Program-made: the position numbers and the translations under genes
Shown: one piece after another, positions 1 to 64,000 of the stretch
How the letters are laid out: each line of letters begins with the position of its first letter
Position numbering within the stretch: position 1 is the first letter of the stretch
NCBI RefSeq assembly: GCF_022045235.1
Contig: NW_027266265.1
Span: forward strand, 19,964,001-20,028,000
From: Haliotis cracherodii
Taxonomy: Eukaryota
Direction of reading: 5' to 3'
DNA length: 64,000 bases
Notes under the pieces: model-generated
Told to the model about the DNA's origin: nothing
What the model saw: the letters and a program-made list of their open reading frames with translations, nothing else
Databases searched by the model: none

Positions 1-1077
1 AAAGTTATTACAGTTCAGATTGCATATACAACCAAGAAATAAAAGTTTGCATTTATCAATATATTCAGTAAATTAATGTACCAACAATATTGCGAGTCGA
101 GCTTGCTGGAGGTGTCAACGACTGCGCGTGCCCAGACATGGTTTAGTTACATTCGCGGAGACGCACGTTGAACACGCGCTGTCCGTGAACTAAGATCAGG
201 ATTTTATTTCAACTACAGTAATATATTCATTTTGACCATCTGACATTGAAACATCGTCTGCTTTAATAGCATAAAGCGAGACAAATACTAGTATACATGC
301 ATGCTTTCATGTCACAAACATATTCCGAATAAACGTTTTTGAAAGGAATTGTTTTCAGAAAACGTATTTACTCAAAGAACATGATCTCCGTGACATCCTT
401 GCCCAAACAAAATAACCATGAAATAATGTCGCCAGTACTAACAGTTAGAGAAAATATTGGATGAGATTTAGTGAATAATTTCCACAGTTATGCCTTCAGA
501 GGACAATAAATAGGGTTGTTGTTAGATATGACTGTAAGTAGTTCTTATTGAACTGCAAGTTAGTGTAAAAATACGAAGTTTAACTCTTGTTTTTCTCGGT
601 TTAATCTTGGATTTGTAGAATGAAAAAATATTAAGACACAGGAACAATCATTAACAACATCGTTTCACAATGTAACCAATAGGTGTATTATTATGACGCC
701 CTGTTGGTCTCAATGTGTCAGTCAGTACACTGGTGACCAATGACAGCCCAGACAAGCACGCGCACTTGTTGGCCCGGGTAGACTACCTCCAACATTGCAC
801 AGTTGCAGAACTTGGGTGCACATAGAGGCTGTGTGTGTGTGCGTGGTTGTTTGTCAAGGAAAGGGTATGTAATTTATTTATTCTGGTTAATGAAATATAT
901 CAGTCGATGCAAATAATATGTCAGATTCCAATATGTCCTACATGTAAATATAATGATCTACAGATCCCACAATCTATAGCTCATTTTGAATTCAAACAGA
1001 ACACCAATAATTTAGGCCTATTATAAACTTCATTTGTTCCTCTCTATCAGTTGAGTTTTAGGTCTGCGCACACGGTC

Positions 1078-1643
1078 ATGGATGCGCAGTGGCAACATAC
1101 AAACGGCGCTTACTCTCGGTATTACTCTCAAAACCAAATGGGACAACAGGTACGTTGAATTTAGCCAGTCTGTTGTCGAAACACTTCACAATACTAAATG
1201 TTTAGCATAGCTTCAGATAGGTTTGTACATAATAATGAACCCTCAATTTAGACAGCGTTGTCAAGTATCTGGTGTCCCGCGAAAAAAGTTCTGTCCCTGA
1301 AAAACCGAAGTACATTTTAAGGGTCCTCATCTTGTTGTGTTCAATATAGCTTCCCGTGCAAACAGACAATTCGATCCAAGTTGTACGTCCAGGGACCGTC
1401 TCCTTTTCTAAATACTGCAGTAGGCCTAGTCCTTTACAAAGTTTAGCAGCTACGGTTTAGCGGGCAAATTTTAGATTAATAAGAATCATAATTAGCACCA
1501 TATCTTCGAACACCTAACAGTCCTGAGTGAGTGAGCATTCATCCGAAGAGAATCTTGTCTACTGCAGTGCAGCAAGTTTTGACGGTGCCATTTTAGCATA
1601 CAATTCTAGTGTCGGCCTATAGTGTTCTCATCGTGAGGCACGA

Positions 1644-1675
<32 letters not shown>

Positions 1676-4600
1676 GCCGGAATGACCCACGCCAAATGTT
1701 ACAACGTACGGATTATGTAGTTGACCAGTCACATATATAGTCCCAGCCTTTTTTACAGTGCATGAATATTCTTAATATTACAATATTGCAAAGCAGCATA
1801 TGTACGGTCCTTGCATGCACGTCAAAAGGAAAATTCAATTTGATGTTTAACTTTACAAAGTATCCTGTCAAATGCATGGGGTAATTCTTTGCAACAAACC
1901 AAGTACCAGCGTGCATCACCCAAAGACAAAAGATGTCCTACTTTATTTAGGTCACGTAGGCGTGTCACACAATATATACATGTATAACTTGTAGCCCTTT
2001 GGTCAAGGTCATGCACGAAATACAACGCTCTGAGTGGCTGAAATACACAGGGACTGATTGACAGTTTGTTTATCAGATCTCCCCAAATCAACATTGTATC
2101 TATGACTCTGGAACTTTGTGAGTGGCTGAAATACACAGGGACTGATAGCGGTCAAAAGTGATCTCCTAGTCACGACTGTAACTCAGTCGTCCACGGCAGT
2201 GCAACAACACTGATGTGGCGGTTGACCCGACGAATCATGAATACCAGGGGCGGCGAATCCCAGAATTTTTTTTAAAAAGGGGGTTACATTAATTTTACTT
2301 TAACACTCAAGTCAACATGTTATCATGATTGGAAATGCGCATCTTACCACCCACCCCCAAATCCGCTACAAACAAATGTGTTTTTGAAAATTTCAAATTT
2401 GTTAGAGAGTTTACTAAATGTTGTGAGGAAGAGAGATCGATATAGAAATGGAGCTGGGTGAGTGAGTAAATTAAATTTGGTCTAACTCCGTTTTGAACAG
2501 TATTTGGTATTTCAGTAATATCACGGGGTGCCAGTTGGATATAAAAGAAAAGCATAAAACTGGTGCTGCGTGAGAAAAGCATTGTTAAGAACTTTCATGT
2601 TCTCTTCCCAGAGTTTGAGTGGAGTGAACCCTGCAGGCAGCGACACCAAGCACCAGTGTCAGCAAGGTGAGCTGGAAATAAACCGATGAGCAAATGAAAC
2701 ATTTCAGTTGATATTATTATTTGTTGATTTTCAATTGAAAATGTCTAAAGTTAGCGATATCAATAATCATATCCATAATGTGAGCTGTACTTAATTGCGC
2801 CTAGTCAACAATCAAAGTATATCCTGGGATACTGCTATACATAGAGGTTATCAAGAGAGTGTGTTTGTGGATGGCTCGCTAAACACATAGTGTTTATTCC
2901 TAATACAGGTTATTTATCATCCCCAAACACACAAGCGTGATAACCTCTTTTTCATGTGATGTCATTCTCAATTCTGTGCTCGAAATCACCTCCCATCTCT
3001 CACAAACATATTACCTAAACATTAGATCTAAATGTTTTCCTGGAATATGCCCATTCATATATAATTACGTCAGAAGGCGGTACCGCGGCATTCATCGTAT
3101 CGCTAAGTGATATGTCAGTACTGAGTAGGGCAATGACAACAGTCAATATAGTTCCAACTGAAACCTATTTCTTATACAGTGGCGTAACTAGACAAAGGCA
3201 AAACAAGAATTGCCTACACCAACTGTGTCTACTACTTGCCTTTCGCGACAACCAGTCGGTCTGTCCGCAACTGCCCTTTATCAAAGGGAAGCTACTCTGA
3301 CTCTAGTCTGTGAGACGTCACATTTGTTTAGATAGAGTCTGCCTGTCCGGTCATAACGTTACGAAGTGCAATCAGTTGAACACACAACGACAAAACGAAA
3401 TAAGGGAACAATTAGGACATATTCGGCCAAATCCAACTATTTTAATTTGTAGAAAAGGTTCGAAGCCGCAGAGGTCAACAAGCACAGATACGGAAACTGA
3501 TCCCGCTAGGCTGGTGTCCTCGCTAAATTGTTTCGCAATTAATGTCTCCAATGTTACCCAAACTTGTAAAATGCCTTAGCTACTTCACAGTTAGACACTG
3601 ATTTTCAGTATATTAGACTGCTCTTTTGTAAAAGATAGCAATTATCACAGTAGTTTCCCCAGATACCCGATGGTTAATTCTGACGGGCGACGCCATGTTT
3701 GTTTGTACACTGAAAGTATAGTCTCCAGTCCCATATTTGCATCTATATCCGCATATGACCCAAATGGATATCGTTTTTATCTGTTGACTTAATCCTGCCG
3801 AGAATACTGCCCATAATATGATAAATGTTTTTATTTTTTAATAAATGCGTCTTTTCGGCACAAATTTACAACATTTCAAACATGGTAAGGCACTCTCCTA
3901 CACAGAGTTCCATGCGGCCGGCAGCCAGCCAGCATAGATTTAGTAGATCTACGTGGTGTTATGCTGAGTCACCACTGCGCTGGAGTTTGATGGTAAGGGG
4001 CATGCGGTTGCAAATTCTTTTCTTACCCAAGTCCTCATTGAATCAATTTATATTTACACAAATATAGCCAGCCACAGCTTTAGATTACTTTTTTACAAAC
4101 TGTTGCAGGAATGAGCAATGGTTAAATTCAATACCACCATCCTATTGTCACCAGTGGTGGTACACCCAGTATCACCATCCTATAGTCAGCTGTAGTGGTA
4201 CACCCAGTACCTCCATCCTATAGTCAGCTGTAGTGGTACACCCAGTACCTCCATCCTATAGTCAGCTGTAGTGGTACACCCAGTACCACCATCTTATAGT
4301 CAGCTGTAGTGGTACACCCAGTACCTTCACCCTATAGTCAGCTGTAGTGGTACACCCAGTACCACCACCCTATAGTCAGCTGTAGTGGTACACCCAGTAC
4401 CACCACCCTATAGTCAGCTGTAGTGGTACACCCAGTACCTCCATCCTATAGTCAGCTGTAGTGGTACACCCAGTACCACCATCCTATAGTCAGCTGTAGT
4501 GGTACACCCAGTACCACCACCCTATAGTCAGCTGTACTGGTACAACCAGTACCTTCATCCTATAGTCAGCTGTAGTGGTACACCCAGTACACCCAATTTT

Positions 4601-7600
4601 ATCATGCCCCTATATTCACCCAAAATGCAATTCCTCACACTGTAACCGACATCTCATCTGACACCAAAGGGCCATTAAAACTTCACACTTTTACTCGTAC
4701 TTTTCCTAAAAATGATGACACCTGACTTTGGCCAAGAGATTCCAATCACATTTTGAATATGGCCGCCAGGTCAGACATTGAAATAGCTATCAATTACCAT
4801 TATTCAAGTCATTTTTGAAGTGTTGGAAGATTTGTAGGCAGTAGTCCAAAATATACATATCCCGTTACAATATTTTACATTTGAATAGTAGTTTGAACCT
4901 GTAAAGTTTTTCTCATCTGAGATTGTCATACTGAGAGATACTTCCTGTATGTTCCGCCTTATGGTGACATCCTGTTTTAGTCAAATTATTTAAATATCAG
5001 CTTTTGTGAAGTGACCATTTTGTTGGCGTTATAAGTTTTAAACTGATGACTACATATCAAGCAGAGGTACAGCGCGGTGGGACTATTTTAAAGCATTTTT
5101 TGGTGTATGTTGCATTTATTTGTGTGGCCTTCCATTCCAGCATCCTCTGTGGGTCCTGGCACTGGCGCAAAACATGAATGGGTAGGTCACTTCTTTACTT
5201 GTCCATTTGGGTTGTGAATACTCATAATACCTGGTTAGGCAATAGATCATGGAACAGGCACCGGAAGTCACTGTGCGGAGTTCCTACCTTAGCCTACCAG
5301 GATCTGCTGATCACGGGTTGGACCTAGATTCACCCATATCAGTAATCTGGGTCTTTGGGTTTACCTGTTAATTGGTCATGAAAGGATGAGTTCAACTTAC
5401 TGTATTTCCTAATTTAGACGCCGGTGCTTCTTTTAGATGCAGATCTGGTGTCTATTCTGTTTAATACTGGCACAGTGGCAACTCACTACCTTACCAAATC
5501 CCAAATTCCACAGTCATATGAAGGAAACGGTCAGTATTAATCACCAACCAGTGCCGTTCCAACCCCCTTGGATTTTTTTTATAGAAAACATAAAGGAGTT
5601 GCCCATATTTATACAGAGATTGACCATTCTGCATGCTGTTCACATACATTTGTTTTGCATTTTCTGACATGTACGCCACTAAGCAGATCCCAGGTCAGAA
5701 CGAGACTCTAAAATCATCATGACAACCAAAGTTTTTATTTCTGTTTCAGGTCAATTGTTTTGACGACTTCTACAGTGACGTCTTTCTGAATGATTTTGAA
5801 AATGTTGATTTAGCAAAATATAATGTGGTGAGTTTATATATATATATATATATATATATTTCTTCAGAGTACAATATTGTTGTATTTATGTTTGTTTGTT
5901 TGTTTATTGTTTAACGCCACACTTAGCAATATATCCAGTTATATGATGGCGGTCTGTAAATAATCGTGTCTGGACATTCCTGTGATTGATGTCATTAGCA
6001 TTGATCCACGCTATCAGAATATGATGATATGCATCAACCAAGCCAATCAGAGAGATGGGCCCAGGTCATCCACAGAAGCGGACGGATTGTACGGCTCGTC
6101 TTGGATGAAAAATCGCCATCCGACTCCCTGCTTTTGTGGAAGTGACAGAGCGGGTTTCCGCAACCGGGAACATTGGCCACTCGGTCATCAACTATCATCA
6201 ACCTGTACCCTTTCAACTTATGTCAACCCATCCACAATGGGACAGTCGGGTAGCCTAGTGGTTAAAGCGTTCGCTCCTCGTGCTGAAGATCCGGTTCGAT
6301 TTCTGACATGGGTACAATGTGTGAAGCCCATTTCTGGTGTCACCCGCCGTGATATTGCGGATATTGGAATATTGCTAAAAGCGGCGCAAAATCATACTCA
6401 CTCACTCCCCATCGACAATAAACTTCACCCGTGGGTTTTGTCTTCCGTCTCCATCCGGAACTACCATGACCCGTAGGCAAAACAAAAGCACTTGGACAAT
6501 ATGACAATAAGATTTGATGTTTATTACCAAACGCAAAGAGGTTACACTGAAACACCACGAACACCATGGCGATCAACAAATCCGTGCTGAAGTACGTAAG
6601 TTCATCCTGGCATGATACCATATGGTTATATAACCCATGAAGATCCGGGTTACAATTGGTCTTCAGCAACCCATGCTTGCCATAAAAGGTGACTATACTT
6701 GCCATAAGAGTTGACTGACGGGAACTTGTGGTCAGGCTCGCTGGCGTGGTTGATGCATGTCATCGTATGCCATTTTCGTAGACAGATGTCAATCACTGCA
6801 TGGACTGTCTGGTCCAGACTCGATTATTTACAGACTGCCGCCATACAGCTGGAATATTGCTGAGTGCCGCGTTAAACAACGTTCAAACAAACAAGGGAAA
6901 GGTGTGCTAACGGATCGGCAGATGGCACCAACTGAACGTTATTTACTGCAACTACGATCAGATTACCGCTATTAACTCCTGAAACGAACCTTAGTTGTCG
7001 GAGAATGGATACATATATATTACATGCCACACTTATAAATAACTATTATATGTCAACATCTTGATTTCGCGATGAAAAAGCAAGCCCCACTGGAAGCTTC
7101 CAACAGTGAAATGTCAAACGGCGCACTACGTCAAATATATCCACCAATACATCGAAATGATAGGAGAGTGTAAGGAACATGTCATGCGCTGGGAAGGGGC
7201 TTGAGAAATTGTGAGAACAGCTGATTAGTTGAGTGAGTGAGAACATGATTTTACAGCTGATTGATTGATTGAGAAAATGTGTGTACAGCTGATTGAGTGA
7301 GTGAGTTACTGAGTTAGGGTCGCAGCCGGGGACACCAGAAAAGTGTAGCTGGTTAATCTCTGCATGTAAAACAATACTCATGACAGGACATACATGGAAT
7401 GGTAATCCACTTGTCTATTTTCATTGACCATCTTTGTAATAATATTTTGAACACTCGACAGATCTGATAAGGATGACGGTTTTCTTTTTCTTTTCTTTTT
7501 TAATTTTATATTTTTATATTAGTATATTTTATACTTATTAACTAAAATATCTTTTAACAGTTGAAATTTTCAGTGAATCCATGAAAAAGGTTTGTAAGCC

Positions 7601-10600
7601 ATACCAAATGACGTTTAAAAAGATTCCCTAAATCATCAATAAATGGTTTAAAAAAAATTCTTTTCGTAGTATTGAAAACCAATAAATATCAAGTATTCCT
7701 AAAACCTCACATTTACCATGATGCCATATTCCTTTAATGGCAATGTTCTTTCGAACAATATCTGCTATAAGCAGAAATAGGTTGGGTGACATCGGATACC
7801 CTTGCCTACAACCCCTTAAATTAAAACAAATGGAAAGGAGTCATTTTCATTAAAAATTGATACTCACTCTAACTTTTTCATAACTAAATAAGTGAATTGT
7901 TTAGATACTTAGTTTTAAATATTATCTGACGGGAGTCTTATGTTTTTATGTTTCAAATATTGTATGATACACGAGTCCTCTGTTTTAACTGATGCATATG
8001 CTCATGATATTCTAATGAATGACTGTCCAAAGTACATTTTAGTCTGTTGGTTGTGCATGGGCTTATTATTCTACATCCCGAGTTTAGCCAGTTACTAGTT
8101 TTCGGTGTTTTCCACTCACTGATAGTAACTATGTCACTCCATCATAGCCATCTCTGTCTGCCTGCAGGTGTGCACGCTGGAGATGCAAGGCGGCTGGTAC
8201 AGTGTTCCCAGCAGCACCACCTCTGTGTACAGCTCTGTGATCACCCCCTCCACCTACAGTGGCTGGAACAACCCACCTACCAGCCTCCCCACCCTCACAT
8301 CAGACAAACTGTATCTCAAGGGGGGCCTCCCACCCTCACTGACCAGGGAACACTTCCCACCTGGGGCTCATGAACCTCCACTGGGACATCTGCAGACAAT
8401 CGGTGGAGAACACCCACAAGGACATCTGCAGACAGTCGCAGGGGAACACCCACAGGGACATCTGCAGACAGTCGCAGGGGAACACCCACAGGGACATCTG
8501 CAGACAGTCGCAGGGGAACACCCACAGGGACATCTGCAGACAGTTGCAGGGGAACACCCACAGGGACATCTGCAGACAGTTGCAGGGGAACACCCACAGG
8601 GACATCTGCAGACAATCGCAGGAGAACACCCACAGGGACATCTGCAGACAGTCGCAGGGGAACACCCACAGGGACATCTGCAGACAGTCGCAGGGGAACA
8701 CCCACAGGGACATCTGCAGACAATCGCAGGAGAACACCCACAGGGACATCTGCAGACAGTCGCAGGGGAACACCCACAGGGACATCTGCAGACAGTTGCA
8801 GGGGAACACCCACAGGGACATCTGCAGACAATCGCAGGAGAACAGCCACAGGGACATCTGCAGACAGTCGCAGGAGAACACCCACAGGGACATCTGCAGA
8901 CAGTCGCAGGGGAACACCCACAGGGACATCTGCAGACAGTTGCAGGGGAACACCCACAGGGACATCTGCAGACAGTCGCAGGGGAACACCCACAGGGAAA
9001 TCTGCAGACAGTTGCAGGGGAACACCCACAGGGACATCTGCAGACAGTCGCAGGGGAACACCCACAGGGACATCTGCAGACAGTTGCAGGGGAACACCCA
9101 CAGGGACATCTGCAGACAGTCGCAGGGGAACACCCACAGGGACATCTGCAGACAGTTGCAGGGGAACACCCACAGGGACATCTGCAGACAGTTGCAGGGG
9201 AACACCCACAGGGACATCTGCAGACAATCGCGGGAGAACACCCACAGGGACATCTGCAGACAGTCGCAGGAGAACACCCACAGGGACATCTGCAGACAGT
9301 CGCAGGAGAACACCCACAGGGACATCTGCAGACAGTTGCAGGGGAACACCCACAGGGACATCTGCAGACAGTTGCAGGGGAACACCCACAGGGATATCTG
9401 CAGACAGTAGCAGGGGAACACCCACAGGGACATCTGCAGACAGTTGCAGGGGAACACCCACTGGGATATCTGCAGACAGTAGCAGGGGAACACACACAGG
9501 GACATCAGCAGACAGTTGCAGGGGAACACCCACTGGGATATCTGCAGACAATCGGCAGGGAACACCCTCAGGGAAATCTACAGACAGTCGGCGGGGAACA
9601 CCCTCAGGGGCATCTACAGACAGTCGGCGGGGAACGCCCCAAGCATGTGTCTCAGCTAGCACAGGACCGTGTTGTTGGGGCACCACAGCTGCCTGAAGAA
9701 GAGAAGGTTTTCTCCACACTTGGCCAGAGGCTGAATCTAGGTACCCGGTGTCATCAGAACGCAGATGTCGTGTTTCTACAGACTTCTTCAACCAATAAGC
9801 TTAGCGGTTTGACAAAGGCAGGTTCAGGTCTCCCAGAAGCAGGATCAACACTGCCTTCAATATCAATTATCATCAATACTTACGATGAGAAGGGCGAGTC
9901 AGCAAAAGCATGCCAATTTGACTCAACAGAGAATCTCGTGAGTGATGGATCAGTCGGAGATGTGACGTCATCGGAAGACCACTGGCAGACAACTGCATCA
10001 ACGTATGTATCGCTTAGTTCATCATCGACGTCGGGTCCCACCAGCAGCGACCACGTCTCCTCATCTTCTGATTCCAAGGACAGCAGCAAACATGTTAGGA
10101 ACAGGGAGGTTCGGCGGGCAGGTGGGCGACCAAGATTTCTTTCCTAATTTAAATCTAGAGTACCCATATGTAGACCACTGGCCTATACAGCGATGAGTAC
10201 ACACATACATTTAAAACATTGCATCGAGTGGTTGGAATATCATGTTAACCAAATCGTCACATTGTTCACATGCATGCAGTAGGCACTTTGCAGAAATGTC
10301 TCATAGTCAATTGTTGTCCTCAAGAAAGAACTATATTTGCAGTTTTCTTTTGGCATCATGCAAAAGGTTAATATTTCATTAATATTTTTGTTATCATAAA
10401 ATAAAACGAAATTGAAATAGGCTTCTGTACCCAAATTACTCTGTGTGCAAGAAACTTGTGTTGCATCAATATCAACCATCTCCCTTCTATGTTCCCTTAA
10501 TAAACCACAGCGTAACCTAATCAAAATATGCGCTTTGTCTCATACTGCAGTTGATGAACCGCGGCGACCTAAGAATGGTTTCATCCGTTTTTCCATTGAG

Positions 10601-13164
10601 CACCGACAGCAGATCGCTGTAAAGCACCCGAGACTGGACAACCGCGAGATCTCGCGAATGCTCGGCTGCAAGTGGAGAAAGCTGAGCAATGAGGAGAAGA
10701 AGCCATATGAGTAAGACTCACTTCTCCTGCCATCCTCACAACTGTGTAAAGAGATCTTCAAATTGTGCTGGGAGTTTGTACGACAAATACAAGGCACGAT
10801 CATAACGTTCCTATGTTATTGGCAACAGGCTGAATCTCCACCTGAATCTCCAATTTTCAAAATACCACAATCTCCAAAGTTTTTAGGACGTAGATCTACA
10901 TCTTCAAAGGAAAATCTTCAAGCTTTACGTTTCTTTCAATTAGGTGTTGTTAGTTTATCCTTCAGACTATGGATAACTCTATTTTCAATTAAGTTGGTAA
11001 AACAAGATCATGCTGTGTAGGTTTTACCTATAGTTTGCTGGCAGTTTCACCGTCATTTTAGGGTTGAGTTCGAGAAGGATATCCAGGCTATCCGGGAGGT
11101 GAACCCAGAATGGCGCTACGCCCCGGCCAGGCAGCTGGTTGAGGAGCTGATAGAACCAATGCCCAGTCGCCTCCGACCCAGGAACAGCCTCAAGCGAAAG
11201 AAGGTACTACTGGACAAATGCTATTGTAGACATACCCAGGCAGTTTGTTGTTTAACCGCACACAGCAATATTTCAACTATATGGCGCAGCCTAGATAAGA
11301 CAGTCCAGAGATTTTATATACAACCATGTACCCTGTCAGAGTACAGTGTTACCTGATCAACCAAGTCACAAGGCCTGACCATCTGATCCATTAAGCATCT
11401 TACAACCAGCTTCGGATGCTGGGAACCTATTCTATCATGGGACCATCAGTTATTTTGGGGGTGGGGGGGTGGTGATATTTCTTCTTCAGTGGGGCTGGTT
11501 GTTAGTCCCTATTGGATGGTACAGTCGAAAATGATCTATGGAAATAAATTTACCACACCAGCCATTTTGAAATTGTCTAGTGTAGGCAACTGGAATGATC
11601 AAGTGAAAGTTCAAATGCAATTGTTTCAATCATGAAACCTGAGAGTGTGTTCCCCACAGCTTCCCAGCCTGGTGAGAACATACAGTCGCCGCCAGAACTC
11701 CGGCAAGTCTTCCAAGACCAGCAGGAAAAAACTCCCTGCAGTCCAATCAGAGATGCTTGATCCAGCTGCCACACCCTTAAGTGTGGAGGACCCATCAACC
11801 ACCTGGGTGCAGTGTGATCTGTGTGGAAAGTGGCGATGTCTGCCCGGCTTCATCCAACCAGAGGCACTGTGTGACATATGGTGAGTGGAGGTCAGGGTGG
11901 TGATGTCTGCCCGGCTTCATCCAACCCGAGGCACTGTGTGACATGTTGTGAGTGGAGGTCAGGGTGGCGATGTCTGCCTGGCTTCATCCCACCAAGACAC
12001 TGTGTGACATGTTGTGAGTGGAGGTCAGGGTGGCGATGTCTGCGTGGCTTCATCCCACCAAGGCACTGTGTGACATGTTGTTAGTGGAGGTCAGGGTGGC
12101 GATGTCTGCCCGGCTTCATCCCACCAGAGGCACTGTGTGAAATGGTGTTAGTGGAGGTCAGGGTGGTGATGTCTGCCCGGCTTCATCCAACCAGAGGCAC
12201 TGTGTGACATGTTGTGAGTGGAGGTCAGGGTGGCGATGTCTGCCTGGCTTCATCCCACCAAGACACTGTGTGACATGTTGTTAGTGGAGGTCAGGGTGGC
12301 GATGTCTGCCCGGCTTCATCCCACCAGAGGCACTGTGTGACATGTCGTGAGTGGAGGTCAGGGTGGCGATGTCTGCCTGGCTTCATCCCACCAAGGCACT
12401 GTGTGACATGTCATGAGTGGAGGTCAGGGTGGCGATGTCTGCCCGGCTTCATCCCACCAAGACACTGCGTGACATGTTGTTAGTGGAGGTCAGGGTGGCG
12501 ATGTCTGCCCGGCTTCATCCCACCAGAGGCACTGTGTGACATGTCGTGAGTGGAGGTCAGGGTGGCGATGTCTGCCTGGCTTCATCCCACCAAGGCACTG
12601 TGTGACATGTTGTGAGTGGAGGTCAGGGTGGTGATGTCTGCCCGGCTTCATCCCACCAAGGCACTGTGTGACATATCATGAGTGGAGGTCAGGGTGGCGA
12701 TGTCTGCCCGGCTTCATCCCACCAAGACACTGTGTGACATGTTGTGAGTGGAGGTCAGGGTGGCGATGTCTGCCCGGCTTCATCCCACCAAGACACTGTG
12801 TGACATGTTGTGAGTGGAGGTCAGGGTGGCGATGTCTGCCCGTCTTCATCCAACCCGAGGCACTGTGTGACATGTTGTGAGTGGAGGTCAGGGTGGCGAT
12901 GTCTGCCTGGCTTCATCCCACCAGAGGTACTGTGTGACATGTTGTGAGTGGAGGTCAACTACTGCTGACTTCAAAGCTAATGTGTGTACCCTTTGTTTCA
13001 GGTTTTGCTACTTCAACCCCGACAATCGGTACAACTCCTGCTCTATCAAGGAGGAGCTGGACCCCGACGATGCCTCTGCCCCTCCACATTTGCCTGTCCC
13101 CCCGAACTCCACATGTACAGCATACAGTGGTGGCCATGTGCTGTCCCGAGAACCCTCCTGGTAG
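1078..13164 (+). CDS. HMG-box + CW-type zinc finger protein with a 12-aa tandem repeat (9 coding exons, ~961 aa)
   Basis: Exons 1078-1149, 2612-2666, 5141-5181, 5750-5827, 8168-10121, 10551-10710, 11062-11203, 11660-11880 and 13002-13164. All introns are GT-AG and phase-compatible (2886 nt, TAG at 13162-13164). The HMG box spans exons 6-7 (EPRRPKNGFIRFSIEHR...NREISRMLGCKWRKLSNEEKKPYEVEFEKD...NPEWRY). The zf-CW spans exons 8-9 (WVQCDLCGKWRCL...W/FCYFNPDNRYNSCSIKEE). The four short 5' exons rest only on splice signals and phase. An extra start exon (ATG ACT|gtaagt, 528-533, spliced to 1051) is also in frame. Confidence 0.8.
2843..3826. mobile_element. ~1-kb non-autonomous element with a palindromic left end (copy 1)
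   Basis: Colinear with 22823-24018 in the same orientation. Hairpin agaggttatca...tgataacctct at 2843-2948. Confidence 0.75.
4133..4590. repeat. 38-bp minisatellite, ~12 copies
   Basis: Unit tatagtcagctgtagtggtacacccagtacctccatcc; period 38 (4181, 4219). Confidence 0.95.
6239..6407 (+). mobile_element. tRNA-derived SINE with (ACTC)n tail
   Basis: A box tagcctagtgg, B box ggttcgatt, tail actcactcactc. Same family as 50053-50150 and 55321-55486. Confidence 0.85.
6632..6892 (+). mobile_element. SINE of a second family (Nin-domain-like) with (AAAC)n tail
   Basis: Central motif acccatgcttgccataaaaggtgact and 3' end ggtccagactcgattatttacagac...gctgagtgc..gttaaacaac. Related fragments at ~5889-6050 (-) and ~26715-26850 (+). 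The family name comes from recalled similarity. Confidence 0.7.
7480..7830 (-). mobile_element. degraded L1/Tx1-type LINE reverse transcriptase fragment
   Basis: The minus strand reads RGCRQGYPMSPNLFLLIAD near 7760-7816, matching the RT motif GxRQGxPLSPxLF. Boundaries are approximate. Confidence 0.6.
8368..9635 (+). repeat. coding 36-bp minisatellite (GEHPQGHLQTVA x ~35)
   Basis: Unit ggggaacacccacagggacatctgcagacagtcgca, lying in frame within exon 8168-10121. Confidence 0.95.
11830..12957 (+). repeat. 66/67-bp tandem array of the exon 8/intron 8 junction (original plus 16 copies)
   Basis: Each unit is the last ~51 nt of exon 8 plus the first ~16 nt of the intron. Donor-like motifs recur at 11881, 11948, 12014 ... 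12944. Confidence 0.95.
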
Positions 13165-13435
13165 TGCTCCAGGTACAGCACACTGGTGAAGAACATAAAC
13201 AAAGACCAACTTGTTTCACGTCAAGTAGGCAGTGTTACTACTGGAAAAATATAGACAGTTGGATTCCCCTGTCTAACTTGCTTGCCAAATGTTCTTTCAA
13301 AATAATAGGACTTGAAATGCTACTTCTTGTATCTGAATGGAGTGGCATGAAATAACTAGAATAACTGGAATAACTAGATGCAATGCTCTAACTTGTCCAT
13401 CCACTGATGAGAAACTAAGCAATGACTTATCTGTA

Positions 13436-13780
13436 CAAGTGTTGGCAATTCTGTAGGAGCTGAATAAGCCTTGGTTAGTCTGTAGGAGCTGAACAAGTGT
13501 TGGCGAGTCTGCAGGAGCTGAAGAAGTGTTGGCGAGTCTGTAGGAGCTGAACAAGTGTTGGCTAGTCTGTAGGAGCTGAACAAGTGTTGGCAAGTCTGTA
13601 AGAGCTGAACAAGTGTTGGCTAGTCTGTAGGAGCTGAACAAGTGTTGGCGAGTCTGTAGGAGCTGAACAAGTGTTGGCGAGTCTGTAGGAGCTGAACAAG
13701 TGTTGGCAAGTCTGTAGGAGCTGAACAAGTGTTGGCTAGTCTGTAGGAGCTGAACAAGTGTTGGCAAGTTTGGAGGAGCT
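13436..13780. repeat. 29-bp minisatellite, ~11 copies (probable 3' UTR)
   Basis: Unit gtctgtaggagctgaacaagtgttggcga; period 29 (13623, 13652). Confidence 0.95.
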
Positions 13781-14606
13781 GTCTGTCAAACATACTTGTA
13801 TAAAGCACCACATAGATTAAGCATCTTGAAAAGGAGGCTCGTAGTGGTTGTTGTACCCGAAGGAACTATCTTTTTCTTTATGGTCATAAGTGAGACTGGT
13901 AAAGACCCAGTCATGCTCTAAATGGTTTGGGTTCTTTTTACCTCTTTCCATCTTTTATCTATTAGGACAGGTCATGCTACTTTCACAGGGGATTAGTCTG
14001 GGAAGCTTAACATTTAATGGAGAACTCACATCAAACCTTACACCTTGAGCAGTTCTGGTCACTTAGCCTGGAATCTTGGATGGTCTTACTTTTCCCATTT
14101 ACCTTGCAAGGAGGTGTCTTACCAACAGCTTCATGATAAGCAGACAATGGCCCAGAAATACAGACCTTTTCCCAAAAATTTACATAATGTAAAAACTGTC
14201 CATCAAAATGTCTTTTTCTTGCAGACAATATGGGGATTACTTATCAATCTGGGTATGTTGATATTGGCTACAAATGCACTGATCTGCACGAGTACTGGTG
14301 TTTTGTAAACTATTAACTTTGCCACTAAACATTGTTTACTTATTGTCATTGTTTTGTTTGGTAACTAGAAATGTGTTGTGTCTAATCAGAAACTGAAGCA
14401 ACCCCATTATCGCACTGACCCGAATATACGCCACCAACATTTTAACATAGGATTTTAATACATTTAAATGCACGCCTGTTGCACCAAGATGTAAACACAA
14501 AAAATCACATGCCTGGCTTTCACATTGACATTTTATATTAAAACAAAAACTGGCTGATACATGGCTGTATAATTCATTGTAACCGGACAATATTGCTCAA
14601 TCACTA

Positions 14607-15465
14607 AGCAGCATGTCATCAACAGGTATTCTTTGAGTGGATCCCTATTGTGGCTAGACCATAGCAACATGTCGTCAACAAGTTTTCTTCCAGTGGATCC
14701 ATATTCTGGCAACAGTCATTCTGCAAGTGGATCCCTATTGTGGCAACAAGACATAAGCAGCATGTTGTCAACAAGCATTCTTCAAGTGGATCCCTATTGT
14801 GGTAAAACACAAGCAGCATGTCGTCAACAGGCATTCTTCAAGTGGATCCCTATTGTGGTAAGACACAAGCAGCATGTTGTCAACAGGCATTCTTCAAGTG
14901 GATCCCTATTGTGGTAAGACACAAGCAGCGTGTCGTCAACAGGCATTCTTCAAGTGGATCCCTATTGTGGTAAGACACAAGCAGCGTGTCGTCAACAGGC
15001 ATTCTTCAAGTGGATCCCTATTGTGGTAAGACACAAGTAGCATGTCGTCAACAAGCATTCTTCAAGTGGATCCCTATTGTTGTAAAACACAAGTAGCATG
15101 TCGTCAACAAGCATTCTTCAAGTGGATCCATATTGTGGTAAGACACAAGCAGCATGTCATCAACAGGCATTCTTCAAGTGGATCCCTATTGTGGTAAGAC
15201 ACAAGCAGCGTGTCGTCAACAGGCATTCTTCAAGTGGATCCCTATTGTGGTATGACACAAGCAGCGTGTCGTCAACAGGCATTCTTCAAGTGGATCCCTA
15301 TTGTGGTAAGACACAAGCAGCATGTTGGAACAAGCGTTCTTCAAGTGGATCCCTATTGTTGGAACAAGCGTTCTTCAAGTGAATCTCTATTGTGGCAAGA
15401 CCTTACCAGCATGTCGTCAACAAGCATTCTTCAAGTGGATCTCTATTGTGGCAAGACACAAACAG
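14607..15465. repeat. 56-bp minisatellite, ~15 copies
   Basis: Unit caagcagcatgtcgtcaacaggcattcttcaagtggatccctattgtggtaagaca; period 56 (14881, 14937). Confidence 0.95.
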
Positions 15466-16555
15466 CACAAAGAAATAAAAACGTTTTTTTTTTATTTTGG
15501 ACTTTAATTCACATTACAGCTTGAATCAATATGATTAAAGCTGAGTGAGGGCCATAATAGATAAATTATCTGATTTCCTCCCTGCCCACCTCATCATACT
15601 ATTCATGTTTCATGTGAACCACATCCATTGTTGGTAGTGTATACAGATGCATTAACAGTTGAAAAAAGAAAGGATGAAAATCTAATAGTTAATTTAGTGT
15701 GGCCTTATACGCAAATGTTTTTCACAAACACATTTTTTATGGACAAGATGTCTTGTATCACAATTTACAGTCCTCATGCAAAAAACACTGATGATGCAAT
15801 CATTGCAATTCAAAATTCATCTTTAGTCACATTCATTCCAAACTAAGCCAGTACAGTCATACATCAAACCATGGACATCAATACATGTGACAGTCCTTCC
15901 ATCATGTAGACCTACAGCCTGGAATTCTCTACAAGGACTGAAGAAACAGTATTACTCATCATTCTTATAATAACAAGGAGTGAAACAACAGAAGATGGAG
16001 GAAAGGATGCAACTTCTTTCAAATGTGCTCCATTAAAAGTAACCGTACAACATGTACAATTAAGTCTATTCTTAAACCCTAAAATAAATTCAATTCTAAT
16101 CTATGGCAAAATGACACAGTTACACAAAAAAAGTTTTCATGTACATGGGTCCAAGTCTTGACTAGGAAATTTCTCTTTTAAAATATTTCTTTTTGTAAAA
16201 GATACATATAGAAAACACTCCTGAAGCCTTTACACTGATGCTTGAACTATTGAATGACAGCAACATATAATGCCAGTCAAATGTCAGTAAGAAACAATCC
16301 CAGGAAGGGTACAAACAATACTGTAGATAAATGCTGGTTTGAATGTCCTTCCTTCATCCCTGTCTCTGTAGCTGACATCGTCAACAACTAGCCCACTGTC
16401 AAGCCTGCATTCTGCAGATTGCATTTACCAGCCAGTGAGTTCTCCAGCAGGTTCTCATTCTGGTCAAACTGGAGAGACAAAGTTGGGAGCGAGCAATCAT
16501 CAGTTTCACTGTTTAGACATTTCCTTGTGTCCGTTGCCACAACACACTCCTGGCA

Positions 16556-19500
16556 TCACCTTTTGCTCTTACTCAGACGAAGAGATTTCTCTAATTCAAA
16601 CTGACGTACATCTGCTCGGTTTAGAAAGGCCATTCTTTCCAGGTATCTGTAAATAGGATAGAGAGATCTGAGGACCTTGAACTGAAGTCAGACCACCAGT
16701 CTACTTTCAACAGGTGCTGTACTGTACACTTTCACAAAAGGAGTACTTTACATCGCAGTTACATCTTCAACTTTGTTGTCTTTGTCCAACAACAGATCGT
16801 ACCATACACCACACTATAAATCTGCCTGATTAATTGAGAGGACATCATTTCACAGATAATCATAACCAAATGTCAAAGTTAGACACAAACATGCAGTTTC
16901 TGTCTATAGTTTCCAATGTTCAGCCTTTCTTAACTGATGGTTTTAAGTTGCATAAAAAAATAATACACTGAAGCATTTGCCTATAACACTGTTCAAGAGG
17001 TCATGGATGCCTAGCTTACAGTGGCAGCGGAGTGACCTTTCCCAGTGAAATTTGAATGTAATCTGTGATGACAGAAAAAAACCTACAAACTTCTACGAAA
17101 CCCCTAAATTATAAGGCACATTACTTACGACTCTTTTCCTCTATTGTGGATCTGCAGATCGTCCTCAATTCCTTCATCCTTCTTAAAAGTGTTCCAGTCC
17201 ATCTTAGACTTCTCCTGTAATATCAGACCATAATCTTACAGTGCTCTGGTCCACTAGACAGGAGTGTATGTTACAGTGCTGTGGTCCACTAGACAGGGGT
17301 ATAAGTTACAGCGCTCTGGTCCACTAGACAGGGGTGTATGTTACAGTGCTGTGGTCCACTAGACAGGAGTGTATGTTACAGTGCTGTGGTCCACTAGAGA
17401 GGGGTATAAGTTACAGTGCTGTGGTCCACTAGACAGGGGTGTAAGTTACAGTGCTCTGGTCCACTAGACAGAAGTGTATGTTACAGTGCTGTGGTCCACT
17501 AGACAGGGGTGTATGTTACAGTGCGTTGGTCCACTAGACAGGGGTGTATGTTACAGTGCGTTGGCCCTTAGACAGGGGTATAAGTTACAGTGCTGTGGTC
17601 CACTAGACAGGGGTATATGTTACAGTGCGTTGGTCCACTAGACAGGGGTGTATGTTACCGGTATGTGGTCCACTAGACAGGGGTGTATGTTACAGTGCTG
17701 TGGTCCACTAGACAGGGGTGTATGTTACAGTGCGTTGGTCCACTAGACAGGGGTGTATGTTACAGTGATGTGGTCCACTAGACACGAGTGTATGTTACAT
17801 TCTGTGGTCCACTAGACAGAGTGTATGTTACAGTGATGTGGTCCACTAGACAGGGGTGTATGTTACAGTGCTGTGGTCCACTAGACAGGAGTGTATGTTA
17901 CAGTGCTGTGGTCCAGCAGACAGGGGTGTATGTTACAGTGCTGTGGTCCACTAGACAGGGGTGTATGTTACAGTGCTGTGGTCCACTAGACAGGGGTGTA
18001 TGTTACAGTGCCTTGGTCCACTAGACAGGGGTGTATGTTACAGTGATTTGGTCCACTAGACAGGGGTGTATGTTACAGTGCTGTGGTCCACTAGACAGGG
18101 GTGTATGTTACAGTGCTCTGGTCCACTAGACAGGGGTGTATGTTACAGTGCTGTGGTCCACTAGACAGGGGTATATGTTACAGTGCCTATGGTCCACTAG
18201 ACAGGAGTGTATGTTACAGTGATGTGGTCCACTAGAGGGGTGTATGTTACAGTGATGTGGTCCACTGGTCATGGTAATTAAAATGGTCATGAAACCTTAC
18301 AGTACAGTTCACTATATACTATTTCATTACTTACCAGGACCCTCATATTTCCTGTAAGGACCCTTGAAATTAATTAAAAGGAGTCCCTAGTCTATTTATA
18401 GAAGTATGTCATTGTTATGGCAGGCACATTGACTTCTGAGCACTATTCATCTCCAAACTAAAACTTGACATCCTAGTTCTATCTGAAAACTGTATAATAA
18501 AGCTGAGCCATGGCACTTTAGGCGGACACACTATGGTCGGCCAGTTGAATCAATATGCTGATTTTCACCCAGTCATATTATCTGAGTGAATTATAGAATT
18601 CGACAAAAGGGACAAATTGGATGCTAAAACCTGTGTCGATTGTTGCGAGTGTGTAGAGTCTGTTCTAGCTATTCGTCAAGTTGGATGTGGTGTGACCAAT
18701 CACATTGGTGTCATCTGATGTTTGTTTACACGCAATTGCAAAACATGCCTTCGTCTGCTGCGAAGAAACCACGCCTTGACTTTTTAAGAGAGGAAACTGA
18801 GTATTTGGTGGCTCACTATCTGAGTCACGCAACCCTGTCAAATGTCTCAAGAATTAGGCGAGCCGCTTCTTGTCTTCCCTTACCAGCACACTCATCTTGG
18901 GCTTCTTGCCAATCTTGTTGAGGAGCCCACCGAGCCCTGCAGCCGGCCTCTTCACACCACTGCTGACAGAAGAGCAATCATAATAATGAATAATGATAGG
19001 CCATTTATATTTCAGCATATTTCCACACCACACAGGGGCATGCTGAAAGCAGTATCATTACCCTGGTCACTGGACCAGAGTGCACTCACCAATCATTCTC
19101 TGCTCCCTCAAGAGCATACAACCCAAGCTGCCTGTTAGTCTCTCTCGACCAATGTTGCTTAACTTTACCTGATTTGTGACCTGTGCACTGTGCACAGGAA
19201 CACATGCCACGACAATCCATCTACACACACACAACTATGCCACCTTCTACAGGGTCCCAGCTATATACATTAAGTGTGCCACCTGCAATGGATATGTAGT
19301 CAACAGCATAAATCTAGACCACCAGATGTCAGACTTTCATTGGTGGCTGAGTGGGTTAGATTGCTGACCTTGTTTGCTGGCGATTAGGTGCCTCACTCTG
19401 AGAGCGTGGGGATCAACCCGAAAATGTACTAGAATTTAGTAAAATCTAAATATTTTTTACATTTGTACACTTATCCTGCATTACTCCGTATTGCATTTAC

Positions 19501-22500
19501 TGCTGTCTTTTGACAGAGATGAACTGTGTGAGATCCAGCTGCTGAAGAAAGTTGGCCCAACCAGTACAGGAAGCAGCGCGAAGCGAAGGGAGGGCACTTA
19601 GACTTCGTAATGCAGGATAAGTATACAAATGTAAAAAATATTTAGATTTTACTAATACTTTTAACTTATCCTGCATTACTTCTTAATGCACCTCTATCTG
19701 ACGGCATGGCAGGTGGGCATACCTTCAGATGTGATCCATAATAAACCCTCGTCAAGGTCTGATGAATCCGCACCACATACAAGTGATGACCGGAACATCC
19801 ATTTCTGTGGAATTTGGAAGTTCAGCCATGTTGAAAATCGCATTTGAACCTCTTAAACAGATTTGGATGTCATCTTTGGTGTGAACAAGTATGTGAAGTT
19901 GCAGATAATTTGGTCCTGTGGTTTCTGAGCAGAAGATATTTAGGACACAGAATGGATGCTGGAGAAACAGACCATCACATTAGCTCACTTGCCTTTCATT
20001 CAGACAGGTTTACAAAATACTTAATGATACATGCCACACTTCAGTCTGCATTGATTCATCTCATTTCACAAATTTCATTTCAGATGGTAAGAAGTCCATT
20101 ATGTAGTCCCCTCATAGACTTGGGTTGTCTTAATATAACATGAAACTTTGTGATAAGAACCTTATTTGGTAAAATGGTCAGCTTTCTAGTGGTTGTCTGT
20201 ACATGCTGTACTACCCAATAACTCTATAATACTTCCATGTCCTGAAACCTATTGTTGATGAGCCTCCCTGCAGTAGGTAATGTACTCACATGCCAGATAA
20301 ACCTGATGGCTTCTCCGATGTAGTTGGTGTACTGCTTTTAGCGTCTTCAGATGAAGTCTGTTGTTTCTTAATTTCTTCCTGAGCCTCTCTTGATGAGACA
20401 TCAACCTCTTTGGTTACCCTGTGAAAGTTGAGACAATCCCCTTTAGGTGTGCCACACTAAAGCATTGTATCAATGTACTTGTATTTGACTCTTAAGTAAT
20501 TCTACAAATGAGATATCAGCAACCATTATATCTTATAATGTAACCATGTTTTTGTTTGCAAGATAAAATAAATGCTCTTTGACAAGAATATCTATTCTTT
20601 GCAGTCCCATCTGAAACATCTTCAACAGTATAGTTTGTCTGCATCATTAAACCCATTATCACTTCAGTACATGTCAACCCATTTATCCAAATGTGACATA
20701 CTTGACCTCCTCTCCAGCAAAATCAAAAACCTTTGTGATGGTCACTGTCCCTGACATGGTGGTCCCAGATTCAGATGCTGCTTGTGATGGTGATTGTTTG
20801 GGAGTGGTCTTGGTTGGCTGAAACACAGTTTCTACTAAATGTGCACCATTTCACACATAACATTGCTAGGACTGCCTTACCCTCTACAAACACGACTACA
20901 GCATCAAGCAGCTGCTGACAAAAGACACCAAACCTCAGGGCATGAGACAGAGAAAGGAGAAGGAAGCCTGTTTAGGGACTCAGTGTGTGCCATATTTCCG
21001 ACACTGAACAGTTAACACTGTAAATGTATCACAACAAAGACAAATGATGATGTTCTTTGTGCTGAACAGATATGTGCATAAACCTGATCATACCGTACAC
21101 CCCAGGGGACCCTCATAATGAACCAAAGTATTAGCATGTAGGTGGGACAATACATACAGACAGTGATACACTCTAGGTATCTACATTAAATGTTGCAATT
21201 ATTAAACGAAGGCAACAATAAAGTCTTTCAGTCTGGAAAGTTGTCAATTTCTTTTATGGCCTACAATTACTCATTATCTGATATCTACTTAGGTAGGCCT
21301 TACAGTTTGCTGGGTCAGTCAGGGTTAAGGAACAAGGGACAAAAACCTTGGTTTTCAAAGTGTATTGTATTGACTGCTGCAACACCATGTATCTATTTCC
21401 ATGTGTTCATTTATGACAAAGAACAGTTTATCTCACTTTATTTTAATAATAATGCTAATGTTTGCAGATGCAAGAGAAAATACAATCACTGAGATTTCTG
21501 TTCAGATTATCAACCATTGAATTTTGATCACTTTACAGAAGGCGGAGATTTTGCTCATTAAATTTGTTGTTGTTTTATGCCGCACAGTGCACTCAGCAAG
21601 ATTCCAGCTATACAACTCGAAACAACATTCACTGAATCTAAGCATACTAAAATGAGGTCATGAATCAGTGAGCTAAAATACCGATGTCTGAATTATCATA
21701 AGGTTGAAGCTGTCACCTTTGCCATACTAGTCAGGGCACCAAGTCCTATGGAGGAAATCTTTTTTGGAGGTGGTGTTTTCATGTCAGACATGAAGCTTGA
21801 CCATAGGTCATCTGCCTTCTTCTTCTCCTGTTCCTCCTTCTTTGCCTCCTTCTCCTTGGCAATCTCCTGCATCAGATCCCGGCTGTCAGGCTCTCCATGT
21901 GGGAGCTCACCTGTCTCCTCCTCACCATCCAGCTTGATGCCTCCCTGCCTCTTTCTAAACAAGGAAAGTCCCTCACGATAAACACCTGTACGGGATATCA
22001 CATGACAATATCCATCTGATGGTTTCAAAAGATCAAAATGACATTATTTCAAAATGATCCCCAGCTTTCTCACAATGCCGGTATTGTCCTGCAATAATAA
22101 ATGATCTTTACCATGTTTACATGCTACGCTACTAGTGCAGGCTGTAACTAGTAGTCACATAAATACATCTTTCATGGACTGGGCTCAGGAGTGATGGGAT
22201 TTCTGTTGGGGCTGTAGGGGACATGCCCTTATATTATAACTGCCTTGCTCAAGTTGTTGGTTGTAGACAAACATGGAGAGGGAACTAGGAATATCACAGA
22301 AAGCATAGTTTTGTGCACTGACTAACATATTTCAAAGCCGATTTTACTAGCAGTTATAACCATACAGTTTAGATAGAGTATCACCTTGGTACCAGGTCAT
22401 TTTTCTTTTTGCATCTTTCTTTTCTTCCTCCAACTTTGCCATCTTGTTTTGCATCTTCATTCAGGGCATCGAGATCTTCCTCATCTCCGGACCCTTCCTC

Positions 22501-25469
22501 CTCACTCACTTCCTCTCCCACTGTAATCATTTGATAACAAGCATATAGTCAATGACTGTGTGTTTATTTTCTTATTCACATAAATAGTGTGTCGAGACGT
22601 TTTTGTGCTGCATGCAGAAGTCTGTGGTCCACAGACAGGCACAATACCTTGTGATGCCATGAATGCAATCCTGGTCATCATGATCATGTCACTAGCTATT
22701 GTGGACATGTTTGAAAAGGTTATTACTGAGAAGATAATGTGCCATTGAATAGATGGCTGAAATAACGATATTACAGTACAAACTTATGTTTGATGTTCTG
22801 ATTGAACAGGCACTGGTTACAGAGAGGTTATCACGCGAGAGTGTTTGGGGATGGTAAATATCCACATTAGGAATAAACATTGTATTTAGCGAGCCTTGGC
22901 GAGCTAAATACATATAGTTTATTCGTAATACAGGATATTTACCATCCCCAAACACACAAGCGTGATAACCTCTTTAATATATAATGTCATTCTTCAAATC
23001 CGTGCTTGAAAATCGCTTTCCTTCTCTCACAAATATTACTGAAACATTGCAAGTTTTCCTGGAAAGTGCACATTAATATATGTTACGTCACAGGGTAAGT
23101 GATGTTGCAGTCGGACAGTGACAGTAGCCAATATAGTTCCAACTGAAATATGTTTCTTATACAGTGGCGAAAGAACATACATGCAAAACAACAATTGCCT
23201 ACACGAATTGTTTTTACTTGCCTTTCGCAGCAATCCATCGGTCTGTCCTCTAGAGTAACTGCCCTTTGACAAAGGGAAGCAACTCTAACCCTAGTCTATG
23301 AGACGTCACTGCCACAGTCAGACGTTGTTGACAGTTTGTCCTGTCATAACGTTACGAAGTGCGGTCATATGTACACACAGCACCAAACGATACAAGGTAT
23401 CAATTCAAATATATTTCGGACAAATCCAACTATTTTAAATTGTGGAAAAGGTTCCAAGCCGCAGAGGTCTACAAGCACAAATATGGCTTCTGATCCCCCT
23501 TGGCTAGGACATATAGTGTCCTCTCAAAATTGTTTCGCAATTTATGTCTCCAAAGTTGCCCAAACTTGTCAAATGCCTTAGCTACGTCACAGTTAGACAC
23601 TGATTTTCATTACATTAGACTGCTCTTTTGTAAAAGATATCAATCATCACAGTAGTTTCTCCAGATTCTACGATGGTTAAATCTGACTCGATCTCGGAAT
23701 GACAAGGGTGACACCATGTTTGTTTGTAAACAGTGAAAGTAGTCCCTACTTGACCTTTGATATTTGTGTAGCGGCCATAAAATTTCTGAGTCCCGTGATG
23801 GGATTCGAACCACCGACCTTCTGATCCGAGGTTGGACGCCTTGTCCACATGACCAAATAGGTTAACCCTGTCAGCAAGCTGACAAGGTAAGGATGTCATC
23901 TGTGGGATGACTCGACGCCCTGCTACATTTGCATCTCTATCCGCTTATGACCCCAATGGATATCGTTTTTATCTGTTGGCTTTATCCAGCAGAGAAACCC
24001 ACCCATCATATGATAAATCCCTTTATTGGCGTGTTGATCAGCCACTTATACTGGAGACAGTATGCCCAGTTTTGAAGAAAGTAAACATGTTTCAATGCGA
24101 TGGCAAACAAGTGTGCATGAACAATTACAGATAGTTTGCAACAATACGATGAAAAAGCTTTTAAAAAATATTAAATGTACATTTCTTAAAAATATGTACA
24201 TAGGAGAAATTTGCTGTCAAACAGGATATTTTGCTCAAAGTTTGCGTATTTTTCTCCAAATTTGACCATTTATTATTTTTCTTAGGACAGCTTTTTCATG
24301 TCAATTGATAACTGCTATAATGATCAATAACTGTACTTAATTTTGTTTCATTATTTTCATAAATAACACCTGAGGAGACCGCCCTGCAGAAATCTGTGGT
24401 CTCAGGTGGTCATTTGTACACAGGGGACCCATCTCGTGTACATGTTACGTCCTCTACAACTGATATAATATTTGCATCACGTTACAAGCTACAATTCATG
24501 TCAGTTTCTTCTTTCATTATGTGTGTGGCACATTATTTAATTTCAATTTTGGAAACTGAAACTGAGCATGATGTCATTGATGAGTGACCTGCTGTGATAC
24601 AAGATGAGCTGATGTTGATGGTATGACTGTAGTCCCATCACCTTATACCCAGGGTTTCTACAGTCTTAGTTTTGCTGTCTTCACATTCCCCACCATCAAC
24701 ATGGCCGCTCACCCAATGCAATACAAATAACATGTTCCAAACTTAGATTTTATTGAAGTGGTCAAGACGAAATAAGTTACACAGATGCAGGACACGGGAG
24801 ATGTTAATTTGAACTACATAAAGAAAAATGGAGAGCTGTAGGTAGAAAAACAACCTGGGTACAAAGTGATTGACAATGACACATAATTATGATAACATAT
24901 ATAGACCACTGTTCTCTGTACATTTAGATGTCAAATTCTAAGCAGGGTACATAGAGGTCTATACAATGTAAATATCACCTCTGTATGTTTGTTTATAAAT
25001 GTGTTTGTCCTAATGAAACATGTATAGTGTGTGAACTAGTTAAGGTTTCTTACTTTACAACAAATCCTGGGTGACAATATAATAAATAATCTCAAACATA
25101 TAACAATGTGGATCAAGCTAGATCTACTCCTTATATATTCAGAATGTGATTTATAATCAAGCCGATGTGCACTTGAAGCCATGGATGCAGTACCTTCACG
25201 TGTTATTTAGTTATTCATCCGGATTCTTTGCATTTAGTAAATTGCCATGTATGCATGCAGAACTACATACGGGTGTGGGCTGACTCTTCTTTGGCAAATT
25301 TTGATTTGTAGACTACCAGTCTCTGGAACTACCTTCTGTATGTTAACCAAGAAAAAAAAACACTCACAATTTACCCTGGTCACCAAAACATAATCATGTT
25401 TATATATAAAATACCTGTCGGGACATAATCCAAATCGTCTTCAGAACTGTAATCTTCTTCGTCTGACAT
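16556..25469 (-). CDS. CFDP1: Craniofacial development protein 1 / BCNT (SWC5 homologue), 8 exons, 308 aa
   Basis: Exons 25469-25415, 22520-22385, 21954-21717, 20817-20702, 20418-20290, 18959-18884, 17214-17129 and 16646-16556, phase-consistent (927 nt). Diagnostic motifs: MSDEEDYSSEDDLDYVP, KADDLWSSFM, ITKVFDFAGEEVKVTKEVD, and the BCNT-C domain [58 protein letters not shown]. Confidence 0.96.
17236..18268. repeat. 35-bp minisatellite, ~29 copies, in CFDP1 intron 6
   Basis: Unit ttacagtgctgtggtccactagacaggggtgtatg; the array ends ~20 nt from the exon 7 acceptor. Confidence 0.95.
19436..19680. mobile_element. inverted-repeat element, possible DIRS-type terminal remnant
   Basis: 49-bp inverted repeat at 19436-19484 and 19607-19655 (1 mismatch), plus a third partial copy acttatcctgcattact at 19664-19680. 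Confidence 0.5.
22823..24018. mobile_element. ~1-kb non-autonomous element with a palindromic left end (copy 2)
   Basis: Paralogue of 2843-3826. Imperfect ~150-bp hairpin at 22823-22973; carries a 161-bp insertion. Confidence 0.75.
23767..23927 (-). mobile_element. solo LTR containing a tRNA-Arg(TCG)-like sequence (Helenus-type TRIM candidate)
   Basis: Termini TGTAGC...GCTACA; 4-bp TSD TTTG (23763-66 and 23928-31); absent from the paralogous site at 3736-3739. The minus strand reads TGGACAAGGCGTCCAACCTCGGATCAGAAGGTCGGTGGTTCGAATCCC. Confidence 0.7.
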
Positions 25470-27065
25470 CTTTCCTCTCTCAGAGCAAATCCAAACAGTC
25501 AGCCTTTCCCCAACACTCCGTACAATGGCGGAAGAGGGCGAGGGGATGGGTTATCTCCCTTGTGAGGTGTTCAGCGCGTAAGACAGTCCATGTTTTTACG
25601 AACTTTATGCAATTCGAGTTAAGGGGATTTGGAATACAAAATGACATTACAAGTGATCATTATCGTAGTCATACATTATATATTATAACATGTCTCTCTT
25701 ATACCGCCAGTTATGTACTATACATCTCATAGAACCAAAAAGTATTCAGATTCAGCTAGCTAATATCTATAAACGGATTATTATTTATACTGTCAAAACT
25801 TGATTCTAAAACCTGTACAGCAATACGAGAAACTTATGTTTTTAGTTACGAAGTACTATCTTAATCTCCAACATAAAATTTATATTTCACTCGCGTGAAA
25901 TACATGTTATTTGACAATAAAAAACAAATATTACCGAAAAGGGTAGAACGACTATGTGTAATAACTTTCCAATATTTGCACATGTATATGCATTTTAGCG
26001 ATTCCCATTGCTGACTGGTTAGTTGAAAAACATATTACGTCACATTGCTTCATTGTTGAGAAAAAAATATGACGTTACCCATTGTTCATGACGTCACAAA
26101 ATGATTACATATGAGACCATCTAAACAATAGGCTGTCTTCTCTGAAGTTTCGCTGTGGGGTTGATATTACATACGTTTTTCTTCATTTTCTCTCCTTTTC
26201 ATGTCAGTGGGTAATATGCAAAATAACCCAATCGAAACAGATTAACCTATCTGTCTTCGTGAATGAATGCTGTTAGTCCCTCGCCAAAAGGCCATTCATT
26301 GACTCGAGACAGAAAATAAACTATATATATATATATTTATTATTTCGGCAAATACAACTTTTAGGCCCAAAAGTCAATTAATGATTCTAACATGAATTTG
26401 GAAATTACGCGATTCTGATTGGTCCATTGGTCATCAATCAAGAACTGACTTGAACTTTGTGTGAGCTCATAGGAGTATATGCACCTTGACAGAGTTTAGT
26501 GAAATCTTTTGTTATGTCCATTACATGTCATTGAAGTATATCCACAAACACTTGAGTCATTTGAGCAAATTGTTTCTCTGTAAACTATGCACGTGTGCGT
26601 GCGTGCTCTTCTTGCTGCCATTGTTTGCCCATTCCGGTCTAATCGTCAATCCGCGTCATCAAAGTAATGCGCTTTTCCCACCCGATACCATGTCGGGTTA
26701 GAAGATGACTTGGTTATGCATGCGTGGATCGATGTTCATGATGTCAATCACTAGATTGTCTGGTCCAGACTCGATTATTTACAGACAGCCGTCACATAGC
26801 TGAAATATTGCTGAGTGCGGCGTTAAACAACAAACAAACAAAACCAACAAAATATGCCTACGAAAAGTATGATGATATTGTCTTTGTTGAATGATTATTA
26901 AAGACTGATAATAAAATGAAAGTAAGAATGTTAGAATGACTAAGAGACCGTTGTCTTTGTTAAATGATTTTAATTATTCAATGAAAGTAAGAATGATGGA
27001 ATGACGCAGGGAATGTTGTCTTTGTTGAAATGGATGTATGAATAGATACACCAAAGACGTACATA

Positions 27066-28542
27066 TACTGAGTCAAATTAAAAACTTAACATTTTAAAAC
27101 GTAATCCCATATATGATATACAACGGACAAATGTATCAGAGAAGGTAATTTTTAATCATTAATGTCCAAAGAAGGATTTTAATTAACGGTGGTAACCATA
27201 ATTTGTTCCAGGCACCTACGGTATTCGGTAATAACATCAACAGTTTAAATCATAAGTCCCAAGCACGAGAATCTGATGGAACACAAGTTCAGTAGCGTGT
27301 ATGGCCACCATGTGCGTTGACAACTGCCGCACAACGCCTCCGCATGGACCTTGTGATGCTTGTGAACACATGATTGGGAAGACGACGCCATTGTTGCTGC
27401 AAAATGGTGCCAAGATCTTGTAAATTCTGTGGTTGGTTCTGGAGAGTGCGCAGACTTCTGCCAAGAGCATCCCAGACGTGTTCGATGGAATTGAGGTCGG
27501 GAGACCTTGACGGCCTGTCCATGACGTTGACACCCGCATTCTGAAGGAAATTCCTTGTCAAAATTGCTGTGTGGGGTCTGGCATTGTCGTGTTGGAAGAT
27601 CAAACCGGGTCCATGTGCTGCCATTAAAGGCAGAAGTTCTGGTGCCAGTACCTGGTCGCGGTAAGCAAGAAGCCTGGAACGTGCATTGCCACAGAAAGCA
27701 CCCCACACCATGACACTTCCGCCTCGAATCTGTCAACTTCCTGTACACAACACTGGGCGTAACGTTCATGACAGCGCCTCCACACCCTCGCCCTATAATC
27801 AGCAAATCGAAGATTAAATCGGGATTCATCACTGAAGACGACTTAATTGATTCCAATCCCTCTGAGTCCATGGTAAGTGTCGCTGTGCCCACAATTGACG
27901 TTGACGTCTGTGTAATTGAGTCACAATCGGCCCGCAGTATGGCCGTCGTGCTTGAAGGTGAGCAGTTCTCAGACGGTTTCGAACAGTTCATTTCTGGTTG
28001 ATGTAGCCGACAAAAATCGGTTACGGAGGTGACGTAAGACAATCTGACGATCCTCTGCATGTGATGTCAAACGTGGTCGACCTGGCCGAGGGCGATCAGC
28101 GGTGGTACCCGTTTGCTGTAGACGCGTCTGTAAATCATAAACAGTCCGTCGACTACAACCCATCGTCCTTGCGACTTCAGCTACGGACGTTCCCGTCTGC
28201 AACATGCCGATGGCACGTTCACGCTGCACATTTGAAAGGCGTGGCATGACAAATGGCAGTAAAGACATTTGTTTTCTTGTGTTTTTCTTTTTTTTTGTTA
28301 ATGACTGCTATCAAGTATGGCTGAAAACAAGTGCGGGATTATGGCCACGTGACTATAGTTGCACATGAAAAAACACTTTTGCCACTATAGTACTGTGCAC
28401 ATGATTTTGATCGATTCACCTGCACAAAAACGGGTGTTATCTGAAGACAATACGTGGCCATTACTGTTTAAATACACAATAAGGGCCCACTGGTCAAAAT
28501 GTTAAAGTTGTAGGATTGTGAAGTTTTTAATTTGGTTCAGTA
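27066..28542 (-). mobile_element. Tc1-family (DD34E) DNA transposon with frameshifted, partly deleted transposase
   Basis: 26-bp TIRs (tactgagtcaaattaaaaacttaaca; 3 mismatches between ends) with TA on both sides. Transposase pieces from ATG 28247 to 27289: HTH, RPRPGRPR, SDES, MVWGA, and FQHDNARPH...SPDLNSIEHVW with 34 residues between D and E. Confidence 0.93.
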
Positions 28543-29130
28543 TAGATTGTACGTCTTTGGATAAACGTATATAGATCTACCAGTATGGCTTTAACGTTTT
28601 TGATAACAGCCTTGTGAATGTTAGGCAAGTATTGTCTTTTTTTAAAGGAACTTTCACTGATATGACATTAAATTCATTAGATTTATATGTGTCTCCAACT
28701 GTCAATGAAATATATTACTGGCTTCTGGACCTGAGTGAGGTTCGTTTCGGTTCAACTCTCCAAAACGACTCCTTTGCCCGGATTTTATTTACTTCCGGCT
28801 ACAAAGCTTGCCTCAGCGCTAGCGCTTGTTTGTATTGATTACTTGTACATGCTTTTCGTCGCCGTAAACTATGGAGACCATAGCCCATAAGTCTAAAGTG
28901 TTAATTGAAAATACTTGAACAAAACGTCATAGGCGGACAGTACTATGGCCATGTGAATGTCACAGCTAGTTCGGTGTTACTCAGGTGTTGGAGAAGCAAG
29001 TCTGCTCTCTGATAGCGTGTCAGTGATGCAAAATGTAGCCATTTTGCGACCTGTAGGCTGCATCCAACTTGTCCATGTACAATTGACAATCTAAATGTTG
29101 TTGTTGGGTATAACGCATCAATATATTGTT

Positions 29131-32100
29131 ATGACTGCTACAAAGGATTTTCAAACGGACGAGCTGGATTCAATTCTAAATGTCTTGTGGCTGTCTGCAA
29201 ATGACGCCCTGGACAGTTTTGGAGGTGAGAGTACAATCAGTCTATAAGTTGTGTGTAGGAGTGTTTTTATTGTCAGCAATGTTACATACGATAAACTGTA
29301 ACAGTATAAGGAATGTCGGTAAACAAAACCAGTCAAATGACCACTTACATTTACAGGAGATCATGGCATATATGGGTCATTCTCTAAAAAAGTAACATTT
29401 TGGCCTATGAAAAATCAACAAATCAGAATTCATTTTTGAAATGTTTTTGTTGAGCAGATAAACAACATAACAATTACTGAATACAAGTCTAAAATATGCA
29501 GGCTTAATATGTCTTATTTTCCTTTTTGCAGAAAACTATTTCTGGCATCTCTGTACCAAATGTCTGTGCTGTTACCGTGCATAAAAATCAGTTTTTGTCA
29601 CCAAACATAAATCTAAAATGAATAAAATTTATGATATGGTTGTTGCATTTTGGCATAGTTCAAATGTCAAAAGCTTTAAAATTTCATTTATTGGCTTTAC
29701 TATACTATTAGACTGTAAATATATGCATACAATGGAATTATTTGCAAAAAGATGTACGATAAACTTGTCTACTTCTTACACTGAAATGGAACTACCATAA
29801 TTCTATAAGGTAATAATAGTTATTACACTCATTTTATGAATTATATATATTTTTGTCAGCAGAGTTGAACCAATTTTAACTTTTGAGATGGCAGAAACCT
29901 TGTGACAGGAAAGACATTCACGGTAACAGGACAGACAACATGGTAACAGGAAAGACAAAATATTTTGTAATTGCCAAAACTATAATAACTATTTCTGTGT
30001 TCTGTGTTTCAGAAGTAAAGGTAGTCAAAAAAAGGGAAACTCAATGAATGTGCATATCAAAGCGTTAGGTGTATTTTGTATCTGACCTTAATTAGATAAA
30101 AATGTGAGGTTTGGTAACAGCACAGACAAGCAAAAATTCATAAACCAATATTATGTGGAATTGCTCATCTCAAAAATAGAACTTGATCAGAAACTCTACC
30201 AACAACCTTAATGGCACTTTTTGAGGTTATTGTTGCTTATTCCAAGCATAAACCTGTAAGGAAACAAGAATAGTCAACTTTCAAAACTTCAACAGTAACA
30301 TATTTGCACTTTTACCAAATGATAGCATTATATGATAACATTCAGTAAATCATTCTTGACCTCATTCATGTGCACATATAAACACAGGTTATTGTTTGCC
30401 ATGAATTGTTTCCAACATATCTTCCCACAAAGAAGACTCAACACAATAGTCAGAGGACAGTGATATTTTGGAAGGCTCTGGTACAAAGCTAACTATGTCC
30501 TTAAATTGGTATCAGCATTTGTCTTTAAGTTTGCGTGGCCAGAAGAAACAATTTGCATTCCCGTGCTTTCCCGCGTTATGCATATATTCCACAAAAACTT
30601 CACCTAGCTCTATATCTTCAACATAACCAGGATATGATATGTTATACACAATGACAACGAATTTCCCGGGGCATTCATTTGTATCAACTGGCTGGTGTAT
30701 TTCCTTTTGTCTTTCCATCTTATCATCATCTGAACTTTGTACCATTTCCTTACTTGTCTTTTGGTGAATTTCATCATCATTCAGACTCTCCATTCTGTCA
30801 ACACACACCTCCACTTCTCTCTTTCCCCGACTCATACACTCCATTCTGTCAGCACACACCTCCACTTCTCTCATTCCCCCACTCATACACTCCATTCTGT
30901 CAACACACACCTCCACTTCTCTCTTTCCCCCACTCATACACTCCATTCTGTCAGCACACACCTCCACTTCTCTCATTCCCCCACTCATACACTCCATTCT
31001 GTCAGCACACACCTCCACTTCTCTCTTTCCCCGACTCATACACTCCATTCTGTCAACACACACCTCCACTTCTCTCTTTCCCCCACTCATACACTCCATT
31101 CTGTCAGCACACACCTCCACTTCTCTCTTTCCCCCACTCATACACTCCATTCTGTCAGCACACACCTCCACTTCTCTCTTTCCCCGTCTCATACACTCCA
31201 TTCTGTCAACACACACCTCCACTTCTCTCTTTCCCCCACTTATACACTCCATTCTGTCAACACACACCTCCACTTCTCTCTTTCCCCCACTCATACACTC
31301 CATTCTGTCAGCACACACCTCCACTTCTCTCTTTCCCCCACTCATACACTCCATTCTGTCAGCACACACCTCCACTTCTCTCTTTCCCCCACTCATACAC
31401 TCCATTCTGTCAGCACACACCTCCACTTCTCTCTTTCCCCCACTCATACACTCCATTCTGTCAACACACACCTCCACTTCTCTCTTTCCCCCACTCATAC
31501 ACTCCATTCTGTCAGCACACACCTCCACTTCTCTCTTTCCCTCATGCACAGACACGGTGTTTGAAGTGATCATGTAAAATTACTTTCATTCAAAGTTGCT
31601 AAATATGTTACATTTCTTAATTATGTACAACAGTAGGGCGAGCAAATTGAATAATTGTTCATTATTTGTGTCAACTTGGTAAATAAATCAAATGTCTTTG
31701 CTGTCACTGAAAAGTGTCTGTGCTGTTACTATTAAATGTCTGTGCTGTTACCAAAGTTCTACTGTGCAGTGTAATCAGTGTTTATTGACCCAAATGTTAA
31801 TGGAAATTCAATTTTTCCGGTAACTAACAAAAGCCTAAGAGATAGAGTTTTAAAGACACTGAAACATTGAACAAAACTTTCTCAAAATCTCTATTAAACA
31901 CTAAATGTCTGTGCTGTTACTGTTACGTGTCTGTGCTGTCACAGTCACTCATAGACACTGTGTTTGAAGTGATCATGTAACATTACTTTCATTTAAATTT
32001 GCTAAATATGTTACATTTCTGAATCATGTACAACAGTAATGCGAGTAAATGAATAATTGTTCATTATTTGTGTCAACATGATAAAAAATCCTAAAATGTC

Positions 32101-35100
32101 TTTGCTGTCACTGAAATGTGTCTGTGATGTCACTATTAAAAGTCTGTGCTGTTACCAAAGATCTACTGTGCAGTGTAATCAGTATTTATTGACCCAAATG
32201 TTGATAATCTTCAGATTTTCATGCAACAAACAAACATACAAAATACATTACCATTCATGTTTTCTTTGTCTTTTAATATATATATGTTGAAACATTTATT
32301 GAACACTATATGTCTGTGCTGTCGCCTAAATATGTCTGTCCTGTCACTTTTTTTAAGGTGACAGCAGAGACAGTGACAGGAGACACAAACTATGACATAA
32401 TGCCAGCTTAGGACAATGACTTCTCTCTTGCACTAAAAAAAGCACACTGGTTGAGTTCCATTCTGACAGTCAAATATGCTCATTATATTTGATTTTTTTA
32501 ATAACAATTCCGGAACCCAAAATGCATGGTTACAGCACAGACACCTACAAAAAGTACACATCAAAAGACAACATTTACCAGTTATTTTGAAGACACTGCA
32601 CCAATATGAATTGCTTGAGCATATGGTGCCATGATAGTACTGGAAAGGAAGAGACCTGCAAAGACCTTAGCCTTCTGGCTTACCAAAGGAGCAATTATTA
32701 TTTGTACTTGTACTACCTGGTGACAGGACAGACACGATTACTCTGGACACGATTACTGTTTCCAAAAATAATGTTTCCAAGTGGAAAATCATCAGCTTTT
32801 CTGCTGTTATCTGCCTTTCATGATGTCATGCTACATAAATCACCAGGGCTTTGGGAAGTATTTGTTCCCAGAGACTAAAGATAATTTGAGAAAGTTTGAT
32901 TTTTTATTTGTGGACAACAAGTTTCTGCACATTTCTGCACATTAAAGGTATTGTTCTGGCTAACATAAGGTTATAGCAGTAATTTGATCAGAATATTGCA
33001 TAAATCTGATAAATATCTTCATTGTCAAGTAATCTGAAAACAGAATTATGAGTTGTTTTCAAGAAAATTCATTTGGACAGGAAATGTTACTTTTTTAGAG
33101 AATGACCCATATATATGTTATAAGTTGTAGCAGGATCACGATGGGTACATGGGGTTTGATGCGTCCCTGTTATGGGATGCATAAAACCCCTTGTACGCTT
33201 CGTGATCCTGCTACAACAAAGTTATCTTACCCCATGTACCCCTCGTGATCCTGCAACAACAAAGTTATCTTACCTCATGTACCCCTCGTGATCCTGCTAC
33301 AACAAAGTTATCTTACCCCATGTACCCCTCGTGATCCTGCAACAACAAAGTTATCTTACCTCATGTACCCCTCGTGATCCTGCAACAACAAAGTTATCTT
33401 ACCCCATGTACCCCTCGTGATCCTGCAACAACAAAGTTATCTTACCTCATGTACCCCTCGTGATCCTGCTACAACAAAGTTATCTTACCCCATGTACCCC
33501 TCGTGATCCTGCTACAACAAAGTTATCTTACCCCATGTACCCCTCGTGATCCTGCAACAACAAAGTTATCTTACCTCATGTACCCCTCGTGATCCTGCAA
33601 CAACAAAGTTATCTTACCCCATGTACCCCTCGTGATCCTGCTACAACAAATTTATCTTACCCCATGTACCCCTCGTGATCCTGCAACAACAAAGTTATCT
33701 TACCTCATGTACCCCTCGTGATCCTGCTACAACAAATTTATCTTACCTCATGTACCCCTCATGATCCTGCAACAACAAATTTATCTTACCTCATGTACCC
33801 CTCATGATCCTGCTACAACAAATTTATCTTACCTCATGTACCCCTCGTGATCCTGCAACAACAAAGTTATCTTACCTCATGTACCCCTCGTGATCCTGCT
33901 ACAACAAATTTATCTTACCCCATGTACCCCTCATGATCCTGCAACAACAAAGTTATCTTACCTCATGTACCCCTCGTGATCCTGCAACAACAAAGTTATC
34001 TTACCTCATGTACCCCTCGTGATCCTGCTACAACAAATTTATCTTACCTCATGTACCCCTCGTGATCCTGCTACAACAAATTTATCTTACCCCATGTACC
34101 CCTCGTGATCCTGCAACAACAAAGTTATCTTACCTCATGTACCCCTCGTGATCCTGCTACAACAAATTTATCTTACCTCATGTACCCCTCATGATCCTGC
34201 AACAACAAAGTTATCTTACCTCATGTACCCCTCGTGATCCTGCTACAACAAAGTTATCTTACCTCATGTACCCCTCGTGATCCTGCTACAACAAATTTAT
34301 CTTACCAACATCTTTTAATGTGACACTGTAAAAGAATTGACACAAATTCAAAATTAATAGAAAACAGCTGTTGAGCTATGTCACATGAATTCCATTGACT
34401 TGGGGTGTGGGGTGTGTGGCTTTTTGCGTTGAAAGTGGGGTATGGGGGATTTTGTCTGCCTCTCGGACATCCATGTGCAGCCTGCATTGCTTGTGGCGGG
34501 GTATAAGAGATTTATTCCCCCGCTGAGAAATTTATTACCCGCCAAGGGCCAAGGCGGGTAAGGCAGTATTTTATCCAGATGATGTGTACCAATCATATCT
34601 CATCATTCTGACATGGACATGACTGATGAAGGTTTGATAATATCATTAATACCCCAGTTGGAGTAAAACAAGTTAAACCGAGGTATGAATAATGAACAAC
34701 AGATAATTTGTGATGTTTCGATTTGGGAAACATATCCAACGTTTAGCGCTAAACATGCAGTTGTGTTATAGATATATTTACCATGCCATTCATGGATAAA
34801 TTCTACACTTTGAACCAACATTATTTTTAGGAAATATTCACCTCATAAACAAAGGAATTGCCTATGACTGGGTGAGCAACATAACCAGTTACTATAGAGA
34901 CAATTTCCGCATGTGGGACATTAGTGCTATTGAAAATAGAGGACAATACAGGGGACTGACAATGCATCATTGGGGGTACACTGTATCATACTTCATTTGA
35001 TGTATTCAATGCCAATCTGTGGTTACCCCAGCCTTATTATAGCACACAAGTTTATTCATTTGACCGAGGTTTGTTATCTAAATCCTTATCCATGTTAACC

Positions 35101-38100
35101 GCCCATTTTTGAAATGTGAGCAGTATTTGATGGTATTTGAACTGCAGCCTAAAGTGAGCAACTATCATGTTGTTGAACATGTGATGCTGTTCATTGGATA
35201 GAGAGAATATCGCAAATTACCTATTGCATTAACCAATAAATGAATACCAATGCATGTATGTTTGTGTTAGTTTAGCAGACATATAGTTTCTTAGATACTT
35301 CAAGTACCTGAAACTCAGTGTTTTGCTTTCATTTATTAATAGCATGTTTCAGCATGTGTGTCCCCTGGCTCTGTGTTTAGCTCAGACTATGGCCAGTTCA
35401 CTTGTGTCCCCGGGATCTGTGTTTAGCTCAGACTATGGCCAGTTCACATGTGTCCCCTGGCTCTGTGTTTAGCTCAGACTATGGCCAGTTCACTTGTGTC
35501 CCCGGGCTCTGTGTTTAGCTCAGACTATGGCCAGTTCATGTGTCCCCAGGCTCTGTGTTTAGCTCGACCATGGCCAGTTCATGTTTCACCTGGCTCTGTG
35601 TTTAGCTCAGACTATGGCCAGTTCATATGTGTCCCCTGGCTCTGTGTTTAGCTCAGACTATGGCCAGTTCATGTGTGTCCCCTGGCTCTGTGTTTAGCTC
35701 AGACTATGGCCAGTTCATGTGTTTCACCTGGCTCTGTGTTTAGCTCAGACTATGGCTAGTTCATGTGTTTCACCTGGCTTTGTGTTTAGCTCAGACTATG
35801 GCTAGTTCATGTGTGTCCCCTGGCTCTGTGTTCAGCTCAGACTATGGCCAGTTCATGTGTTTCCCCTGGCTCTGTGTTTAGCTCAGGCTATGGCTAGTTC
35901 ATGTGTTTCACCTGGCTCTGTGTTTAGCTCAGACTATGGCCAGTTCATATGTTTCACCTGGCTCTGTGTTTAGCTCAGACTATGGCCAGTTCATGTGTGT
36001 CCCCTGGCTCTGTGTTTAGCTCAGACTATGGCCAGTTCATGTGTGTCCCCTGGCTCTGTGTTTAGCTCAGACTATGGTCAGTTCATGTGTCCCTGGGCTC
36101 TGTGTTTAGCTCAGACTATGGCCAGTTCATGTGTGTCCCCTGGCTCTGTGTTTAGCTCAGACTATGGCCAGTTCATGTGTGTCCCCTGGCTCTGTGTTTA
36201 GCTCAGACTATGGCCAGTTAATGTGTTTCACCTGGCTCTGTGTTTAGCTCAGACTATGGCCAGTTCATGTGTGTCCCCTGGCTCTGTGTTTAGCTCAGAC
36301 TATGGCCAGTTCATGTGTGTCCCCTGGCTCTGTGTTTAGCTCAGACTATGGCCAGTTCATGTGTGTCCCCTGGCTCTGTGTTTAGCTCAGACTATGGCCA
36401 GTTCATGTGTCCCCTGGCTCTGTGTTTAGCTCAGACTTTGGCCAGTTCATGTGTTTCACCTGGCTCTGTGTTTAGCTCAGACTATGGCCAGTTCATGTGT
36501 TTCACCTGGCTCTTTGTTTAGCTCAGACTATGGCTAGTTCATGTGTCTCCTGGTTCTGTGTTTAGCTTGACTATGGCCAGTTCATGTGTGTCCCCTGGCT
36601 CTGTGTTTAGCTCAGACTATGGTCAGTTCACGTGTGTCCCCTGGCTCTGTGTTTAGCTCAGGCTATGGTCAGTTCATGTGTTTCACCTGGCTCTGTGTTT
36701 AGCTCAGACTATGGCCAGTTCATGTGTGTCCCCTGGCTCTGTGTTTAGCTCAGACTATGGCCAGTTCATGTGTGTCCACTAGGTCTGTGTTTAGCTCAGA
36801 CTATGGCCAGTTCACGTGTGTCCCCGGTGAGCAACTCTGATTATTAATTTAACACGAAGCTGGGTGGACACAAGACTCAAGATCAGTTGTTTGCAACATG
36901 TTGAATAAGAATGCAGGGGACTACCTGTAGTGTCTTCTGTTGTCAAGAACTGGTCCCCTCACTAGTCAAATACTATACAAGTGTATGTGAGTGGGCACTT
37001 TTGGCTATTAACAATAAGATTTTCTACATGATGGAAACATTCACCGATCTTTATTATTTGTCATGATGTTGTGTTTAGTGGAAGGTGGTGTTTTTCTTCT
37101 TCGTGGTGACTAGTTCTCTCAACATACAGCTTGTCATGGGCAAATCAGCAGGACAAGGAGACATTTAATACTTCATTAGCAATGGTCTGGTGGGTGAGTG
37201 TTATTGTCTATCTCTATTCCTGCCATTATGTTAGATGAAATAATTGATGAAAACAGGTCAAAAGATGAAAACTTGTCATTGTTTCAGAAATGTGGTACCA
37301 GATCTTCTTGTGGGCCCTGTTCTCCTCAATGTTTGTCCATGTGATAGCTTCTCTTATTGCTGTGTGCAGACTGAGGAAGCACAAACTGGGCCGATGGATT
37401 CCAGTTGTGATTGTGGCAATGGGAGTCTTATCTCCTCTCACCGGAGGTGTCGTTACAAGTAGGTCTTACACACCATTCTTGCAAAGTAGTTAACAAAGTT
37501 AGTCATCGTGCATCATGAACGTCTTGGATATATTTAGATAAAAAAAATTAATGAAATGATTTTTTAAAAATATGAATATTTAATTAATAATTTAATAGTA
37601 AATAATTAGGAGATAAACACACTGTCTTCAATTTAAAATTTGTACATGATGTATATCTCCATTGTACCATAAGAAAGTAACATGCAAACTTCTTGGATTT
37701 GGTAGAGCTCAGTGTTTTGTGTGAGGCTTCGATCTGAATTAAGGAAACACTGACACTTGCCTGTCAAAAAGTATGGTGCTGTGCTCAAGCATTGTTGTTT
37801 TACATCATAATTTACCCATATGTATTTCAGGCTTGAAAGTGTGTAGCAAAGCAACTCCCTAAGCTAAGACAAAGTTATCATCCCTAAAGAAAATGAAGCA
37901 AGACTTGCATGGTTTAGTACTAAATGTATACACTGCACATCACTATTATAATATCACACTGCTTATTATGATGCATAGGATATGACACAACAGTCTGGTA
38001 TAGACACCAACTTTCAAGCTCACGGTTGTCTCCAAACTTGAGATACCTGTTATGTTTTCTTTTCCAACATCTGTTGCCACATAAATTTTGAATATTGAAA

Positions 38101-38570
38101 CAACGTTTGGTAACCTATAATTGTACAAGCACTATTTCTAAATGCCTACTGACAATGATTTGGAATTTTTTATTTTCTATAAATGTTTGTTTCCGTTGTT
38201 ATGCGGTAGTCAAATCAGCTGTTTGACCAGTCAGAATTTCAAATTTTCCAAATTCATGATTGATTCACAGTTAATGCATCCTTTTCTTGTCATAGTTCTG
38301 TAATAATGTTTAAAATAGTCAAGGTCAAAATAACTAAGTACATGCAATACTTTTGTTTCAACACTATTAGTTGAGGCTCAAATAAGCAGATTTACAAAGT
38401 GAAGGTACTGTCTTTAATTCTGCTTATTCTGTGTTTTAGGTGCTGTTATTGCAGGAGTGTTCCGAGCTTCAGACTTTGTCATCACACCGTTCTATGCCCT
38501 TGTGTGTGGAGTGGGTCAGACTATCATTGTCATGTTTATATCCTTCACCAGGATCCTGGCTACATTGTGA
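29131..38570 (+). CDS. TMEM170A: Transmembrane protein 170 (TMEM170A/B homologue), 3 exons, 131 aa
   Basis: Exons 29131-29224, 37288-37458 and 38440-38570, phase-consistent. Reads ...SFGEMWYQIFLWALFSS...LRKHKLGRWI...PLTGGVVTSAVIAGVFRA...GVGQT...SFTRILATL*, which matches the TMEM170 family. The A/B distinction does not apply outside vertebrates. Confidence 0.93.
29374..33108 (-). mobile_element. internally deleted TIR DNA transposon, Sola2-like
   Basis: Perfect 27-bp TIRs GGGTCATTCTCTAAAAAAGTAACATTT (29374-29400 and 33082-33108) flanked by ATAT on both sides. Transposase C-terminal remnant GKFVVIVYNISYPGYVE...CFFWPRKLKDKC*YQFKDIVSFVPEP at ~30470-30670. Dispersed motif tgtctgtgctgttac occurs in both orientations. 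The superfamily assignment is inference. Confidence 0.75.
30788..31545. repeat. 51-bp minisatellite, ~15 copies, inside the transposon
   Basis: Period 51 (30788, 30839); translates as GKREVEVCADRMECMSG on the minus strand. Confidence 0.95.
33124..34305. repeat. 94-nt hairpin followed by a 43-bp minisatellite (~25 copies) derived from its arm
   Basis: Hairpin at 33124-33217. Unit aaagttatcttacctcatgtacccctcgtgatcctgctacaac; period 43 (33261, 33304). Confidence 0.93.
35353..36826. repeat. 44-46-bp minisatellite, ~32 copies, in TMEM170 intron 1
   Basis: Unit tgtgtcccctggctctgtgtttagctcagactatggccagttcatg; period 46 (36241, 36287). Confidence 0.95.
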
Positions 38571-41112
38571 ATGTCATACAAGCAGTAGTCAAGTACTAAA
38601 TGGACTTTAGTGTATGTGATGCCAGATATGTTGTGTGGTTAATGATGGGCTTGTGATATTGGTGAGACTTGGACATGCCTCACTGAACCACGTCTACCTA
38701 GCTGTAGAAGTTAAGAACTGGTGTTGTCAATTAACTGAAGTTCTGTTGTTTAGTTGGATCAATAACTCTTCCCTCATCTTCACAAGGTGGCATTAGGACG
38801 TGCTCTTGTGAATGCTCTCGAAGGTAGAGGTCCAACTCAACTTGACCAACATTGGTCAACAAGATGAACATTTAAATTCCAAATGACATTAATTGTATCT
38901 GGAGAAATTTCCAGAAATAACATGGGAGAAGAATTCATATTAAATTGGGGAGTGATGATGGTGATGGGAGCTTTTGCTTCCAACTATGAACTACATGTAT
39001 TTGTGAAATCATTGAACAGTGAAGTCATTGTACCAGAGATATGCAAGTGTAGTAAATTCAAATGTATGGATGCTTGTACATTGAATAAATATCTGTAATG
39101 TACTGATACAGTGTTGTTATTTTGTGTAGCTGAACATGGCAACCATGAAAAGTGACCTGTTTATGGCTGATGTGGTCAACATATTGAAAATTTGATTTGA
39201 CCCTCTTGAACAAATGCAGGTGTCATCATTGTGCGGAACAAGTGAGTTTCAGCTTCAGTGGAAAATTGGTTTATGAGGTGATTAAGTTTAAAGTGTAGGA
39301 GATAAATAGAATTTCAAACTGGTCACTAACACTGTATGACTCACGAGGCGTCCTCAGATTTTCATGATTTCATGCAGAGAGGCATTGTTTCAGAGTAAGA
39401 GGTCTCCTATTAATGAGATTGGGTAACACATAATCAAATAATGAAACAAATGGCATCTCACTTGGAAGTATTTAATTCATGTAGTTAGGTCACAATACAT
39501 GACAATGAACAATGCAAGAGACTGGAAGCTGTAACAGAGCAAAGATATGCTATGTCAAAATAATGACTTCTTGCTTTCTCCACTATTGCCACCATACAGA
39601 AAATACTCTCAAATCTAGACAATGTTTTGAAAAAAAAGTCTTCAGAATTGAATATCTGAGATTCTTAAGATGTTGGACAATGTGATAACACCTTTGAATA
39701 CATTTATTTTATTTGTGGGAATACTGCACATAAATTAAATAAAATAATTAAAGGATGAATGGTTGATGAGATAATAATACTACAACCGATAAATAAATTA
39801 TGTTCATGTGAACATAAGCATCTACATTTTGAATTTCTTAACATGATTATTTTTTACTCTCAATAATAAAGTATCATCAATGTTTTTTTGTATTAAGTGA
39901 ATTTGTTTTATACTGTGGCAGGAATGATTGGCTAAGTAACGGAAAGTTTCGAATACTGTACATGAACAAAATCATATCATAAACAGTTTTTCTGGCACAA
40001 AGTAGCAGCCCGACATATTAAGTATGTCAAGTCAGCTTTGTTGAGCATACTGGCCCTCCAGTTACTGTTGGTGATATGAGCAATGATCAAGTTGATAAGG
40101 AATTCTACACAGGACGACCTAAATAAGATAAAGCACTGCTTAGATCATTACTATTTACAAATAGAAATTTCTTTGGTTAGTCATTTTCAATAAATCTAGA
40201 ATGCCACGATATATCATGAATGATGATATAATATTATGGCCCTGACATGTCAAAGAGCATACCTGAAAGAGACCAAATAATGAGGCTTTGCTTTGAGCTG
40301 TAAATATTGTTATACTTGTATGTCCTATTATATGTGTACCATAGAAAGCTTGATATCATTTAACTATGATGTGATTGCACTATTATTCCAGAATATCTAC
40401 AAAACACTGGCACTTTTTGAATGGTCAAGGGGAGACAACTCACATTTTATTTGTTCACCCCTTGACAAAAGGCCACACCAAATTAATTATTTGTTCTTCA
40501 GATTTCTTTCCCAGGTCTTTCCTTTGGCTGCCTCACATTTTATGCCAGTAACCGTTATAGCAAAGTAGATGTGTAAGTACAGGTAGCAAAATATGGTAAA
40601 CCTGATTCTGTCTATGAAACAATAAAGTATTCCATCTTTTTTGTCCCAAATGAACTCACATGGAAGTCAGCTTGTTCTTTTCTTGCTAATGGATATCAAG
40701 TACACATATTTACTGATCTTTCTATCATTTCAAATATCCTTTGTCTCCTACATGTATATGTGTTCAGCTGTTGGAATGTCCTGCAGACTCCTGGTCATTG
40801 CACGGTCCAGCGGCAAGCACTAATGGCAAACAAAAAAACTACAGACATGACACATCATCTAGTCGGTTTCCTAAGCGTACAACACAGACAATATATACAA
40901 CATAATTCACAGACAAATGTCTCCCTGTGGCACAGTTGGTATTACCCTGGCCCACAGCTAGCCTACAGATCCTGGGTACAAGAACTGGCACAGGACCTCG
41001 GATACATGGGCTATCAGTCCTCTGTATAACAGTGTGTTTATAGTCCGATGACATTTGGTGGAGTCAGATCAGGCAGGCAATACACCCTGGCCCTGTTCTT
41101 ACTATATGGTCA

Positions 41113-41173
<61 letters not shown>
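41113..41173. repeat. poly-G run (61 nt)
   Basis: Uninterrupted G tract. Confidence 0.9.
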
Positions 41174-41174
<1 letters not shown>

Positions 41175-43889
41175 GGATGATAAGTAAATACTGATGTTCT
41201 TAGTTGAGGGAACTAGTGTTTTGTAGTTGCCAAGAGTTGTTCAAAAGAACTCATCTGCTTTGACAAAATAGAATAAGCTTGTAAATGTATGAACTGGAAT
41301 GGCTTGTCCCCCAAACCTTGGCCGGAAACTGAGAACATGTTTTTTGATCCTCCTGTTTCTCTCCAGTAGTTGTAAACATACCAGCATGTCAGCTAGGGCT
41401 CAGACTGGAGCAACATACACACTTCCTAGAGATTGTACTTCTAAACCTTGGAACTGTCTTACCTGCTTCACCAATAACTGACATTATCAACTCCAATGAC
41501 AGTTTGAAATGACAGATATAAAATAAAGTGAATGTCGTTCATATTTCCTCTTTGTGATATCTGGAGGTCCTGTGTGAAATTCCATCTTTCCAACTTTTAG
41601 CAGTAGACAGGAAGTTTTCCTAGATACTGAAACTTGTTCATACACAACTTTCAAGGATCCCCATTTCTTTACAGTATACAACAGTGTACCATGTCACATA
41701 TATACAGCATAGTCAGCACCGATAGTTGTAACCATAGTAACAATCATGTCAAAGTACAATACAGCAATGAATAGTATGCTACAATACATTCTCATGTTAA
41801 AATCAACATCATATTTACACAAAAGCAATTATGAAATATATTTTGCCATTTTTTCATTTGTTAGTATGATCAACAAGATAACTGTGTGTCTAAAATTAGA
41901 AATTTGAGAATTTTACATTTTCAGTTTAAGTATGATGAAATATGTCCGTTTAAGCATAACTACTGTCATTGCCATTCATTGATAAGAAATATTGTTCCCT
42001 GAAATATGAGTGTGAAAATGTAACCAATCACTCAGAGTTTGAAAAGTAAACAAATATTTCATGTTACGGGAGTATTTTCCGATATTTACAAAGAAAAAGC
42101 ATCCAAAATTAATTTCAAACTGAATTTACATCCTTGTTCTGTATGTAGACATCCTTAAAACCCAGGTGCTCCCTACCTGCTTTATGTATGAGGAATGCTT
42201 TGTAAATATGTGAACCAACCTCAAGTTTTTCTAGAAAATAGACCAATGTTTAATGTGAAATATTTTGATCAGTAAACTACAGCAAGAAACACATAACTCT
42301 GTCTCTGCAATCAAAGCCTACACATTAAAGATAAGGTAGATTGGTTCTATTTATAACCACATCAAAATCTATAAGGTCAGAACATTTCAACCTATTTAGC
42401 AATCCAAAGTTACTTAGATTCTTTTTCAAGGAGTAGACCTGAAGAGAATAGTGGAATTCAAACAAATGGGCTTCAAGGATTGCTAATACATTGCTGTAAA
42501 TATTGATTTAGCATAATCAAATCAGTTGCTTTTCCTTATGAATTCATTTTACTGAAAAGTAGATAATTTCTTTTGTTGTCAGCTCATGGTTCCAAGAAAG
42601 AAAACTTCAGCTGGATACCATGCCACTTTCTAGGATGATACCTCATCATAAGGAGAAATATAGTGTGTTTAGAACAGAATAGGGATGTATCTCACAGCTG
42701 AAATACTGTACATGGATTTATCATAACATAACCCAGACTTTGAAGGCAGGAACAAAAAACTCATTAACAATATGTAAAAGCATAATACCGAGGCAGCACA
42801 TGTAAGTAATAAAAATATATATAAAAACACTTGAATTTGTACCTAAATTGAAGACTAGAAAGTCACAGAGACCATTGGCTTAATGGTCATAAAACCATAG
42901 ACCATGATAGACCCAGCAGATTACATAATGTATAACATGTATAAAGACAGGGTTTTTCAATCACCTTCCTGACATAACATAAAAAGTATGTAGTCAATTA
43001 ATTGCCATAAACCAAAAAAAACATTCTGGTTTCTTTGTATACATGTGTAGTGGTCAGCCATTAATTCTATTGATTTGAAGAAAAAGAGTAAGTATTTTTC
43101 AGTATTTTAAAATCTTAAAATGCTCATAGTTGTTTTGGATGGTATGGCCATAATTTGGAGACATCTGTGATTGTACTCCAGTGTTTATGCTTGAATGAAT
43201 CATTGTCTTGTCAAGAAGAGCTTGGCAATCAACAGTTTCTATACTGTACCCGTTACTGTATAGGAAGCTTAGGCGGAGTGGACACTCACCTAAATATCTC
43301 AAAATGTCAACCCGTGTGGACTCAATGCATTTAATAATATCTTCAAACCACACAAGAAACCAGAGCACTTTGAAGATACAGGACTACCATATTGGCACAA
43401 CATAAGTTGCCCTTGGGTCAACAAGAAAAGACCAGTCAAATTAAGTTGAAACTAGATAATAGTTTGTGTAACATCTCTGACCAGGCCTGGACCTGGCCAG
43501 CTTGGATGCAGTGGTCCCAGGCATCCTCCACTGTGGAAGCTACAACCTAAGGTGTCATGTAGCAATGCTTTTAATTATAGCTAAAATGGATAGAATTATC
43601 ATTAAACCGCCTGCATGTTATCAGAAATAAGCGGGCAACTGTAACTTTATAATGCCCTCATATTGCTTGACAACGGGCCATTATCACTCCTGTTGTTAGG
43701 TGACGTCATAGGATAGGAATAGGTGATGTCACGTTCAATAGTGACGTCATCTGGTTTGTTCTATGATGTTTCCATATTAGTAAAATTGGGTCAGTGACAT
43801 TCGTGTTGATTGCAGTAAATGTTTCAAAACCGATATTGTTGTTTCTTTTTATTTGATAACAAATTCCATCCATTTTATCTATAATAATG

Positions 43890-44016
43890 GTAACGCTATT
43901 TATCAGGGCATTATCATGTGCAGAAGCCCTCAGTCTTTTCAACTGCCCTCCTTCGTCAGGCAGTTAATGGAAGACCTCGGGCTTCTGCAAATGATAAGGC
44001 CCTGAAAATAGCGATA
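43890..44016. mobile_element. palindromic (foldback) non-autonomous element
   Basis: cgctatttatcagggcattatcatgtgcagaagccc... pairs with ...gggcttctgcaaatgataaggccctgaaaatagcg. Confidence 0.6.
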
Positions 44017-44889
44017 CCCTTGTATGCTCCACACAGTGCAGCTCACTAGAAGTCACTGATTAAGTTTTAAGATCTTTTATTGAAGCTTTACCAAATGAGT
44101 AGAAAAAGTGGTATGACTGTATGGAAGTTCATGGCTGGAGAATATATTAAATGCTTAAAACATCTGCACAAAAGATGCTACTCCTCTCCGCCTCAGAATA
44201 TGGTGTTTTGCACCCCAAGAAGTATCAAAGGATAAATAAATACCCTGCATGGATCAAGACGAACGAGAAACTTCAGCAGTTCAACAAAATGTTTCAACTC
44301 CTGGGCAGAGATAGAGATTTTAAGTTGGAAGACAGTCAAAAATAAGAAATATAATAACATACATTACGTAAGGACTGTTCTGTTGAGATACAAACAGTTA
44401 TGTCAACATTTATATTGTAAATACATATGGTAAAGGAATACAATTCTATTTCTTTGTTTTCAATAACTGTATCATATATTAAAGAAATAAAACATGTAAA
44501 TATTATCTGAACCTCATGATAGATATGTCGGGGTCATGCATGGAGGATATGTAGCAGGTAGTATGTAAAACTAAACCATTAAATATGATATGGGTTTGAA
44601 CTGAACACAAGTGGTGTAAAACAATGCATGTACACTTGTTCTCAAATGCTGCTGAAGTTAGTAAGACATACAATGTATTTGTAGGGATGTTCTTGCAAAC
44701 AGCTGACTGGGAGTCAGAGATGAATCAGGCCTGGATATAATATGTCATTTTATATTTCAATCTGTTTAAAAAAATATCAAAGTAAAACAAGAAAGGGAAA
44801 AAGAGATATGAATGCTAACATCAGTATTCTACATTCTGTAATGAAAACCTCCCAAACCAGCTTCATCATTCAAAATTAGTTTGAATGTA

Positions 44890-45062
44890 CAGTAAACTAC
44901 CTTTATAATGAACACGCTTATAACGAACTGATGGATATAATGAACTGTTTTGGGCCCCATCCATTTGCTATAATTATGCTGTATATGTGCTTATAACAAA
45001 CTATGGATATTACAGACTAAATTTAGTGGTCCCTTTAAGTTTGTTATAACCATAGTTTACTG
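44890..45062. mobile_element. pogo/Tigger-type MITE
   Basis: TA|CAGTAAACTA...TAGTTTACTG|TA, with internal ttataacgaac-like motifs. Confidence 0.7.
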
Positions 45063-45801
45063 TACAACCCCAGGAACCTATGCTGGTTGTAGGAGGCGAC
45101 TGACTTACTGGTGCTCAGGAGTATAATGACACATAATCAACCAAATCATTGAGTCTCACCACCTACATGTATCTATCAAGTTGCCTCGCATCACAAGCAC
45201 AGATTGCTGAGAACCCACTCTAACCCGGAATCTCCATGAAGGACTTCAGGAGGTAAATTTGGGGCACTGAATTAATCCAGTATCATCTGGCAAGGCCCAT
45301 GCTGAAATGTACTGGCCCACATGCTAGCAAACTTTACTGTCAATAACAAGGACAGCTACATAGAGAACATGAAGAGTCAACTGACATATCCTTAATAATA
45401 CAGTGTATAATATCTCCATTGTATATGATAAACATCCTTGACCCCTTCCTTGACACCCACCCACCTCAATTTTTTCTATCTCTAACCTTGGCACATAATT
45501 TCTCTTGAGAGTAATTTAAATGGACAGCTATTTTTAGCTGTGTGCCGTAATAATCGTATTTTAAATGAAGCTATGGCAGCCAGTGGGTACAGCTTATTTA
45601 CCATAATAGAATGGAGATACAGTACACTAGACCTAACAGAACCTACGCTTAATGCAGCACAAAATAATACAAATCAATCAACAATTAAATGCAAGTCAAA
45701 CCAGGTTGTGTAATTCCTTAGTGAATACCAGTTCACTTTCCAGGCCTCACATTAAATGATTCTTCTTGTTTCTTGCACAGTTTGTTTTTCTCTATCAGAT
45801 C

Positions 45802-48800
45802 TCAGATATCAATTTCATCCTCTTCAAGAAGTCTCCTCCTCTGATACAGACGATACTGCACCTTCCATGTTCTGTAGCTGCACAGAGCTGTTAGACCATA
45901 GAATGCCATACAGATGTAGCCAAACACCTGCAACAGAGGACCGCCATTCACTATAGGCGCAACAACACATCTGTCATTGTGTTGTAAGGCCTTGGTTTTT
46001 TCTATATTCTATTCTATATTTTCCCACTTATATCTTGGTATAGGACAGCATAATATATGCTATTTTTCATTGATAGTGCAATAGACTTAGTATAGTGAAA
46101 ACAATACAGATAACCAACCCCTTACCCTCAGGCTTATCAACTATTTGAAGTGACAAGTGGTCATTCATTACAAGGGGGCCATGTTGGGACATTATGTCGC
46201 CTAACACCAGGGATATGCATGTTGGCATAATAAAGGTGCTCATCATACTACAGCAGTTGGTACTAGTGGATTCCTTTACTTAATGTATGGATGTCCCGTC
46301 AATATACGGTGATGTCTCTAATTCTGTTCAACACATATGTGTTATTTCAACATTAATAAAACTAGTTTGTAAAACATTGAAATATCTTTTTGTAAAGTTG
46401 CCATGTTTTCCTGATCATAAATACTTCACCAATTACACTACATGTATCTTGGTATCAGCATACTTACCACACACACAACCAGTTGATGAATGGTTTCTTG
46501 GGATACATTGGTCTGCATCTTGATATAGAAGTCAAAAGCACTGGCAACAAGGGATGTTCCCACCAGGTATAGAAAGGCAAATACTGAATACAGTATCAAG
46601 TCCTGTAAGTGGAAGTAATAATGTAATTATTCCAGCAACATGCATCACTCAGGTCATATGACATCAATTATCGGAATGGGTTGGAATGTTTTAACAGCAT
46701 AACTACACTCTCTGTAGATAAGAACTATGTATTAACAATAATAACTTCACTGCAGCTTTAAAGGGACAGTACATCGACGGTTCAGTGTTTTGAAATCATG
46801 CATGAAATAATTTCACATGCCCGATTCAAATCGCAAACAAAAACAACAGAGCTCCACACAGTAAAGCCGACAACGCAAGCACTGCATAGAGTAAACAGAC
46901 TTTTTAATAGAGGCAAATTGTTTTTCTTAAGGCTGAATTACAAAATACTTTTTGCCAGCTTGATAAGATTAGAAGACAGTGTTGATCAAAGCCATGTTTT
47001 TTACCTGTATCCTTTTGGACAATTCTACATATTTAGATAAACATACGTCATGAAATATTTAACTTTCATTAAGAAAATATCCTAAAATAGAAAAAATGTT
47101 TCCATTTGCGTATTTATCCTCCACATCCTGTCATCGAAGCCCTACAGAGACCCAGCAATACGGTCACTTTGATGTGTAAAAGTTATGTTATCATGTTGCA
47201 GTTGTAGTAGTATATCTACATAATTCTAGTGAATACTCTACCTCTATTACATCATTGCCATAAATCCGGTATTTTGGATGCTATCACACCATACTAAACT
47301 TTCAGATTTTCAACTGGGGTCCTCTTCACTGTCAACTATACAAAAGTAGTTGTCCCTGCTATAGCACTAGGCAGCTTACAGCTCTTTTGTGCGTGAAGGC
47401 AGGAAACCTCACTTCTTTCCTGGGTTAGCACGCGTCAACACGTCTATGTATGCTCCTCTAGCACTTAGCTGTAGTCACATTATTCCAATACGTTTCAGTT
47501 ACTTAATCCTACTAATGTATTAGATGTTTTATGGGCTGTATTTTGATAAGTAAGTGTTTATCTTGCGAAATTTTCAAGATTGTGTCCTCCCCTCCTCATT
47601 TAGCATGTCACAAATGTGGCTGATTTATGACTTCAGTTGACCTTCACATAGAGTGTTGGAAGTGCAGAGAGTCCACCTGCATATAGGATGATCACTGTAC
47701 CCTCTGTCTCTCTCTCTCAAGAAAGCCTTTACTAAGTGAAGCTATCACTAAGGCTAAGAGGAAGGGTGAGGCCAAGAGAAAGGTTGATGATATTATTTCC
47801 CAGACTGATAAAAAAACCTACCCCTCCACCTGAACAACCGCCCGACTCTCAACAGTCATCTGTGCTGCTGGCACATCTGGAGTTTCCTTTCACCTTGCTG
47901 GAGCAAATTACTTGCTAGAGGTAGAACTGCTGAAAAGATTTGATTCCAGACAGGTGGAAGAAGAATCCCCCAACTAAGAGGCTGCATGGGAGACCGTCAA
48001 TGTCGGACTCGTGTCAGCCACCTACCACCAAGCACTACGGCCACCCGGCCAGCGGACAGGATTAAAGTACAGCCACCAACCAGTTGTCAGTATCTAAACA
48101 GCTGTCTGCCTTACCCTCATGGGTGGCAAAGGCCGTCCAGGCCCCCGCTAAGCTGGCAGAGATCAACTAACCACTCAACAGCTTGACCTCCATACGGGTG
48201 CCTCCATTACACAACAGCCAACCTGTGGACAGATCTTACCAGAGTTATGGACACGCACAGGCATTACGTGGATCCGTTTAGCTACCTGGAGTCCGACCGT
48301 TCAGATGTCCACCATCCAACGGCCTCCAATGTCCCTTCCGATTCTGAACTAGACATTGATGAAGACTATCATGAATTGAGACTTCTCCACCACAGGAATT
48401 TGGCGCTCCTCTATCCTTTGTGGATTTACTGGCAACTCTCTACCATTACATGCCATGTTTAATCTATTCCATCAATAATCAGGGATGTAAGCAGGTTTTG
48501 CCCAAAAGAGAGGAAAACTCTAGGGGGAGTCTGGGGCATGCCCCCCAGAAATTTTTAAAACATTTTGGTTGCATTTTAATCCATTTCGTTTGGACAACAT
48601 TCAAACCAAGAAATGTTATAAGTCAATGGCAACAGTGAAGTCAAATAAACAAAGATGGCGGATGCAGTAAAATTTCAAAGCGAAATCAGTGCTTTTAAAA
48701 ATTCGGGCATAGCTTCCGCGTGCCTGGTTACCCGCCGGGTCTGGGAGCAATACCACCATAAACTTCTACCCCCATCCCCCAGACACAAGGACAACTGTCA

Positions 48801-51800
48801 CAAGCGTGCAATGTCTGACCCTTTCCCCATGCTGAAGCATATTGAAAAAAAACTTACCTTGTACTTACCTTGAAAAAAACAAAACAACATTGCAAATAAA
48901 AGACATTAATACAACATATATCCCAGTGTTATGAGTTTTCGGATGCTGCAGAAACATTTATAGTTTTCTCGCTAGTCACATGAACGACTGTAAAACATCT
49001 CATTCTATTATAGGCTAAAAGACAACTTTATCTTAAAAACACACCATCTTCTGAGCATTTACAATTATCTGTGTGTCACCAAACCCCACATTATAGTGCA
49101 AGTATGAGTGATAGAAAACGTATGTGTCATGAATAATAGTAAAGGCATGATGTCAAAAGCTCTGATCGAAAACAGGATAATCCGTGGCGGTCGTCCGGAG
49201 ACATGATAATATTTTTCAGATGCAAGTATGTGTGATAGAAAACGTATGTGTCATGAATAATAGTAAAGCAGGATGTCAAAAGCTCTGATAGAAAACAGGA
49301 TATATCCGTGACGGTCGTCCGGAAACATGAAAATATTTTTCAGAGAATTTAAAAAAAAATCTTTGATTATATTTTTACGAGGAAGATGATTTTTTTCCAA
49401 GGCCTACTGTTTTAAAAAACGTGATTTTCCCTCTTTCCGCGGAGATTTCACATCCCTGAATAATGCCGGAATATGGGGGCTGCAATGCCCCCGTGACATA
49501 TCATGCCCACCAGACACTCCCATTGCTGAGCCATGCGTCAGGGATTATTGACCATGCCTCAACCAATCTTTAAAAACTTTGACACTGCCTCTTCCTAACT
49601 TGAACAGAAGAGTATATCCGAAAAAAATGCAGCGAAAACTTAGATCTGATTTGAATGAGATTGGGCTGGGACAAGACATCAATTATGCCATCCGATACGT
49701 AACACAATACCTTGTTCATGATCCGATACGTATCACGATAATTGTATGTGCTCTTAAGTGTGTTGTGTAGGCAATCTTTTTCATAGACAGGATAGTCAAA
49801 TTCCTGGGACACTAATGATTTAAAGTTGGCAGTGTCAAGTGTGACGCAATGGATGAAAATATTTACTTTTTCACTACTAATTAGTGTTTGGTGTAACAAC
49901 CATTAAAGTAAACATTTAAGGTATGAATCAATATTTTTTACTTAGTGTGCGACTGTGATCGATACTTGTATTGGGAAGTAAAATATTGCGATCCACCGAT
50001 GCATCAGTGTATCGTCCCACCAATACCATACAGGGAGTGTACTAGACTAGACTGAGTGAGTGAGTATGGTTTTACGCCGCTTTCAGCAATATTCCAGCAA
50101 TATCACGGTGGGGAACACCAGAATTGGGCTTCACACATTGTACCCATGTGAGTACTAGACTAGAGGCAGTACCAGCCTTCCTTCTGGTATATTCTGGCAA
50201 TGAGGTAATAGAGGTAGAGTATTTGCAAGAATTATTGAACAATAGTTATCATTGTTTATAATTCGAAGAATACTACCTCTATTTCATCAGAAGCAATCAC
50301 TCCCACAATCATCTGTCTCTAGCACAGAGATGTTTGGAAAGATGTGAAGTTACACACCTTCACGCATGGAAGAGCTGTAAGCTGCTAGGTGCTATAGCGG
50401 GGATAACTGATACAACGCCAGCGTAGGCTTATCACTTGACTGGACTTTTCTCTTATTTGTAACCAGAAGTTAGTGGAACAGAAACAGAATAAGTCGAGCA
50501 GTGCCGAGTAAGCATGGTAAGCTTCGGGGTTATCGGCTATTGTAACAAAGTTTCAGAACTCAACAGTCAACGTCCCGTCCCTTTTACATGTTTGGCCAAA
50601 GAAAAAGTGAAAACATAGCACATATACACAGACATGCAACACTAATACAAGTGCTTCATTAGAACCAAAAAGTAAAACCTATGTTTTGGCCATATTTGCG
50701 CTATTATGCATTACCGTTAGGATAATAGTATATGTGTAGGACGTCATCACTTTGAAACAAAGGACCATGCGGTCTCCCGTCTGCAAGTTGGATACGACAA
50801 TAAACTTGTGTGATTCTGTCGATCTTCTGTCATAAATCTCAATACAATAGAGGTTTACATGGTGTCAGATGAAGTGTGGAAAAGGAATCAAGTGCTAACT
50901 ACTCGCTGTCATAGACTGCTGAGCTGAGATAAATAGCAATCAGTCAGAAAACTAGGTCAAATTGCCGATAGCGTTAGTGTTGCGTAGTTTAAAAAAAACC
51001 CCCAAAAATACAAAAACAAAACATAACAAGCATGGCTCAAGGTGGAGGGGGACAGAGGGGACAGAGTAGCGCTCTGTTCATAGATAAGGGACCGTCTATG
51101 GATTGGACAAATAATGAAGGACTTTATTCAAGGTTTATGTTGTGGAAACAGCAGTGTGAACTTTTGTTTACTGGACCGATGTTCAGAATGGATGCAGAAA
51201 TGAAATGTAAATTTCTTCTGTACTGGTCAGGCACTGTAAGACTTGAGTTATTTAATAGTTAGGGTTTAACTGACGAAGAAGAAAAAGTTCTTGCAAATTA
51301 TTGGACCAAATTTGAAGAATATGTGAAACCACATTCAAATGAATTAATGGCCACATGGGAGTTACACCACATGAGACAGGGCAGTATGAAGTTAGAAGAT
51401 TTTTTTGCAAAACTCAGAACACTGGTTAATGAAGCAAATTATCCACAAGAAGAAAAGAAAAGGTTCTTAAGAGGCTTTCTAGTTTTTGTGATGAGATCTG
51501 AAAGGATGAGAAAAGAATGCTTAAAACTTGGAAACACTCTGACATTTGATCAAACTCATGAGATGGCAAAAGCGGAAGAATCAGCTGATATACAAGTCAG
51601 ATTCATGGGTGCAACTAATCCAGGTTCTACAAACATGAACATTGATGCCATTAATTCAAAATTCAGAAACAAAACTGACACTTACAATTATAAAAACGTA
51701 GTCACACAAAATCAAGTGCATCTGACAATCACAACAAAAATCGTTCACACAAAACCAAAACCTGTGGATATTGTGGAGACAGTCCTCACCCCAGGGAACG

Positions 51801-54800
51801 CTGTCCACCACGAAAGGCGAAATGTAGTTTGTGTCACATTGTCGGACATTACGCTAGAGTTTGTAGGCGAAAACAGACCACAAGAAATGTCAATGAAGTT
51901 GAGACAAATGAATATGATTCATCTCTGTCAAGCGAATTCAGTGATCATCTGTTCTTGGGTCCTATTGAAGTTTCACCAATTAACACAATTGATGAAATAT
52001 CGTCACAAGTCAAGAAGCCGCATATAGAAATGTTGCTGTCTGCTGAGACTGACGTCAAGCAGTTGCCGACAATGTGCAAGATTGACTGTGGTGCTGAAGC
52101 AAACATTATCACAAAAGACTGCTACCGGAAGTTATTCCCAAATGGGCATACACTCGACAAGCCTGTTGTGACACTCAAGGCGTATGGTGGAAACGTCATT
52201 CCAAACCTGGCTTCCTGTAATATATTTATCCAAAGTCCTAGTGCTGATACACCGAAGGCTATCAAATCTGAAGTTGTTGATATTAAGGAAAGTGTTCCTG
52301 TGTTAATCAAGCAATGCGACAGCACAAGACCTAGACCTAATCAAGCTGAATTGGCAAGTTACAGCTGAAGCTAGTAATGATGTCAAAGGCAACACACAAG
52401 AAACTAGCTCAATGGGGACAGTCAAATTGTTTGATGTAAATGGTAAACGTCATCCGTTTACATTTACCAAAGAGTACCTGATGCAGGAATACAAAGATAC
52501 ATTCACAGGGATTGGATGTTTTCCTGGACCTGCATATCACATAGAGAGTGATCAGAGCACTACCCCTGTTCAGCCTTCACAGAGACAAGTACCTGTGCAT
52601 ATTCAACCAGCATATCAAAGTGTTCTTTGGAAGTTTAGAAGGTGTAAGTGGTATTGCGGATGACACATTCGTCTATGGTACCAGCTAGCTATAACATGAC
52701 CAGCACATCATCAACATCCTTGACAAGGCAAGGCAGAATAATATCAAGTTCAACCCTGAAAAGTTCCAATTCAAAGTGAAAGAAGCATCCTTCTTTGGTC
52801 TAAAATGGTCACCTGATGGACTAAAAGGCTGATGAAGGCAAGATAACAGCAATCACTCAAATGGACCCACCAAGCAACCTACAAGAGCTGCAGTCTTTCA
52901 TGGGCATGATAAACTATCTCAACAGGTTCTCTCCTGTAAATGCTCAAATCTCTGAATCTGTAAGAAATCCCATGAAACGTGATGTTGAATATCTGTGGCA
53001 ACTAGAACATCACAAGGCCTTTCAGGAGTTGAAACAAATCATCACGAACATGCCTGTGCTCACATATTACGATTCTGAGAAGGACAATACCATCCAGTGA
53101 GACGCCAGTCAGAGAGGACTCGGCTGCGTCTTGCTACAAGATGGCAAGCCTGTGATATACGCAAGCCGCTCTCTGAGTGACGCTGAATCAAGGTACAGTA
53201 ACATAGAGAGGGAGCTACTGGCAGCTTCATGGTCACTTGAAAAACTACATCACTATGTGTATGGTAAGAGTGTTGTGATCGTTTTTTGATGTTGATGGCT
53301 TCTTGTAGTTTCCTGATCTTGAAGTCTTTGAGGTTAAACCACCATCCAGCCACAAGCCAGAACCATCAGGAGCAGTGTACCACATTCCGTGCAATTGTGG
53401 ACAAGCTTACATAGGAGAAACATCTAGGCCCCTCAAAACCCGAATTAAAGAACATCAAAGCTCAGTCTCCAAAGATGACTCTAAATCAGCTCTATCAGAC
53501 CACATCCGTGACAACCCAAGCCACAACATCCAATGGGAGAGTCACAACCCTCGCCACCAACCTCAAAAACTTCAAGATCAAGAAACTACAAGAAGCCATC
53601 AACATCAAAAGACTTCAGACCTCAATCAACCATGACCAAGGCTATTACATACCCCTGGCGTACCATCAACTCATCAAAGACCCCAATCAGCCATAATCCC
53701 GTTGTTTACATTACTGGCTTCATCCTTTGTTCATGGCACTGACTTCACCCATGGTCATCATCACTGCCCTTGTGTGTACACAACAGGCTTCTCTACTCCA
53801 GTATAACAATATCTACCCTACTGTATAAACATTGCCTCCTACGTGTATATATACTTGCTTACTGCACTCTGTAAATCACTTGCTTGATAACGGTGTTAGA
53901 ACCTACACCGAAACGTCGCTCTTAATTGTAATAAAGAAGTTGTTCATCCATAAATTCTTATCATTACTTGGTTTAATCTCTGTCAGAGCCGGGATCATAC
54001 CAACAACTAACATCAAATGGAAACCTGCTTCGACGAAACAGAATTCACCTGAAACCAGAAGGTAGAGGGAAGACAACTCTGTCAACCCCAATGTCAACAT
54101 GTAACCGACCGGGATTAGCAACATCCTCACCAATCAACCACCAATCACCATCACCGATGAAACAAGCTACACCAAGGATCAGCGAACCAGAACCAAAACC
54201 ATGTGTGAAGAACACAGCCACACCTGTGCAAGAGACTAACTTCCAGACGTGGTCGCGCTATCCGACCACCTGAGAAACTTGATTTATAAGAAACTCTTAT
54301 CAGACATTAAATCAGTGTGCATAAATATCTGTGCAAATCTCAAAGACAACTGAAAGACATTAACATTATTACATTTCACATATGTGTTATTTGAATTTAA
54401 TAGAACAAGTTGTTCTGTGTTCATTTATGAATGTCTGATGCATTTATTATGTTATTTTTCAGTATTATGCAAAGATTGTATGATGCTTAATGACGATCCT
54501 GAAAATGATCTGATGTTTAACATGTTTAATTCATTCTATTCAGAATGAATGTTCAATATTTGTTTCAGTAACTTTTCATTCAAAAGTTATGAAAGGACAC
54601 TAATGTTTAAATGTCAGGTAAACTCCTTAAAGTGGAGATGTGATGAGTTCCACTATTATGCAATACTGTTAGGATAATAGTATACTACTCAAAAGAAGTT
54701 AAGGATCACCCGATTCTTTCATATTATTAATGTTAATCTGTCATGGCATGAGAGATTAACTATTGTAATATGAAAGAATCAGGTGATCCTTAACTTCTTT

Positions 54801-55945
54801 TGAGTAGTATATATGTAGAGGACGTCATCACTTTGGAAAAGAAGAACATGCTGTCTCCAGCCTGCGAGTTAGATATGACAATAAACTTGTGTGATTCTGT
54901 CGAGTTTCTGTCAATAAATCTCAATACAATAGAAGATTACAGTTACCAAAGGCTAACTTACAATGAAAGTCCACTCAAAAGGGAAGACGAAGACAAGGCT
55001 AGTGATGTTGGCAAGGATGGAGAGGAAGCTGAAGAGGAGGGTTAGGATGAGGACGAATATCATGATACGGAAATGCCAGCTGAGGGGCAGGTTGAGAAGT
55101 CCACCTTCATATCCACCAGACGTTACCAGGCACACCAGTGTCATCATTGACAGGATCTGCAACATCCACCATAACTAGAACTTGCTTTGTTCTTATGTAG
55201 TTTCAGGGCTACAAATTATCAATACATTACAAGAATTTTCATTAAAACAGATTGACATTCATAATGAATTATATACCAAAGAAGTGAGATTCTGAAAAAT
55301 AACTTTGCTGCCAGGGTTAAGTGAGTGAGTGAGTATGGTTTTACGCCGTTTTTAGCAATATTCCAGCAATATCACGGCGGGGACACCAGAAAAGGGCTTC
55401 ACACATTGTACCCATGTCAGGATTCGAACCGGGTCTTCGGCGTGACGAGCGAACGCTTTAACCACTAGGCTAACCGACCGCCCCTACCAGGGTTAAGAGG
55501 GTTAGTAGGTGATCAGGATTACACTTTTCAGCGCCCCTAAATTATGTGCAAACATGCTAAGCCTCTAAAACCCAACAAGAACAAAAGGACTTACGACTTG
55601 TAATACACGAAGAATACCGGCACACGTGAGCAAGTAACTAAAGTCAAAGATGACCATAACAACTTCATTCTTCCGTTTGTTTTTTGGAGGACTTGTTGGG
55701 GTTTTCACACGATACTTGGGTTCAGGTTTAGATTTTCGTCCATGGTCACGGTCATCAGTGTTAATATCGGAACTGATGGCTTCATTTTCCAATTCCCTGG
55801 ACGACACCTCTCGATCTTGAAGCTGAAATGGCCCATCATAATGCGGATTTGAAATACTTGTACAAGAAGATGTCTCCGAATTTGGATAGAAGCTTGGTTC
55901 TTCGCTTAGTTCACTGTGATGAGAAGGATCGTCTTCTTCATCCAT
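45802..55945 (-). CDS. MARVEL-domain (CMTM/plasmolipin-like) four-TM protein, 4 exons, 268 aa
   Basis: Exons 55945-55595, 55156-54962, 46602-46468 and 45927-45802, all phase 0 with gtaagt donors. FDFSYLLTCAGILRVLQV/ILSMMTLVCL matches a MARVEL start. Four hydrophobic segments, W..IDLILYSVFAFLYLVGTSLVA and VFGYICMAFYG. Confidence 0.85.
48480..49458. mobile_element. non-autonomous hAT-like element with a 6-bp TSD
   Basis: Termini CAGGGATGT...ACATCCCTG flanked by AATAAT (48474-79 and 49459-64). Internal ~120-bp tandem duplication at 49098-49343. Confidence 0.7.
50053..50150 (-). mobile_element. 5'-truncated tRNA-SINE
   Basis: 3' half of the family seen at 55321; flanked by the direct repeat gtactagactaga. 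Confidence 0.8.
53281..53968 (+). mobile_element. Penelope-like element 3' fragment (GIY-YIG endonuclease) nested in the Gypsy
   Basis: Reads GAVYHIPCNCGQAYIGETSRPLKTRIKEH...SALSDH. 53281-53335 is an inverted copy of ~53559-53612. Confidence 0.88.
53883..53918 (+). ncRNA. variant minimal hammerhead-like motif in the Penelope 3' region
   Basis: cttgataa + stem cggtgt/acaccg + aaacgtcg. The core departs from CUGANGA at two positions. Confidence 0.4.
54683..54809. mobile_element. 127-bp palindromic Tc1-type MITE in the Gypsy 3' LTR
   Basis: tactactcaaaagaagttaaggatcacc...ggtgatccttaacttcttttgagtagta with TA duplication; absent from the 5' LTR (50715-50725). Confidence 0.88.
55321..55486 (-). 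mobile_element. full-length tRNA-derived SINE with TSD
   Basis: Minus strand reads TAGCCTAGTGG...GGTTCGAATCC, with an (ACTC)n tail. TSD ccagggttaa at 55311-55320 and 55487-55496. Confidence 0.9.
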
Positions 55946-56314
55946 GTCTCAACTAATACCAAATTTCAACTGATTTTATTCAACATCGTCAACCCATTTT
56001 GACATTAAACCGGAAGTAATGCAGACGGCTCTTTAATTGTCGCTTAAACACACGTACATACGACTTACGTTTTTATACTTTGATTATGATCAGATAAAAC
56101 TACAGTATGTGGCTTATCTATATTCACTTTCATTTTGTTTAACTGCAGTGGTATGATTCCGCTGGAAACAGCGCGTCCTTCATGTTTGTGATGTTGTAAG
56201 CGTACATCATAATTTTATCACGTGATGGTCAAAATGGCGTCAACCAAACAGGAAGCTGCAATAGTGATCCTTTAAGTTCATGCTTTCGTAACATTTAAGT
56301 TGTAATCATTCAAA
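55946..56314. promoter_or_regulatory. bidirectional promoter between the MARVEL gene and VAC14
   Basis: 369 bp between divergent ATGs. ETS motif accggaagt at 56009-17, E-box atcacgtgat at 56217-26, YY1-type aaaatggcg at 56231-39. Confidence 0.65.
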
Positions 56315-59300
56315 ATGAGCGAAAGGGACTATGCTCCGTTGAGTGCTTCTTGTATAAGAGCACTCAATGACAAGCTGTATGAAAAGAGAAAAGTGGCAGC
56401 GTTGGAAATAGAAAGGTTTGTGTTCACAGCATGATTGATTTCACATGACATATTCGCTACATATTAATGACACTGAACGTATTGAAAAGACAGTTGTTTT
56501 TATTTTAGTTTAGTTTGTGTGGCAAAGTTCTACTTCGGCTTTATCTTCCACACCCAACCCTGCGAACTGCAAAGGTAGCGGAGCCACGATTGGGTCCTAC
56601 AATCAAGACATGACCCTATATTACGGCTAAGAACACCACCTTCATAAATCCTATTTGGACTGTGGTGGCCGATTACACTCATATTTTCTGAGATTTTTTG
56701 AATTTTTTTAACGTGGGTTTGTGACTGAAAAGTTGACATTTCTGTACTCCCAGATGATTTCACCATCTATACATACTTGTCATAATTTGATTACCCCAAC
56801 TTGAGGTAATAACAGACTGGTAACCTGTTCACTTCATGTTTTGATGGTAGTGAGCTCCTGACCTAGGTCATCTTTGGCAAGCCTGAAGATTGTCAGGCAC
56901 AGCTATTTAGCACAATTTGGCACCGGCAGCACACTTAATGGGTACTATCCTTAGCCCATGAACCCTTTTCCAAATTACAATCAGGCACTGTTTGATTACC
57001 CAAACTCTGTGAAGTTACCAATACAGCTATGAGCTAGGTTTACACTGGAATATGTTTGACTGCCCATTAACAACAGATTCATGATGTTATGTATGTGAGC
57101 AAAGTGTTTTATTCAAATTGAGGGGTCCTTGACTTTTCCCCAATGTTAAAAGTTAGTGATTTATGGCATCTCTAGATTAAAATACTATAGGTGAAAGCCC
57201 AGGGAACCCCAGAGCTACTCTTAATTTGGAACACTGTGAGTGTTTATTTTCAGAGTATCTGGTTTGGAGAACAAGACAAAGTTACAAAGTACACCCACAT
57301 CAGCCCCCAGGACTTGGTTGCCAAATTTAAATATCTCTAGGTCAAATGGTTATTTTCGATCAGTCAGAAGAACTCTTTTAAAGGAAAAATATTAGAGATA
57401 CTTATAGCTTGGCCCATAGATGTCACTGTGCACATGTCCTGTGTCTAAAACAAACAAAAGAATATCAATCTCTCCAAATCTCCCTCTTTCCCCATTACCC
57501 CTCCCTCGGACATCTGACCGTGGCTCCCTACTATTGCAAGAAAACTTGCTTTGGTTAGGAACAGCAAGTATTAGTCAAGTGTGGGGCTCACCAGAGATGA
57601 ATCTTGACCATTCTTCTTGTATTAATCTTTCTCGAGAGAAATGGAGGACAGTTATAAAGAATCTCATTAAAAAAAAAATCTTTTACTCTGATTTTATTCT
57701 TCTCTCTGTCAAGATCCGACAACCCTTCCCTGGGCGAACTGTGACCAACCTTTCAAATAAAGGATTCATGATTTTATTATGGTTCTGTTCGGATGAACAA
57801 AACCTTCCAAATGGCATGGAGGTTTTCTTGGGGGCATTAGTCAGCAAAGAGCTGTAGTCACAGGAGGCTAATCACAATTTTATTTACAAGAACAATTCAC
57901 AATATACAATTTACAATATCTCAGAATATAGGTGAGAGTGCCACAGAGAGTCCTTCTGGGCTCTCGGAGAGAGGTCTGCTTGGTATGAGTGTCAAACGCC
58001 TTCTGCTTAACATTTTGCCTCTGTATGTATTCAACAAAAATTACAACAATAAAAAGGAATATGATTGGTTGATACACGATGGGGTGTGCCCTATGGTTAA
58101 TGAGTGGCTAGACAGAGGCGAATACTTAATCCTGTTAATCCTGTTGGACTGGCACTAATCTTGTTGACATATTTACTGGGTGCGTGGAAAGAGATTATGG
58201 TATCACTATAGACGAGCTTGTATGGGGTCCAATCCTTAGTGAGTCTAAATTGAAGTAATTGCTGAATGTTATTCTAATATAGGTGATGACAGATTTACTT
58301 AAATAAAATAGTTCAAGGCAATCTATAAGACTATGTAGACATATCATTTGTCTTATTGGATATTATGTCTGTGAGATGGGATCTTGATACCTTAGGCTAG
58401 TATTTATCTAGAAGCTTTAAATCTATTAAACTATGTAGACATAACTTTTGTCTTATTGAATAGTATGTCTAGGAGATGTGTTCTCGTTACCTTAAACTAG
58501 CATTTATCTAAAAAACTATGACTGAAACTACTGATATTTTGTACATGCATTTTACCTGATGACATGTATTAATTGCTAAACCATAATTATAAGAAATGTT
58601 GTATAAATGTTACACCATGATAACTCATAAAAGCACTTGCTGTGGATCTAATTATTATATGAAAACTTAGTATAAATGTTATATCATGAGAATATCTTAA
58701 GCCAATCATATGTCAGTCTTCTTAAATGATGCAATTTCAATTCTTTATCGCTTTTATTCTGAAATGTCAACCTTAACAAAAAACAACAACTTGAGGAATG
58801 TCCAGGGATCAAGTACTTGCAGAAAAAGGGCTTATCACCAAAAGCCATCCACGAAGGTATGAGTACATCACTAGGGAAGGATGCCCCTTGCTATGGCACA
58901 GTGAGTGGGCAGCAGAGATTAAGATTGGCAGGGAGAACCTTGAAGACAAACTCTGTTCTGGAAGGCTGTGACATCCGAACACAAGAAATGATCCAGAGAA
59001 TCCACGATATCGTGCTGACTGACCATGCTCACCTGGAGAGTACATTCCATAATCACAGGAACTTTGGCAATCAAGAAAGCTTCAACTTGTTGGGTGATTA
59101 TCTTGCTCTGTTTGCAGCTGATCCCGAATGGTTCTTGCAAAGATTTCTGACAGTGGATCAACCAGGGTTCTTCACTTCCAGCCAAACAACAATCAATACA
59201 GTTGAAGCATTTGACATCACCACCACCACCTAAGAAGGCAAAGAATGTTCCATCAGCAAGAAGGGTATGGCATCCTTGTTCTGCAATGCTGAGGGTGTCA

Positions 59301-62300
59301 GCGTTGAACTATCTTCCCAATCTTCACAACGAACAGGGCATATTATGCTACACTTTTGAGGCAATTACAGGATGAAATTAAAACATAAAAGCTGTGCAGT
59401 GCACAAATCAGTCATTGCCTACAATCCATGGGTGTGGCTTTGAACTCCTCCAGCATGCACCTTATTCTCCTGATCTGGCGCCATTCGTCTTCATCTCTTC
59501 CCAACATGAACAAACTCTAGCAAGAACCCATTTTGACTTGAATGATGACTTAATGGAATCTCTGGAGAACCTTTTGGTCAGCCAAGAGAAGGATTTCCAG
59601 AAAACTGGATTAATATCCCTCCAACATTGTTGGCAAAAGTGTATCAATGTGGAAGGGGATTTTTTTTAAAATAAATCTATTTAATGTCTTTAGATCAAGT
59701 TTAGTGCAGCGTTTAATTTTCCCCATTCATATCTGCCCACTTGCTTCTTTTTGGTGGGACATGCAGAAAGCAGGTATGCTGTTCCGTATGCCTCGCTCAT
59801 TTGCACCTAGAATATAGAAGCTGCTATGTTGATAGAAAGTTTACCTGTCAGATCTTGATGAAGAGATGTGTAACAAAAGAGATCTGATTCTAAAGGTATT
59901 GGGTTATAGCTGCCAATCCAGACTCTCTATCATTGAACTGTTTCAAGTATGAGCACACTTACATGAAACAAGCAATGATAATGCCAGTACTCGACTCATG
60001 TATTTTGCATGCAGTCTCAATACAACTTGAATGCTTGATACGAGTATCATAAGGACTTCCTTAACACAGCTGTGTGATCTACATAACAGTTTTTGTGTTG
60101 AGTGTTGCCTTCAGAGGCTTCAATTATAAAACCAAAGTGCTGACGGAAATGCTAAAAAAATGCTTTTTGCCTGTTAAAAAAGGATATAATTTTTCACAGG
60201 CTGTTGTTATTGAAATATCGAAAAACTACCAATCGACCTACCTGTGGTTTGAAGTATTTCAGTCACAAGGAGTCCTATCCACAAGTTTACAGGAGACAAA
60301 CGAAAACAGGAAGTTCACATATATTCTAAGGCCAATGATGACAGTCTAAAACAGACTATAGAAATATGCACATGTGACTCTGTTATAATGATAATAATGT
60401 AGTCTTCATAAAACATCTAATCCACACACAAAAGTCATTTGGACAAAATTCTAGATGTGCATCTTCTTTAATGACAAAATGACACTGCGTTTCTTTTGTC
60501 AACACTGCTCCCATGATGCATGTTACAATACACTTGCATAGCCATAACCATGGTACACGACATAGACTCTGTATAAGGAAATGTAAACAAGTTCTTTACA
60601 CTTTAGAGAGATAGCGGGAAACCATTGATTAATTTAGATAGGGTGAATTATCAAACTTTCAAAGCTATGGTGTTTTCAATTCATACCATCAAGTCTACGG
60701 TATGATGAATAAAACAGGTATAGGGGTGGTCTCAAAAAACAAAACCGGGACATAAAAGGATATTAGACAGCTTTGATACAGGGTGATTAGGCGTATAGTG
60801 TACAAGCTTTATGAGCAGAAGGTAACCCTGACTTGTAGTAGAATTTGGGAGGAAATTAAAGATACGATTAATGTTTCCCTGACTGCACTAACTATTGCTC
60901 GCCAAGAGATGGGATTTCGATGACAGAGCAGTTTTTAGGGGAAAATATTCCATCCTGTCTATGAGGTCACATTATCTCCGAACCATTCATAACTATCAAA
61001 GTCAGGGCGTCAAGATAATTTACCTTGATGAATCATTCTATTGACTATATGTGGCTATCAGCAGATGGACAAAAAGCACCCATGGTACCGTCAGGTAAAG
61101 GTAAATAAAAAAATTGTTTTGCATGCCGCAACCCATGATATGGGGCTTATTGATGGATGTGTGCTAGTTTTCGAGGCGAAAAAGAAACTGGTGATTTTTA
61201 CAAGGAAATTATAGGAGGTGATGTGTTTACAGACTGGTTGGAACATCGGCTATTGCCCATTTTAAACAACGTCATTGTCATTGTCATGGATTGCTTCAGT
61301 TAAAATAAGGTCTGGGAATCTGATACTGTCACCCTAACCATGAGTAGTCTGAAGGCAACCATACAGGAATATATGACATTGTCGACCGCAGACCATCTGA
61401 AACAAAAGTTCAACTCATGGAGAAAATTCGTCTGAATAAGAAAGCAGTAAAGTACCGGTATAAGACATATGTGCAGGCGGCACAACACGGTTACGTTGTC
61501 TTAGGTATGCCAGTCTGACATTGTGAGCTCAACCTTGTCTATCTTGGCTAAATATACAGGGTTCGTGGCAAGACATAACACAACATTCAAAAGTACAGAT
61601 TCATATGCGTCATAGTGGAAATAAATGCTACCACCTGTAGAAAAACAAATACTTCTTGATTCAACAACCGCAACCTTCCAATACTCATCCTGTTTCAAAG
61701 CTTTTAACTATTCCATCATGTTTCCAAGCAAATATAATGCAGTACATATCCGACATTGCTACCCAAACAACGCACATGTTAATGAAGTACATTAACAGCA
61801 ATATTTTGAAACTACCCCCAACTCTGGTTACATTTGCACCTGTGAGAATGCACGGGACGGTGTGAGGTCATCAACTCGGGACAGGTGTTAGGTAATTAGC
61901 TCAGGTTATATGCCGTTTCATACATGCATGACAACACACATATTTTCTAAGTTTATCATCATTTTACCTATAAAAGTTCCATTTAATCACAATGACAATG
62001 TCAGTTAGGACAGGCCAGATTAGGTCAATTTGAGTTATTTTGATATATGATCTTTTGATAGTCCTATGACGCATATTTATTAAATGAAGCCAGAAAAGCA
62101 TTTTTCTAGCATTTCCGACAGTACTTTAGATCCATGCTGAACCCTTTTTCAGAAGAATCTTCTTGAATGGTTGTTAATATCAAGATCAATCGTCAGTACT
62201 TCCCCTATCACCCTTGTATAGATACGACTGCTTCTCGGCGTAGTGTCTTCTTTTTGCCAGCTGCTCTTGACACGTGAGCCCCACCGTGTGCATGAATGTC

Positions 62301-63886
62301 GTGTGTACATTGCCACTGCCTCATACTGAAGCAATGTGCCTGGAGAAATGTGTAATCTGAGAGCACAACATATGCTACTGAGGATTGCAACAACTGAATG
62401 CACTTATGTCCCCTCAGCATCAAAGACGTGGTTTGACGACCGAAGAATTAGGCAGATGCATAGGCATGCTTGAAACTGGGTCAACACAAGGTCACGTTGC
62501 AGACGTCTTTGATGTCAGCCAAAGTATGATCTGCATGGCATGGAACTGATTCCCATAAGTGATTTTGATCAGCTACCCAGAAACATGTAGGTTGTCAAGA
62601 GCATTCTACCCATTGACCCGACATCACAGGTAGGTACTTTCTGATTGGACTGAGATCATGTCAATTGGGCAGACTAGGACTGGACTCCAGTACTTTTCAC
62701 TGATGAATCAAAGTACTGTCTATAGTTTGGAGATAGCCGTGCCTGAGTGTGGCGTAGACAGGGAGAAAGATATAGAGGGGTCAAAATGATGATTTGGGGT
62801 GTGATCAGTAGAGCTGGAAGAACCTATCTCCATGTCCTATAGCGGGGTCGCTACAGGGATGACATTGTGGATGTGTATGCGAGACTGTATGCTGATGCAA
62901 TTGGAGGAGGATAACGCGAGACCTCATCGTGCCAGGGTCATTGATGACTACTTTAGAGCAGGAGACCATTGTCTGCATGGAGTGGCCAGTCCAGTCACCA
63001 GACCTCAACCCTATGGAACACATGTGGAATGAGCTGCAGAATGCCCATGCACGACGCCCTGTCCCTTCTCCAACTCTACAGGAATGGTCTTACTGAAGAG
63101 TGGAACAATCTTCCCTTGGCAACCATCCAGACACGTATTGGGAGCATGAGATGACGGTGTCAGGCTGTGATATCATCGCTTAGATCACATGCACACTACA
63201 GAGTTTTTTTTGTTTTTTTTGGACGGTGAATTTATTTTCGTGACTTTTGGGAGATTTCAGTTTTGGTCTGATACTCTCATTTTGATGGGTAAAGTGACTG
63301 ATTATTTATTTCCATTTCCCCAAAATGTACAGTCAGCAGTTCCGTGAAGTGAGTAATATACAGTGTGGCCTTAGATATCAACTTAGTGTGTTCATAGAAA
63401 GGTGGACCAGAAAATAACAAACAATAGTTTACCTAGTATCTTGTTTACATTATCACAAAATTATTTAAACATGTTAAACATGCTTTAGAATGATAATCAG
63501 CTGCTGTGACTCCTTACTAGAGATCCTAGTACAAAACCCAGCATTTTGTGGAATTTAGGGCAGTCATTGAAGTGCTCATTGACTAACCTGTGTAGTGATG
63601 TCCCCGCTGGGTGGAGCAATGAATCTCAGCCCTACAAGGTGACTTGTAAGGCTACATGTTATATTTTCAGGTAGCATTCTGCCTAGTTGTTATTGTATTT
63701 GTTGTTTACAACAATTTTACCATATCTATTTTCAGAATGGTGAAAGACTTCTCCACCTCTCTTCAGTTTGATCAAATAAAACGGATCCTGAAAGTCCTTG
63801 GTGATGACTTTGCATATTCCAGCAACCCCAACACACGGAAAGGTGGACTGATTGGTCTTGCTGCCACAGCCATTGCACTGGGAAAA
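56315..63886 (+). CDS. VAC14: VAC14 (PIKfyve complex scaffold), exons 1-2, continues beyond the window
   Basis: Exons 56315-56415 and 63736-63886: [39 protein letters not shown]...[27 protein letters not shown]|gtaagt, the highly conserved VAC14 N-terminus. Confidence 0.96.
58760..59670 (+). mobile_element. degraded mariner transposase fragment
   Basis: FLQRFLTVD and [16 protein letters not shown]...[15 protein letters not shown]; many lesions. Confidence 0.8.
60700..61560 (+). mobile_element. degraded IS630/Tc1/mariner-type transposase fragment
   Basis: Scattered motifs IIYLDES (~61015-61035), VPSGKG (~61085-61102) and VIVMD (~61277-61291). Boundaries are approximate. Confidence 0.55.
62420..63200 (+). 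mobile_element. degraded Tc1 transposase fragment
   Basis: [28 protein letters not shown] and a [10 protein letters not shown]-like motif. Confidence 0.8.
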
Positions 63887-64000
63887 GTAAGTTGTAGGGT
63901 TGCGACGGGTACTCGAGTACCCGCTAACAGGTCAGGTAGCTTAGGACTCAAGTCCAATTTTCAGGACTCGAGTATCCGTTCAGGGGAGATAACTCTAATC

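Follow-up and report, generated by a model that had tools for sequence, protein, structure and literature searches.

In HMG boxes of the sequence-specific class, an Asn, a Phe-hydrophobic wedge, a second Asn and a final Tyr have defined roles, and Sox proteins are recognised within it by the motif RPMNAFMVW together with at least about 50% HMG identity to SRY/Sox. To our knowledge, MEIOSIN and STRA8 are the only animal proteins known to have an HLH followed by an HMG box. Both of these proteins consist of a bHLH and an HMG or HMG-like domain, and MEIOSIN has lost its bHLH twice in vertebrates, being without an HLH in zebrafish and hagfish (PMC13637641). Germ-cell and meiotic gene activation is poorly known in most invertebrates, and the available parts of three papers (PMC11273298, PMC7743902 and PMC12824366) contain nothing on an invertebrate MEIOSIN or STRA8.

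Here we analysed a 64-kb stretch of the genome of the abalone Haliotis cracherodii (the window, 64,000 nucleotides in full), in which an earlier note had proposed an unnamed gene fusing an HMG box to a CW zinc finger. The phase-consistent spliced reading frame that it described at 1078..13164 is present, with 9 coding exons, 2886 nt and 961 amino acids, a single terminal stop and GT-AG borders at 8 of 8 introns. The locus comprises the following features:

1078..1149, + strand: coding exon 1 with the ATG; residues 1-24 of the Haliotis protein P0003 matched at 100%
2612..2666, + strand: coding exon 2; AG/GT borders, in frame, matching P0003 and P0184 by eye
5141..5181, + strand: coding exon 3; from gene-model splicing and comparison with Haliotis proteins
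5750..5827, + strand: coding exon 4, with an acidic-aromatic patch that is alike in Haliotis proteins
8168..10121, + strand: coding exon 5, with a low-complexity region, a 12-aa repeat and a Ser-rich linker; all 4 runs compared show its 3' end spliced to exon 6
8378..9639, + strand: 36-bp coding tandem repeat, 35 copies, from a repeat scan of the window
10551..10710, + strand: coding exon 6, with HMG box helices 1-2 and the start of helix 3, ending at a phase-2 intron; contigs and Pfam
11062..11203, + strand: coding exon 7, with HMG helix 3, the family-specific P-x-P-x-RLRP tail and a basic KRKK; contigs
11660..11880, + strand: coding exon 8, with a basic linker and the opening half of the CW finger, including Cys 1-2 and both cage Trp; contigs and Pfam
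11830..12957, + strand: 66-bp minisatellite, 17 copies, which repeats the exon 8 terminus, donor included, within the intron
13002..13164, + strand: coding exon 9, with the closing half of the CW finger, including Cys 3-4 and the acidic end, and the stop; loose contig end in runs X3 and X9

The gene is real and spliced, and it carries the HMG box and the CW finger on a single transcript, as the earlier note had held. In record 16 (1842 nt) of the public run X3, one contig splices 9640-10117, 10547-10710, 11062-11201 and 11658-11882, with a loose end that continues into exon 9, and the 11203-11660 junction between the HMG and CW exons is present in two of the four runs compared. These runs are not catalogued as RNA and were treated as such because of their GT-AG joints; the contig joints cover exons 5-8 plus the loose end into exon 9, and those between exons 1 and 5 are predicted from the genomic sequence. 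On its contig, C2, the gene has TMEM170 and VAC14 as neighbours.

The first HMG exon matches Pfam HMG_box at an E value of 1e-16 and the first CW exon matches zf-CW at 4e-7, with full-domain values of 3e-18 and 1e-14, respectively, for the near-identical Haliotis protein P0184. RPKNGFIRF, NPEWRY, the KRKK tail, both CW tryptophans and the four cysteines are all found in the abalone protein. The box has the residues of the sequence-specific class and, like SOX (SRY, SOX2, SoxH/SOX30), CIC, BBX, HBP1 and TCF, it is single; its RPKNGFIRF, in place of RPMNAFMVW, and its separate clade (below) agree with the non-Sox assignment made earlier. The CW finger is complete, also as claimed, sharing its four Cys and two cage Trp with the MORC3/4, ZCWPW1/2 and ASHH2 readers and its acidic end with MORC3, whose CW domains are its best matches among solved structures; readers of this group also lead the matches in sequence and fold searches. 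It differs from those readers in being joined to a DNA-binding type of HMG box rather than to a GHKL ATPase, PWWP or SET domain. We consider it quite probable that the finger reads H3K4me, and for the HMG box we predict sequence-specific DNA binding and bending.

Relatives with both domains occur in molluscs, a brachiopod, a nemertean, an annelid, a millipede, hemichordates and amphioxus, and the family is bilaterian-wide; sequence searches that found it in amphioxus did not find it in any vertebrate. An HMG-tail profile retrieved 19 family proteins at E<=3e-20, the next match being SoxE at 0.55, and the abalone gene, with its RP[KQ]NGF box and RLRP tail, groups with the oyster gene LOC105322460. 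Trees of 26 and 40 rows both recover the family as one clade, with support of 95/93 and 88/90, respectively. Among 26 rows, 21 have a complete CW finger, and 20 of these 21 carry both Trp; scallops and octopus lack the finger, which is therefore dispensable in some lineages. Many relatives have an N-terminal HLH, which is absent in all 11 gastropod rows, the abalone gene included. Nine of ten hand-picked HLH stretches from the family match Pfam HLH at E<=10, that of amphioxus lies above the Pfam cut-off, a profile of these stretches matches USF1 and TAL1 at 1e-6, and two oyster proteins that had not contributed to the profile reach 42 and 67 bits. The ancestral form was likely HLH-HMG-CW. An AlphaFold model of the Lineus relative, poor overall (pLDDT 48), has two helices at the HLH and places the HMG box and CW finger as separate parts; a fold search with it returned nothing at E<=0.001, and the ESM Atlas gave no usable match.

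The abalone gene is very likely, as judged by sequence, the ortholog of oyster LOC105322460, whose cluster includes the protein P0171, 49% identical to the abalone protein over the HMG-CW region. This ortholog was already published, labelled 'Sox-like', so the gene is not unnamed, contrary to the earlier note; the note had also not recognised the HMG and CW pairing from any characterised animal protein, and a literature search found no description of it. CgSox-like shares the clade, the RPKNGFIRF box, the tail and the CW finger with the abalone gene, and differs in keeping the HLH (42 bits in P0164, the cluster representative) and in having no 12-aa repeat; in the available parts of its literature it is an HMG or Sox-like gene, with no mention of the HLH or CW. 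According to Tables S4-S6 of PMC12111275, available in part, it is tissue-specific to the male gonad, with values of 22-39 for mature males against 0.4-0.9 for mature females, and of 1.6-16.8 for the resting stage; it shares an expression cluster with DMRT1 and is also male-biased in C. sikamea. Contig depth in four runs was 3-8, 5.6, 117 and 366-378 for the gene and 3-4, 0, 225-331 and 1079-3024 for SYCP3, figures that come from different organisms and unlabelled tissue, contig depth being a poor measure of expression. The depth of a common repeat was not raised in the two high-depth runs, and the tracking of SYCP3 by the gene is a weak hint. Run X2 holds spliced contigs of the gene and none of SYCP3, and some expression outside meiotic tissue is therefore likely.

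Membership of the Sox family was considered and rejected: RPMNAFMVW is lacking, HMG identity is 28-36% to Sox rows (28-39% to Sox, CIC and BBX rows together), and the family stands in its own clade. The intron in the box also differs from that of Sox, CIC, BBX, HBP1 and TCF. Another HMG gene of abalone, located on contig C45, came up among weak Pfam matches and shares with the HMG-CW gene the NGF motif, which we take to be a MEIOSIN motif; among 21 anchored HMG exons checked, only these two have a phase-2 intron after the helix-3 Tyr. One other HMG exon (L082) has its donor one base off this position, and the shared site is therefore not immune to chance. Symplekin and OPA3, the linkage markers of the BHMG1 locus, both lie on C45 and the HMG-CW gene lies on C2; SYMPK is within 128 kb around human BHMG1. 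Because of the presumed motif, the two synteny markers and the BHMG1 label in oyster, the C45 gene is likely the abalone MEIOSIN. The two abalone genes are likely ancient paralogs, on the basis of the shared NGF motif and HMG intron; tree support for a joint clade is weak (49/65 in the 26-row tree), and their HMG boxes are about 25% identical, that of C45 being 24-31% identical to the family and 27-34% to Sox. A search of 50 kb of sequence upstream of the HMG box on C45 found no HLH (best E value 0.26). An exact six-residue pattern was discarded as a finder of MEIOSIN-like HMG boxes, with 22 matches against 23 in the control and none of 20 inspected lying in an HMG box, and a look-alike exon at 24.22 Mb of C45 was a retrotransposon frame. 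Separately, a SPO11 locus was found in the abalone genome.

On balance we lean towards reading the HMG-CW gene as the ortholog of oyster 'Sox-like', a gonadal HMG-CW factor that is an ancient paralog of MEIOSIN/BHMG1 and not a Sox gene; the early duplication that would separate the family from MEIOSIN is, taken on its own, moderately probable. In such a factor the HMG box would bind and bend specific promoter DNA and the CW finger would hold the protein on H3K4-methylated nucleosomes. That the family helps to activate genes of germ cells or of meiosis, chiefly in testis, we infer with fair confidence; the abalone protein, having no HLH, would act through HMG and CW alone. The likeness to MEIOSIN/BHMG1 lies in the HLH-then-HMG order of the fuller members, in repeated HLH loss and in testis-biased expression, and the differences lie in the added CW finger and conserved tail and in MEIOSIN/BHMG1 being encoded by another gene in oyster, as it probably is in abalone. 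That domain order in relatives, together with the gonadal expression of the oyster ortholog and an HLH loss like that in zebrafish and hagfish, would also suit the abalone gene being MEIOSIN itself, which is very improbable, however, given that oyster BHMG1 (LOC105327228) is distinct from LOC105322460 and that the C45 gene, on the contig with Symplekin and OPA3, is the better abalone candidate. It is possible, if rather unlikely, that the family arose independently within the Sox/CIC/BBX radiation and acquired its HLH and CW through domain shuffling, its likeness to MEIOSIN being convergent and its role lying, with DMRT1, in male sex determination or testis differentiation and not in meiotic entry. 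By sequence identity, CIC, BBX and Sox are indeed nearer to the HMG box than the C45 gene is, many unrelated architectures include a CW, and the title of a 2023 paper by Sun, Yu and Li on CgSox-like in Crassostrea gigas (Aquaculture 566:739234) speaks of sex determination. Against such an origin stand the intron and NGF motif shared with the C45 gene, and a domain order that, among animal proteins, is not known to occur outside MEIOSIN and STRA8. In the part of the oyster data available, the ortholog is already expressed in the resting stage and falls into the cluster of DMRT1 rather than that of BHMG1 or PRDM9 (PMC12111275), as a role in sex determination would have it.

As a special case of the favoured paralogy with MEIOSIN, the family could be the invertebrate STRA8 ortholog, an HLH-HMG-CW partner of MEIOSIN that in vertebrates lost the CW and kept a decayed HMG box. 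We regard this as doubtful. Several family HLHs are, by eye, acidic where a basic region is expected, which fits a dimerisation partner, and the presence of the family in amphioxus with none found in vertebrates is expected if the vertebrate copy diverged. NUP205 and CNOT4, which we take to be STRA8 neighbours, lie on C23 and C11, however, and neither of the two is on C2. Furthermore, none of ten family HLHs matched Pfam bHLH_STRA8 (PF23175) under a filter that drops E values above about 0.1, and the sole genome match to that entry was a stop-ridden frame; the family also differs from STRA8 in its intact HMG box and its CW finger. STRA8 nevertheless has the comparable layout of bHLH, acidic region and HMG-like domain and a germline context (PMC13637641), and oyster holds both Sox-like and BHMG1, each about 5.5 log2 male-biased in the available part of the tables (PMC12111275). 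If true, the MEIOSIN-STRA8 pair would stem from a duplication predating the protostome-deuterostome split, the ancestral partner would have had an H3K4me reader of its own, and the switch into meiosis used by vertebrates would be far older than that group.

Under the preferred reading, a conserved second HLH-HMG gene whose finger is predicted to read histones, found in animals from molluscs to amphioxus and specific to testis in oyster, becomes a named and testable candidate. Furthermore, a gene of shellfish breeding known as 'Sox-like' would be reclassified, and given a chromatin-reading mechanism that goes unmentioned in the available parts of its literature.

The acidic-aromatic patch lies in coding exon 4, where the earlier note had placed it; its proposal as an activation patch found no backing in a profile of a similar-looking motif from five other gastropods, which missed it in Haliotis, and the same result led us to drop the patch as a pan-gastropod motif. 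It was likewise rejected as an HLH remnant (hhalign probability 0.1%). No HLH match was found in the abalone protein, in the window or in 150 kb of flanks, which disposes, within that range, of an HLH that had become separated as an exon or gene of its own.

The 36-bp repeat, whose 35 copies are counted in the genomic sequence, varies in copy number among Haliotis models, with P0003 and P0184 shorter by about 200 aa. The 66-bp minisatellite contains 11 GTGAGT copies, the first of which is the donor used in the contigs.

The HMG-box and CW-finger gene is a real gene. Its nine coding exons join into 2,886 nt encoding 961 aa, the sole stop is the terminal one, all eight introns are GT-AG, and HMG_box and zf-CW each exceed the Pfam cut-off within single exons, which bears out the phase-consistent spliced frame proposed in the earlier note. 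RNA contigs from four public runs (X1, X2, X3 and X9, presumed RNA), placed on window 9640-11895 (end of exon 5 to exon 8), carry the exon 5-6 joint in all four runs, the 6-7 joint in three and the 7-8 joint in two; the last is the junction from 11203 to 11660 that the earlier note names as a check. A single X3 contig spans all three joints, and X3 and X9 contigs have loose ends past exon 8 that are exon 9 sequence, so that in these related organisms HMG box and CW finger lie on one transcript. Exons 1-4 agree with the Haliotis protein models P0003 and P0184 by model comparison; both models are about 200 aa shorter than the focal protein, whose coding 36-bp repeat has 35 copies in the window. 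The gene looks single-copy, because the next-best genome matches of its HMG exon are only 38-44% identical. An intronic 66-bp minisatellite (11830-12957) consists of copies of the end of CW-coding exon 8 plus its donor and could lead to errors of splicing or annotation; at just this array the H. rubra model P0001 has a different end.

With the HMG exon as query, 16 candidates included 15 longer proteins, all invertebrate, 11 of which hold zf-CW. A profile search against 1.84 billion representative proteins (best 150 listed, mostly multi-CW or multi-HMG proteins) added family members from a hemichordate, amphioxus, oyster, Solemya, further gastropods, octopus and a millipede. A profile of helix 3 and the tail recovered 19 family proteins at E≤3e-20, the next match being a SoxE at E 0.55. 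Among the matches listed in these searches, none from vertebrates, echinoderms, cnidarians, insects or nematodes belongs to the family, which is a weak sign of absence. Both trees set the family apart from all other rows by a single branch, with supports of 88/90 (40 rows) and 95/93 (26 rows); the smaller tree omits UBF, the short exons of Sox and TCF and several rows of the family, and takes in the oyster row, a fungal row and a second abalone HMG gene on contig C45. The CW finger is complete in 21 of 26 family rows, with both cage tryptophans in 20 of these 21, and is absent from two scallops, the octopus and two further models that are possibly cut short.

Ten relatives carry an N-terminal HLH-like stretch, chosen by eye. 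That of amphioxus exceeds the Pfam HLH cut-off, nine of the ten match Pfam HLH at E≤10, and their profile matches USF1, TAL1 and MyoD. Leave-one-out scores, taken without a shuffled control, were 6-36 bits; two oyster proteins outside the training set scored 42 and 67 bits, and the 14 other rows (all 11 gastropods, Lingula, Ptychodera and Solemya) gave no score. No HLH was found in the 64-kb window or in 150 kb of flanking sequence. The simplest reading is that the ancestor was an HLH-HMG-CW protein, with HLH lost in gastropods and CW lost in scallops and octopus.

The oyster member is LOC105322460, which the supplement of PMC12111275 labels 'Sox-like', crediting Sun et al. 2023, and classes as tissue-specific to the male gonad; mature males have values of 22-39, mature females of 0.4-0.9 and resting-stage samples of 16.1/16.8/1.6. 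It belongs to one cluster with DMRT1 and is male-biased in C. sikamea as well. The same table lists oyster BHMG1 as a different gene, LOC105327228, male-biased but present in nine tissues; passages of PMC8945556 describe CgBHMG1 as a factor involved in meiosis. The focal gene is very likely the ortholog of this named testis gene, and therefore no wholly unknown system. Of the candidate undescribed system in the earlier note, what stands is the pairing, absent from the literature searched: combining 'HMG box' with 'zf-CW' gave two papers, listed as being on PWWP and SET proteins, and six locus tags gave no match. Main-text passages of two bivalve surveys (PMC12530298 and PMC5381572) list six main Sox groups, along with several orphan genes of both the Sox and the bHLH class, and leave this family unnamed. 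The literature searched gave no account of an HLH-HMG-CW architecture, of the family's spread across Bilateria, of its standing outside Sox or of its probable MEIOSIN kinship; Sun 2023 and Yue 2021 may mention HLH or CW.

For comparison, the SYCP3 locus was followed in the same four runs, which are of different organisms and were chosen for holding the focal gene. In X1, X2, X3 and X9, respectively, contig depths, a poor measure of expression and here without a housekeeping control, were 3-8, 5.6, 117 and 366-378 for the focal gene, 3-4, 0, 225-331 and 1079-3024 for spliced SYCP3, and 400k, 171k, 293k and 217k for a common repeat. Focal gene and SYCP3 thus follow the same order, which fits gonad enrichment; in X2 the focal gene is present and SYCP3 absent.

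One of the weak HMG matches in the genome, at 55.14 Mb of C45, turned out to be a three-exon HMG with canonical splice sites:

G000:C45:55135500-55150000 (-), C45 gene, three HMG exons (L091-L093)

Its HMG box resembles what we take to be the MEIOSIN box, and Symplekin lies on the same contig (6% of the genome), as does OPA3, presumably a neighbour of human BHMG1; the C45 gene is thus a better MEIOSIN candidate than the focal gene, and is likely abalone MEIOSIN/BHMG1. SYMPK lies next to human BHMG1 (PMC4863877). According to passages of PMC13637641, whose analysis leaves more distant species outside, MEIOSIN combines bHLH and HMG, STRA8 bHLH and an HMG-like domain, zebrafish and hagfish MEIOSIN have lost the bHLH, and MEIOSIN binds near start sites.

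Kinship of the whole family with MEIOSIN is probable. Both the focal and the C45 gene read NGF in place of the NAF of Sox, and both have a phase-2 donor in the codon that follows the helix-3 tyrosine, a donor found in 2 of 21 anchored genome HMG exons (22 checked, a mis-anchored SoxH left out); the SoxH frame is open across the site, and one further exon has its donor one base later. Models from Lingula, Pecten, Littorina and amphioxus have break points on this codon or next to it, which probably makes the intron an old one in the family. Against kinship, the C45 HMG is only 24-31% identical to the family, with Sox rows equally close, the joint clade has support of 49/65 in the 26-row tree, and no HLH was found within 50 kb upstream of the C45 HMG. 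As for STRA8, none of ten family HLHs matches its HLH family PF23175, and two neighbour genes of STRA8 map to other contigs than the focal gene.

In the alignment, the focal HMG box has the residues characteristic of the sequence-specific class, an invariant tail and a basic patch come after it, and the CW finger has a MORC3-like cage. Judged from these features, the box would likely bind and bend the minor groove at germline promoters, the finger would likely bind H3K4me nucleosomes and reinforce the HMG contact, and an HLH partner would likely join where that domain survives.

Neighbours and other loci are as follows.

Window 21696-22043 (-) and 37269-37493 (+), CFDP1-like exon, TMEM170 and VAC14 (L011, L015), neighbours of the focal gene
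G000:C2:20048001-20068000, Polinton/adintovirus-like insertion between VAC14 exons (L013-L014)
Window 27245-28307, 50993-53365 and 58763-59669, Tc1/mariner-like, Ty3/gypsy-like and mariner-like remnants, by eye
Window 4132-4590, 13431-13781, 14710-15359, 17236-18266, 30781-31541, 33192-34306 and 35353-36825, numerous long minisatellites (period 29-56 bp) within and close to these genes
Window 54950-55950 (+), open frames, some acidic and some basic, resembling exons of a further gene
G000:C12:34.708 Mb, a tandem pair of TCF-type first HMG exons spaced 365 bp apart (L033, L034), possibly alternative exons
G000:C23:19564602, divergent Sox-like HMG gene (L038), additional to SoxB1, B2, C, D, E, F and H

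TMEM170 and VAC14 were identified by Pfam and the CFDP1-like exon by eye, without a Pfam match; the three genes presumably lie together on human 16q22-23. The insertion holds an A32-type ATPase and an rve integrase (Pfam) and a DNA-polymerase-B-like frame (by eye).
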